From Takakia lepidozioides (Eukaryota; Plantae; Bryophyta): a DNA stretch of 64,000 nt. The notes below the pieces were generated by a model. That model had not been told where the DNA came from. It ran no database searches and saw only the letters and a list, made by a program, of their open reading frames with translations. The DNA is taken from the NCBI GenBank assembly GCA_030704615.1, contig CM060731.1:35960001-36024000 (forward strand), read 5' to 3'. Made by a program: the position numbers and the translations under genes. This document shows, piece by piece, positions 1 through 64,000 of the stretch (its first letter is position 1; each line of letters opens with the position of its first letter).

Positions 1-349
1 TTTTTGTAATGTGATTTATAGGGCTTGTATTGCCCTGTAGTTGACTATTTTCATTCTCCTTGTGGTTGATAGTATGCAGGAGGGATCCATTTTGTTTTCA
101 TGTTGGAATTTCACCATGTAAGGAAGAATTTAAATCATTTAATTCACTTTTATTTTAAATAATAATATTAAAAAAATACCATTTAAAAAAAAATCCAAGG
201 TTGCAATCTCCCTGTTCTTTTAAATATTAAATGAAAACTAAAAAATAAAAAATAAACATTAAAAATATAAACTATTTCGGAAAACAATCTTGATGACATG
301 TGGCATCACTCTTGCTCAAACCAGAACATGTGGCAGTATATGACACGAC

Positions 350-980
350 ATTCTTTATCCATATTTTCACCACGTGTAAAGATCCGTAGTCATATATTTT
401 GTCTGTGTGCCACATGTCACATCTCAAGTGCAACAGGTGTCCCGCTAACAACTCTCCATGTAGACATCCCTGTAGTCATATGAGCGAGTCATGTAGTCAC
501 CACGTGTGAAATCTGCTATAGCACACATGTCCCGCTAGCGCCTCTCCATGTAGGCATCACTGTGCAGACATGTAGTCATATGATCATAGCAAGAAGTCGT
601 GACATGTCAAATTCGCAGTGGCACACGTGTCCATCCGTCGCCTCTTCATGTAGGCATCACTTTGCAGACATATAGTCATATGATCCCCTGACGAATGCAT
701 GACGTGTGCTGTGGCAGTGGCGCACGTGTCCCGCTGAAGCCTCTCCATGTAGGCAATGCTCAACAGACAATGTAGTCATATAGTTGTGACTGCAACCCTC
801 TCTGCAGCAGGACTCCAGGTGCCACGCAAGCAGTCACGGATATGACTTGCAAAACGCAGTCCTAAAGACTAGTCGCTATGACAGGGCTTTTTTCACTACA
901 GAGTGATGTAGTCATGAACGCATATAAGACTGAAAAAATAGTCATATGTGAAGTCATAAAAACGCTCATCTGTTGTAGTG
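350..980. mobile_element. Terminal/subterminal region of a CACTA (En/Spm) DNA transposon; the rest of the element lies left of the window
   Basis: Ends in TGTTGTAGTG at 971-980 (reverse complement CACTACAACA), preceded by many GTAGTCATA/TATGAC subterminal motifs. Left boundary approximate. Confidence 0.85.
430..790 (+). repeat. Degenerate tandem repeat, ~90-100 bp unit, about 4 copies, in the CACTA subterminal region
   Basis: Core GTGTCCCGCT...CTCTCCATGTAG(G/A)CA...TAGTCATA recurs at about 437, 527, 627 and 726. Confidence 0.8.
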
Positions 981-1046
981 ATAGACACCCTTCAGCTTGG
1001 GATCAACGCATTGCTTTACTTTGTCCTCGCTCAACCTTGGTGTTGC
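981..1046 (-). pseudogene. Isolated exon fragment of a Pti1-like protein kinase, cut by the CACTA end
   Basis: After acceptor ctcttcag the exon reads [22 protein letters not shown], matching the plant Pti1 C-lobe motif [24 protein letters not shown]. It stops at the CACTA terminus. Confidence 0.75.
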
Positions 1047-1480
1047 CTGAAGAGTAATAAATACAAAAAGTTAGACAACCACCAATCTTTGATGTTCGCC
1101 TAATTCTACACAAGGTTGCAATGCTCCATGGATATGGCCAGAACAAATGTTTTGACGTGTCACTACACTAAATCTGCCCAAAGACCATATTAAACAACAG
1201 CAGGCCAACAATGGCATGCATGACTTGACCAAGACACAGATACATCCGCCAGGACTTAGCCTGTTTGACAGGGTTTGATGTTCCCATTAGAATCAGCCAA
1301 GAAGAAGCAGTTCAAACTTCTGAGGTGTTCCCTGAAGAGGTTTTCTACAAGAGTTTGATCTGGCACCTTGCCCCTTAAGGAAAGACAGAACAAAAAACTC
1401 AAATAATCCACTCAAATAATCCACTCAAGTCATCACTGCAAATCATCATGAGAGAGAGAGAGAGAGAGAAACATACACAC

Positions 1481-1601
1481 CTGCAAGAAGTGCAGCGCTC
1501 AAGGGCTCACAAACTCGGTGGAGGTCCAGCTCCTCAACAGCTTTGAGCACATCCTCAGCATTTGATGGTTCTCGCTTTGATTCACGACATATTTCATTTG
1601 C
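1481..1601 (-). pseudogene. Exon fragment of a histone-fold protein, DPB4/POLE3 (NF-YB11)-like
   Basis: ANEICRESKR...NAEDVLKAVEELD...EPLSAAL followed by a GT donor (GCAG|GTGTGT). Two locally compensated frameshifts. Other exons not found. Confidence 0.65.
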
Positions 1602-3756
1602 TATGTGTTTACAGCAGAGAGACCCTTCCCTGGTGTGTTTATTGGTCCATCCTTTCTTTCCCTCCCCCTCCTCTCTTTCCCTCACACTTCTAGGAATTCA
1701 GATGGACGAACCCTGAAGGAGAACAATCCGTTCTAATTAATTTCCATTTAATGAAATCCCCCAAAAAGAGGGCAGATCGGCCAATTACTCCTTGAAGTTC
1801 AAATAAAGGATCACAATTTCTAGGGTTTATAGGGAGGTTTGGTTATGGCGACAGACAACAATTACAATCTAATCAATGTAAGATTAGGTTTTGATTGAAA
1901 TTGGGTTTAGCTTCAAGTAGATGTGGGACTTTTGCAAACCAGACACAAACCTGACATACCCTTCGTGCTCATGGAAAATCAATCATGGAGACTAATTGTG
2001 CGGGTCTAAAACAAAGAAGTAAGGTGTAATCTAAGCTGCACTTTTCTTCTTTCCCACCCAATCACGAGTGAAAGCTTCCGATTCCGTCTTCAAAAATCTC
2101 CTTCCCTTTGTTTGTCTTTTCGAATCATAGATAATCTGGAGCTTGAAATCCGGCCTTTTTGGATGAATCTGGACCCACACTCATCCCTGCTCCTTGCCTG
2201 TGCTTGCAAGGTGAACGATGGCGGAAAAACGCAGAGCTCCTGCAGTTCAAAGAAGATCAAGATCCGGGGCATTGCGGGCAGTTCCAAGAACGTTGGCGCG
2301 GCGATTCTATTGGTTATTTTCGCAGGGCCGTCGGGTAGATTCCAAAGAAATTGACGACGATGACCTGGCTACGATGACGTGGCACTATGGCACCCTATTC
2401 CTGCTCTACGCTAAACTAGCTTCCCACCTTGGGTCATCGCTAGAATTTCTTTTGGGATGAAATGACAAATGTCAGCAAGTTTATGACATCTTCAATATGT
2501 TTTTGGGTTCATTCGCCCAACACCCATTCAACGTCATGTACCGACTCTGTATTTTGTACTTGCCACATTCGTGCTCCTTTAAGGTTCTCATGCATGCCAC
2601 TTGTGCCACAATGTACCTTAAAAAACGCTGATGCAGTGCCTATTACCATTTGCTACAACTTGGTTGTTTTAGAACTCATATTAAGGTCAACAAGGTCATG
2701 CATACGTGTATCCCTTTTAATGTCCACCGCCATACATTGCTCTTCAATGAATTTCTGTAACAGAGAGAAGGAATCCAGGTGGAAGGTAGAGCCACCACCC
2801 CTCCAGTGAACAATAATAAGACTTTCTTACCGCTCTTGCTCTTCCTGTCCTTTAGTCAAAATCGTCTTCTTGCCCATAGCTACACCCACAACAACAACTT
2901 CTGCAACCCTGCCTGATCTTCCCATTCACCGAAATTCATCCATCTTAAAACCATCTAGAAACTTCATGTGCTGCATGCAAATACCACATGGCAATTGCAT
3001 GCAAGTACAAGTGGCGACTTGTGGGGCCACATAGGCTGCACTGCCATGCTTTTGAGATTCTGATGAGACAGGATGCTCAATGCCGACTCCAATTGGCAAG
3101 TCTTTTCTTCCGTTGATGTTCCCCTGCATTTCTATTCTATTCAAGTCACCTTATCACTTGACTTGTGTCTCATAATCACTCCAATTTTGTATAAAATCGG
3201 TGTAAATCCATACGGCATATAATGGAATACAATAAAGTGTCCCTGAGATGTAATTTCGAGCATGCTATGAGCCATGCATGCTATAAGCCAAGAAGGGAAG
3301 GAAACCAAATGTCAACAGAAGTCCAGTAGAGAATAACGAAACAACATTGACCAACAAACAGCAAAAGAAAATGCGGACTTGAATCTATGATAGTCACTCA
3401 ACAGTTCAACCATCACCCAAACTGTGAACTACCTGGTTTCTAAGCAGAGATATCTCTGCAACAGGAGTCACATAGGGTTCCTCTTGACCACATCCACCTC
3501 TCACTCTCTCCCCCATTCTCTCCCCCATTCGCCCTCTTGGCCACCCGGTATTGTAATCACATTCTTTGCTTCCCTCCGGCACCGGAAGATTCAATCTCCT
3601 ACTATATTGCCAGGACATGCCCTCAACAACACACACCATAATAAACTTTCAGAAGAAAGGTCAATGAGAACATTATCTCTCTGCCCATTGGCTAGGATTT
3701 ATGGTGCAAATGACAGTGTATGTAGCCGGCGCTGCTGCCAAAACCCAGGTGTCAAT

Positions 3757-5251
3757 CTACTTCTCAGAGGAGTTGGGACCACGCTTCTTGCCAAATCCAA
3801 CAACTGCAAACCCCACCAACACCGTTGATGTCAATGGGGCAAGGAAACTTTGTGAGATGTAATGGTCAGGCTATTCTCTTGGTAAAACTTCAGGAAACTA
3901 AAATGCAGGGTAATTTAGTGCTGAGCCCTTCAGCAGGAGTTGACTGAATGAAAGACAATAGGAAATGCTGAACAAAGATATAGACTGCCCAAAAGGAGAG
4001 GCATTGAAGCGGGCCTAGCCAGAAGAGGCGTTTCTGCGCATGGGTCATACTAGGAGTAGAAGAAGCAATACCTATCAGAAGTGAAGGACAAACCATCTTA
4101 TCCTAACTGCATATTATTGTCTGAAGAAGTTGAGAGCAGATTGCCAGTAGTAAAGAAAGAATACACACCAGCTGTTACAAAACGACGGTTGTACTGCATG
4201 CGCTGGTGAGGCCGGCCTGTTGGTTTCTTCTTCTTATCCTGCTTTGCAACCTTTGGTGTCTGGCCTCGCACCTTCCCAGCACGGGCCAAGGATCCATGGA
4301 CTTTACCTGTACCAATCCACCTGAGAATTAAAAAAGGCCCTATGAAAAAGTGAAATTCATTGCGGACAGACAGACCAGAACTACAATTCATAATGCAAAC
4401 ACTATCATCTTCAAACTGTTATCTCACCTTAAGGTCTAATACAATTGATTCTTAGAAGCTGACTAAAGAGAGGAGAATCTGGCCTTGCAGGTTCGGTGTA
4501 CCCCCTTTCCTCAAGGGTGTGCTTGGAAAACACAAGATCTTCTGTAATGAATTTGTTCACAGGGTGCAGAAACACCTTGCACATAATTTGTGCAATTTCT
4601 TGGCAAGAGGATGGATCAGAAAAGTAATTCATGTAAGAAATGTGGGAGAAGGCAGATTCAAGTGACACAAGATATGCATACCAGGTGTGCGTCTCAGAAC
4701 CTAAAAGCTGCATAGATGACCGCTCAGTCAGCGATCACCCCTTAACTCTCCAAAGCACAAAATTTGGACTCGGTAGTTCCGAGTATTTCCTAAATCAGAA
4801 AACACTAAGTCCTCCACTTCGACCAGAAAAAATCAAAACTGAGCCCTGTAGATCATCACATGAAGAGAAAGCTAGACCGATGCCCTGGTGCATAAAACCC
4901 CGTCTATGGTGCAAAAGCCACTGGCTTAGAAGATGACGCCAGGGAGGAGAACAAGGGAGGAGGCCGTCTGGTAATGCAGAAACGCTCATAACTTTAAAAC
5001 CAACCAAACCATCCAAAGTAACAAAACATGGAAAAATGGTAAAGATTACACAGAACACCACTACTAGATACTGTTTCTTCGAACCATCTGTTTCCAAGGT
5101 TGAAACCGTAAGATTCCACCCTAGATGAATTGCAACCAGCTTAAAGTCTTCGCAAAATCTGGTAAACATGGCAATACATACTACCGTGGAATGGTGTCAT
5201 GGATAGAACATCAAGATAGCAATGAAGAGTGCAAGCACACATACTCACCAT
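3757..5251 (-). CDS. RPS30: 40S ribosomal protein S30 (eS30), spliced; start exon appears one G short (pseudogene or consensus error)
   Basis: Exon 4306-4169 gives [46 protein letters not shown] and exon 3803-3757 gives [15 protein letters not shown], with GT-AG borders. The ATG lies in a 6-nt exon (5254-5249, CAG|GTCATG|GTGAGT). An upstream UTR exon donor lies near 5377. Confidence 0.85.
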
Positions 5252-5429
5252 GACCTGCGAAACTCAAACAACAGAAAATATTTCCTTTCGGCAAATCTAT
5301 AATTCCGTTAGCATGTCACGATACAGTACAGCCGAAAGTGAAGGAACGAAAAGGGGAGAAGAGGAAGGAGCACTCACCATTGATTGAAAGTTGGAAAGGA
5401 CCTCGGACTACGCTCGGCAATGGAGTCGG

Positions 5430-5734
5430 TGCGCAGATCAAAGCAGACGCAAAAGAAAAATCTGCTGCCCACTGTTCGAAGCTTTTAGTCCACACGCGTG
5501 CCATAATATTTCCAGGGTTGTTCCCTTACATGTAACCATTGGGAACGTTACCGCGACTATGCACAAAGACCGTCTATTCTAGGGCTTTCACACGAATGCA
5601 GTCCTCAGCCGTCGATATGCTGTCAGGGATTAGGTTAGGTTAGGTCAGAGGTTAAAGGCTTTGGGACGCGCTATTGTCCTCCCTTTCGCCCCGCAGCCCC
5701 TGCGCTCTCGCTCACGCACACGCACCAAGCGGCC
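5430..5734. promoter_or_regulatory. Putative short bidirectional promoter shared by RPS30 and RPS19
   Basis: About 300 bp separate two divergent ribosomal-protein genes. A telo-box-like TTAGG run lies at ~5630-5645 and a pyrimidine-rich leader precedes the RPS19 ATG. Confidence 0.5.
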
Positions 5735-6857
5735 ATGGCGGGGACAGCGAAGACTGTGAAGGATGTGCCTTCCCACGAGTTTGTGCGCGCTTACGCAGCT
5801 CCACTGAAGCGTTTCGGGAAAGGTGGGTCGCAAGCGAAAGTATGTAGGAATCGGAGGCGGGTCTGTAATGCGAGAGTACGAGTTGGCCTCTCCGCGGGTC
5901 TTAGAACTGCGGTGACCCCCCCCTTGGGTTCTTATATTGTCTTCATGTTTGGATGTGCAGATTGAGGTTCCAACATGGGCGGATCTTGTCAAGACTGCAA
6001 CTTTTAAGGAGCTTGCTCCTTACGATGGCGATTGGTACTACATCAGAGCTGGTTGTTTCAGCTAGAAAGAAAACGAAGTTTCTGGTTGAGGGATTGATGT
6101 GTCTGCTTGAGGAGTTGAATTATGATGTCAGTTACTCATTTGTGAAAATAGGTCAACTGGATAATGGTAATCTTTTGCTTTTGTTTGAGGGGGTTGGAGG
6201 AGGACTTGGTGTGGGACTTTCGGATAGTCTTGACCGAAATCCTGGATTGCTGTTTTTTTTTGAAGCTTCCATGGCCAGGAAGATCTACTTGAGGCAGGGA
6301 ATTGGAGTGGGTGCTTTCCGAAAGATTTATGGTGGGCGCAAGAGCAACGGGGTCAGACCATCTCATTTTGCAAAGAGCAGTGGCTCCATTGCCAGGGACT
6401 GCCTGAAGCAACTTGAAATCATCGACATTATTGAGAAGGACCCTAAGGGGGGAGTGTGGTCTTTTGCTTCTTTTGGAGTGAATTGTTTCCATCTTCAGAG
6501 AGGGGGTAAACCGTGAGGCTACTGTACTATTTCTACCCCTGCCACTAGGGTTTTCGGCCAAAGCCCCATTAGGCATTGGGGAACTGTAACCTAAACTGAT
6601 GTCCTCCTCCGTCACAGGGCGGTATTATGGGGCTTGTGGATATGCTCTGTCCTTTCCTCCTTGCAAGGTCAGCATTGCTATTTGTGTTTTGCTCAGTTGC
6701 AGCTACCATGTAAGTTACTTCGATGTCGGGCAAACGAAATGACATCGAAATAATTCTTCATTGGAATGTTTTGAATGACAGAGGGAGGCGGATAACCTCA
6801 AATGGGCAGCGGGATCTGGACCAGGTCGCAGGCCGCATTGCTGTTGCTGGTGCATAG
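5735..6857 (+). CDS. RPS19: 40S ribosomal protein S19 (eS19), 4 exons, with a +1 frameshift in exon 1 and a mutated donor after exon 3
   Basis: Exons 5735-5822 ([25 protein letters not shown]), 5961-6051 ([30 protein letters not shown]), 6266-6449 ([24 protein letters not shown]...IIEKDPKG) and 6782-6857 ([24 protein letters not shown]). Confidence 0.9.
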
Positions 6858-7249
6858 TCGTCAGTTGTTTTGTGGTTGGTATTCATGCCAAGTTGATTTG
6901 AGCAGCTGGCTTGGGAATGGGAACATCCTGGGGTATTGCAATCAAATTGCAGTTGCAATAGCGTTCCTCTGTATCGCACAGTTATGGCTCCTCATTGTCA
7001 GTGCTCCAGCGTGATTTTCTGTGATGAGGTAGACTTCAGGAATTTCTGCAGAACTCTTGTTTCTCCTATAGTATGTTCATCTTGTGAGAATTTGATTCGA
7101 GTACAGAGATTTCCTCCCCAGTGTCAACTTTTTATGGAAGGGTTTTATCCTGGGTTATGGAGATATGTGGTGAAGATTTCTGATTCTGGCCCCATGTGCT
7201 CAAAAAATGATGTCCTTATCTGAGCGACCTTCAAACACCTAAAATTCTG

Positions 7250-8830
7250 GAGGAAAGATGTTGTCTTTCAGACCTCCTTAGCAGTAGACTGGGTGAAGAT
7301 TGATTATGGTGTTGTGGATACAGGCCAGTCCTAATGATTGCTGCATTCCCCCGAGTCCCTCCCTACCACCACTGGTTCTGTTTTTCTGCCCTTCTCCCAT
7401 TGCATAGATAGAATCTCCCAGCCCCTGGCCTTCTCTGCTTGAGGGCTGAGGATGACATCAACTGGTTTTATATGAAGAACAAGAACTTGTAGATCATTAC
7501 GCACTTCAGAGAAAGTGTTGTCTGCCATCTGTAGGCTCTTACACAAAATGTCTTGCAATCCACCATAGCATCAGGGGTCACATTAGCTTGCATGATTAGT
7601 CTTGACAGTTTGCTTTCCTTGCTGGTTCATCTTAACGGCCTACCGTTTTTGTGTCTTTTTTCTGGTCTTTCTCTTCTAGTATTCCTTGCTTCTCTGTTTG
7701 CTAGTTCTTCATCATTTAGATGTCTTGGTAGTATTCTGAGGAGATCCAGCTGACCTTGTATGGTGGTTTTGAGCCGTTTCCCTTCCTATGTTGTGGTGGC
7801 ATGGTTATTTTCTCCTTGCACCTTTTAATATGATTTGAAGGGCTACTTCTATAACTTCAAAAACAATAAAGGGCTGCTCTCCCTGTCTGAGAATAAGCTT
7901 AAATAACTAATGGGAGTGTTTGATTTGTTGATCACCTCCCGTCCTCTCCTTCACTTGTTTCTGAGCTTCACTCACACAATTCCAGAAGAGAGGAGGAAGA
8001 AGTAAGGCACAATGTCAGGAGAGGAGGTGGAGTTGCGCGAAGTGGATGACATTCCTATTGAGCTGGAATACACAACAAGTTGGAGGAATTGTTGTGACAG
8101 AAGGAGCAGGAAGTGGTGGCTGCTAAGGAAGATGTTGAGCAGAGTGAGGTGGAGATGTCGGGACAGAACTTGGAAGAACTCCGCAATAAGTGCCCTACAA
8201 CTTGTCACTTGTCTACCAGGTGGTACCATCCGCCAGTAAGTATGAGAGAGAATACAAGGTGTTGGGTGGGGGGGGGGGTGGGAATTATTATGTGCATGCA
8301 CATTGATTGAGGGGGACATGGAAGCACTGGGCGAGCATCTGCATTTCATCAAGACTCAGAAGCAGGCTCTTGACCAGTTTGTGATGGTGGAGTCATGCCT
8401 CAAGTCAGTTTTTTTATCAATATCCCTTGCAATCATAGCGGGCATTTGAGGACCAGTTTGAATTGTCCAGAGTGTAGTCGCTTGACATATCACCCAGCAC
8501 TGTTGCCTAAGCAGAATGCAGGCAATGTCAGGGTTAACCCATGCACCATTCTTGGGGGACAAATAGCTGTTGGAAATTTCCAAATGCAGGTTTGGATAAA
8601 GGCTGATATCGGAACTTGAATATACTCTGCCTGGGTTGAGGAAGCAAAGGGAAGTGAGAAATTAAGACACAGGACTGTTACAACAAGTGTCCTGTTTGTA
8701 GGTTTCCAGTTGGGCCTCTGACAACTTGCATGTGTAGCTGCCAGGGCGCCATGAATGCAGGATTGAGCGCTCCGTGGTTTTTCAACAATGTTCTTCTTGT
8801 AAGTATTAGATTTCCTCGTATTTCTGGTTA
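7250..8830 (-). mobile_element. Possible highly degenerate LINE remnant (ORF1/endonuclease start)
   Basis: Only scattered, frame-broken motifs that resemble a LINE endonuclease N-terminus and an ORF1 zinc knuckle. No intact motif. Confidence 0.25.
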
Positions 8831-8832
8831 CA

Positions 8833-9332
8833 NNNNNNNNNNNNNNNNNNNNNNNNNNNNNNNNNNNNNNNNNNNNNNNNNNNNNNNNNNNNNNNNNNNN
8901 NNNNNNNNNNNNNNNNNNNNNNNNNNNNNNNNNNNNNNNNNNNNNNNNNNNNNNNNNNNNNNNNNNNNNNNNNNNNNNNNNNNNNNNNNNNNNNNNNNNN
9001 NNNNNNNNNNNNNNNNNNNNNNNNNNNNNNNNNNNNNNNNNNNNNNNNNNNNNNNNNNNNNNNNNNNNNNNNNNNNNNNNNNNNNNNNNNNNNNNNNNNN
9101 NNNNNNNNNNNNNNNNNNNNNNNNNNNNNNNNNNNNNNNNNNNNNNNNNNNNNNNNNNNNNNNNNNNNNNNNNNNNNNNNNNNNNNNNNNNNNNNNNNNN
9201 NNNNNNNNNNNNNNNNNNNNNNNNNNNNNNNNNNNNNNNNNNNNNNNNNNNNNNNNNNNNNNNNNNNNNNNNNNNNNNNNNNNNNNNNNNNNNNNNNNNN
9301 NNNNNNNNNNNNNNNNNNNNNNNNNNNNNNNN
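8833..9332. other. Assembly gap (500 N)
   Basis: Run of exactly 500 N. Confidence 1.
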
Positions 9333-10129
9333 AGTGCGGTTCATTGGGAATGTAGCGGTGGATCATACACTAGAGGAAAAATGCGGAATAACCACTGGCC
9401 CTTTAACCACTACTGTCTTTTTCCACTCTATAAACCATTAGTAACCATTTGCCAGTGGTTAATCCCAATGAAATGCCACGGTGGCATCACAGACAGTGGT
9501 TGGAAGTGATTTCAACCACTCAGTAGTCCATGTGTAATAATTTGTTATTATTTGTTATTATTTATTTGATAATATATTTTAATTAATAAAGATAATATTC
9601 CACGTGGACGAGTGCAGTGGTACATTGTGAGTGGTTATAGACACCTCAGTAATGGGAAGTGGTTGAAACCACTTCCTACTCCACGTGTAATAATTCCTAT
9701 TTTATTTGTGATTTATGATTTGGAAATATATTTTAATTAATAAATATAATATTGCACGTGGACGGGGACAGTGCATGCACGTTGATCTTGAGTGGTTAAA
9801 GACACCTCATTGATTTGTACCACTTTGACAGTGGTGGAGAGTGGGTGGTGATCCGGACTGAAGTAATTGGAACCACTATAATAGTGGTTGCTCATGAGTG
9901 GTTGCCTACACAACAGTGATTGTTACCACTTTTTGGGTGATACATGATAAATTTGAAGTGGTTTGTGCAGCTGTGACAGACTTTGAAAAACAGACAAGTG
10001 GCCAGACCATTGTGGGATGATGCTATTGAACACATAGTTCCAACAATAAACTTTATTCTGAATCTGAAACATATTCGTCACCCTCTGAATCACTCTGCTC
10101 AACTGGAATAGCGGTTGGTTGCACAAATG

Positions 10130-13100
10130 CCGCTTGGAATGGTAGCCAATATATCCAGGGAAGGAAAAAAGAAGGGAAACCCACTTATGTTTTTTTCCTG
10201 GATGTCAAAAAGGCTGTTGTCCGAAAACAGGCTGAGACTCCAAAAACTTGGGAATACTGGCAGCTTTCGATGCCTTCCACAAGAAAGGCCACAACACCTC
10301 TGTTAGATACTCATCAGTTGGTGAATCTGGTTGCACTTTCCATGGCTCTGGAAAAATCCCACTGAAGGGAGGATTGTTTGTCGCCTTTCTTGGTGTGTCG
10401 TCAACAAGAACAGTGTCCTCATAAGTCCATTCTGGCTAGTCTGCCCACACTCTAGACAAGTTCTTGAAATATAATGGCTTTGAATCAGATCCTTACGGCA
10501 TGGGAGGACTGGATCCTCGTCACAGTGAAGGGCATCCCACTGGAAAACCAGCTTAGTGTGGGCTGCAAAAATATAGTCCACCATTGGGAAGAAGTTGCGA
10601 GCTTGGCAACAAGACCACACCGCCACCTCAAAGTGTTCAAAACACTTTTGCAAAAAGTCATAACAGCGTGGTCTCAAAACTACCATCTTCTTGCCACACA
10701 TCTTCCCCACAAAACCTTTGGGAAGGATGCAGGCCCATTAGCAGAATGAAAAGATTCACATAACAGACCATTTAAGTCCAGAATTAGTAAATGCTTCCTC
10801 GTTGGTCGAGGAAGTAAACTGTCATTTGGCTTCAACATGTGAGCAGGAGAAATTAAAGCAACCTGCTTGTTTGTTTTGTCCCCGTTTGCATCTTCCTCCC
10901 CATTTAAGCTCCCACATACCTGCATACCAGAATCCGGTGTGCCCGGCGGCTCTGTCACCATTGCCCCCTGGACTGCTACTGCCTTTGTACGTGGCAAGGG
11001 CTGAATTTCCACGTGTACCTCACAGTTGGCCTTCCCTATATCCTGCTGCTGCTCGGTCAAATTCAAAAGATCATCAGTGACAGGAAGACATAAGGGCTTA
11101 GAGTGAGCACCAGTTACCGTCTGAAATTGGGATTCCAAACATTTTGATACTGTCACAGCAGACGCATCCATCGTAGATGTCACTGGTCCTGCGCCTGGTA
11201 GATTAATCCCCAATCTGGTCACAATGGCTTTTTGGTACTCAATCATACTCTGCATCTGTAATTTTAATTCTGCCATGTCACGTCCTTGTGATTCCACCAG
11301 TTTGTCCAAGCCATCCATCCTGCCAACTACTGTAGAATATGCGAGACTTCCCTCCTGCCAATCCATGAAAACTTGCCCAAGTATGAATCAAACAAAAAAA
11401 ACCTAGCATGAACAACCATTGGAAAGAAACCCCAGGCCAAAAGCCTTGAAAAAAACCCTAGCAACCTATGATGCAGCAACCACTCTAGCAAACGTAGAAA
11501 ACACACTTACCCGCCTGTCACTCCCAGCTGACAACCGTGACACTGAACCCTCTTGAATTTCATATAATGTAGGAGGGCACCCTGATAGTGTTTCCTACAA
11601 ATTAATCCATGCCACAAACAAACCCATGCCACAAGTCAGTAAGCAATGTGAGGGCTGACTATATACACATAGCAATTCAATGAGGAACAAAATACAGAGT
11701 CGTGATGATGCCACTTACCAAGTGTGCTTCCACCATTGCCTTCCCACCACGGCCAGTCTTGGTAGGATTCTGAATTGCACCATTTGCCTTCTTCATGTTG
11801 CCCGACACTTTGTGGAACACCTCTGTCTGCCAGTAACTTACAAGCTTGTTCCATACCTCGTCAGATATAGTAATGGGTTTCCCCTTACCACCCAACCACG
11901 CAGTGTGTGCTTCATAACGCTGGCTCTTCATTATTCTGCCAATTGTTTGTTTTAGGTGGAAGTCTTTTAACTTGTGTGCGTATATGAAAATAGCTTAGCC
12001 AAGTGATCTCTGATTTCGTATACAACTTCATCAGGTTGGTTGTTGATGGCAAGGGAACAATCTAGCTTGCGATAAGCCTGTCCTTTAAGGGCAGCGTGCC
12101 ATACATTCCGGGTCTGACCATACGGGGCTCATTTGAGGTTCGTCAAAATCACCGTGGGAGGAAGACCTGCAGCTATTCTCTCTTCCTTCACCTTGGCAGC
12201 TTCAATTTTGGCTGAGCTATTAGCCCTCTTTAAAGCATTGGTTCTATCATTCTTTGAAACGGCACCCTCCCCTCCTTCAGAGACCTCCATGCGCTCAGGA
12301 GAATTCAAAGCAGGATCCTGCCAAGTAGGGACCAGTGGCCATGGCTGTTGGCCAGAAGGCCGAGGACCATACTGGCCATACTGTCCATAAGCAGGAGGAT
12401 ATTTCGGTGGCCTGCCACCCCCATAGCTATTAGGGGGTGGCAAATATGGTGGAGGAGGATACTGGCCATACTGCCCATATGGAGAAGCACCATATTGACC
12501 CTGACCATATTTAGTGCCAGATTGTGGGTACTGAGGCATACCATAATAAGGTGGGGGTACTGGTGGCACAGAACCCACAACGATGGGAGAGTTAGGGCCA
12601 CCTCCTGCGTTCTTGTGGGCGCCATCTCCTTTGCTAGCAGTAGGGATCGTGGATCCAGTGCGCTTGTGCTTGCCCTGAAAAGAAATTCCCCCAGTACAAT
12701 GTGGGTGATTACACATACATATAGGCAGCAAACAACAAATCCTTGAATTCAATATAAAAAACTAGAAGCACATATCATTTGTAAAGACAAGATTACCCAA
12801 AACTCAGTATGATCTTGGGCAGTAAATCTCCCAAATTTGATTGGCCCCAATGATGTCCTCCCAATACATTTTTGAACCCTCTTAGGTATGGGGTGTTCCT
12901 GAAATCCATAGCAAGAATTCAAATGGACAAACCTGATGGGTCCATGAGAAGTATCCCTCCAAGTTTTACTGATATTATGGGTGCATAAGTAACCCAAGTA
13001 TCTCTATAAGTAGCCATTGTAGCTTAGTACCAGGACGTTGGTTTCATGGGGCAAAGAATTTGAACACACCTGAAGTCTACATTGGCCTGACATCATGCCT

Positions 13101-13460
13101 TTGGCACTTCAACTTGTCTAGTGGAAATCATTTGTGATTGTGCCTTGGCTGACCCCTGCATTGTCCAACTTCCCTGTCTTGACAGACATACCCTATCTCT
13201 TCATGATCTTACCATACCCTATCTCTTCGTGATTTTACCAAAAACATACATAATTTGAATCATGGTCATTGTGAAGAACTATAACTCACAGACGGAGAAG
13301 ATGTTCGTAGTGTAGATGATGGGCGTTTTTGTCTTGCGACATGAGTATGGGCATGTTTTCCTTGGCTTGCCGTGGCATCCGCTGACGACGCACTCGCCTC
13401 GCACTGGTGTGGGAGGAGTGGATCGTCCTCATCGTCCTCAGAAGAGCCCTCATGCATAAT
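10130..13460 (-). pseudogene. TnpA-like (Ptta/En/Spm plant transposase family) gene with a C-terminal FCP1/NIF-type HAD domain; degenerate and spliced
   Basis: Order is a Pro/Gly/Tyr-rich segment (12129-12752), then KPITISDEVWNKLVSYWQTEVFHKVSGNMKKANG...TGRGG (11700-11930), a coiled coil (~11210-11330), then KHLLILDLNGLL...VVLRPRCYDFLQKCFEHFEVAVWS...LVFQWD...C and TVLVDDTPRKATNNPP (~10300-10800). Stops and frameshifts are present. Confidence 0.7.
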
Positions 13461-14081
13461 CGTAGTCTTCATCGTCTTCAGTCTAGCACTTTGCCTTGCA
13501 GGACCTTGATCCCTAGCTTTTTCCTTCGAAGCGCGTGGCTTGCGAGGGCGATTCGCTCCCGTAAGCCTGCACAAACACCTCCATGACCTCCCTCTCAAAC
13601 AATCACAAATAATTGCAAGCATACATACCCTAATACTCTTAAGCCTACGCTGAACCACAGCCGCACCCTACCAGGACGTAATGGCTGCCCACGAATGACG
13701 GCGGACATCTCCCGCCGAATGACACACCCTCCTCAAACCTAATCGTCACTCACTGCATGTTGTTTGCCTCTCTGTTTGTACAAGTCGCAGCTACTCGCCC
13801 CCATTTGTGCTATGAAGCTTATGATTGTTGTAGGAAGGTTAGAGGATAAGGCGAATCGCAAGTTTAGTGGGTGGGTATCCAAAGTCAGGAACTAAACTCA
13901 CCCATCTATCGACTGCTTGAACGTTGCTTCCACCTCCTTTATGGCAGCAATCTGGCGCTCTCGGAACTTCTCGTACTCAGTGAGAGGGACTGTCACTTCG
14001 AAGACCTTCCGCTTCACCATGGACACTCAGAAATGATACTTATAGTATACTATAGATATAGAAATAGCACATTGGCAGCTG

Positions 14082-17000
14082 GTGCAAAACAAGAGACAAT
14101 GCACTGTGCGTAGCATGCAAAGAGGGAAGAGAGAAGCTTATGCCACAAGGAATGGGCATACAAAAATGCTATGCAACTGCGATGAGTGTCATGGAGGAAA
14201 AGTGCTGTTGTTGGAAACAGTGAGGAATCACTACATGATACACGGGAGGGATCCTCTTCTCCGACGCTGTTCTCTTCCAGTAAGATTGCCACTTTCCCTT
14301 CAGCACTTTAGTTTGAATTTTGAATGCAACGATCCTCTTCTCCACATGTCGACATTTCGTTGGGTGATTGTAGTCAAGAAGTCATAAGATACAGACGTGA
14401 CTATGACTACGCCACTTCCGTTATCACTTTAATTAATGCACATGTCGTGTTTTCATTGGTCATGTGTGGTCATGTAGTCATATATGACTAAGTAAGTGAC
14501 TGCAACTATGACTTCAATGGCTACAAATGTCGTGTTTTGATTGGTGTATATTCATAAGATACATACGTAAATATGACTGCATCACTGCAACGTCACCGTG
14601 CCTCCTATGTCATAATATGAACAAGTGTCACATCGTTGTTGGTCCACTCACAAGATGACTATTGGGATGCAGGGATGTGAATATTCAGATGATGAAGACG
14701 AAGGCCCTGCGGCACAGCGGGAGCCCAATGTCACAGAGAACGCATATGAGAGTGGTGGATTGGAGGTAGAGCGTGCATTGCAGGAAGCGTTTCTTTTGCA
14801 GATGCAAACAGAGAGGACCCCATTCATGGTGGAACCGATCACACATTTGCCGATCATGACGATGATCTCGACGATTCCGGAGACAATGAATTTGATGAGA
14901 ATGCTCACCTGCACGTTGATCCCGAGTATGATAAACTCTTCCGACAGTCGCAATGTCCACTGTTTGAAGGGTGCTCCATCAGCCGGCTGCAAGCAACTTT
15001 GACGTTGCTGAACGCATGCACTACCCACAAGTGCACCAATGCATTTGTGGATGAACTTCTGGGATTGTTGCGTAAGAGTTTTTTGCCTAAAGAGAATTCA
15101 TTGCCGAAAACTCACTATGAAGCAAAAACCATGATTGCCAAGATGGGATTGCAGTACACCATGATTCATGCCCGTGAGCGTGGTTTTGTACTCTTCCGTG
15201 GGGAGTATGAGAATGTAGACATTTGCCCAGTGTGCCGCAGTTCCCGTTACATTCCAGGTCGTGGAAGTGTGCCCAAGAAAGTATTGCGACACTTCCATGT
15301 CATTCCAAGGTTGAAACGTATGTACCGATGTAAATCGATCGCTAACCTCATGACATGGCACGACAGACATAAGAGCCAGGATGGGTTGGTTCGACATCCA
15401 GCTGATAGCAAAGCATGGAGACACATTGACACCACATTTGAGGATTTTGCTGCAGAGCCGCGATCTCTGCGATTTGGATTGGCCTTAGACGGTGTAAATC
15501 CCTACGGAGCTCAATCCACAAGTTGGAGCACATGGCCCGTTCTCTTGGTCAATTACAATCTGCCTCCATGGTTAATGACCAAAAAGTTCTTTGTCATGTT
15601 AGTGATTCCTGGTAAGGAGTCTGTTACCTCGGACAACGTAGATGTTTACCTGATGCCCCTAGTGGAAGAGCTACTGGAACTATGGAGAGGGATTGCAGCT
15701 CATGATGTTTCCCGTCCTCGTGGTCAACGCGAATTCACACTGAGGGCAGTGTTGATGTGGTTCCTCATCCGCCACACGTTTGACGCAATGCATTGCGAAA
15801 AGAACTTGGAACTTGAAAATATTATTAAAACTATCTTTTGGTGATAAAGATACATTGAAAGTTCGCCGTGATTTGGAGCTACTTGGGATACGCCCGGAAT
15901 TGTGGCTACAACATGATCCTGACAGAGCAGATACGTTAATTATCCCTCCTGCCCCTTATGTCCTCACTAAGGCTGAGTTACAAGTCTTTCTGGAGATTGT
16001 GCAGAACTTGAAAGTGCCAACAGGCTACGCATCAGCTTTCAAAAAGCATGTGGTGAAGAAGAAGTTGTCTGGCATGAAATCACATGACTATCATGTGCTC
16101 ATGCAGCAAATTATACCGCTTGCTATCCGTGGGCTCATGGCAAGTGGTCCTCGAAGGGCCATTTTGCGAGTATGTCGTGTATTTAAGAAGTTGTGTGCAA
16201 AAGTGGTGAATCCTGTAGAGTATGAGGAATTGAGAACTGAAGCAGTTCTCACTCTGTGTCTTATAGAGAAGGAGTTCCCACCATCATTTTTTGATGTGAT
16301 GACACATCTGGTTGTTCACCTAGTGGATGAGTTGTACTTATGCGGGCCCGTAGCATCTCGTTGGATGTACCCCATGGAGCGGGCAATGAAAGATATGAAG
16401 GGCTACATAAGAAACATGGCAAGGCCCGAGGGGAGCATGGCAGAAGGATACCAATTTGAAGAAGCATTGGGTTTTTGCACAGAGTATATGGCAGGATTTG
16501 ATGGAAGTGTACGAAGGGTGTGGGATGCAGATGAGGCAGAATCTGTGGAACGTGAAGTTGTGGAAGGAAGTTCTAAAGCCCGAAAATTGAATGACCTGTG
16601 TGATATTGTACATGAGTACATCATTCAGAACCATCCTCGTCTGTCAGTCATGTTGGGGTAAGAAATCTACTTCATTGACATTCAGATTTCCAAGTTTTAG
16701 TCATTTATCATTAGTTGGCATATGGCGTCTTTTCAAATCTCCCACGCCACCTCTGTCAATCTCCTGGCTGACCCTCGGATTGTGACAGGATATATGAAGC
16801 AGAGTCCACACGGATAGAAGCCAGACGACGCTTGTTTCGTGAGGAGCAAGGGCTGGAAGGCATGAGCAATCCCACGGCAATTCAGTACCCTCCTGATTTG
16901 CATCCTTGTCCTCCATTTGCTGTTTGGCTCCCTCAAGGTGTACGGGATCATCTCTCAATTCAATCAGATGGGCTTGATCCTACAACACGTGAGGAATTAC

Positions 17001-17555
17001 TGGATCTTTCAAGGCCTCCATCATTTACTGCCCTGTCATTCAAGAGTATGACAGCGTATGGTAACCATTACAGGGTTACATCCCTCGGCATGAACACAAC
17101 AAGTATGGTGTCTTTTGATTGTGGAGTCTCATCTGTTTTCCAGCCCATTACCAACAATTCAGGCAATGACATGGAGGAACCTACAAGATATGTGGGTCTT
17201 ATAAGGGAGATTTTGCAAATTGACTATGGCCAAACACAGCCTATAGTGTTTTTGTGTTCGTGGGTACGGGCGAGTCGCGTGGGTCGTCAACCTATGTCAA
17301 TGAAGCAGGATGATGCTGGCTTCACACTTGTCAATTTTAACCGTATGCTTCCACCTTCTGAGCAACCTTTTGTGTTTCCTGGCCAGGTTGATCAAGTGTT
17401 TTTTTCTGATTGTGTGAAGGAGCCGGGGTGGAAAGTTGTCCTGGAGAAGAGCCCCCGAGCACGTAGAGTGGTCTGCGACATATCAATTGATAATGATGAT
17501 GTGGCGGAAGTGGAAGGATTGTTAGCCCCACAAAGACTAGAGGAGACTTTGGTTA
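14082..17555 (+). pseudogene. CACTA TnpD transposase (transposase-associated Zn domain, Tnp2/Transposase_21, DUF4218 and DUF4216 regions), disrupted
   Basis: MLCNCDECHGG...VRNHYMIHG (14082-14280); LRHFHVIPRLKRMY...HPADSKAW...LALDGVNPYG...STWPVLLVNYNLPPW (14999-15844); GMKSHDYHVLMQ...FPPSFFDVMTHLVVHL...RWMYPMER (15780-16661); YVGLIREILQIDY...FLCSWV...EQPFVFPGQVDQVFF...GWKVV (16832-17555). Internal deletion at ~15760 and a frameshift at ~15840. Confidence 0.93.
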
Positions 17556-18011
17556 AAGGATGCGAAGGGAGTTTTCAAATGGCTGAACAAGATGTGGTGT
17601 CGTGGAACACGATGCTTGCAGGGTATGCACAGGAGGGGCATGGGATGGAGGCTTTGGAGACCTATAAGCAAATGATGGGGGAAGGGGTGAAGCCCGACCA
17701 CATCACGTTTGTGTGCGTTTGCAATGTGTGTGCAAGCCTGGCAGCCCTGGAAAAGGGCAAAGAGGTGCATGGTTGCATCGCCAAATCTGGAACTGTACCA
17801 GGTGTGAACCTGAACACTGCCCTGGTGGACATGTATTCCAAATGTGGGAGCATTGAGGATGCAGAGGGAGTGTTCAACAATCTGGCTGAACGAGATTTGT
17901 TGTCGTGGAACGTGCAGGATATGCACAGCAGGGCGTGGGATGGAGGACTTGGAGACCTATGAGCAAATGATGGGGGAAGGGGTGAAGCGCGACCACATCA
18001 CGTTTGTGTGC
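17556..18011 (+). pseudogene. PLS-class PPR fragment (S-P-L-S-P motifs), truncated at both ends
   Basis: DVVSWNTMLAGYAQEGHGMEALETYKQMMGEGVKPD / HITFVCVCNVCASLAALEKGKEVHG / VNLNTALVDMYSKCGSIEDAEGVFNNLAERD. Same repeat family as 55750-60990. Confidence 0.92.
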
Positions 18012-19268
18012 TGTGGCTGCAAAGGGGCAAAGAACAAAACAATGTTCTATGTTTTCTATGTAGTTGAGATTGCAGGAACCACAGATGGAAGGGGGATCTG
18101 CAACAGAAGCACCCACTGGAACAATTTTATTGGCCAGTTTCCAATGGAAGGATGCACTCTTAGAAGGCCTGTGCTTATTCCAAATATCAGCCCAAACAAA
18201 GTTCCAGTGGATCGGGGGGCCATTCAAGTGATCCCACTTTCTATTCCATTTTCTTTCAAAGAGCTGTTTTGGAACCAAGAGAGAGTAGCCCAAGTTGACG
18301 GTATAGGAAAAGAAATGGTCCTACTTCTTGTTCATCCATCGCCACTCTCCCGGATCAAATTGGAGAAGCTCGATTGGAGCAGCAAAGAACCAGTTAAAAA
18401 GAATCCCAATAGTGCTGCAGTTCATCAGGCGGATGAGAATTAATTTTTCCTGAAGTGGAACAGAAAACTCTAATAAAGTAATACTTCACTGAGGCTAAGA
18501 GCTGATAAGGTCTTGGTTTGCACAAGGTTCCATCAGGGAAAGCAATGAAGTTGACTCCCGAGATAGTGTCTTGGGTTTTATGGAATGCATACATAGCCAT
18601 AAGCTGCGATCCCATAGAAAAACCCAGCCATAAAGGCAGCACAAGACGGTTTGGTTGCGCAAGGAGATCAACCCAACAAGGTGGGAGAGTGCCCATTACT
18701 GTGTTCCAGCCAGCATTGACTATCCTCAGAGAGGGACCCTCTGAAGCAGCAGACGAGGAGCTATGGGAGAAGCAAATGCAGGATACCCAAAGTGCAGCAG
18801 GTGGGAAAGACCCGCATTTTCCCAGTGTGCCCAACGCTTAGAACAAACAATGAGTTCCTCCGCATCTCTGTTATAGTTAGCAAAAAGAGGTTATTTGAGG
18901 TCTTCGTCAAAGGTTTTAGGCATAGATTGGAACAAGAAAGGACGCACAATACATCAAGCAGTCCAAATGGACTTCCAAGAACCCGTATCCCCCCCCCCCC
19001 ACCCATGAACCATCCACCTCAGCGAGGCCGGCCATAGCGGGCTAGTGTTTGGCTTTGCCAATGCCAGGTGATGCCTTACCAAACGGCTCCAAGGACTATC
19101 CAGATCAATAAAAATTCGAGGGATCCATTTGGCAAGCAGAGAAGTTATTTGAGCAAGCGGATCCAACACTCCCAGACCTCCGTGTTATTCTTTTGACAAA
19201 GTTGTGCCCAACTTATCAAAGCCTTTTTGTTCATGGATGCAAAGGTAGCTCCTCATATGAAGTTCCTA

Positions 19269-20027
19269 GGCTGTTGCAGGGTACGGTGGATCAAAAGAAA
19301 CAGTTTTTTCCTCCATGAAAGTCTATATAGGTACCTCAAATTGAGGGAATTTATCCAAATATTTAATTTTAGATAATAGATATGATATATCTAACATATT
19401 TAGTAAAAAGTCCCACCCCTAATAGGCTTAGAATTTGTTTTATTAGAAATTTTAGTATTTAATTCTGAAAAATAGAATAATATTTTGTATTTCTAATAAT
19501 TAGAGATTTTTGATATATCACTTGGCACCTCTAGATTATGGGGTTTTATTTATTTATAGTAATGATGATATCCCAAAAGCCTCTAAATGAGGATGATGTA
19601 CATTAGAGAAAATATGCCCAGTTTGGGCCCAATGTTTAGTATAAATTGGTCCATACCTCTCATTCTTGATGTTTTTAATCCATATAAAAGTGCATTTGGG
19701 TAGCTTTCAAAAATAGCACCCTTAATGTGTTTTCTTTTTTGCTATTACTTAGGTGTATATGATGTTTTTGTGGTCCATATGGTTTTTCATGTATAACAAC
19801 AGTCCATAAGATTCAATTTAAGAGTCCATAGCTTTTTCATAGATGATCTTTTTTACCATTAAAAAAATTGGAGTATGTCTCTACTGTAGTTACAAATCTT
19901 TGACCGTATAAACTTGTATGAAATATTGAATTGTGATTTTACTATAAAAGGTACCATGAATGGAGATCATCACTGCAGAAATTGCCATATTACATATTTT
20001 TTGGTCCACCGTAACCTGCAACTACCC
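19269..20027. mobile_element. Non-autonomous TIR element (MITE), GGGTA-terminus family, copy A
   Basis: TIRs GGCTGTTGCAGGGTACGGTGGATCAAAA and GGGTAGTTGCAGGTTACGGTGGACCAAAA. TCCTA(G) is duplicated on both flanks, and removing the element restores the LINE frame SLAR|NFI. Confidence 0.85.
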
Positions 20028-20261
20028 TCCTAGCCAAGCTCTTCATTTTTTTGATGAAAGTAGAGCCTGATGACCAGACCGAAGAGGTGAACCAAGAGAA
20101 AGAAAAAAAAACCTGATTAACGACAAGCGCTCTTCCCACAATGGAGAGGTTCAGGAACCTCCAGTGGACTTGCTTTCTTCTCAATTTAGCCAGCACAGTG
20201 AGCTTCATATGTGAGGCCATGACCTATTTGATTCTAAAGACATTCATGAGATTGCCCATCT

Positions 20262-21005
20262 GGGTAGATGCAGACTACACTGGCTTAGTTTGGACTGCAA
20301 TTTGCAGTTTGCGACTGATTGCTTGTCATATTATTCTTCAACCTATACACATAAGTATATATTCGTAGCAAATGGACTTAGAATGGGTTAGCCACTTACC
20401 ATATGTACATGTGAATACAAATATTTTGGAATTTGGATGAAATCTCATGAAGCTATGGACTTTTGCAGGGAATTCCAATGGACTGTCACAATCCCTCTAT
20501 TGTCCTAAATGCCATCTGAAAACCTATGTGTGCAAACCAATTCATTATATGGACTTTACAACTAGATACACAATGTTTGCATAGACACAAATATAAATTT
20601 GTGAACTATTCCATCCATCCATCAAGACACTATGGACTATTTTATACCAAAAAAACCCCCAAAATGACGATTTGTCCATAGCATTTTGAAAAATTCATAG
20701 TTGGGTGGAGATCTTTGCTAAGAATATATAAATAGTTATTGTCTCTAGGAACTTATTGTTATAATGTCATAAACTACAAGATAATAATAAATAGCTATTA
20801 TTTCTAAATAAAAAATTTAAAAATATATATAATAGAAAATATCTCAAATATTTGGGATGAGACCATTTGCTAAATATGATTAGTATACCATTACCTATGA
20901 AGATAAAAATATATTTGAGCAAATATCTTTAATTAATCTTTTCTCATAGACTTTTCGTGGAGGGCACATCTGCCGCTTTTAAGCTTGTGTAGTCTGCACT
21001 TACCA
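20262..21005. mobile_element. Non-autonomous TIR element (MITE), GGGTA-terminus family, copy B, inverted relative to copy A
   Basis: TIRs GGGTAGATGCAGACTACACTGGCTTA and TGGTAAGTGCAGACTACACAAGCTTA, flanks CATCT/CTTCT. The interior is a diverged reverse complement of copy A (GTCCATA motifs). Confidence 0.8.
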
Positions 21006-24000
21006 CTTCTTCCAACCAATTCAATCCCAAAGTCAGCTCCCCAGGGATCACAATGCTTGGAATGATAAGAGCTTGGCAACTGGCTTAAAAGGCCGACAGA
21101 TTTCTCCCAATTGGTCTTTAGGCCTGATGCATCACAGAAGCAAGAAAGCGAGTTTAGGGTACACTTCAGATTCTCTGAGGAGTTGTTGTCTAAATACAAG
21201 GTTGTATCATCAGCATAAGAGAGAGGATCTAATGGAGGAAGAAGGGTCCATGGATGGAGTATGAAAAATCATTAGCCCTCCTGAGTCATTCCTATTGTAG
21301 GTGATCCAGACCCATCAGCTGCAATCAAAAAGAGGAAGGGGGCTAAAGGACAACCCTGTGGCACAGACAAAAAAAAAAAGGGAAAGACTTAGAAAGAGCA
21401 CCATTTATCCTGCTGGAGGCTGAGGAGAGTAGAATACCAATCCACGTGAGGAAGTCATCATCAATGCCAAAGGCCCTTAAAACACCCAAAAGGTAGCCCC
21501 AATGAATATTGTCAAAGGCCTTTTGAAAATCCAACATCAGCAGGCCAGTGGTTGTTGCGTTTGACAAGCGGTGTGAAGAGCTTCATGAGAGAGCAAAATA
21601 TTATCCAGAATCATCCTACTACATTGGAATCCAGTTTGCTTTGGACTTGGCTAACAAGGGTTGTAGCCGCATTGCAAGTGTTTTTGCAATGATTTTATAA
21701 GAGGAGTTAAGAAGAGTTACAGGCCGATAGTTGGCTAGATTGTCATGGTCGTTTTTTTAATAGATAAGAGTAATTACCCCTTGCGAAATCTGGGATGGCA
21801 TGATGCCTTTGTCCAGAATGTCATTGGCCATTGACATAAAGTCTTCCCCCAAAGCTCCCAAGGGCCCAAAGGCACTTGAAAAATTCCATTGGTATCCCAT
21901 CAGCTCTTGGAGATTAAGAGAGGACAGGGATTCAGTGGCCGACAGAAGCTCCATAGTTGTGAAATGACAACATAAAGTTGCCTTTTCCTCGGGGGAAAGC
22001 ATTGAAGGGAAGGAGTCAAGAACCTCAATTCTGCAGTCCAGGAGGGAAGGGCTATCAGCAGTCGCAGAAAAGAGAGAGTCCTGAGAAATGGACAGCTGCC
22101 ACCTTTGCCATGTCTTTAGGATTGCTGATTTGAGCACCATTTTCATCTTTGACATAGCTTATGAGGGAGGCGTCCCTTCTCTGCCGCGCTTTCTGGAAAA
22201 AATACGCATTCATCTTACTGCCTTTTAAAGACCAATTAATACCCGCTCTAACTCTCATGAATTCTTCCTGGTCTGCAGTGAGCAACGCCAGATTTCTCTT
22301 CGTCTCAAGATAGGAGTTCAAAGTCAGAGGGCCTTCTCTGATGGTTTCCAATTTCTTTTGACAATGTGAGAGACATTTAAGCAGTGCTTTAATATGTCTT
22401 TCTGTCCTTTGAAGAGCCACGTTTCGAGATAGAGTTTGAGCCAAGAAGATATCATTGGATTCCACCAAGCCACATGAGGTGGCCAGAATGTACTTCCTAT
22501 TGAAGCAATTTTGGCGATGTCGAGTTTGGTTTCTTGCAACAAGATCAAGGCGAAGGAGGATAGAAAGGAAGAGGCCCAACGTTTTATGCGTCTGCGTTTT
22601 GGCATAGAGGCATCAGATCCAATGCCTCTCACACTACCTCCACTCCGCCTGCACGTCCCATAGGCCCGCCTGTTTACGCGGATTTAGGAAGGGTTTCTCT
22701 GAGGGCCACCTATGGAGGCATTGGCTATAGGAGCCATGGAAAAAGAGCAGAAAGGTACTGAGAAGGAGCGAGAATAGTAGAGAGATCTAAAGATAGAGAA
22801 CTGAGAAGCGAGTGAGAAGAAAGAGTAATGAAGAGGTCGGAGGCAGAATGAGAATAGGTAGAAGATGAACGACGGGCAGCTGAGACTTATTTGCAGAAAA
22901 CGTCATTTGAATGGTGGACCACGCATTCTCGTAAGATACAGACATTAGCGCTCGATGGGGAAACGAGTGGTAGCAACGCAACATGTTGCAAAAATCAATG
23001 AGAGCAGAGTAAAGTAAGGCTCGAGACAAGAGAAGTGAAGAATCATAAAGGTCGTTGTGAAAGGGGTTGAGGTGGGCAGCTCCTTTCAGTAGGGAAATTG
23101 CCATAATTCTCATGAAGTGATAAAGATAAAGACTCGGGGAGGTCACTCCCTATCTAGTTTCTCAGGCACGTGAGACAAACATGTATTTTCTATGGGGGTA
23201 TTAATTTTATTTTCTGAATTTTTGGCCACCCTTTTATTACATAATTTTGTAATATGGCATATTTTCTTGCAGGCTATATTATTTATATTTTATAGCAGGT
23301 AAGAAATATTTGACACCCTATATTAACTTGAAAATAAATAAATAAAATAAATTTACGGGGTAATGAAATTTTTTATTTGCTGGAAACAAATTTATCCAAA
23401 GTAGATGCATCAGCATCATTTAAAGTATAAAGGTTCTGAGCAAAATAAAATCTCATAGTAACTGAACTAATAATTGAATCTATGTCTATCCACTTACTGT
23501 TAGTTACATCATATTTCAATTTCAAATGCCCTCAAAAGAGAGGGAAGCCTAGGGTTGCTGTGCACATGCGCCTATGCCCTCTCCGCTGCGTGTCCCGAAC
23601 CGCGTGTCACTGAACGACATGTGCCCCTTTAATTTATCTCCATCATATATTAGTTTTAATTTTTTTTAAATACGACTTTATTTTGGACCATATTTTAATT
23701 TAAATATGGTGCCACCAATATATTAGTACCCTATAGTATTTCTAAATATATTCTAAATTTTATTTTCTCAAAATTTTCGGCACCCTATATTTTTTTGGAC
23801 GTCAAGTGGTAATATTTGGAAGTGACCTCCCCTTGGATAAAGAGCAGCTTCGATAGCCAATAGCCTGTCAACATCCAGCACTGCAATGAAAGAGTAGAGG
23901 AGAAGGGATGATCACATCCACAAGTTTGAAGAAGAAGATTGCGAGAAGATTCATGGGAAGAGGTGGGGACTAGCAAACGCGTCTAAGTCCCAACCCTCTC

Positions 24001-24205
24001 ACCCCCTCTCACCACGTTTTGCGAAGCGATTTTCATCGCTCCGGCGGTTGTGGTATCATGTATTTTATCATGTGATATATACAAAGTATGTGTATGTGAA
24101 TTTTCTGCCATAAAGTAGTTTTCTATTGTATTTTCTTATTCTGACCACAGCATCGAATATCGATTTTCGAAACTATGTAAAGCAATAGGAGAGGTTGCCT
24201 CTAAG

Positions 24206-24478
24206 CAATGTTTTTTTTTAAAGAAATTTGGAAAACAGCATGAACGGGTACAGAGTTTTGCAAGTACATTATGTTCATCCATTGAAATTAGGATAAAATC
24301 ATCCACATCCATACTTTAATCCAATTATATCATCCATACTTAGTAAATTCATCCATAATTTATTGTCATTTGGAGAAGTTTGGCGATTTCATCCATGAAA
24401 AGGGAATTTATGACAGAATATTCCCTTTTGTTTGGGAGGTCAAAATCTGGCGAAAATTCGCCAATTAAAAAAACGCTG
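24206..24478. mobile_element. hAT-type MITE (CATCCA-rich family), copy 1
   Basis: Ends CAATGTTTTTTT...AAAAAAACGCTG; 8-bp TSD CCTCTAAG/CTTCTAAG; homologous to 25735-25991. Confidence 0.85.
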
Positions 24479-25734
24479 CTTCTAAGTTAACCTACATCCA
24501 TGATATAGCGACTATTGCAAGCTAGGGGGGTGTATGTTTTCTTTCAAAATTGACTGCAAGTAAATCTTCCTCAGCTTCAGCACAAACAGATCCTTGATCC
24601 AAAACCCAATACACATGACTGCATTTCCTTACATGCAAGTTTACACACACGTGTTTGACAAAACCTACAACCTATTCAACACATGGCGTGCCTTGGGGGG
24701 CTTATTCAGCTTACTGTCCCTATTAATTAATACATCTATGGTTCATGTTTGCTTTTTTTTGGGGGCCTACGTGTGAAGAGCCCACTTCGTACTAACGTAG
24801 TAAGTAGTAAGAGGCAAGGGGAAGAGAGCCTGTCTCTCCTTTATATACCCTCTTAGGCCAGTGGGACCCTTCTAGAAGGCTACCTGGGACACATGTCACC
24901 CCTAGAAACCACCACGTGCAATGTTTTTAAATCTGGCGAAAAATTACCTTTTGATCTGGAAAATAGGTTAGCTATTTTTACTAAGGAATTATGCGAGTTA
25001 GAATAAAAAAATCGCCAGAAAGCGCCAATGGTAAAATATCAGGAGCTAGATTTGTCCACGTGGACCTGTTAAAATATGACACATGTACTATAGCCATTTT
25101 TCTAGCTCTGTCGCCTCGTTATTCTCACAACATGGGCGCTAGGTAGAATCTACATGTCGCCCTACTTGCGATTTTGGAAAAGTGAAAAAAAAAAACACTG
25201 GCTACGTGATACTTGCTTATCCCAATTTGGTGCCTGAACCATCCCCATTTAACAGGTGTCGCCTTCATGTTTTGTTTTTACCCCCTTACATGGCGGTTAT
25301 TAATTCAAATCTTGGTGTAGCTTACTATAACCCCAACTTTTTAATTCCTGGACCACCCTCTAATGGACAGGGCCCACGCAAACTTGGGGGGCTTATTCAA
25401 CACATGATCACCCCATAGATTTGCTGCAAGCCTTTCGTTTGTATTGAATTATAATTTGACTTAATTCTAGCTAGTGACATGGTTTGAAATATGTGGTTTG
25501 AACGAAACATACTAAGTTAATAAGCCAGGTTCGACTCATAGATGCGGCGGGTCCGTGCATGTACCCTCATTCATGTACCTCCATTGCATCGTGTACTTCC
25601 GATCTTCCTCTACCCCCCATGTTCAGAGGTACTTAAAGGTAAAAACAACAAAATCTAGTGCGGGGTGTAGGATAAATAGGCCTATGACCGTTATAGTGCC
25701 TACCAAAGTCGATCACCCTATAACTGATTTGGTC

Positions 25735-25991
25735 CAATATTTTTTTTTCCTGAAATTTGGAAAAAAGCGCAAGTGGCTATAGAGTCTTGCAAAAAATAGA
25801 AATACATTCTATCCATTGAAATTAGGACAGAATCATCCACCTCAGTACTTTAATCCATTCATATCATCCATATCTGGCAAATTCATCCATGATATATTTT
25901 TTATTTGGAAAAGTTTGGCGATTTCATCCAAGAAAAAATAGTGCGACATGACATTCCATTTTGGCGAGAATTCGCTGCAAAAAAAACGCTG
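25735..25991. mobile_element. hAT-type MITE (CATCCA-rich family), copy 2
   Basis: Ends CAATATTTTTTT...AAAAAAACGCTG; perfect 8-bp TSD ATTTGGTC. Confidence 0.9.
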
Positions 25992-26299
25992 ATTTGGTCA
26001 GGTACTAATGAGCCGAAGATGCTAATTTTTGCCACTTGGCAAACAGTTATTGGATAAAAATCCTCCTTTCATTCAACTTTGAGACCTAACAACTTTGTGT
26101 GAACTTCATGAAGTCAATTACATACTTCCGAGTGTGTGGGGATGGGGATGCTCCCTATGTGGGGCATCTTATCAATTCTACCCTGGTTGAAAACGACAAA
26201 AATTCACCATTATATTTTTCACTATCATTAGATGAACTATCATAGGCCTATCTACCCCACATAGATTTTGACGATGAGCCATAGGGCCCATCCCAAAAG

Positions 26300-28290
26300 G
26301 CGCAATGACTCTTAGTTACGGTGGCTACACGGCCAAAGTTTCTCTATGTCGATGAAGATTTGACAATCTGAAAGGAACAAAAGAATGGTGAAGTGACTCT
26401 TAGATACGCCGTCCTTGGCAACCCAAAAGGACCTTGTTCTCGACAGCCCAAAAGAACAATAGCCGAATGGCAAAGTGACTCTCAAATATGCCGACTACAC
26501 GGCCAAAGTTTCCGTGGGTTTGACAACCTTAAAGGAACAATAGCTAAATGGGGAAGTGACTCTTAGATGCAAGAGTTTCCCTATGTCGTTGACAAGGATT
26601 TGACAACCCCAAAGAAAGTCAGACAACCCAAAAAGAGCAATAGCCTAATGGCGAATGGCGAATGGTGAATGGCGAAGTGACCAATGTTGTACAGGTATGT
26701 GCCAATTGACCTCGGTATATGCCCGGGTATGAGTAAACGTATCAAAGGACCAACCACTGGAGGGTGTCATTGAGCAAATACCGGGTTGTCTTTAGAACTT
26801 AGGGTTTACGGAGAAAGATCTAATCACTTGCAAACCATGCCAGCGATGTAGCGATTGAGACCAGTACTGAGGGGGGGGGGGGGGGGGGGGGGGGGCGGGC
26901 GAGCAAGGGGTAGGCATTATGACGTTAAGGCGCCCCATGGTGGTGAAGATAAGAAGTTCATTTTTATTTTATTTACTCGAACCTATCTTTATGTTTGGTT
27001 TTTCTTCCACTTTTCAGTGCGGTACTATCATTGATGCACATGGGGCTTAAACATACCCATATACATACCACCCCAATTACGTGAATTCAATTTCAGACCT
27101 ACTCCTACCTGGAATCCGGGTATGTCCCACATGGCAATACTCATACCAGCCAAGTACCCTACCTACGCCAATGTGGATCTACCATCTTGGCCTTAGAGGT
27201 CCATTAGGCATACTAGGACCAATATGGTATGTCAAATGGACATACCAGTACAACATTGGAAGTGAGTGTTACCACACAAGTGGCAGCACCGGAAGCAAAC
27301 GCGAGAATATGATAATCGTGGAGTGGCACCTTCACCTACCACACGAGAGGAACTGCAAAGAAAGACATGAAAAAGTATGGCTGACGTGGTGCATAAGTGG
27401 AGCCTTTCCGCGGAACTTGGATTTCCAGGGACTACTGCCTGGAAATTCGAAATGTTAGGGAATGTCTTTGTCGTGTTTCGCTCCTTCCCGCCAGGGGGAG
27501 CTCGTCTCTCTCGTTTACCCTTTAACACAGATCGTCGCTTCTTCTCTCCCTTCTTGTCTCCTTATGCACATTGGATTGCCGGTCATGTGGTAGCCGTAAA
27601 GTGGTTCTTGCATGTACCTACGTTCTATTACCATAGCCCGTTATATCCCTAACCATGGACTTCCACGTCATTGCCTCTCCTTCTTGCTCATGTGGTAAGG
27701 GCGTTAGATATGCCGGCAGGAGTTTCCCTTCTTGACCGACATTCGACAACCAGAAAAGAGCTAGAGCCGAGTGGTGAACTGACTCTTATTAGATTCGCGG
27801 GCTACACGGCCGGAGTTCCCCTATGTCATCGACCACGTGAAAGGAGCAATAGCCTAATGGCAAAGTGACCCTTACTGGACATGGGGGCAGGAGTTTCCCT
27901 TTGACAAGGATTCGACAACTCAAAAGCTACATTCGATAATCAGAAATGAGCTGGAGCCGAATGGTGAAGTGACTCTTATTAGATACGCCAGCTACACTGC
28001 CGGAGTTCCCCCTATGTCGTCGACCATGTGAAAGGAGCAATAGGTGAAGTCTCTTATCACGGCCGGAGTTTCTCTCTGTCATTGAGGAGCATTCGACAAA
28101 TGATTACGAACAGGCATTGTCGTACATATACACAACCCCAAGAGTCTTACGCTAATCCCGTGTCATCTCTCTCTCCACATATAGACAACCCACGATCAAA
28201 TTTGGTAAACGCCAAAAAAGCAAGTCAGCGCCATGTTCAGTAGCCGCAAGGTGAAGTGGCTCTTTTGTTACGCCGGCCTTGGCCGGAGTC
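26300..28290 (+). repeat. Degenerate ~80-90 bp tandem array upstream of the bHLH gene, split by insertions at 26682-27700
   Basis: Unit AATGG(T/C)GAAGTGACTCTT..AGATACGCC..CTACACGGCC(A/G)(A/G)AGTT..CTATGTCG..GACAAC..AAAGGA.CAATAGC recurs about 10 times (26300-26681, 27700-28100, ~28245-28290). Confidence 0.85.
26682..27258. mobile_element. hAT-type MITE inserted in the tandem array; contains a G25 run
   Basis: TIRs CAATGTTGTACAGGTATGTGCCAATTGAC and CAATGTTGTACTGGTATGTCCATTTGAC; TSD GAAGTGAC/GAAGTGAG; poly-G at 26871-26895. Confidence 0.88.
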
Positions 28291-29801
28291 ATCTGTCTCT
28301 CTCATAGCCATGTTTAGCCAGTCACGCATCTCATCCACTCTCACCCAAAATTCGAGGTTTCATCCATCCTTCAACTTGGCAAAACCGCGGCTATTGGCCT
28401 GTCGGTGTAAAGCGACCGACGGTCGCCGGACGTGTGACGTGGGCCGGTACCAGGAGCGCCCAAGACGGGGCGTCGTTGGGCCTACCGACGTGAGGACAGA
28501 CGTCGTCTGACGTTGGTCCACCACGGTCGTCGGCGCAGACGAAGGCGGAACGAATGCGTCTGCTGACCGAGATACTTCATCCATTGGCAGGCAGAGGTGC
28601 CGGAATGGGGGGCTTTTCGGAGAGCGTCGTCTCCCTCACTGTGGGGATCCGCTTCTGTTTTTGGAGAGATGGTGTCGATGGAAGCTTCCGAGTGGGGAAT
28701 ATGTATGTTGTTGCATGTTAAGTGGCCCTGATGGCCTTGGTTTCAGGGTCTGAAATAGCTGATCTTGGTCTAAACAGTGAATCCTGTGGGCAGGTTGACA
28801 ACTTGTTCCCGGGTGTCACTCCCGTGTCACTAGAGAGCAAGTGAGAGTCAACCTGAATTGGAGGATGGGGCATATTTGGGATCGTGAGCGAGCTTGAAAC
28901 ATAGAGTGGAAATTTTAGATCACGAGCTGTTTTTGATGGAATGGGGTCGTTGAATGAACTTGAAGTACTTACTGTCGAAGGACGTGAGAGGAATCAAGGT
29001 ACTTAGCTTGTATAACGAGTCAGACAACAACAACAGACTTGTGGAGTCCTACTAAAGGTAGCACATTATGTCTGGACGACGATAGGATCTTCTATATTGA
29101 AACTCGGATCCGGAATCAGGTAACTATTTGTGATCTCAACTGCAATTCTGAAACGCATTCTTGTGAGGGAGCTCTGATTTTGCCCGGGGAAATTTGGATG
29201 TTCCATTACGTGGGACTGTGTTTGAGTCTTGACACTACCTCGAAACCGATAAACTCCGCTGGGTCTACACTTCTCGATTCTCTCAAAGTTGTCTGAGGAG
29301 CTCTTGACCAGATAGATTTGCAGTGTATGATCATCTGTCACTGCCCGCCATCATTGCACTGCCCCATCCAATCTGAATTCACTTGTGAGCTTTCAAACTT
29401 TAAGATCATCTAGCATCGATCTCCAGCGACTCCTGGACAGTACAGTCCAGTTGACTATATCTAGAGTGTTTCACTTGGCCATAATTATCTCTAGAGATGT
29501 ACAGTGAGGAGTATGGGGTGGTGATTCAGACTTTGGTGTGTACTGCGGTCCAGGGATGCGAAGTGCGAACTGCAAGCTCAATATTGGAGGACCCAGCCAT
29601 TTCGGTCGAGTTTGCGAGCATAACTGTTGGAGCAAAAAGTCTTACTGTAGCATGTCGCCACCAGCTTACTGAGCGCCAAGTTATTGTACCTGGATGAAGC
29701 GACCCCCAGTCTTCCGGAACAGCACCGATGGAGAGGCGGGTGCACGGCCGGTACCTCTTAGAATCTTGAACTTCATAACCACTTAGAACTACAGCTCGGC
29801 C

Positions 29802-32800
29802 ATGGAGACATACCTGCCGAAAGGTCTATTCTCTTCTGAAAGAGAAGAAACTCGGGGATCGCCATTTGTAACCGACCTGTACAGATCAACGCAAGATTCT
29901 GGTCTCAATCTTCAGCTGACCTCATTTCCAACACAGGAAGCAGCTGCCTGCTCCTTGGACTACAATCAGACCAGGCATCTGGAGCACCTCACTAATCTGC
30001 AACAACGAGGTGCTCAGGGCAGTCTCTCGCTGCTAGAGGAGCAGTTGTACCAGCAGATGTCAAGGGACCGTATATTAAAATTCCAAGGTGATAATCAATG
30101 CGATATACGAGGGTTAGGAACACAAAACCCAGCCTCAAGCATGACCAAGGCTTCAAAGCATAATGGACTACCCAGTTTTTGGCGAGGAGCTAGCCCAGCC
30201 TTTCTCATGCAGCAACTACAGGGACGTTTTACAACAAATTTTGCATCTTTTCGCCAAGCATCAGGGATGCTATCGTGCACCTCCAACCCACACGAGTTTG
30301 AGTCCTCAGCTAGCCAAGCTGGACAGCATTTCATGGGACCTGAGCCCGGAGGGCTAACGGATCCATCTTTGCTCGACAAATCCATGCAACAAACCGTGAT
30401 CGTCAAGTCAGAGGAAATTCTCACTAAGGGTGGTTCCAGGAAGACCGAAGGATTTGATCCTGATTCCTCCTTGGAACTTCCAGCCGTACTCTCCTACAAT
30501 GACCAGCTACACGCTTTGTCACAAAACTCGTCCAGGTCGGATGTCATCAGTACAAAATTGGAAAGCTCTTTTCCTGCCAAGCACTGTAATTACATGCAAG
30601 CTGTAACCCCATTTGAGAGCAACCCTCAGCTGCAGAATCTGCTAGATGTTCAAGTGAAGAGACCTAGTGCTAGCAATTTTCCTGAAGGAGAAGTAGTACA
30701 ACCCCAGCCGGGACTCTCAAAGTCGGGTGCAGGTCTTCTGAATCGTACATGTGCCAAGGAAAAACATTTTCTGACCGGTCCAGACTATTCTGGGGACATG
30801 CGTCCGAGTATCGGTTACTTCAGCAGGCACTCGTGGTCCACCACTAATGGTGCAACGCCTGGGCAATCGCAGCCAGACGGCCAAGAAGGAGAGGTGGGCT
30901 GCATATGGGAAGACAGTTTGGGGGACGAGGGCGATAATATGGAGAATCTACCCGGCGAGAGAGTGCGGAAGAAGGCTAAAGTAGTCACTTTCATGGATGG
31001 TAGGGCACTCAGCTTGGATGCTCCCCACAGCCTTCCAGAGTATAACGACAACAAGAAATTGCATGAAAAGTTCCAGACTCTCAAGGGGTTGCTGCAGCCC
31101 GATTCTTGTTCCTCGGAGGTAATTATAGACCTTGAATCATAAAACTGTACGCCTTAGATTTGGAACGCACTTAGTAAGATTTTGACCGCCTCCAACTATC
31201 ATATAAAGCTGTGTTGATCACCCATCTTTACAAGTTGGCCGAGGTCATGAATACATTCAAGCACACGCATTTAGAATTTAAGTATAACAAATTGAGATTG
31301 TGCATGCTTGATGCAGGTCGGTAGAGAGTCAGTTTTGGGAGAGACGATCTATTATCTCAAGGAAATGCGGAGGTGGTTGCAGCAGAATGACTCAGACACA
31401 GCCTTTACCTGTAGCAATGCTGAACATCCCTCCAAGTTTCTTGAAGATGAGAGACTTGACTCAGCAGATGAAGTGGTATCATCAGACCAGGGATTTACAG
31501 CCCACCAGCTTGACCTGGATGGCACCCCGTTGCTTAAGCTGGAAGATATTGGATTTGACACAGCTGGATTGGATCAGGTCTGCCCAGATGTGATGGTGGA
31601 TGATGTGCCTCAGATAGAGGTAAGTTAGATCACAAGATGATTGAACTTGGCAGCTCAGACCCTCTTTCACAATGGGCGTCAAACACTGCATGTTGCTAAT
31701 CCAAGGAAAATGTCTCATCGAGTAATAAAACTGCCACTAGGTGTTCTCTGCAGAACTAACAAGTGCCCAGTTGAACTTTTATTCCCAGAAGTGGACATTG
31801 GAGGTCCTCTCCCAGGCTTTATTGAAGGGCATGATGACCATTTGATGGTTATTGATCAACTGCTTGTACCACCTTTAGAATTTTCTTTTACTGAGCTGTA
31901 ACCAGGGCAATGTGACTGCCCAAACCTCCCACAGGGACTAGAAAGGACCATTTACCCTCTTATGGAGGGGGTTATTGACTTTGAACCCACAATTGCTCAC
32001 AAGGGGGCCTTGTGCCCCAACCACTGGGACATTATATGTTGGATTGCTCTGCACTTGGAAAATCTAGATTTTATAGCAAGTATGGTCAGATCAACATTTC
32101 CTGTAAGAAAAATACAATGTCCCCCATTTGGCATTTTTGCTGATCCTGTGCATTGGCCTGTGGGTCTGGGGTTTAATCCCCAGTGTATTGGTCGTTGGGG
32201 CTCACTCCCTGTATCCCTGTCCCTGTTTCCTTGAAAAAAAACAATGTGAGGTATCCCTGTGACCTTTTTTGCAAAGCTTTTGTGCAGGTGAGGATGATGG
32301 AGAAGCAGCAAGTGATGGTGAAACTGAGTGCCAAGGACAGGCCGGGGCTCTTCACGGACCTTATGCTGGTGATGTGTGACTTGAAGCTGCATGTGCAACA
32401 TGCTAACATCCGGACCACTGCTGGCAAAAGGAACGATGTCTTTGCTGCCAAGGTAGATTGAACATCTCTGGAGCTTCTTTTTCATGTCCACCTCCACAAA
32501 TTTCACACTTAAATTTAAGAAGTGCATAGAAATCCTTAAATTGCACAACTGCTTTGAGTGCATAATCCATACAGCTCCAGATCCAGTTCGCACGCTTGAG
32601 CCAGATTTGAGAGGCCTGGGCGGCCCCTCAAGCTGCCCAAACACATGTTAATGCTACAAACCAAGATTTAATTAAATCTGGATCACAATAAGAAACTTGC
32701 CCACAAATTGATCACCAGGCCACAAACTGTGAGCATGAAGGCCTAGGCACGATGACGTGCACACCATATGTGAGCTCAGCTTCAGAACAACACTTGGACC

Positions 32801-33333
32801 CTGCTGAGTATTGAGACAACCACCTATATGTATTGGACTGCAAACATACCCCTATGATTCCACCGTCATGCAGCAGTGCGATATACACTTGTGGGAAATT
32901 TCCAGAGATCATATCTGTTTTTCAAGTGTCACAGGACCTGCAGTGCTACTGAATGGTGCACAAGCTTTATGCACATCTGCCTGATGATCCATGGAGGATT
33001 AGCCCCCAAAGCACGCCGTAGAATATACTTTAAAACACCTGAAGTATTTGAGGCCCTTGTATAAACCTGTGCAAGGTGACGTAGTCAATCATGATTTCTC
33101 CTGTGAATGTGTCTTATGATATCGAACAAGTTTCACTAACCAGATTGAGATTGTGCAAATACATGCAGATGGACTTGTCTCTTCTTGAGAATCAAACTAC
33201 ACAGGACATTGCAGCCGCGATAAGTAATGCGATTGAGGGGGCTATATGTAACCCAGGCTCCAATTCGTCCCACCCTCTCACTCCTGATGTTACCAATCTC
33301 AGCAGTTGTCCACGGACAAGGACCATTGAATGA
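29802..33333 (+). CDS. Atypical bHLH transcription factor with a C-terminal ACT-like domain (~649 aa)
   Basis: Phase-0 GT-AG exons 29802-31118, 31317-31619, 32288-32452 and 33169-33333. HLH: HSLPEYNDNKKLHEKFQTLKGLL...VGRESVLGETIYYLKEM. ACT-like: VMVKLSAKDRPGLFTDLMLVMCDLKLHVQHANIRT. Confidence 0.82.
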
Positions 33334-34730
33334 TAAGGTCCTCATTAAGTGTTTTTAACTCTTCAAACAGAAAAGGGTTCCGATCCCGAGTTACTAGCAG
33401 TATGACTTCCCTTTGTAACTTTGAGTTGTACGAAACTTTCCAATTTTGTTTCACAAAGCGATTCAGCTTCACTTCCTCCCCAAATTTACCCACCCTGCAG
33501 CTTAGCCAGTCTCAAGACCTCACCTTCGCCAATCGAGGAAAGACCTTTTGCGACGAATTAGATCGAATGAATGGGGAGCTGGATTCTTCGAAACCCAATT
33601 CCTTACTACAAAAATTGTGACCAGAATGTTGGCCCGGGACATTGCTCGTACCTCACAAGTAGCAGCAATCGCCCTAACAGAAGAGAGAGGCACTGATCCA
33701 GACTAGATCCGCTGGTGACCTTAGAAAGACAATGAAAGTTAGTTTACAGCTTCCCATCAACAAAGCTCTGATATGATCCCGTCTAATAGGTGATCAGATT
33801 GCTGAACTTCCAGGCCTGGAAATGACCCAAGACACTTAGTTCCAAATTGCAAATTCAACCTACAGCGCCTTATTGTCCAGGTGTGTGCGCTGTAGCACCA
33901 GCACAAAGACCAACATTTGAGGCTGCTACTCACTATTCAACCTTCTTTCGGAAGACAAACCTGCCCAAAGTGGCTGCTTCCTGGCAATGAAAATAGAACA
34001 TCATCCCAACACACCCTGGTGCAATCGTGGTCGCCTTCTCCGATTTTCCCCAAGAAAAGACAATTCTCATGTTATGGAACGTCTCGGTACTCTGCTTGCC
34101 GCCAAACTAGCTGACCCACATCTGGAGTCGGCACATTGGCACCCAACATACACGCATGTGTGGTTCCTTCAATGGTTTTGGGTGTTTCAAATATCTGATT
34201 CTTCAGAGAGATGGTAGATCAGCGTACTTGTACGTGCGAGGTCTACTGGACAGTGGACTGGAGCTTCAAGCGCTTGATCTGATTGTAGCCCTGTCTAGAG
34301 GTCCTAATACCCGTGTCCTTATCATCCATGAGCAAGGAGATTTGAACTCCGTTGGGTTCCAGTGTTTGTGAATCGAAAACCGTAGGTTGCGAAAATGCAG
34401 TGTGGCTCGTGAAGTTATGAAAGGGCGCCTCCCCATCCCCTGGTGTTTTCTATCATGGCTGTCATTTCCTGCCTCGCTGTTTTCTGCGATCGATTGAGCT
34501 TGAAGCATTGGTCCAGTCTTTCTCAATTTGATCAGAGTCCTGTTGTATTGAAACCTCCAGTGCCTGTTGTCGGTGGTGAGTGGACGATTTGCAAATGTTG
34601 GATACATAATGGCGAAAGGGGATCTGTGCTGTGTAATTGTGCCTCAGTAGAAAGAAAATACTTCCTCGAAGCATAGTTGTATCCTGAAAGTACAGGATCA
34701 CTAACAGGTGGAGCCCTTTGAATAAACAGG

Positions 34731-37700
34731 ATGGGGGCATATTCTAGAAGCCGTCTCAGCCGGAGGTGGATTGGGCGGCTGGAGGGGGAGGGCAACACCT
34801 TTGGGCAAGGTGACGAGCCCGTGATTCATCGCACAATTTACTGCAACGATAAGTACTCCAATCTGCGCTTCCGCTTCAAGGTTTTGGTCCGCTGCTCCCT
34901 TCATCCCAACTCCTCTCTACCTGGCCCCTCTGGTGGTGTTTTCAAATTTGTTGATGAGAGTGTACGTCCGTGCAAGAGCAGCAATACGTTGCATCGGAAG
35001 CTGTAACTGCATTTGAGATGTTTCATAGTGCCGAAAACCATGACCCTCCTTGGCCCTCCTTGGATTGAACTGTTGGTTCTGCACAAGAGTGATGGCAGGA
35101 CAATAAGCTTTTTGGTCAGAATCAACATAATGTACCAATATAGGTCCCACTACTGCAGTGAGCGTTAGGCCTGGTAGTGGCTTGTGTTATGCCCTCCTCC
35201 CCACCCTCAGTCTTTTCCTCGCTTTCATGATCCGCTGAATCATGGCAGGGGGCAATCAATTTGCTGCAAGTACACATCTTCATCTCTTCCCCTCCTCAAA
35301 TGTTGTTGTTCCAGAATTATAGGTCTGGAAAATTCACTCCATGCCAACCAAGTGCAGTACTGACAACTTATATAAGCAAGTACACAGAGTCCTGCAACTC
35401 ATCTCTAGCACGGCGCTGAACTAGCAAACTTGCAGGAAATGTTACATTTTGACTTGTGGCTCTGGTGGTCGTTTCTAATTTGAAAGCATGTTGTGTGTAA
35501 TGGCAGGGAAATGAGATTTCAACCACCAAATACAGCTACCTCACATTCTTCCCTAAAGGCTTGTATGAGCAGGTGCATTTTCCATATGTGTCTGAGGGGA
35601 ACTACCTCAATGGCAACTATGTTTCTTCCTCTCTGGTCGCTCACTTACTGGTTCAGAAAACTCATATTTCAGATGACATTAAGTTTAGAAACAGTAGTCT
35701 GGTATCCTTCTCTGTGGAGTACAAGGGATCTAGGTGTTCACTGCTAGTCATTCTCTTTATCGTTTTGTGGCACAAAGAGGTCTTTTTGGGTGCTTGGGCA
35801 GTCTATGATGATGATTCTGACAAGACCCACTTGTTAGTGTTGTGCAGTTTCGGCGTGTAGCCAATCTCTACTTTCTTATGATTGCAGTTCTGTCGACTAC
35901 CCCAATTAGGTTTGTTCTTTTCCCATTCCACTGATTTTGCTTAAATACTTGAAGACTCTGAGAGCCTTCTAAGTTAGCTGCTCGACCTGAACTAACTGTC
36001 CCTGTCATTGGTATAAGGAGGAGGGCCTTTTGAGAAGGCAATACTTTCATCCCCAAGAAGTCCTGTTGCTATCCGTGCGTTACACCAGTAACAGTAAGAG
36101 TGACCATTCAATGTCTGCCTCTCACCGTGGCTTCAAATTATGTAACCCGATATGAATAATAAGGTTTGAGTTCCCAGTCCCAGGAGGTGTAACTTGAGCA
36201 GTAGGCAGATTCTTCAATGCAAAGGGACGAGATGGATACCAAGGATAGAGGAAGAGTGGAGTTGGAACTCTTATGTCACTGGGATTTATGATGAGCATAC
36301 AGGATGCATCCATACAGGAAGGCGTCGCAACTATCAATTAGAATTACTGAGCTGAGTATTAGTGGCAGATTTGGACAGCATTACTTGAATAAATAAGTGT
36401 AAGTGATTATTGTTTGACAATCTGTAGCAGCTGTTTGCTTATGACGAAGCAGCCCATCAGTCAAGCCTCGTTCTTTCCCGACCTTCCTTATCGTAATTTA
36501 ATCTGATGATGGGTTGAGTGTCTCTTCTAATTTTGTTCTATGAGCTGTCTTTCTGAATTGTTCACTTGTGACATGCAGTCCTGTACACCCAGTTACAAAC
36601 GTGGGTCCCTTGGTGCTGGTGCTAGCAGCTTCTCTTGCAAAGGAGGGTTTTGAGGATCGGGTGAGTAAACTCTAGGGTTGTATGTAGTCCAATTCTAGTT
36701 CATACTGTTGCTACCTATGTGTTGCAGCCATGAACATTATCGGGTTTATAGCTGATGGTGTGGAAGGCTTCGCCACAGAAAGTGCTGGAAATAGGGGGAC
36801 TAGTATTCTTGTTACAAATAGAAATCTGATCCACTAGTCTCCAGTACATCTGACTGATTTTTTGGCCTGCTTGTGGCCGCAGAAAAGGTTTAATAGTGAC
36901 AAGGTGATCAACTCAAGTTTGATTGATGTGTTGCAAGGCCGTGGATGGGTGAAGATACCATGGAGCAAGTTGATAGTGGGTGATATTGTCAAGGTATGAC
37001 TCTGGAGTGCTATCTTCTACCACAACTAGTGTCTGTCAAGAAATGTACTAAATGTAAAGAGAAGTGTTATCCGGTGAAAGGTCAGTCTCCCTAAAGCACT
37101 GTAAAGTTACTCCTTAGGTTTCAGTCACTTTTTACTAATATGGCTGATTATAGATCTTTGCAAACCATCCAGATTGCCAGTACATACAACTTGATATAGC
37201 TATCTAAGTGGCTGTGAGATGATATGGGTTTCTAAGGTCAATGATCTGACAGGTAGAAGCAGACTTCTATTTCCCAGCTGATCTATTGTTCCTGGCAAGT
37301 ACAAATACAGATGGAGTTTGCTACATTGAGGTAACACATCATTTGCTACAACTTAATGATACTCAGGATCCATTTACTTTTAATCTTCTTTAATGGTGAG
37401 TTTTAAGGTGAGACTTCATTTTCGCTGTTGTTAACAAGAGGCAAACAAGCCAGTGTAGCAACAGGCAAAGTGCTCAGCTACAGAACACTGAGTGTTGTTG
37501 CCAGTGGTTCCATCCAGAAGTGGGCAGCACAGTCATCTCTGCAAGTTGACCTCAGTGCGAACGTGTGACTTCGGAAATTCAAACTCGAATGTATTCTGCG
37601 GGAGATTGTAGTCATCTGAAAACTTGCTGACATATTGATGTGAACTAGTTGAGGGTCTAACTTGAGTTTTTTGGGAGTCCCTCAGAGACTCAACTGGGCA

Positions 37701-40700
37701 AAGCTCATGCTGATTCAGACTGTTTTAGTGCAGACATCCAACTTGGATGGTGAGACCAATCTCAAGATCCGGAAAGCCTTTGATCGAACCTGGGATTGTA
37801 TTGAGGAAGACAAAACTGTTGACTTCAAAGGTCCGGTTTGATTGCTAAATGATACTCTATTCATTTCAATCATCAAACTTTTGACTTCACAATAGGGTTG
37901 GTTGCGGTTGAAAGAGTGAGGTTTGACTTCAACCCTGTAATTGGCAAATTAGGGAGGCACATTGAGATCTGGCAGTGAACTGAGGGTATAACTCTCACAC
38001 AATTTCCTCACAGACATTGGGGGAAAGTGCTTATTTTACTCAAACTGCAACTAGTTGCTTCAGAAGGATGTGATTTCAAGCAGTCTCTTGAAACCTGTGG
38101 TTTTGAGTATGGTTCTGACAACCAGGGGTGGGAAATCCTTTGGTACCACAGGAGTGATTGACTGTGAACACCCTAATAACTCCCTCTATACCTTCACGGG
38201 CAACTTGAACATTGGCAAGCAAATGATCCCCATTACACCAAATCAAATTCTGCTTCGGGTAAGTAGTGGTCCTTTTTTCAATTCCTGTAATTCTACTCTT
38301 CAGATCTTCATGTACATTCTTCAGATAGCTGTACATACATATGAAAATTCTGCACAAATCTGTTTGCTGTGTGCCTGCAGGGTTGCAGTCTACGAAACAC
38401 GGAGTTCATTGTGGGAACAGTAATCTTTACTGGTCATGAGACTAAGGTAAGGGGTCTTCTTTACAATTTCTAAGATTAGTTGATGTTGGCTGTGCACCTG
38501 CACTGCATGCTCCAGGTAGGGTTGGGGTCTTGTTAATCCACCCAATGGTGGCCACTGTTGGAATCTCAAATAATTGCAAACCTTATTGAAGCATCCAAAT
38601 GGCTATGCTCTGTTATGAGAACATTGATAGGAATTTCATAAGCTACATCTATGTCCAGGTGATGATGAATTCAATGGATGTGCCTTCTAAACGAAGCACT
38701 TTGGAGAGGAAACTTGACAAGCTCATTTTGCTTCTGTTTTTCATCCTTTTCAGCATGTGTTTGATTGGGGCCGTAGGCAGGTCTGCCATCTTCTCCTTTG
38801 CTAGTATAACTGTACTCCACGTACTCATGGTGGTGGCTACTTCCTGACTTTGTTTTGAGCATATGCCAATACCTTGAGTCTGGCAAGAGAAATGTCGACT
38901 CATTGTTCCTCCGAAAGGGGTGTCTGTTTATACTCTGGAAGCTACTGATTCAAATCAAATCAATTGGCTACATTCCAGCAAGCTGTAGCCCTGTTGTTTT
39001 GGTCAGCATCGACATGAACTTGGCATGCATGAATCTTATGCATTAGAAGCAATAAATGAGTTGGTGGTCAGCAAATGTCTGGATTTTCAAATCATGTTCT
39101 TCGGTGGCATTTCCTCGACTTTCTCTCCCTTTCCAATGTGTTGTCTTCCTGTGGAAATTGGCAGTGGCAACTTCGTGGATGGACAGTTGTGGTATTTGGG
39201 TCTCACTCTTGCAGGCATTGAAGATCAATACAATCCTGAGGACAGGTTCATGGTAAGGAGCGTTTCTCCACCTCTACCTTGTGGTTGACCTCTAGATTAT
39301 GTCATCATGGGAGTCGTCAAATGCCTGACAGTTCATGCCTGCTCACTGTAAGGAAGTCTATATGTTATGTTTGCTGGAAATAAAGTGCAAAGCCATATAC
39401 TGACCTAGGTTTTACTATCAGTTTTGTGCTGAGTGTGTGCTCTGACAGTAAAGTGCAGATCCCTGAGGAGATTGCTTACCTTTCTTCTAAGAGGGCCTTC
39501 AGTGGATTCCACTGCTGTCCATTGCAGATAATCTTCTGCAGTTAGTATGCATGGGACTGTCTCCTCAGCCCTGCAACCTTGCTTCAGCTAGACATAAGTG
39601 TATTTGGAGGTCTACGGCAAGAGTGCTGTAACATGGCATACTCACTACACACTGAAGCTTGATCTTGTTTCCTGGGGTTGGATAGGTGTCTGTTCTCACA
39701 TTCTTCACACTTGTGACTCTGTATTCTACCATTGTCCCCATCTCGTTATATGTTTCCATTGAGGTAAGCGCTTCAAACTTTATTATCCATGAGGTGATGG
39801 TAATTTTCACCAATGGGCTTGTCAGTTGGAGAATGTTGCATGTTCTTCTGTGTCATCGACACAACTGCCAGATGTCTGTTGGAATTTTGGCCCACAGGAA
39901 CCATCAGGCTATTTTCGACTGGGGTCTCTGTTTTTCTCATTCATTTGTTTGGCCTATCCAAGCAAATGTGATTCCTATTTAAGTACAATACCTATATGTG
40001 ATGGGGATGCAGTTTCTACGAGCATACAAGTTTTAGAAGCTTGTACATGTAGCAGTCTGTTGGATATGAGGTTTCAGTGCACCAAACATAGATAACAGGA
40101 AGTCGTGGGTATTTGTCAAGGAGACCACGTACAAAACAAGGCAGATACTGACCTCGACGCATGCCGAGCAAAAAACCCTTACTTGCAGGCAGTTTGAAAC
40201 ATAAAGTGGGGCATTACCAAGCTGTAAAAGGTCCTCTATACTGTAAAGTGAAGATTGCTTTGATCTTGACTCTTATAAGGGTCTGATTCAAATGAACATA
40301 GTGGTAATAGTGGCATAGGCATGACTTCTTTGCATGGAAGAGCTGTGGGTGACGTCTCATGGTTTTCACATTTAACCTTCATCTGGTTTAGCTTGCTGGA
40401 AGTTTGATGGCCTGAGGTGCGTTCTTCTGATGACTATAATGTTGTTATCACATCAATTACCTTTCTGAGCAAGGATAATGGTTCTTTTGTACTTGGAGCT
40501 AAAGTAAATCTTGTCAACAATCTTAACTGATACTTGCTGCAGATGATTAAGGTCATACAGTCAACACAGTTTATAAACAATGACAGACACATGTACCATA
40601 GAGAGAGTAACACTGCTGCGCTGGCTCGCACCTCCAATCTGAACGAGGAGCTTGGCCAGGTACATTAGAATGGCTCTCCTTGTCTGTTTGAACTTGTCTG

Positions 40701-43700
40701 GCAAACTGGTGCTTTCTTATCTCTTTAGGTTCAGGTGAGCTTAGATCCACAGTGGTCACGATACAATCGCATCCTGCTGTCATGTCAGTCATCAGGTAGT
40801 TGTGCCTTGCTTGCTGGAGTATGTGTGGCTGTGATCCAGAAGAGTTCATGTCAGTATAAGCCCCTGCCACTGGTCCCAGTATTGCAAATGAATTATGAAG
40901 GAAACTTTTCTCCAGCACCATTACTGTTCAGTGATGATTTTCCCACTGGATTTATCAATAATGGATGGACTGAGCATGACTGCTAATATATGTGCATGAG
41001 CTCAGTCTCACGGGGACTCCCATTTTATATCTGTGGTATTGACTTCCAAAGTGATAGAAAAGGTCACAAAAGGACATTGCTCTGCACTCAGGCAGGAGTA
41101 TTTGTGGGCACCGCCAGCGACCGGTCACACAGAGATGCTGACATGGACTGTGTCAGAATCCTGAAGGTTGTTGTGCATGTAACAGCACTACTTGCACAGA
41201 TGTTTGCGATCTCTGCACGGCTTAGATCCCTCGAGTGCTTGAGGATCTGGAAAGGACCCTATAGGTGGTGATTAGAAGTGTGGACAACGGTTGCCAAAAA
41301 ATCTTTTTCTAGTAGGGGCTGGGCCTGAATACATTTCACAACTCCATCCGTATTTTTCTTGGGTTGAACACAAGGCAGAGTTTGATGTGTCTGTAGTTTT
41401 CATTGCAGATAGAGTATATATTTTCAGACAAGACGGGCACCCTGACCCGAAACTTGATGGAGTTTTTTAAGTGCTCCATAGCTGGGGTGATGTATGGCAC
41501 TGGCGTTACCGAGATCCAAAGGGCAACTGCTCGTCGGACAGGCGTCCCTGTTGAGGAGGTTTGCATTTCCAACTCCATGGAATGGAAGCTGTCAGCTAGT
41601 GCTGCCACCTGAAGCCTATAAGATCTTAATCAATCCAAAATTTGTTTCGCAGCCTTGTGGGAGTATTTTAGGGGGTATCTCACAGACATTGGAACTTCGT
41701 GAGCAAAAGAAAAAGAAATTTCCGTTGGTTTGTGGCCTCACATAAAAGTGTAGGCCCTGGCAGGTCGAAATTCGAGTCTGGTGCATAGCATGTGAGAACA
41801 GCTGTGTTTCTTGTATTTCTGTTTATAACATGGCAGGAGAAGCTTTGTGACTTATGACGCTCAGGTGTCAGAAAAGATGTTGTTGCTGCCATGAAAAAAC
41901 TTCCATGCAATAAATTTTTCTTTTGGTCAGATTCTGCGATCAGATGATGCCATACGGGAGAAAGGATTTAATTTTGACGATAGAAGACTAATGAGTGGGC
42001 GCTGGCGGAATGAAGTTAATCCTGAGGTTTGCAAGGTACTATATTGTCTAGACAAGTTGTTCCTGAAAGATGCCATACCTTCTCTTCAGCAGATGGTTGT
42101 CAAAGGTTACCTTCAGACTACTATTGTAAGTTAGGAGTACGGATTCCAGTTCCACACAGCACTGCATCTATCTCTCTTGATTGTGAACGGCAGTAAGAGG
42201 TGTGTGATGAAATTTTTCTCATCAAAGGTATGTCTCTTGCTGACTTTCATTTTCTTTCTTTGCAGGAGTTTTTCAGATGTCTGGCAATTTGTCATACAGT
42301 GTTGCCAGTGGGGGAGGACATACCAGAAAGGATTACATATCAGGCAGCGTCCCCTGATGAGTCTGCACTGGTTGCTGCAGCCAAAAACTTTGGCTTCTTC
42401 TTCTATGGGTAAGGCCAACCTCTAGGTGTCATCATACAGTGGTCGTAGCACAATACAAATACAGAAATGCCTCTTATCATTTTAGGAATCTGAAGTCAGG
42501 GTTTACAAAATGGAATTAGTCACCTGTGGGACAGGAGTCTTGTTTCAGTTGGCCCAAAGTGAGGTTAACTTTTGATGAGAGGACTACCAGAGTCTGCATA
42601 ACGGATGTGAACTGATTGCTTTTGAGTATTAAATACGTTGGAATGGACTGACAGGCGGTCACCTGCAGCAATCCGAGTTCGAGAGTCACATGTGGAGAAG
42701 TTGGGGCGGATGGTTGACGTGGAATATGAGATTTTGAATGTTTTAGAGTTCAACAGGTCAGCGTTCTAACCTTCAATGTGGATTGGTGAGGGTAAAAAAA
42801 AATCATTTATCCAGATCCGTCTTGATCTTCTTTGTAAAGAGCATAGCTATGTGGTATATAATATGTGCAGTGCAAGCAGTGGCTTTGGTCACTAAGATCT
42901 CAAACATTGTCCGCGTTGCAATCTTAACGCACTTGGCAACTTGGGAATGTAGATGTCATGCTCTACTGCCGGTGTCTCTTTTCATAAAGTGTGTGGCTTT
43001 GTTGAACAGCACTAGGAAGCGCCAATCTGTCATATGTCGTTATCCCAGTGGAAGGCTGGTTCTGTACTGCAAAGTAATCTCCCATACTTCCATAATTTTT
43101 CCAACTGTTTGTGCTGTAGATGTGTCGGACAAAACATTGTGACTAACATGAATGTGATGGGCTGTATTGCTGCTGGTGCATCTGAGGGATGCTCAGTATG
43201 TGTAGAGGTGTTGAATGGAAATTGGGAGCTTCTCTGGAGATTCCTATATGGTCAAGGATGCCAATGTGTACCTGCCATGGGGTGCTCCAGGATGAACAGG
43301 ACTCATAACAATCGTTTGAGCTTTAATTAGCTTTTTTTGTGATGTATATAAATGTGGGTGATTTAACTCAGTTGTAAAACCGTCCCTTTAATGAGAATTG
43401 CTACGAGGAAGTGGCACTAACAGTTGCGTGGAAATTTTTTTAAGTATGTGCTGACCATAGTTGAGGTCTACATGGCTTGTCATGAAAGTAATGTTGCTGC
43501 CATGGGGTTGTGAACTTTGCCATTGTTTCTTGTCACTGTAGTCACATGGCATTGTCTCAGAACTACATGTAAGGATTGTTTATCAAACTTACTCCATTGT
43601 ACTGCACATAGTCGTTGCCGTCAATAGTCACCTGTTTTTAGTTCGGATTGATACTAGATGGTGACTAGGACCAGTGGTTGATGTACTCACAGGGTGCTGA

Positions 43701-46700
43701 CACAGTGATTTATGAGAGAATGGCAAATGATCGCTTAAATGGATACAGAGAGGTGAACCGCGACCATCTGGAGAAGTTTGGGGCTGATGGGCTCCGGACC
43801 TTGTGCCTGGCCTATCGGGATTTGGACCCACTTCTCTATGAAGCTTGGAATGAGAAATTTATTCGGGCCAAATCAGCACTACGAGACCGGGACAAGAAAC
43901 TTGATGAGGTAATGAGCCTATTCCTGAGAGGTTTGGTTAGGGTTTCCAACAGAGTAAGCGAGATATTACAATATGTGGGGATGTTTGAAGAGGGAGACCA
44001 ACAGGAATGAATGGAGAAACTAAAACTTGGATAGAGGTGATGGAATAGAATTTGACCCAGGTCACCTGATCTAGGTGCTGTGGTAGAGGCACAAAAGGGT
44101 AGGAAGACATTTTGTAGTCCCACTGCCTTGAGGGCAATCATTATGTCATCTATTTGGCCGATGTTTCTGATTATCACCATACATTTTCTATTCCTTCCTA
44201 TTTCAACTATTTACATGTTACTTTGGTTGTGTAGGTTGGCGAGCTGATTGAGCATGAGTTGATTTTGCTTGGGTGCACAGCGATTGAGGACAAGCTGCAA
44301 GAAGGGGTGCCGACTTGTATAGAAACTCTTGCCAAAGCTGGAATCAAGATCTGGGTGCTTACGGGTGACAAAATGGAGACTGCCATCAACATCGCCTATG
44401 GTTCAAAATTCCTCCCCTCTGTGAAGCTGTTAGTGTAGGTTTGTTGCATGGAGTATCAACTCATGTATAGACCCAACATAGACTTTAGATGAGTAGCTTG
44501 CATCAGTGGGTCATGCTGGAATAGAGAACCATCTGTCAGTGTGAGTTCATGGACTGTTGTCAAGCACCTTTACAGTAAGATCCGCACTACAAGGGAGGTA
44601 GTTGGAAGGGGAAGTGTCAGTTATCGACTGATACACATACATAAGAAAGGAGAAAGAAATAAAGAAGAAAGGAAGAAAGACATTTTCCACAGGGGATCCA
44701 CAAGGGCCCATGGACAAGGTAGATCAAATGTATGACCACTTGATGATACTTCAACTGACGCGCTAAGAAGAAAAGGAGCTTTGTCACATATGCAGAAAGC
44801 CGAAGAGCTTATGTACAGTAATACAAAAAGCAATTAAGAAGAGGGGTTGTGCCTGTTGGTGTGCAGCTTGCAGCTTGCTTAGAAATGAGATGAAGCAGTT
44901 CACTGTCAGCTCAGATATAAAGATGATTCGCGACGTTGAGGACAGAGTGAGTAGTAGACTTTTGGCTGATAGTGAGTAGTTGATCTGACTCCCTATTGAA
45001 ATGCAAAGGCTGCTTTCCATCGTAGGAAGAGGGTACTGGGACAAGTACTAGATGTTACTCTCTAGAATAGAGCTAAAGGCTTCAATTTAAAGGAAAGATT
45101 AGGGCAAGAGATACTGGAAGAGGTGCTGACTTGTGTCAATGCAGGGTGACCCTTTGGAGACAGCCCAAGTGATAGAGGAGTGTGTAACACAGCAACTGCG
45201 GGACTATCTTCATGAGGCTCAACATTGTGCCCCTGGATTGGATCTTGCTCTTGTGATTGATGGGAGGTGTCTGATGTATGCATTGGACCCACAGAAGCTT
45301 CGGGGCACTCTTCTTCAGTTGAGCATGCGGTGTAAGGCTGTTGTCTGTTGCCGTGTTTCGCCCCTGCAGAAAGCTCAGGTATGGACAGGGCATCTATTCA
45401 TGTGTGGGTGTGCCTCCCCTTAATCATTGGCTCATCTTAATGACATCTACTATCAAGTCTCTTCTATAAAACAGTATGCACTAGTTGAGGCTTGCAACCA
45501 TGTTTCTGGAGTCCTGAACTAGTGATGTCTGCCTTGATTGATGACAATTTCATGTTATAAAATCTTTGACATCCCGTTTGTAAAGAAGTCAGCAAGGATT
45601 AGAATTCTGCTCACTGTTTTTATAGGTCACCACTTTGATTAAAGATGATGCCCGGAAGATAACGCTGAGCATTGGTGATGGAGCGAATGATGTCAGCATG
45701 ATTCAGGCCGCCCATGTTGGGGTTGGTATCAGTGGGCAAGAAGGGATGCAAGCTGTGATGGCGAGTGATTTTGCGATTGCACAGTTTCGATTTTTGACTG
45801 ACTTACTTCTGGTCCATGGACGATGGTCTTATATCAGGATATCCAAGGTACATATCCTTGTTTGTTCATAAAATCTTACTTATTTCCCTTTCCCCTTTCT
45901 CTATCTTTTTGTCATTCCCTCGGAGACCCCTCAGGCCTCCAGTGATTGTCTCTGTCACACAGACCCACTCCTCTTCATACATCTCCCAGGTCTATTCCAG
46001 GATACCCAATCTCTTGTAGGTCTTCCACTACGAGGATCGGAAATGCTTGACAGCTTACCTGCATGAGGCATCTTAGACAATCCCTGAGGAGTAGTTGCTT
46101 TTGGGCTGCCCTGCTCTCTTTCTTTTTCTCTCTTTCTGTTCTCTTATATTGCACCATTTCATTTCATTTTTCTTTCTCTCTCTTTCTTCCTCCTCGTTTT
46201 GTCTCTCGTTTCTCTCTCGCGCGCGCGCGGCAGCACGTCGGCGCTCGCGCGTCGGCGCTGCGCTCACGGGCGTTGGCGCGCTAGCGCCATCTCCGCCACT
46301 CCATGACGTCCAAACGCCAAAGGACGGCTGCCGACGAGGTAGACTACCCGTCTCCCTCACGTCGACCTGATTCCCCTCTGCTTCTTCTTCCTGCCCCTGT
46401 CTCTCATCAAGCCTCTCCTTTGCGTCAGTACTCCACAAGGAGTGCCGATGTTCAAACGCTTCGGGACCAAATCTCCATCTTACAAACGAAATGCATCTCG
46501 GAGGAGACTCTGCAGCAAGTGCTCGCTGCCCGTGACAATGACTCGGAGGAGCGGTTGGCTTCCCTAGACAAAGACTGGGAGACGCGGATGGCTTCCCTTA
46601 ACAAAAATTGGGAAAAGCGCATGGATTCCTTGGACAAAGATTGGCAGAAACGCATGACTTCCTTGGACAAAGATTGGCAGAAGCGCATAACAGACAGATA

Positions 46701-49700
46701 CACAGACTTGGAGAACAATATGCGAGTTCAGGATAACGTTTTGCGGGCCTCTCTTCAGGAGTGCACTAGCAAACTTCAAGGTCTGGCGAAACATCTCAAT
46801 GACAAATCCACACATACGCGTCTTTCAAAACTTGAAGGCGAAGTGAAGACCTTCACAGAGAAGAGCCTCCCAGATCCCCTCACAGCAAGCATCCATCTGC
46901 AGGTGGAATCCCTTAGCAAAGAGCTGGATACACACAGAACTGCGACGTCTACAATGGCTCGGGAGCTCCAAGCTCACAAGGCAGAGGCCTCCTCCTGGGC
47001 TAATATAGTTAAGGGGAGCACATCCAACAACAGTCCTCACTCTCTGGAGGAGACAGTCTCGGCTACCTTGCGAGAGGAACAACAACGGGCTTTCAAAGCC
47101 CTTAACATCAGGGTCACTGGGAAGCTAGGGGGCCTTGTTGAGGGGGACCCTCTTGACGCTGCCACCAGCCTTATTCAAAAAAACCTGCTCTCCCACGGGG
47201 CGCGAGTGGCATTGAAAGGGCTTGGCGTGCAGGATCTTCAGAGAACAAAGTCCTCTTCATTAGATTCAAGGACAAGGGTGCTCGGGATAGAGTCCTCAGG
47301 CAGAGGCCTCAATTGAGAGGTCAGGGTATGTACCTCAACGATGACTTGACCCCTTTGCAATACAACGCCATGCGGGCGCAACTCTTGCAGGTTAAGCAAG
47401 CTCGAGCTCAAGGGCACTATGCCGTGTACCGAGATGGGAGGGTAATTGTCCGGGAGCACGAACGTCGCCCCTCTAGCTCTAAATAGGGGTTGGGGCACCA
47501 TGAGACCAACGCACGCTCACATCTACACATTGGCTCATGGAACTGTAATGGCTCGTTGTGGAGCCACCCTCAAGGGCTTCTAGATATTCTTTCCAAGTGT
47601 GATGTTCTTTTTCTTTTGGAAACTCATGCGTATGAAGGAAAGGACCCCCCCTTTATTCTCGGGTATAGCTTTCAGTCAGTGATTCGTCCACGTACAGGTC
47701 TCAAAGGATCTGGAGGTGTGGCTTGTTACTTTGCTGACTGGCTTCTCCCACTTATCTCCTTCCCATACAAAGACCCACTGGCAAGGTACATTTGGTGTCG
47801 CATCAAAGGCTACAACATCCTGCTGGCGGGATGTTATTTTGCTCCGGCCGCATCTCCACACAACGGCCTACATATTCGAACAGATTCACCATATGTTCCA
47901 TTGGAAGACGATATGGCCCGTCTCCGTACCCCACAAACGGACTTTTTCTTGTTTGGAGATTTCAACGCCCGTACAGGATCACTACAGGCCCCCACCTTCG
48001 ACCACACAGATCTTCTACACATCCAACGCTCGCATACGGAATTGGAGAGGCAAAGTGCAGATTCCTCTTGCGAAATCACAAGTTACGGTCACCATCTACT
48101 CAAGTTTTGTGAAACTCAGGGGCTATCCATTTACAATGGAACAACCAACTTCAAATCCTCCAGCCAGTTCACTTGCCACACGTACAAGGGCCAAAGCGTG
48201 CTTGATTATCTCTTGGGGAGCCCCAACAAGCCTGATAGAATAAGCTCCTTTTACATCACGAGGTACCCGGATTCTGATCACTCTTGCCTTTCCTTTGCAT
48301 TTCCTTGCATCTCCCTCCCCGTGAGGATCCCCTCTGCGTCTCTTCCCTTACATCCACGTATCCACTTTAATACCCCTTTCTCTCACTTACACGACGCCGA
48401 GTATGAAACATACCTAGCGTCGACCCTCCCTTCCATTCTACATCTATCATCTCCTAACGACAAGGCTACACATCTTACTCAAGCCCTTTGGGACTCAGCC
48501 CTGCGATCCTTTCCCGTCACCCTTCCATCTATCTCCTCACCCTTCTCCACTCGTCGTTACGCACCATTTTATGATGAGGAATGCAAGACTGCTAACTGGC
48601 AGATGGGAAAACCTGCAACGGGAGGACCGCCTATGTCCAGCTTGCATAGGGCGCAGCAAGGAAATTGAAACTGAAGAACACTTCTTCTTCTACTGCCCTC
48701 TATACTACGAGATCCGTGGGAGATTTCACTGTTTATCCAGTGGAACCCAAACTCTCACTGATGTCTTTCACTATGAGGATCAAAAATGCTTGGCAGCCTA
48801 CCTACACGAGGCCTTCACCCTTAGACAATCGCTAGAACATTAATTGTGGTTTCTGGATTTGTTCCTCTCTCATGTTTTCTTCCATTTTGTCCCATAAGCT
48901 TTACGAGCTTTCCGCGGACGTTATAAAGCACCATTTCATTTCATTTCTCCAGACATCCTTTGTGCCATCTCTTCTATGTATGAGATTGTCACTGGCATGG
49001 TCAACGTCGCTGGTGAATTCTCAGCCGAGATCCACAGCAACATTGGAGTCAAACAGGGCTGCCCCCTTTCACCTACCCTGTTCGGGATCTACATTGACGC
49101 CTTGGAGAATTACATAGCGAAAAACCATGGGGTTGGGGTCCCATTGGATGGGGGACCAACCCAATCAGATCTCCTCTATGCTGATGATGTTGCCCTTTTG
49201 GCACAATCCCCAGTCTTTCTGCAACGCAATCTCAAAATTTTGGAACAGTTCTGCAAAGACTATGGGATGCAGGTCAATCTTAGCAAGACCAAGATCATGG
49301 TCTTCAATGGCCAGGCTGATCGTAGATTCATCTTCAACCAGTAGGAAATTGAGATTGTGAAATCATACCGGTACCTAGGTCTGGTTATCCACTCCCCAAG
49401 TTTCACTTTGCAGCCACTGCCTTGGACAGGTTGACTAAAGGTAAGGCGGCCTCCGTCCGCCTTCAGGCCAAATGCAAGCAAATACATCTGCGGCATCCCC
49501 CGACCAAAAAGTGGCTGTTTGACACCGTCGTCAGCCCTGCTACCATCTATGGTTGTGAGTTCTGGGCACCTGGTGTCCCTGTCTCCTGGTGGGAAAAGAA
49601 TTTGGAACCATTACAGTCATCTTTTCTCCAAGCAATGCTTGGCGCCAGGAGCACAACTCCATCTCAGATCCTAGGTGCAGAGTTCGCATGTGTACCATTG

Positions 49701-52700
49701 CAATCCGAGGCCCTCTTCAGGCTTACAATCTTTCTCCATAGATTGCAGGCCCTTCCACCCAAAGGGCTAGTGGCAAGGGCCCTCACAACATCTATGAGGC
49801 TCAAAGCTGCAGGTTTCAGGAACTCCTGGTATGCTCGAGTGGACAGTTTATTTCAACGTAACGGACTTTCTACTGCTTTCCTATTACCAATGAACCCAGA
49901 TGAGGTGGACATCACATCCAGACATGACCGCAACAGACTCATTCGGAGAGAGCTTATGGAATTACATGTCAAGAGAACTTGGATGCTACCCAATCTCACG
50001 ACAAAGCTCCACTTCTATCGAGAGACATTCTTGGTGCTCCGCGATGATAGAATCTTGAGACCAAATTACCTTTCAGCACCCTTATCTCCTTCCCTCTTGA
50101 GGGTATTGGGGCGGTTCAGGGTGGGTTCCCACAACCTACGGATAGAGACTGGCAGATGGGAAAACCTGCAACGGGAGGACCGCCTATGTCCAGCTTGCAT
50201 AGGGCGCAGCAAGGAAATTGAAACTGAAGAACACTTCTTCTTCTACTGCCCTCTATACTACGAGATCCGTGGGAGATTTCACTGTTTATTCAGTGGAACC
50301 CAAACTCTCACTGATGTCTTTCACTATGAGGATCAAAAATGCGTGGCAGCCTACCTACACGAGGCCTTCACCCTTAGACAATCGCTAGAACATTAATTGT
50401 GGTTTCTGGATTTGTTCCTCTCTCATGTTTTCTTCAATTTTGTCCCATAAGCTCTACGAGCTTTCCGCGGACGTTATAAAGCACCATTTCATTTCATTTC
50501 ATTTCTCTTCTCCCACAAGCTCTTTGAGCTTTCCGCAGACGTTATAAAGTACCATTTCATTTCTTCTCTGCATGTTTGGTTATCGAATGTGGGCATTGCA
50601 TGACAGGTGGTGGCTTACTTTTTCTACAAGAATGTGGCGTTCACAATGACACAATTTTGGTTCAATACTTTCACGGGGTATTCTGGCCAACGATTCTACG
50701 ATGACTGGTTTCAATCATTATACAATGTTCTCTTTACAGCTCTACCTGTAATTGTGGTTGGCATATTTGACAAGGTGATTACATTCAGAGCATAATGTGT
50801 GATACACGAGATGCTCATCTCTTGCATCTACCAGCAAACGTCATCAATTGGAATTTGTATTTCTTGATCCCAATTTTGTGGATGCAATGAATTAGTTTTT
50901 TTTTTTTTTTTGAAGGGACAGTAAGTAATCTCGTTGAATTTTCAGCTGATGTTACCTTTTCTCCTCTCTTTAGCAGTGTGAAATTGTGTCCAGACAAGTA
51001 TTGCTTACATAATAGATTTAAATGTCCTCCATCCATCTATTTGTATATTTGTTTGTGATGTAGGATGTAAGTGCTTCCCGATCAAAATCTTGCCCACAGC
51101 TGTACAGTTCAGGCATTGAGAATTTGCACTTCAAGTGGAGGGTGCTGTTTGTGTGGATTACTTTCGGATTGTACCAGTCCTTGATCTTTTTTTTCTTTCC
51201 AGTAATAGCTGGCAATAGTTCCCAGAATGAATCCAGTAGAATGTTTGGAGTGTGGGATGTTGGGACTATGGCCTACACTTGTGTAATAATCACTGTGAAT
51301 GTTCGCCTCTTGATGGCCTGTACATCCATTACAAAGTGGCACCAAATCAGTGTATGGGGCAGCATTGGAGCCTGGTTTCTCTTCGTCTCCGTCTATTCTG
51401 CGGTGACGATTGCATTTAGACAGGTTCATTTTCTGCCCAAACTTGACATCCCCAGCTCACTGCTTTTTTTACTACTGAAACAAGTTGTGGTTGGTGTGCT
51501 GCCAACCAACTCGGCATAACCAAACTAATTCAAACACCTTTATGATCCTTAGATCAAGCCAGAAAGTCATTTTCTGTCCATGAGTTGGAAGTGAGTCAGA
51601 AATCCCGAACTCATTGCCCCAGACTTCACCTACTGAAAATTAAGTATCTTCATACAATTGATGTAGATGCTGTGGTTGAGGTTTTCGTAGTACAGACTTT
51701 GTTCCCGGTTGTTCCTCCTCTATGAATGGAAGAAGAAAAGGGAGAGTGGTTCAGAAAAAACAAAGAAGCAGACTAAATGATAACCTTTCACCATCAAACA
51801 TAACACATGACAGCATCATGTGATGGATGGAGAGACTAGATTCTATTGTTGGTTGTCTGATACCGCCCATTGCTCTTCTACTGCTGTTTGCTAGATATTC
51901 TACTCTCTCTTTTCCACCCTCTGGAAGGATTTGGGGGAAATGTCCTCAAGATCAGGAGTTTTCTAATCAAATGGGAGGGAGCACGGTAGACAATATAAGG
52001 AGGATCTTACATGCCTGCTTCCTTTCCTTGTTTCTTGTCTGATCGTAACCAGAAGATCATAGTACTTGTGCAATGGGTTAAGAAATTTCGCAATATGGCA
52101 GCTTGGCATTTGCTTGTAACAATTTTTGTTAACATTGTGCAAGAAGGGATCGACCACTTTGTCTTGTGTTGGTTGATGGCTCACACTGTGTGCATGCGGT
52201 GCAGGAAAATATATACTGGGTGATCTTCAATGTGATGAGCACTTGGTATTTCTGGTTCTCAATCCTGTTGGTCCCAACCGTTGCATTATTAGCCGACTTC
52301 CTGTTTGTGGGGTAAGTGTGTTCATCGTGATCACTCCAAGTTGGGTTTCGGCAATTACCTGAGACTTTCATACACAGCATTGTCGATTGAGGGTCTTTAG
52401 TATTTACCTGCCAACTACAATTCTGTTTGCGAAGTTGTGAGATACTCAAGTTGACAATCCTAAAGCACGTTATCATTATCAGTCGCTTTCCCAAGGGGAT
52501 AACTGCTTCCTATTGAATGCACAGATTTAGAACGGTAAAATTATGCACCTAGATTCTAATGCAAATATGTGGGCAAGAAACTGCAGGATACAGCGGTGGT
52601 TTTTCCCGTCCGACTACCAAATCATACAGGAGGACATGAAGTACTGTCAATCTTCAGAGATTGAGGATTACGAGCGGCAGAAAGAGATAATGGGTATGCT

Positions 52701-52941
52701 TGATAGCCCAGATGGATTGACAGTGGAGGAGGAGAGGACACTGGGTATGGTACAGCTTCCAAGAGAGTGCTCTAAGCACACAGGATTCGCATTTGACTCC
52801 CCTGGATTCGAATCGTTCTTCGCCATGCAAGAGGGCGTGACTGCCCCAGCCAGGTCATGGGACATTGCACGTCGCGCCTGCGTGAAATACCCTCGTCGTG
52901 GCAGCACCTCTCTTTCTAGAAGGAGTTCGGTGTTTCTCTGA
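34731..52941 (+). CDS. ALA3: Phospholipid-transporting P4-ATPase (flippase), ALA3-like, 27 coding exons, ~1231 aa
   Basis: Exons 34731-34880, 35507-35572, 35848-35909, 36579-36660, 36883-36993, 37253-37330, 37734-37830, 38152-38258, 38381-38446, 38659-38780, 39165-39252, 39686-39763, 40543-40659, 41409-41558, 41931-42035, 42266-42408, 42655-42756, 43010-43073, 43693-43908, 44235-44400, 44867-44946, 45145-45378, 45626-45847, 50607-50774, 51064-51423, 52205-52311 and 52587-52941 join in frame (3696 nt). Motifs DGETN, PISL, DKTGT, SPDE, TGDK, GDGAND and [16 protein letters not shown]. Confidence 0.95.
46303..47486 (+). CDS. LINE ORF1 (coiled coil with 11-aa repeats plus an RNA-binding-like C-terminus), one frameshift near 47200
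   Basis: [44 protein letters not shown]. After the frameshift it reads IERAWRAG...VLFIRFKDK...[11 protein letters not shown]...[10 protein letters not shown]...SSK*. Confidence 0.75.
47490..48594 (+). CDS. LINE ORF2 N-terminus: APE-type endonuclease; RT deleted in this copy
   Basis: [40 protein letters not shown], then FYDEECK and a jump to the element's 3' end at 48595. Confidence 0.9.
48947..50396 (+). pseudogene. 5'-truncated LINE ORF2: RT C-terminal half and Zn-finger-like tail; one in-frame stop at 49342-49344
   Basis: [55 protein letters not shown] and a CCHC-type tail. Confidence 0.9.
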
Positions 52942-55749
52942 AGCTAATTATCTGATAGGTGCTGCAGACAAGCCCACTGCTAATCAAGCGAACAGATTTG
53001 GTGACATCATGTGTTGTATCTAGCTTTGCACCCAACTTCCTTTATTGAAGACGCGTGGTGGTCATCCCCTCCAACACTTCAACTCCACAGGTATCCGCAC
53101 AGGGCAGAGGCCTTGCATTTCGTTTCCGGAAGAGGTGGAAATTGCAATTGGGAATCATGATTGCAACCACAATCCCAAAGGTTATCCTGCATGCTCTGGA
53201 TGATTTCATGCAAAACTGGGAGATAAAATGTTATTGCAGCCAGACTGTAGTCTACATGCTCTTGGCTACCTGCCCTTGTAGAATGTTATGCTCACGATCT
53301 TGTGCTGGGGCTCTTTACCGCTCATTGGAACCATGTGTGTTAAACTACGGAGCTTTTTCATCAAAAGCCTTTCATGAATATTCCTCTCTGTAGGTTGCAG
53401 CTGGATGCCAAACTTCCTTTCCTTTCCTTTCCATTCCTTTCTTCTTCTGTAAAATCTACTGGGCGGTGAAATTTTACATGGATCTAGCGGGATTAATTTA
53501 ATGATTCCTGTGGGAGATCTTAAGGTTCTCTAGATAAACACGGATTCTGATGACCCTGGGACAAGTTCATTTTATGCCACACAACCTGAGAAACAATGTC
53601 CGGGTGTAAAAACTGAAACCCGCAAGCCGAGTCCTCACGAGAGGGAGAAACCCATTTAAAGACGATAAACCAGCAAGCCCTCAACCACCACCTTGCATAA
53701 ATCCCAGATTTGGGCGTGTCAATGCCTGCACGGTGCCGTTTAAACTCAAGAATATTTACATTTGGCTCAGATTGAGTTGTGCTGAACTGATTGTTCGACT
53801 AAACTGATCCTTCTGCAAGGCCACAGTTATGCTTCCTCTGAGATTTGGAATCAGGTGCAAATATCCTGTCGTGAATTTCGAGCCGAAGGTGGGGTCGGAC
53901 ATGCAAATATGTAGAGGCTTGTCAGGTAGTCAAACCGACAGCTCACTCACGAGTCACATTCTGTCTTCTCGTGAATCAATGTTTAAACTATAAAAACACG
54001 TGCAGACGTCACGAGCATCTTGCAGCTGATGTCTTTCAGGATTGACACGGAACTGTGTCACTTACAGCTTGAGGGACACTTGAGGGACCCTCCTGTGGTG
54101 ATGTATGTAGCAGGCATGTAGTAGTATGTATTTGTGGGACCCACTTATCAAAAGTTTCATACGTCAGGGATTCTAGTAGGAACCGTGGAGATGCTCTCCC
54201 TAACTGTTATACTTTCTTTCCGAACGTCTTTGGAAAGGTATGATTCGATACTTCTAATCTACTAAAAAAAGGAGGACACTATGCATCCGTTACATAAGTT
54301 GATCTTACCTCTAGATCCTAGCTTGGCTTTTCATGGGTATAAAGAGACGGTACTAAGTTGCTGGGTAAGTCTTGTCAAACTTGCATGAAACAACCCAACA
54401 ATGAATACATCTGCAATAACCAAAGAACAGATGCAGTAGCCGTCTCAAACTTGAACAGTGCTTCCTCTCCCTACACCCACCTTTGATAGAATAAAATTAT
54501 AATCTCCAAAAGCTGATCAAGCTTCCATCCTATCTTCTGTATACCAGATCTTCTCCTTTATGCTCGTGAATTTCAGGACAGAGTCGGTAAGATCAACAAA
54601 TCTTAGTTTGACTCTTACTCAAGAAAACCTCTGCCAGTGTTCGACTTTGCTTTCAATGTCCCTCCGAAGTTTTTGGGCTCCAAGTCCCACGCATGCAAAT
54701 CTGTGGTCTCGAGAGCACTTGAGGGGCTGCCTCTCATCATCTGGACTATAGTGCCACAGTTGCAGCTGCGGTAAAAACAAAAGTATTTTTACCCTCTGAC
54801 GGTGTGAAAAAACCAGGGGTAGCGGCAATTCCTGGTGCTTTTTTGGCATCGAATGACATCACCCGACGATTCCCAGGTTGCCGGTTTCCTGTTTCCGACA
54901 TCAGACCTGCCGGGAGTAGTTCCCGGCTCGCAGTTGCATTTGCCGGCACAGGCACCTGAGTTCATTCCAAATGCCATTGCCGGCGATGTTTCCGGATGCC
55001 AGCATGTTATGACACATGGGTCTTTGCCTAGATAGTATATACACAGGCATACGTATGTTGAAGGATGTGATCCATGTGGACATACCTACACCTCCATGGC
55101 GTGATCCGCATCAGAGGGATGACACTGAAGCACATGGTGTGTCCATGGCTTAATGAGTCAGTCAGTAAATAAGATTTTTTTTATAAAAGTTGGGCGGTTA
55201 TGAACCTTGGCCGGTTATAACCGCCTGGTATTAGACCGGTTATATATATAGCCAAGCATTAGATGGGGCCTGGAGTTGAATGCGAGGGAGCCGGTTCAGC
55301 CAGCGTGGAACCCCCCCCCTCCATCGGCTGCACACCACACCGGCAGCTGCCGCGCGGCACGCCCTCCCGTGCCTCATGTGCCCGCTGCCTCATGTGCCCG
55401 CTGGGGACATGACGCATGCCCTGGCCATGCCCTCTCCCGCATCCCCATCCCGCCTCCCATCCTGCCCTCATGCCTGCCATCGTCCTGCATCAAGCATACA
55501 TCATGCAATCCCAAGCATACATCATGCATTCATGAAATTATGCATAATTCAAAAATTATTCTGACAGGTATTCAAATTTCAAATGGCAAATCTGAGCAAA
55601 GGACTTGACGTTCAGATGTATGCCACGTCGTCACATACATGGCCACCCCAATTGAGGGTTTTGCTACCCTCATCGTGCATTTCCTCGTACAGCAGTTCTC
55701 TCCATGCTTTCCAACCGCGTCCCTACGCAACGAGGGCGTTCATATTCCA

Positions 55750-57690
55750 TGGAACGCGATGGAATGGTGTCATGGAACGCGATGATCACAAAATATGCAC
55801 AACACGGTCTGGGATGGAGGCTTTGGAGACCTATGAGCAAATGATGCGCGGGAGGGGTGAGGCCCAACCATATCACGTTTGTTTGCATTTGCAATGCGTG
55901 TGCGAGCTTTGCAGCCTTGGAAAAGGGCAAAGAGGTCCATGGTGATATCATCAAAGCTGGAATAGTACCAGACGTCATTCTGAACACTGCCCTGGTGGAC
56001 ATGTATGCCAAATGATGCAAATGGAATGTTCGACAACATGGTTGAACGAAATGTAGTGTCATGGAACGCGATGATCGCAGAATATGCACAGCACGGGTGT
56101 GGAATGGAGGCTTTGGAAACCTATGAGCAAATGATGCGCGGGGGGTGAGTCCCAACCATATCACGTTTGTTTGCAGTTGCAATGCGTGTGCGAGTCTTGT
56201 AGCCTTGGAAAAGGGCAAAGAGGTCCATGGTGATATCGTCAAAACTGGAATAGTACCAGACGTCATTCTAAACACTGCCCTGGTGGACATGTATGCCAAA
56301 TGTGGGAGCATTGAAGAGATGATGTGGGAAAGGGTGAAGCCCGACCGCATCACGTTTGTTTGTGTTTGCAAGGCATGTGCAAGCTTGGCAGCTCTCGAAA
56401 ATGGCAAAGAGGTCCATGGTGACATCGTCAAAGCTGGAAGTATACCAGATGTTATTCTGCACAGTACCCTTGTGGACATGTATGCCAAATGTGGGAACAT
56501 TGAAGATTCAAATGGTGTTTGACACTACGGCTGAACGTGATGTGGTGTCATGGAACGCAATGATTGCAGGATATGCACAGCAGGGCGCAGGACTGAGGCT
56601 TTGCATACATATGAGCAAATGATGCAAGAAGAGGTGAAGCCCAACCACATCACGTTTTTTTGTGTTTGCAATGCATGTGCAAGGGTGGCAACCTTGGAAA
56701 AGGGCAAAGAGGTCCATGGTGACATCGTCAAAGCTGGTATTGTACCAAATGTCACTCTAAACAATGCCCTCGTGGACATGTATGCCAAATGTGGGAGCAT
56801 GGAGAATGCAAAAGGAATGTTCAACAATATGGCCGATCGAGATGTGGCGTCCTGGAATGTTATGATTGCAGGATATGAAGGAATGCAAACGGAAAGCTTG
56901 AAGCTGGACAGTATCACCTTTATATGTCTTCTCTCTGCATGCAGCCACATTGGCCTACTGGATGAAGGAAGATCAACATCATGTCAACATCATGATGTCT
57001 CTCCGACAGTAAAGCACTCTGGCTGCATGGTGGACCTTCTTGGACATATGGGGCAATTGGATGAGGCAGAAGAGCTTTTAACAAAATGCCAATGAAACCA
57101 AATGCTATGGTTTGGAGGGCCTTGCTTGGTGCCTGCAGAATCCATGGCAATGTGGAGATGGTTGAATGTGCAGCAACATCTATTCTCAAGTGGGATGAAC
57201 AAGATGTTGCGACGTATGTCTTGCTATCAAACATCTATGCTGCAGCTGGCAGGTGGGACGATAGTGCAAAGGTACGAAAAATGATGAAGGTCAGAGGGGC
57301 TAGAAAGAAGCTAGGTCATTGTTGTCTTTGTTATAGATGACAAATTGCACCCCAAAATTAAGGAAATCCATGCTGAGCTGAGAAGATTGTCTGGACAGAT
57401 GAAGGAGGCAGGGTATGTGCCTGACACGCTTTGTATTACATAATGTGGGAGAGGAGCAAAATGAATTTTCTCTTTGCCACCACAGTGAGAAGTTGGCCAT
57501 TGGTTTTGGGCTGATCAGCACGGCCTCTAGGAGTACACTCCGGCTCATCAAGAATCTTCGGGTGTGTGGTGACTGCGACACCTCCACCAAGTTCATTTCA
57601 AAGATTGTTGGCCGCGCAATTGTTGTACGGCATGCTAACCGCTTTCACCACTTTGAAGATGGGGTTTGTTCTTGCGGGGATTACTGGTGA
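55750..57690 (+). pseudogene. PLS-PPR-E-DYW (C-to-U RNA-editing factor) pseudogene, intronless and 5'-truncated
   Basis: Repeated P-L-S triplets, then SGCMVDLLG, VWRALLGACRIHG, YVLLSNIYAAAGRWDD, and [15 protein letters not shown]...KNLRVCGDC...[15 protein letters not shown]. Several frameshifts and deletions, including in the PG box. Confidence 0.93.
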
Positions 57691-57709
57691 AACAGTTTTT
57701 TCTGGAAAA

Positions 57710-57852
57710 TTGTGGTGACTGCCACACCTCCACCAAGTTCATCTCAAAGATTGTTGGCAGTGCAATTGTTGTACAAGATGCTAACCGTTTTCACCACTTT
57801 GAAGATGGGGTTTGTTCTTGCGGGGATTACTGGTGAAACAATTTTTTCTGGG
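57710..57852 (+). repeat. Tandem duplication of the last ~145 bp of the DYW gene (CGDC...GDYW* plus a few 3' bases)
   Basis: Near-copy of 57565-57707. Confidence 0.9.
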
Positions 57853-59059
57853 AAGATGCAAGTGTCTTGCTTCATTCATTGATCTGTGTAGCTACTCAGT
57901 TCATCCACCATTTCTGGAGAAGATTGACCATGATGTACTGTTGAGGGCATTTTCCTGCTACATATCCACAAGAAAGGGTAGTGGGGTAGGTGAAGTTAGC
58001 CCATACTTGCACTTGACTGGAGCAGGTAATGAGTAAAGGGGGGATTTCGACTGACTCTGGTGATAGTGGAAGGAAATTAGAGTGTTGTGCTAGTTCTAGT
58101 GTGGAACATGTCCAAATTTAAGATGCTGAACAAACTTGTGCATAGGGCTATCCTTCTAATCAAGCTCATTACGAATTGTATTCACTTTCATTTGGCCTGA
58201 ACCTTCACGTAGTGATTGTAAAGTACTTGAGATGCTGATCTCAAACAAGCGGCAAGATCTCCTAAATATCCAATACCACATCACGAAAAGCAAACCTCTT
58301 TTTCTCAATCTCTTGCTTCCAGTAACTGTCCAATATCTCAAATTTGGACCCAAAAACTTATGGGTGAATCTCTTGATCCATCATGTTGGTTCAATTGATA
58401 TTAATACAATTACATCAAAATAATGGATATGACTAATGAGAGGGTAATGTCGACCGCTCCTCCTTTGGCTGTGACGGCATTGTCACAACAAGACTCCACT
58501 TTGTCTTGTGATGTGGTGTGACACTCAACTCTTATGCTAAGGGTGGGATGTGTTACACCCAGGATCACCCTGGTTATGCGTAGGCAAGGCACAACTACCC
58601 AACCACGCATGACTACAGATCATATAACAAATATCTCTCCCAGATAGAGTGAAGATCATTCCCACAAAGGAGACTCTGTCTGGCTTCCTGTTGGTAAGGA
58701 AAATGTTTGCAGTATCTTTCTTTTTCTTGTATGAGATACAATTATGCAATCCAATGAGAGCCACATGTCATATCTGTGGTCAAATTGGGAGCTCCAGTAG
58801 CAATGCAGGCATACACATTCTATTTGCTAGCATGATCTGATGCCTGTAATCATATTGCTTTTGATCATGTGGGTGCAAAGCGCAATCTCGGGCACCTCCT
58901 GGTTGGTAGACTCCACAATCAGCTCTTGTTGCGTTGTTATGCCGGGGGGAGGAAATGCCTTTAAAAGTATGTCATAGTCGACATTCCCAGGGCATTGGCG
59001 AATGAACCAAGCAGCTGGATGCTTTTAATGAATGAAGCAAGCCACTCACAACATCAATT

Positions 59060-60990
59060 CACTAGAATAAACCCATCCTCAAAGTGGTGAAAGCGGCTGG
59101 TATCATGTTCATCAATTGCTCGCCGAACAATCTTTGAGATGAACTTGGTGGCTGTGGCAGTCACCACACATTCAAAGGTTCTTGATGAATCAAAGAGGTG
59201 TCCATGGTGCCGTACTCATCCGCTCAAAATTAATGGCCACCTTGTTGTGGTGGCAAAGAGAAATTTCTTGTGCTCCTACATATCATGCAATACAAACGTG
59301 CGTCAGGCACGTACCCGACCTCCTTCATGTGCCCAAACAATCTTCTCAGCTCAACATGCATTTCCTAATTTGTGGATACAATTGTCATCTACCACCAAAT
59401 ATGTGGACCCGTTTACCAAAGTCAATGGAGCAGCGACCTAGCTGCTTTTTGATACCTCTGAATTACATCATTTTCCTCACCTTTGCAGTATCGTCCCACC
59501 TGCCAGCTGTAGCATATATAAGTGATAGCAATTCATAAGTTATGGTGTCCTTGTTGATCCCACTTGAGAATAGATTTTGCCACAGATTGTGCCACCTCCA
59601 CATTCCCATAAATTCTGCAGGCACCAAGCAAGGCCTTCCACACCGCAGCATCTGGTTGGACATGCATTAATTTGTTGATGATGTCCTCAGCCTCATCCAA
59701 TCACCCTGCACGGCCAAGGAGGTCCACTATGCAGCCAAAGTGTTCCATTGTAGGAGTCAGGCCATGATCTCGATGCAGGGAATCAAAGTAGTGTTTGCCT
59801 TCATCCACTAGACCCCATGACTACATGCTTGGAGAACACATATAAAAGTGATACTGCAGTTCGGCGTTAAGCCTGCCTTGCTTATGACAACCATGCTGGG
59901 CATATCCTGCAATCATGGCAGTCCATGATACCACATTTCGTTCAGCCATACTGTTGAACACTTCCTTTGCATCGTCAATGCTCCCACATTTGGCATAAAT
60001 GTCCACAAGTGAATTGTTAAGAATGACATCTGGTACAATTCCAGCTTTCATGATGTCAGCATGGACCTCTCTGCCCTTTTCCAGGGCTATCAGGCACGCA
60101 CATGCATTGCAAACGCAAATGAAGGTGACCTGATCTGGCTTCACCTCTTCGCCCATCATTTGCTCATAGGTCTCCAAACCCTCCATTCCGCATCCATGCT
60201 GGGCATATCCTCCTATCATTGTGTTCCATGACACCACATTTCGTTCAGCCATTTTGGCGAACACTCCCTTTGCATCCTCAATGCTCCCACATTTGGCGTA
60301 CATGTCCACGAGGGTGTTGTTCAGAATGACATCTGGTACAATTCCAGCTGTCACAATGTCAGCATGGACCTCTCTGTCTTTTTTCAGGGCTGCCCTCCCT
60401 GCACACGCATTGCAAACACAAAGGAAAGTGACATGGTCTGGCTTCACCCCTACCCGGATCATTTGCTCATAGGTCTCCAAAGCATCCATTCCGCATCCAT
60501 GCTGGGCATATCCTGTGATCATAGCATTCCATGATACCACATTTCGTTCTGCCATATTGTCAAACAGCCCCTTTGCATCCTTGAGGCTCCCACATTTGGC
60601 ATAAATGTCTACAAGGGTGTTGTTCAGAATGACATTTGGTACAATTCCAACTTTTATGATGTCAGCATGAACCTCTCTGCCATTTTCCAGGGCTGCCAGG
60701 CCTGCACAGGCATTGCAAATGCAAATGAAAGTGACCTGGTCTGGCTTCACCCCTTCCTGGATCATTTTCTCGTAGGTCCTCAAAGCCTCCATCCCACACC
60801 CATGCTGGGAATATCCTCCAATCATAGCACTCCAGGAAACCACATATCGTTCAGCCATATTGTTGAACACTCCCTTTGCATCCTTAATGCTCCCGCATTT
60901 GGCATACATGTCCACCAAGGTGTTGTTCAGAATGACATCTGGATCAATTCCAGCTTTCATGATGTCAGAATGGACCTCTTTGCCCTTTCC
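59060..60990 (-). pseudogene. PLS-PPR-E-DYW pseudogene, intronless, truncated at both ends
   Basis: ORF 59821-60960 encodes three clean 101-aa P-L-S triplets, followed by frameshifted E motifs. In the DYW domain HSEK is reduced to HNK, and it ends at RFHHFEDG without CSCxDYW. Confidence 0.93.
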
Positions 60991-61460
60991 TCATCTGATG
61001 ACAACTCCTGAAATACTTGACTCTGCGACCTCTGTCCACACTGATTTCCGATGAAGATCACCCAAATTTTCTTGGGACACTGAGGCATGGGAGGCCTGGC
61101 CCTTCGTCCTATTTGTGGTTTTGCGAGGTGGCATGTGTCCATGGCGCCTGAGGACAACCTCCATAATAGCCTTCTGGCTTGGTGTGAGGGGCTCTTCACC
61201 TTCCCCATGCTTCATACAACCATCCACCCTATGCAAGTTCAATTTTTTTTTATCGGCAAAAAGCAGATCACAGTGTATGCATCTGTATTGTCGTCTGTTA
61301 GACGCACCAGGTTCATCGACCCTTGCCATCATGTAGGCCTCGCATATGAGGGACTCGTATTCATCAGTTTCATAAGTCTCGCGATATTCCCTCTAGTCTA
61401 TCATTTTGCTCTCCTTCATCCTGAGTGTTGCGTCTGCCAACAATTGTAGCAGCGTGCAAA
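60991..61460 (-). pseudogene. Remnant ORF with a C2HC/C2H2-like zinc finger, probably the carrier element's own gene
   Basis: YRCIHCDLLFADKKKLNLHRVDGC. The exon starts after tgtgtag (~61460), has one stop, and is cut off by PPR sequence at ~60990. Confidence 0.45.
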
Positions 61461-62325
61461 CCTACACAGACAATGCCAAGCATAAATCCACATGCCACTC
61501 ACTTGCTTGAACCCTCAAATTGCCCGCATGGCCATTGAAACCCCCAATACCTCTATGGTGTGCATGTCATTTACACTAAACCCTAAACCCCAAAACAAAA
61601 TGGAAGGACTGCAGATAATGACATATCTCAGAATGGAGAGTGTTCATGGCCGCATATGTGCACGTCCCTGGAGCTCGCAAGTGAACTATGGAAACAACAG
61701 TCAATCCAGGTCTGCTCCTTCACGTACCAAGCAAATATAACATGCAACCTGCTCAGATGATTGGTTTCAGATGCTCGATGCAGAACTCACTCACGCGCTA
61801 AATCCTGGAAGAAGAGCACAATCACAATCCGGAGAACACAGAAGAGAAATATCAAGGGATAATAAGGACCTGCACGCAATTGGAGATGAAGCGGTGCAAC
61901 CATTGAAGACAGCCAAAACATCCTGCTTCATAGCCTGATTGTCCATTCGTGTCCACAAACTGAACCTCTATGGCGGGACGCGGTACGCCAACACCCTACA
62001 AAATGGATAGCGACATTTTTCGCGATGGCTGCCAACAACACACCGTCCCCGTCTCATTCTACATGCAATGCAATGATATGGATGCAATGGAAGCATGCAT
62101 GTACCATGGGCAGGATGAAGGCATGCAGGGGGGATGGGGATGCGGGAGAGGGCATGGCCAGGGCATGCGTCATGTCCCTGCAGCGGGCACATGAGGCGCG
62201 GGAGGGTGTGCCGCGCAACATCTTCCGCGTGGTGCGCGGGCGATGGAGGTGGGGGGAGGTGGTGGGGGGTCCACGCTGGCTGAACCGGCTCCCTCACATT
62301 CAACTCCAGGCCCCATCTAATGCTT

Positions 62326-62369
<44 letters not shown>

Positions 62370-63015
62370 GAGGAGGTGCAAAAATCAGAAAACCGGATAT
62401 AAACAGATCCGGCGGAGGCAAGGAGTTGAGATAACCGGCAGGCTTCGATAACCGGCGAGCAAGTTTGGTTTTTTACTTATTGGTGTCCGGCCATGGCCTT
62501 AAAAAAGGACCCGGTTATCAATAAATAGTGTCAGCATATACCCTTGCTAAGATTAATGTGACACCAATTTGGTAACTAAGATGTCCATTATTGATCATCT
62601 GGATGATCCAGTTTCAAGGGCTAACCATCTTGCATGGCTGGTCAATCCCTTCTTGGCATTTATTTAAGTTTTTTAAAAATATTTTCATCATTTCAATATA
62701 TGTAAATTTTTATTTTATAAATAGTTCATTTAAGTTACATGACCGCAATATAACTGTTTTAAGGACCGCCGGTTATGAAGTATATTGAACTTCCAGAATC
62801 GGTTCAAAAAACCGCCTGTGCAAAGGTCTTTAATAACCGGAATTGAACTTAACCGGGTTTTTTGAAAACATCAAAGAACCGCCTCCTACAAGTTATTTAA
62901 TTTTTTCTTTTGTCCATTTAACCGCCTCCGGAGGTTCTAAAGAAGGGGCAATTGGCAAAGAACATGCACCGGAGGAGCTCACGAAAACCTGACAACCGCC
63001 CAACACTGGTTTTAA

Positions 63016-64000
63016 CCCTTAAGTGTCAAACCGACCCGTTTTGGGTTGGTTAGGTTTCTTTAACCAGCCATAACTTCCTGTGGTTAAGGCTGATTGGCCT
63101 TTTTTTTGGCTCAATCGACAGATAATCGGGTCCCCCTTCATGTGGCATTGGTCAATTGGTCAATGCCTGAAGGGGTATGGGTCTGGAACAATTGGAAGGG
63201 GGCACACTCAGCTTTTTGAGGCCAATTTGGCCCCCCTAACCTGCCCAAGTTGCTGACATGGCAACTGCGGTCAGGTTAGGGTGACTGAAAGATACCCCAT
63301 AAAGGTTAGGGTGGCGCGCTCCCCCAAGCCCCTTGATTGCCCGGCGGGGGCATGGCGCCCGGCGCAGGTCTGGGCATTCCCAGGCCTAGGCCCTAGCCTG
63401 AATCCAGGGCGATGGCAGCTCCGGCTAACGCCATGCGGGGCGGGCTGGAGGGAGTGCAGCGGCAGAGCTGGGGGCTCGAGAAAAATGCCATGAGGGGTGG
63501 GCCAAACCTAGGGCGGGGGTTTGAGAGGGTTGCGGGTGGAGTGGCCCCCCATGAAAGCAGGGCCGGGTAGCCAGAGGAGCTCCCAAACCCCGTGCCCTTC
63601 TGGGCTATGGCTCCAAATATCCTAGGCCTGCAGGCTATACCAAAGGTGTGTCATTTGAAGTCTTGGGCAGGGAACCTAAGGATGCGGTGCATTGGCTGAT
63701 TGGCCTCAAAGTTTTTCGGGGACTTCATATGGAAGCCCATGACATTTCAACCGGAGGGATTAGGGATTGACCGGCTGAATTTTTTTGCATAATTTTAGGA
63801 AAAGAGATTTTGGCCTGCCCAAAGAAAATGGCATATTTTGATCCCCCCAATTTGTCACTACAAAGGAGCCCGCTTGAGAACATTTCAGAAAAAACTGAAA
63901 AATTATGAGGATGTGTGTTATCAGGTATGGTACAACATTTTTGAGACTCTCAAACAGAAAAAATTAAAAATGCCCAAATACGAGCAAAAAACTGCTTTTT
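63016..64000. mobile_element. Possible left end of a TTAA-flanked (piggyBac-like) element
   Basis: TTAA|CCCTTAAGTGTC, followed by a GC-rich then AT-rich non-coding block that runs off the window. Confidence 0.3.

Follow-up and report, generated by a model that had tools for sequence, protein, structure and literature searches.

A 7,078-bp unit lying between two TA runs (55251-62328) in the window, the whole 64-kb stretch of DNA analysed here, is probably a non-autonomous Mutator-like element (Pack-MULE) of the type that targets TA microsatellites and moved as one unit; we give this reading a probability of roughly 65%. It is supported by long GC-rich terminal inverted repeats (TIRs), TA flanks whose phase is odd, the splitting of a host element, cargo drawn from three or more sources, and a search that found no transposase. 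Between the TIRs lie fragments of host genes, namely two PPR-E-DYW units together with part of a zinc-finger gene, so the Pack-MULE-type anatomy proposed in a preliminary description of this DNA is supported. The element is of a known gene-carrying kind with unusual cargo, and, judged from its sequence, this copy does nothing detectable. Its parts and flanks are as follows.

55189..55240, no strand: predicted left piece of a non-autonomous hAT-like host element; four AACCG motifs; GTTGGGCGGTT inverted with 62994-63004
55241..55250, no strand: (TA)5 target site; its last 9 bp, ATATATATA, are compatible with a 9-bp duplication
55251..55478, plus: left TIR; starts GCCAAGC, 69% GC; weak similarity continues to 55534
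55535..55747, plus: leader before gene A; no Pfam match and no match to the other arm
55748..57690, plus: gene A, a 5'-truncated PLS-PPR-E-DYW pseudogene; nine frameshifts
57565..57851, plus: DYW tail duplicated in tandem over 146 bp, with 134/146 identical
57852..58184, plus: gene A 3' flank; homologous to the gene B 3' flank; without poly(A)
58185..58731, no strand: middle segment; no match to either arm
58732..59058, minus: gene B 3' flank; homologous to the gene A 3' flank
59059..60988, minus: gene B, a 5'-truncated PLS-PPR-E-DYW pseudogene; broken in its E/DYW part
60991..61440, minus: 5' part of the coding sequence of a moss C2HC zinc-finger gene, interrupted by one stop and adjoining gene B
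61441..62061, minus: leader of the zinc-finger arm; splice-acceptor-like AG at 61463-61462
62109..62328, minus: right TIR; weakly similar to the other arm as far as 62062; covered by 18 variant contigs at 62257
62329..62366, no strand: (AT)19 target site; touches the right TIR end exactly
62367..63008, no strand: predicted right piece of the hAT-like host element; ends CAACACTG; 12 AACCG motifs; 9-10 variant contigs

Inverted repeats and family copies

In a local alignment of 55241-55534 with 62339-62062, the two TIRs are identical in 243 of 261 columns and reach a score of 260, where shuffled sequences reach at most 32; with gaps counted, blastn gives 79.7% over 251 columns (E 2e-59). The outermost 59 bp differ at a single position (58/59 identical), and the ends read G...C. 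With cores of 228 bp (left) and 220 bp (right) and a GC content of 68-69%, these are the GC-rich inverted repeats of about 230 bp that had been described. Both are well above 100 bp and the start reads GCCAAGC, which agrees with the long TIRs and G...C ends of MULEs.

Variant contigs from one read run of the same species were compared over 60600-63300, with the repeat at 62321-62373 skipped and read depth not taken as copy number. The 18 contigs on the TIR bear out that it belongs to a multi-copy family; 11 fall on the zinc-finger piece, and those on the host element differ in 3-6.5% of letters. Contigs break at the TA repeat (62321-62373), and the (TA)n flanks are established for this copy. 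Over the same interval the run yielded no contig bridging the TIR to the cargo; the junction matches were filled by PPR paralogs. ORF and Pfam searches, in which ORF pieces were searched one by one rather than as a spliced or joined gene model, found no transposase inside the element, and there was no Rfam match. Metagenome matches to the TIR (a 20-mer, two of them from a pattern search) were rejected as chance bacterial matches.

Gene cargo

Both inward-reading sequences match the Pfam PPR, E_motif and DYW_deaminase models, and tblastn agrees. The preliminary description placed one PPR-DYW gene inward of each TIR; two convergent PPR-E-DYW units are indeed present, but neither is whole, since both begin inside a PPR motif without a native N terminus. 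Gene B has the expected direction, but it lies 1.1 kb from its TIR, behind the fragment of a different gene. The PLS triplets are 101 aa long with normal code residues (S/D, N/D, N/N), and a dN/dS of 0.27-0.45 in the PPR repeats points to purifying selection in their past. The closest DYW protein is 91% identical and has no genomic locus on record. Genes A and B are about 80% alike (76-82% identical), and their 3' flanks are identical at 204 of 300 positions, with a score of 75 against a shuffle maximum of 41. A recent inverted duplication was rejected as their origin, given this modest identity and leaders that do not align.

Neither copy has the open frame of a functional editing factor, in which a targeting peptide, the PPRs and a DYW domain with HxE and CxxC follow one another without a break, and the decay of both that had been noted earlier is confirmed. 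Gene A carries its nine frameshifts, and its DYW domain (57424-57690) is still open with HSE, CGDC and DYW. The PPR tract of gene B (60987-59887) is an unbroken 3.6 units of 303 bp, and its E/DYW part has 12 breaks (seven stops and five frameshifts), a deaminase without the catalytic Glu, and no DYW end. If this tail had diverged by 3-8%, as the host element has, 0.8-2.3 stops would be expected in it, against the seven present (P <= 0.01); this age bound comes from two contigs. Because the catalytic Glu is lost and there are more stops than time at this site explains, the gene B deaminase was probably dead before this insertion and travelled dead.

The zinc-finger fragment, which had been overlooked, is a homolog of Ceratodon M758_5G026400. 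It shares 41-46% identity with moss proteins, which among themselves reach 79-99% in this region, and it is therefore not a recent copy of a gene conserved to the same degree. A transposase remnant was considered for this ORF and rejected, because its homologs are syntenic moss host genes without a Pfam transposase domain. The AG acceptor in its leader sits in the 5' UTR at the same place as in the moss homologs, and one RNA-labelled contig stops matching exactly there (at low depth, from a run that is presumed to be RNA). The zinc-finger and PPR frames agree across one stop, although the junction is also compatible with a 1-bp loss; no zinc-finger-PPR fusion protein occurs among 1.84 billion representatives.

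No poly(A) tail was found around either PPR-DYW unit, no short duplications were seen flanking them, and the PPR parts have no introns. Because poly(A) is lacking and the zinc-finger piece keeps its 5'-UTR acceptor, where the RNA-labelled contig ends, the cargo would have been collected at the DNA level, earlier than the insertion.

Alternatively, the unit could be the wreck of a two-gene autonomous MULE, with a transposase arm and a zinc-finger accessory arm, into which PPR-DYW sequence came through sheer abundance, by retrocopy insertion or ectopic recombination and with no capture bias. We consider this unlikely. The genes mudrA and mudrB converge, and the convergent layout would suit such an origin, as would a multi-copy zinc-finger piece far diverged from the host protein, the abrupt mid-motif start of both PPR tracts, and the PPR sequence that trails a CACTA transposase elsewhere in the window; retroposition has also been published as the principal source of dispersed PPR copies (PMC13386178). 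However, the PPR-DYW units lack the marks of retrocopy insertion just described, no transposase remnant was found in the element, and the zinc-finger homolog is a syntenic host gene without a Pfam transposon domain.

Target site and host element

The (TA)5 and (AT)19 runs are two of only three TA runs of at least four units in the whole window, and both touch the TIR ends, exactly where the preliminary description had the TIRs begin. The phase of the TA flanks requires a duplication of odd length and the ends cannot be extended, so the 9-bp duplication of Mutator elements fits. ATATATATA borders the element at either end, in odd phase; within a microsatellite, however, every odd length is compatible, and the duplication is not directly readable.

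A single element of another superfamily, whether PIF/Harbinger (3-bp duplication) or a foldback of no assigned class, is very improbable. The odd phase would also suit a 3-bp duplication, no transposase is seen, and ends starting with G also occur in PIF/Harbinger. The G...C ends, odd phase and ATA context nevertheless depart from what is typical of hAT, CACTA, Tc1/mariner and PIF: CACTA ends are absent, an even phase would be needed for hAT (8 bp) and mariner (TA), and TIRs longer than 200 bp with TA targeting are MULE traits. A 3-bp site would be ATA here rather than the usual TTA/TAA of PIF (PMC8903248).

The outer flanks had been said to have AACCGG/GGCGGTT motifs in common, and both motif density and a terminal repeat agree. 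Four AACCG/CGGTT motifs lie in 70 bp of left flank and 12 in 640 bp of right flank, compared with 0.5 per kb in the interior; nowhere in the first 55 kb of the window does a 61-bp interval hold at least four or a 645-bp interval at least six. An 11-bp inverted repeat closes the flanks: GTTGGGCGGTT at 55189-55199 pairs with its complement at 62994-63004, and a hAT-type end comes next at 63008. Among 2000 random pairs, 11 do as well. These features support the proposal that the two flanks rejoin into a single AACCG-rich hAT-like element of about 0.7 kb, split by one insertion. The left end of this host element reads AAAA in place of the expected CAGT.

Alternatively, a short repeat could have inserted twice, independently and in opposite orientations, on either side of two PPR-DYW pseudogenes that were already there. 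This reading would draw on the abundance of TIR sequence and of PPR-DYW pairs in this genome, but it is scarcely credible given that each arm has an outer end at TA only, with no inner TIR remnant in the arms or middle segment, and that the motif density and terminal repeat shared by the outer flanks were not seen elsewhere in the window.

Proposed history and relation to known elements

For a Pack-MULE, a MuDR-type transposase made elsewhere in the genome would have recognised both TIRs and inserted the unit into a short TA run within the hAT-like element, producing a 9-bp duplication that slippage later lengthened. The cargo would ride as a passenger. The layout is convergent because each arm reads inward from its TIR. 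One possible route is that two related elements loaded with PPR-DYW landed tail to tail and the outer TIRs then mobilised the pair; fusion of neighbouring Pack elements is documented (PMC8903248), although the arms and middle segment hold no inner TIR remnant of such an event.

The element resembles the Pack-MULEs of rice (Jiang et al. 2004 via PMC13317346; Pack-TYPE, PMC8903248) in its non-autonomy, long TIRs, joined host-gene fragments and mostly non-functional cargo. It differs in occurring in a moss, in its length of 7.1 kb, in a microsatellite insertion that hides the duplication, and in drawing nearly all of its cargo from one gene family as two convergent copies. MuTAnT elements have long TIRs, TA targets and a 9-nt duplication (PMC4486113), and together with TAFT, Micron and SaTar (PMC5907723) they share with this element long TIRs, unequal TA runs, a 9-nt-compatible phase and a nearby gene. 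Non-autonomous MuTAnTs are 0.2-1.6 kb long and three rice SaTar families are classed as non-Pack, whereas this element carries kilobases of gene cargo. The PPR copies have the PLS triplets, E motif and DYW domain of PLS-class editing factors (DYW domains 7O4E and 7W86; synthetic 9KFX), but they lack the native N terminus and open frame, and gene B also lacks the catalytic Glu and DYW end.

This element bears on the way in which early land plants came by their thousands of PPR editing genes. A 2026 survey credits retroposition, with limited retroposition features in Takakia and 2,016 PPRs there (PMC13386178). The present case resembles its model in that PPR copies without introns are dispersed and bordered by transposon sequence; it differs in that a DNA transposon carries them and poly(A) is lacking. 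The literature searched, which included few subscription papers, contained no paper tying Pack-MULEs to PPR-DYW cargo. A second route, countable in a single assembly, would be a family of DNA transposons that have defined ends and carry PPR-DYW sequence.

It is likely that DNA transposons spread PPR-DYW sequence, and this element would multiply such sequence rather than working editors. The earlier suggestion of a mechanism for explosive PPR-DYW expansion holds at most for the sequence and not yet for functional genes; the gene B deaminase apparently died before insertion. PPR counts in such genomes may include dead copies borne by transposons. A bolder and doubtful proposal is that in this moss Pack-MULEs and other DNA transposons were a main route by which PPR-DYW arrays were copied and reshuffled with new 5' ends, some of the products becoming working editors. 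If so, the dispersal of the Takakia expansion despite its weaker signs of retrocopying would be accounted for, and the unbroken, selection-shaped PPR tract of gene B beside its long-dead DYW domain would reflect recent array exchange between elements and active genes. PPR-DYW sequence may also end up in elements of many kinds in a genome so rich in PPRs, since PPR sequence follows the CACTA transposase in the same window as well.

Terminal inverted repeats and target site

The preliminary description placed long inverted repeats at TA runs around a 7.1-kb transposon (55251-62328), and the sequence bears this out. The two terminal inverted repeats (TIRs), 55251-55478 and 62328-62109, match each other with E = 2e-59 (blastn), and 243 of 261 aligned columns are identical when the alignment is stretched to 55534/62062. 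Their score of 260 compares with 32 as the highest among shuffles, with a single mismatch in the outer 59 bp. Both element ends start with GCCAAGC and directly adjoin (TA)5 and (AT)19, which are two of only three TA runs within the window and are separated by exactly the element length (7,078 bp). The flank beside the left TIR closes in ...TATA and that beside the right TIR opens with ATAT..., and not one base of the two flanks matches when they are read outward. The TIR is therefore not extendable, and a symmetric element requires a target duplication of odd length. A 9-base duplication, ATATATATA, is compatible with the target site.

Long TIRs, location within unequally long TA runs and 9-nt duplications are found together in the Medicago MuTAnT elements (PMC4486113). 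The 7.1-kb element is probably of the Mutator superfamily; no transposase was found inside it. hAT and mariner are ruled out, since their 8-bp and TA duplications conflict with the odd length required, and CACTA is ruled out by the ends of the element. The ATA at the target differs from the usual PIF site (PMC8903248), and membership of some other superfamily is improbable.

A proposed single insertion into a hAT-like element

The outer flanks of the element (55189-55240 and 62367-63008) contain 57 and 19 AACCG motifs per kb versus 0.5 inside it, and no window within the first 55 kb has a flank-like density. An 11-bp inverted repeat, a length reached by 11 of 2000 random pairs, closes these flanks, with a CAGTGTT-type end at 63008. 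We read both flanks as one hAT-like element of ~0.7 kb that was split by one insertion, as previously proposed. Its right part occurs in 9-10 variant contigs from the same species. Its left end is imperfect, no uninterrupted copy was seen, and the duplication of the hAT-like element is cut by a piggyBac-like element at TTAA 63012. Two solo insertions, the alternative origin for the two arms, are very unlikely given the AACCG-dense flanks and their closing repeat.

The piggyBac-like element (63012-64000) starts with TTAA-CCCT 3 bp past the hAT-like end, so that three DNA elements are grouped inside 1 kb.

PPR-DYW and zinc-finger cargo

Sequences carried by the element:
55748-57690, plus strand: gene A, PLS-PPR-E-DYW sequence
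60988-59059, minus strand: gene B, PLS-PPR-E-DYW sequence
61440-60991, minus strand: zinc-finger piece, N terminus (~140 residues) of a C2HC zinc-finger protein

The two inward-reading, decayed PPR-DYW genes reported earlier are both present, with 9 frameshifts in gene A and 12 breaks in gene B, and each starts within a PPR motif. Their 76-82% DNA identity and common ~330 bp of 3' flank place them in the same subfamily, but too far apart for a recent mirror copy. The DYW domain of gene A is open (with HSE, CGDC and DYW), with a 146-bp repeat of the gene's tail behind it. Gene B has a PPR tract of 367 codons without a break, and its E/DYW part has five frameshifts and seven stops, with neither the catalytic Glu nor the DYW end retained. 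The dN/dS among PPR repeats (0.27-0.45) argues that this sequence formerly evolved as protein. No poly(A) was found at the PPR-DYW cargo. The leader of gene A (55583-55750, plus strand) is predicted to encode a Ser/Pro/Arg-rich, acid-poor stretch resembling an organelle targeting peptide.

The distribution of breaks in gene B, 0 in the PPR tract versus 12 in E/DYW (P = 4e-5 if uniform, in a post hoc test), suggests a mosaic of differently aged parts. Between the host hAT-like piece and other contigs, 3-6.5% of the sequence differs (two contig records), which may set a rough limit on how old the insertion is. With 3-8% divergence, the gene B tail would be expected to have 0.8-2.3 stops versus the seven observed (P <= 0.01), so its deaminase had probably already been lost when the element jumped; the absence of stops in the PPR tract is unremarkable at that divergence. 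This tract (59887-60987, minus strand) is break-free versus six frameshifts in that of gene A, and it was possibly replaced recently from an active gene.

Homologs of the zinc-finger piece were retrieved only from a few moss-type sources, including Ceratodon and Physcomitrium, where the gene is a host gene adjoining cullin and PEP carboxylase. The piece is 41-46% identical to these homologs versus 79-99% among themselves, so it could have been captured long ago, represent a diverged paralog or be what is left of an accessory gene of a transposon. Its presumed start is preceded by an acceptor-like AG at a distance of 21 bases (24 and 28 in two homologs). The match to one low-depth contig from an RNA-labelled run (89% alike) ends at 61462, exactly at this AG, which favours capture from genomic DNA. 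The moss protein (10001-12838 at locus L002, and at two further loci) is a conserved, uncharacterised protein of 650-1000 aa with an N-terminal C2HC finger and no convincing match in Pfam or Atlas; the cullin and PEP carboxylase synteny is kept at all three loci.

Genomic repetition and origin of the element

Four sequencing runs (same organism or plant metagenome) aligned onto 60600-63300 yield 18 variant contigs for the TIR, 10-11 for the zinc-finger piece and >120 for PPR sequence. All contigs are unlike the window at many sites, as expected if an assembler omits the private changes of one copy. The TIR and right-arm cargo are therefore repeated in the genome. No contig in these alignments bridges an element junction, so the repetition seen is that of parts rather than of the complete loaded element. 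The PPR family is very large, and a close match among annotated mosses is absent.

We favour, with a probability of about 0.65, a TA-targeting Pack-MULE that would have collected its cargo as DNA and been mobilised in trans. The double cargo could have arisen by fusion of neighbouring Pack elements, a documented route (PMC8903248), although no inner TIR is present within the element. Less probably, a decayed two-gene MULE would have passively taken up PPR copies, which are abundant; the PPR sequence at 17553-18026, located behind a CACTA transposase, supports this alternative.

The structure is confirmed and falls in a known class, for which PPR-DYW cargo is unusual; no publication on such cargo was found in the literature open to search. 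T. lepidozioides has 2,016 reported PPRs, and the retroposition model fits it more poorly (PMC13386178). The Pack-MULE reading touches this open point, and the copy at 55251-62328 contains pseudogenes only.

Other features of the window

CACTA transposase remnants (14999-18026, plus strand; Transposase_21, DUF4218 and DUF4216) lead straight into the PPR fragment at 17553-18026, which shares ~78-80% identity with the PPRs of the cargo, and a CACTA-like end lies at 19047. PPR sequence thereby accompanies two types of DNA transposon inside one window. A 500-N assembly gap occupies 8833-9332. Judged by motifs, 5953-6516 resembles a piece of the gene for ribosomal protein S19e and 29802-31628 may be a gene for a bHLH protein; the 446-aa ORF of the latter has no Pfam match. 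Exons at 38000-52941 (plus strand) resemble, again by motifs, those of a P4-ATPase (ALA-type flippase) gene; two of its short exon ORFs have no Pfam match. A LINE (46303-50570; ORF1, endonuclease and RT) lies within an intron of this putative gene, and the 7,078-bp element is ~2.3 kb downstream of the gene.
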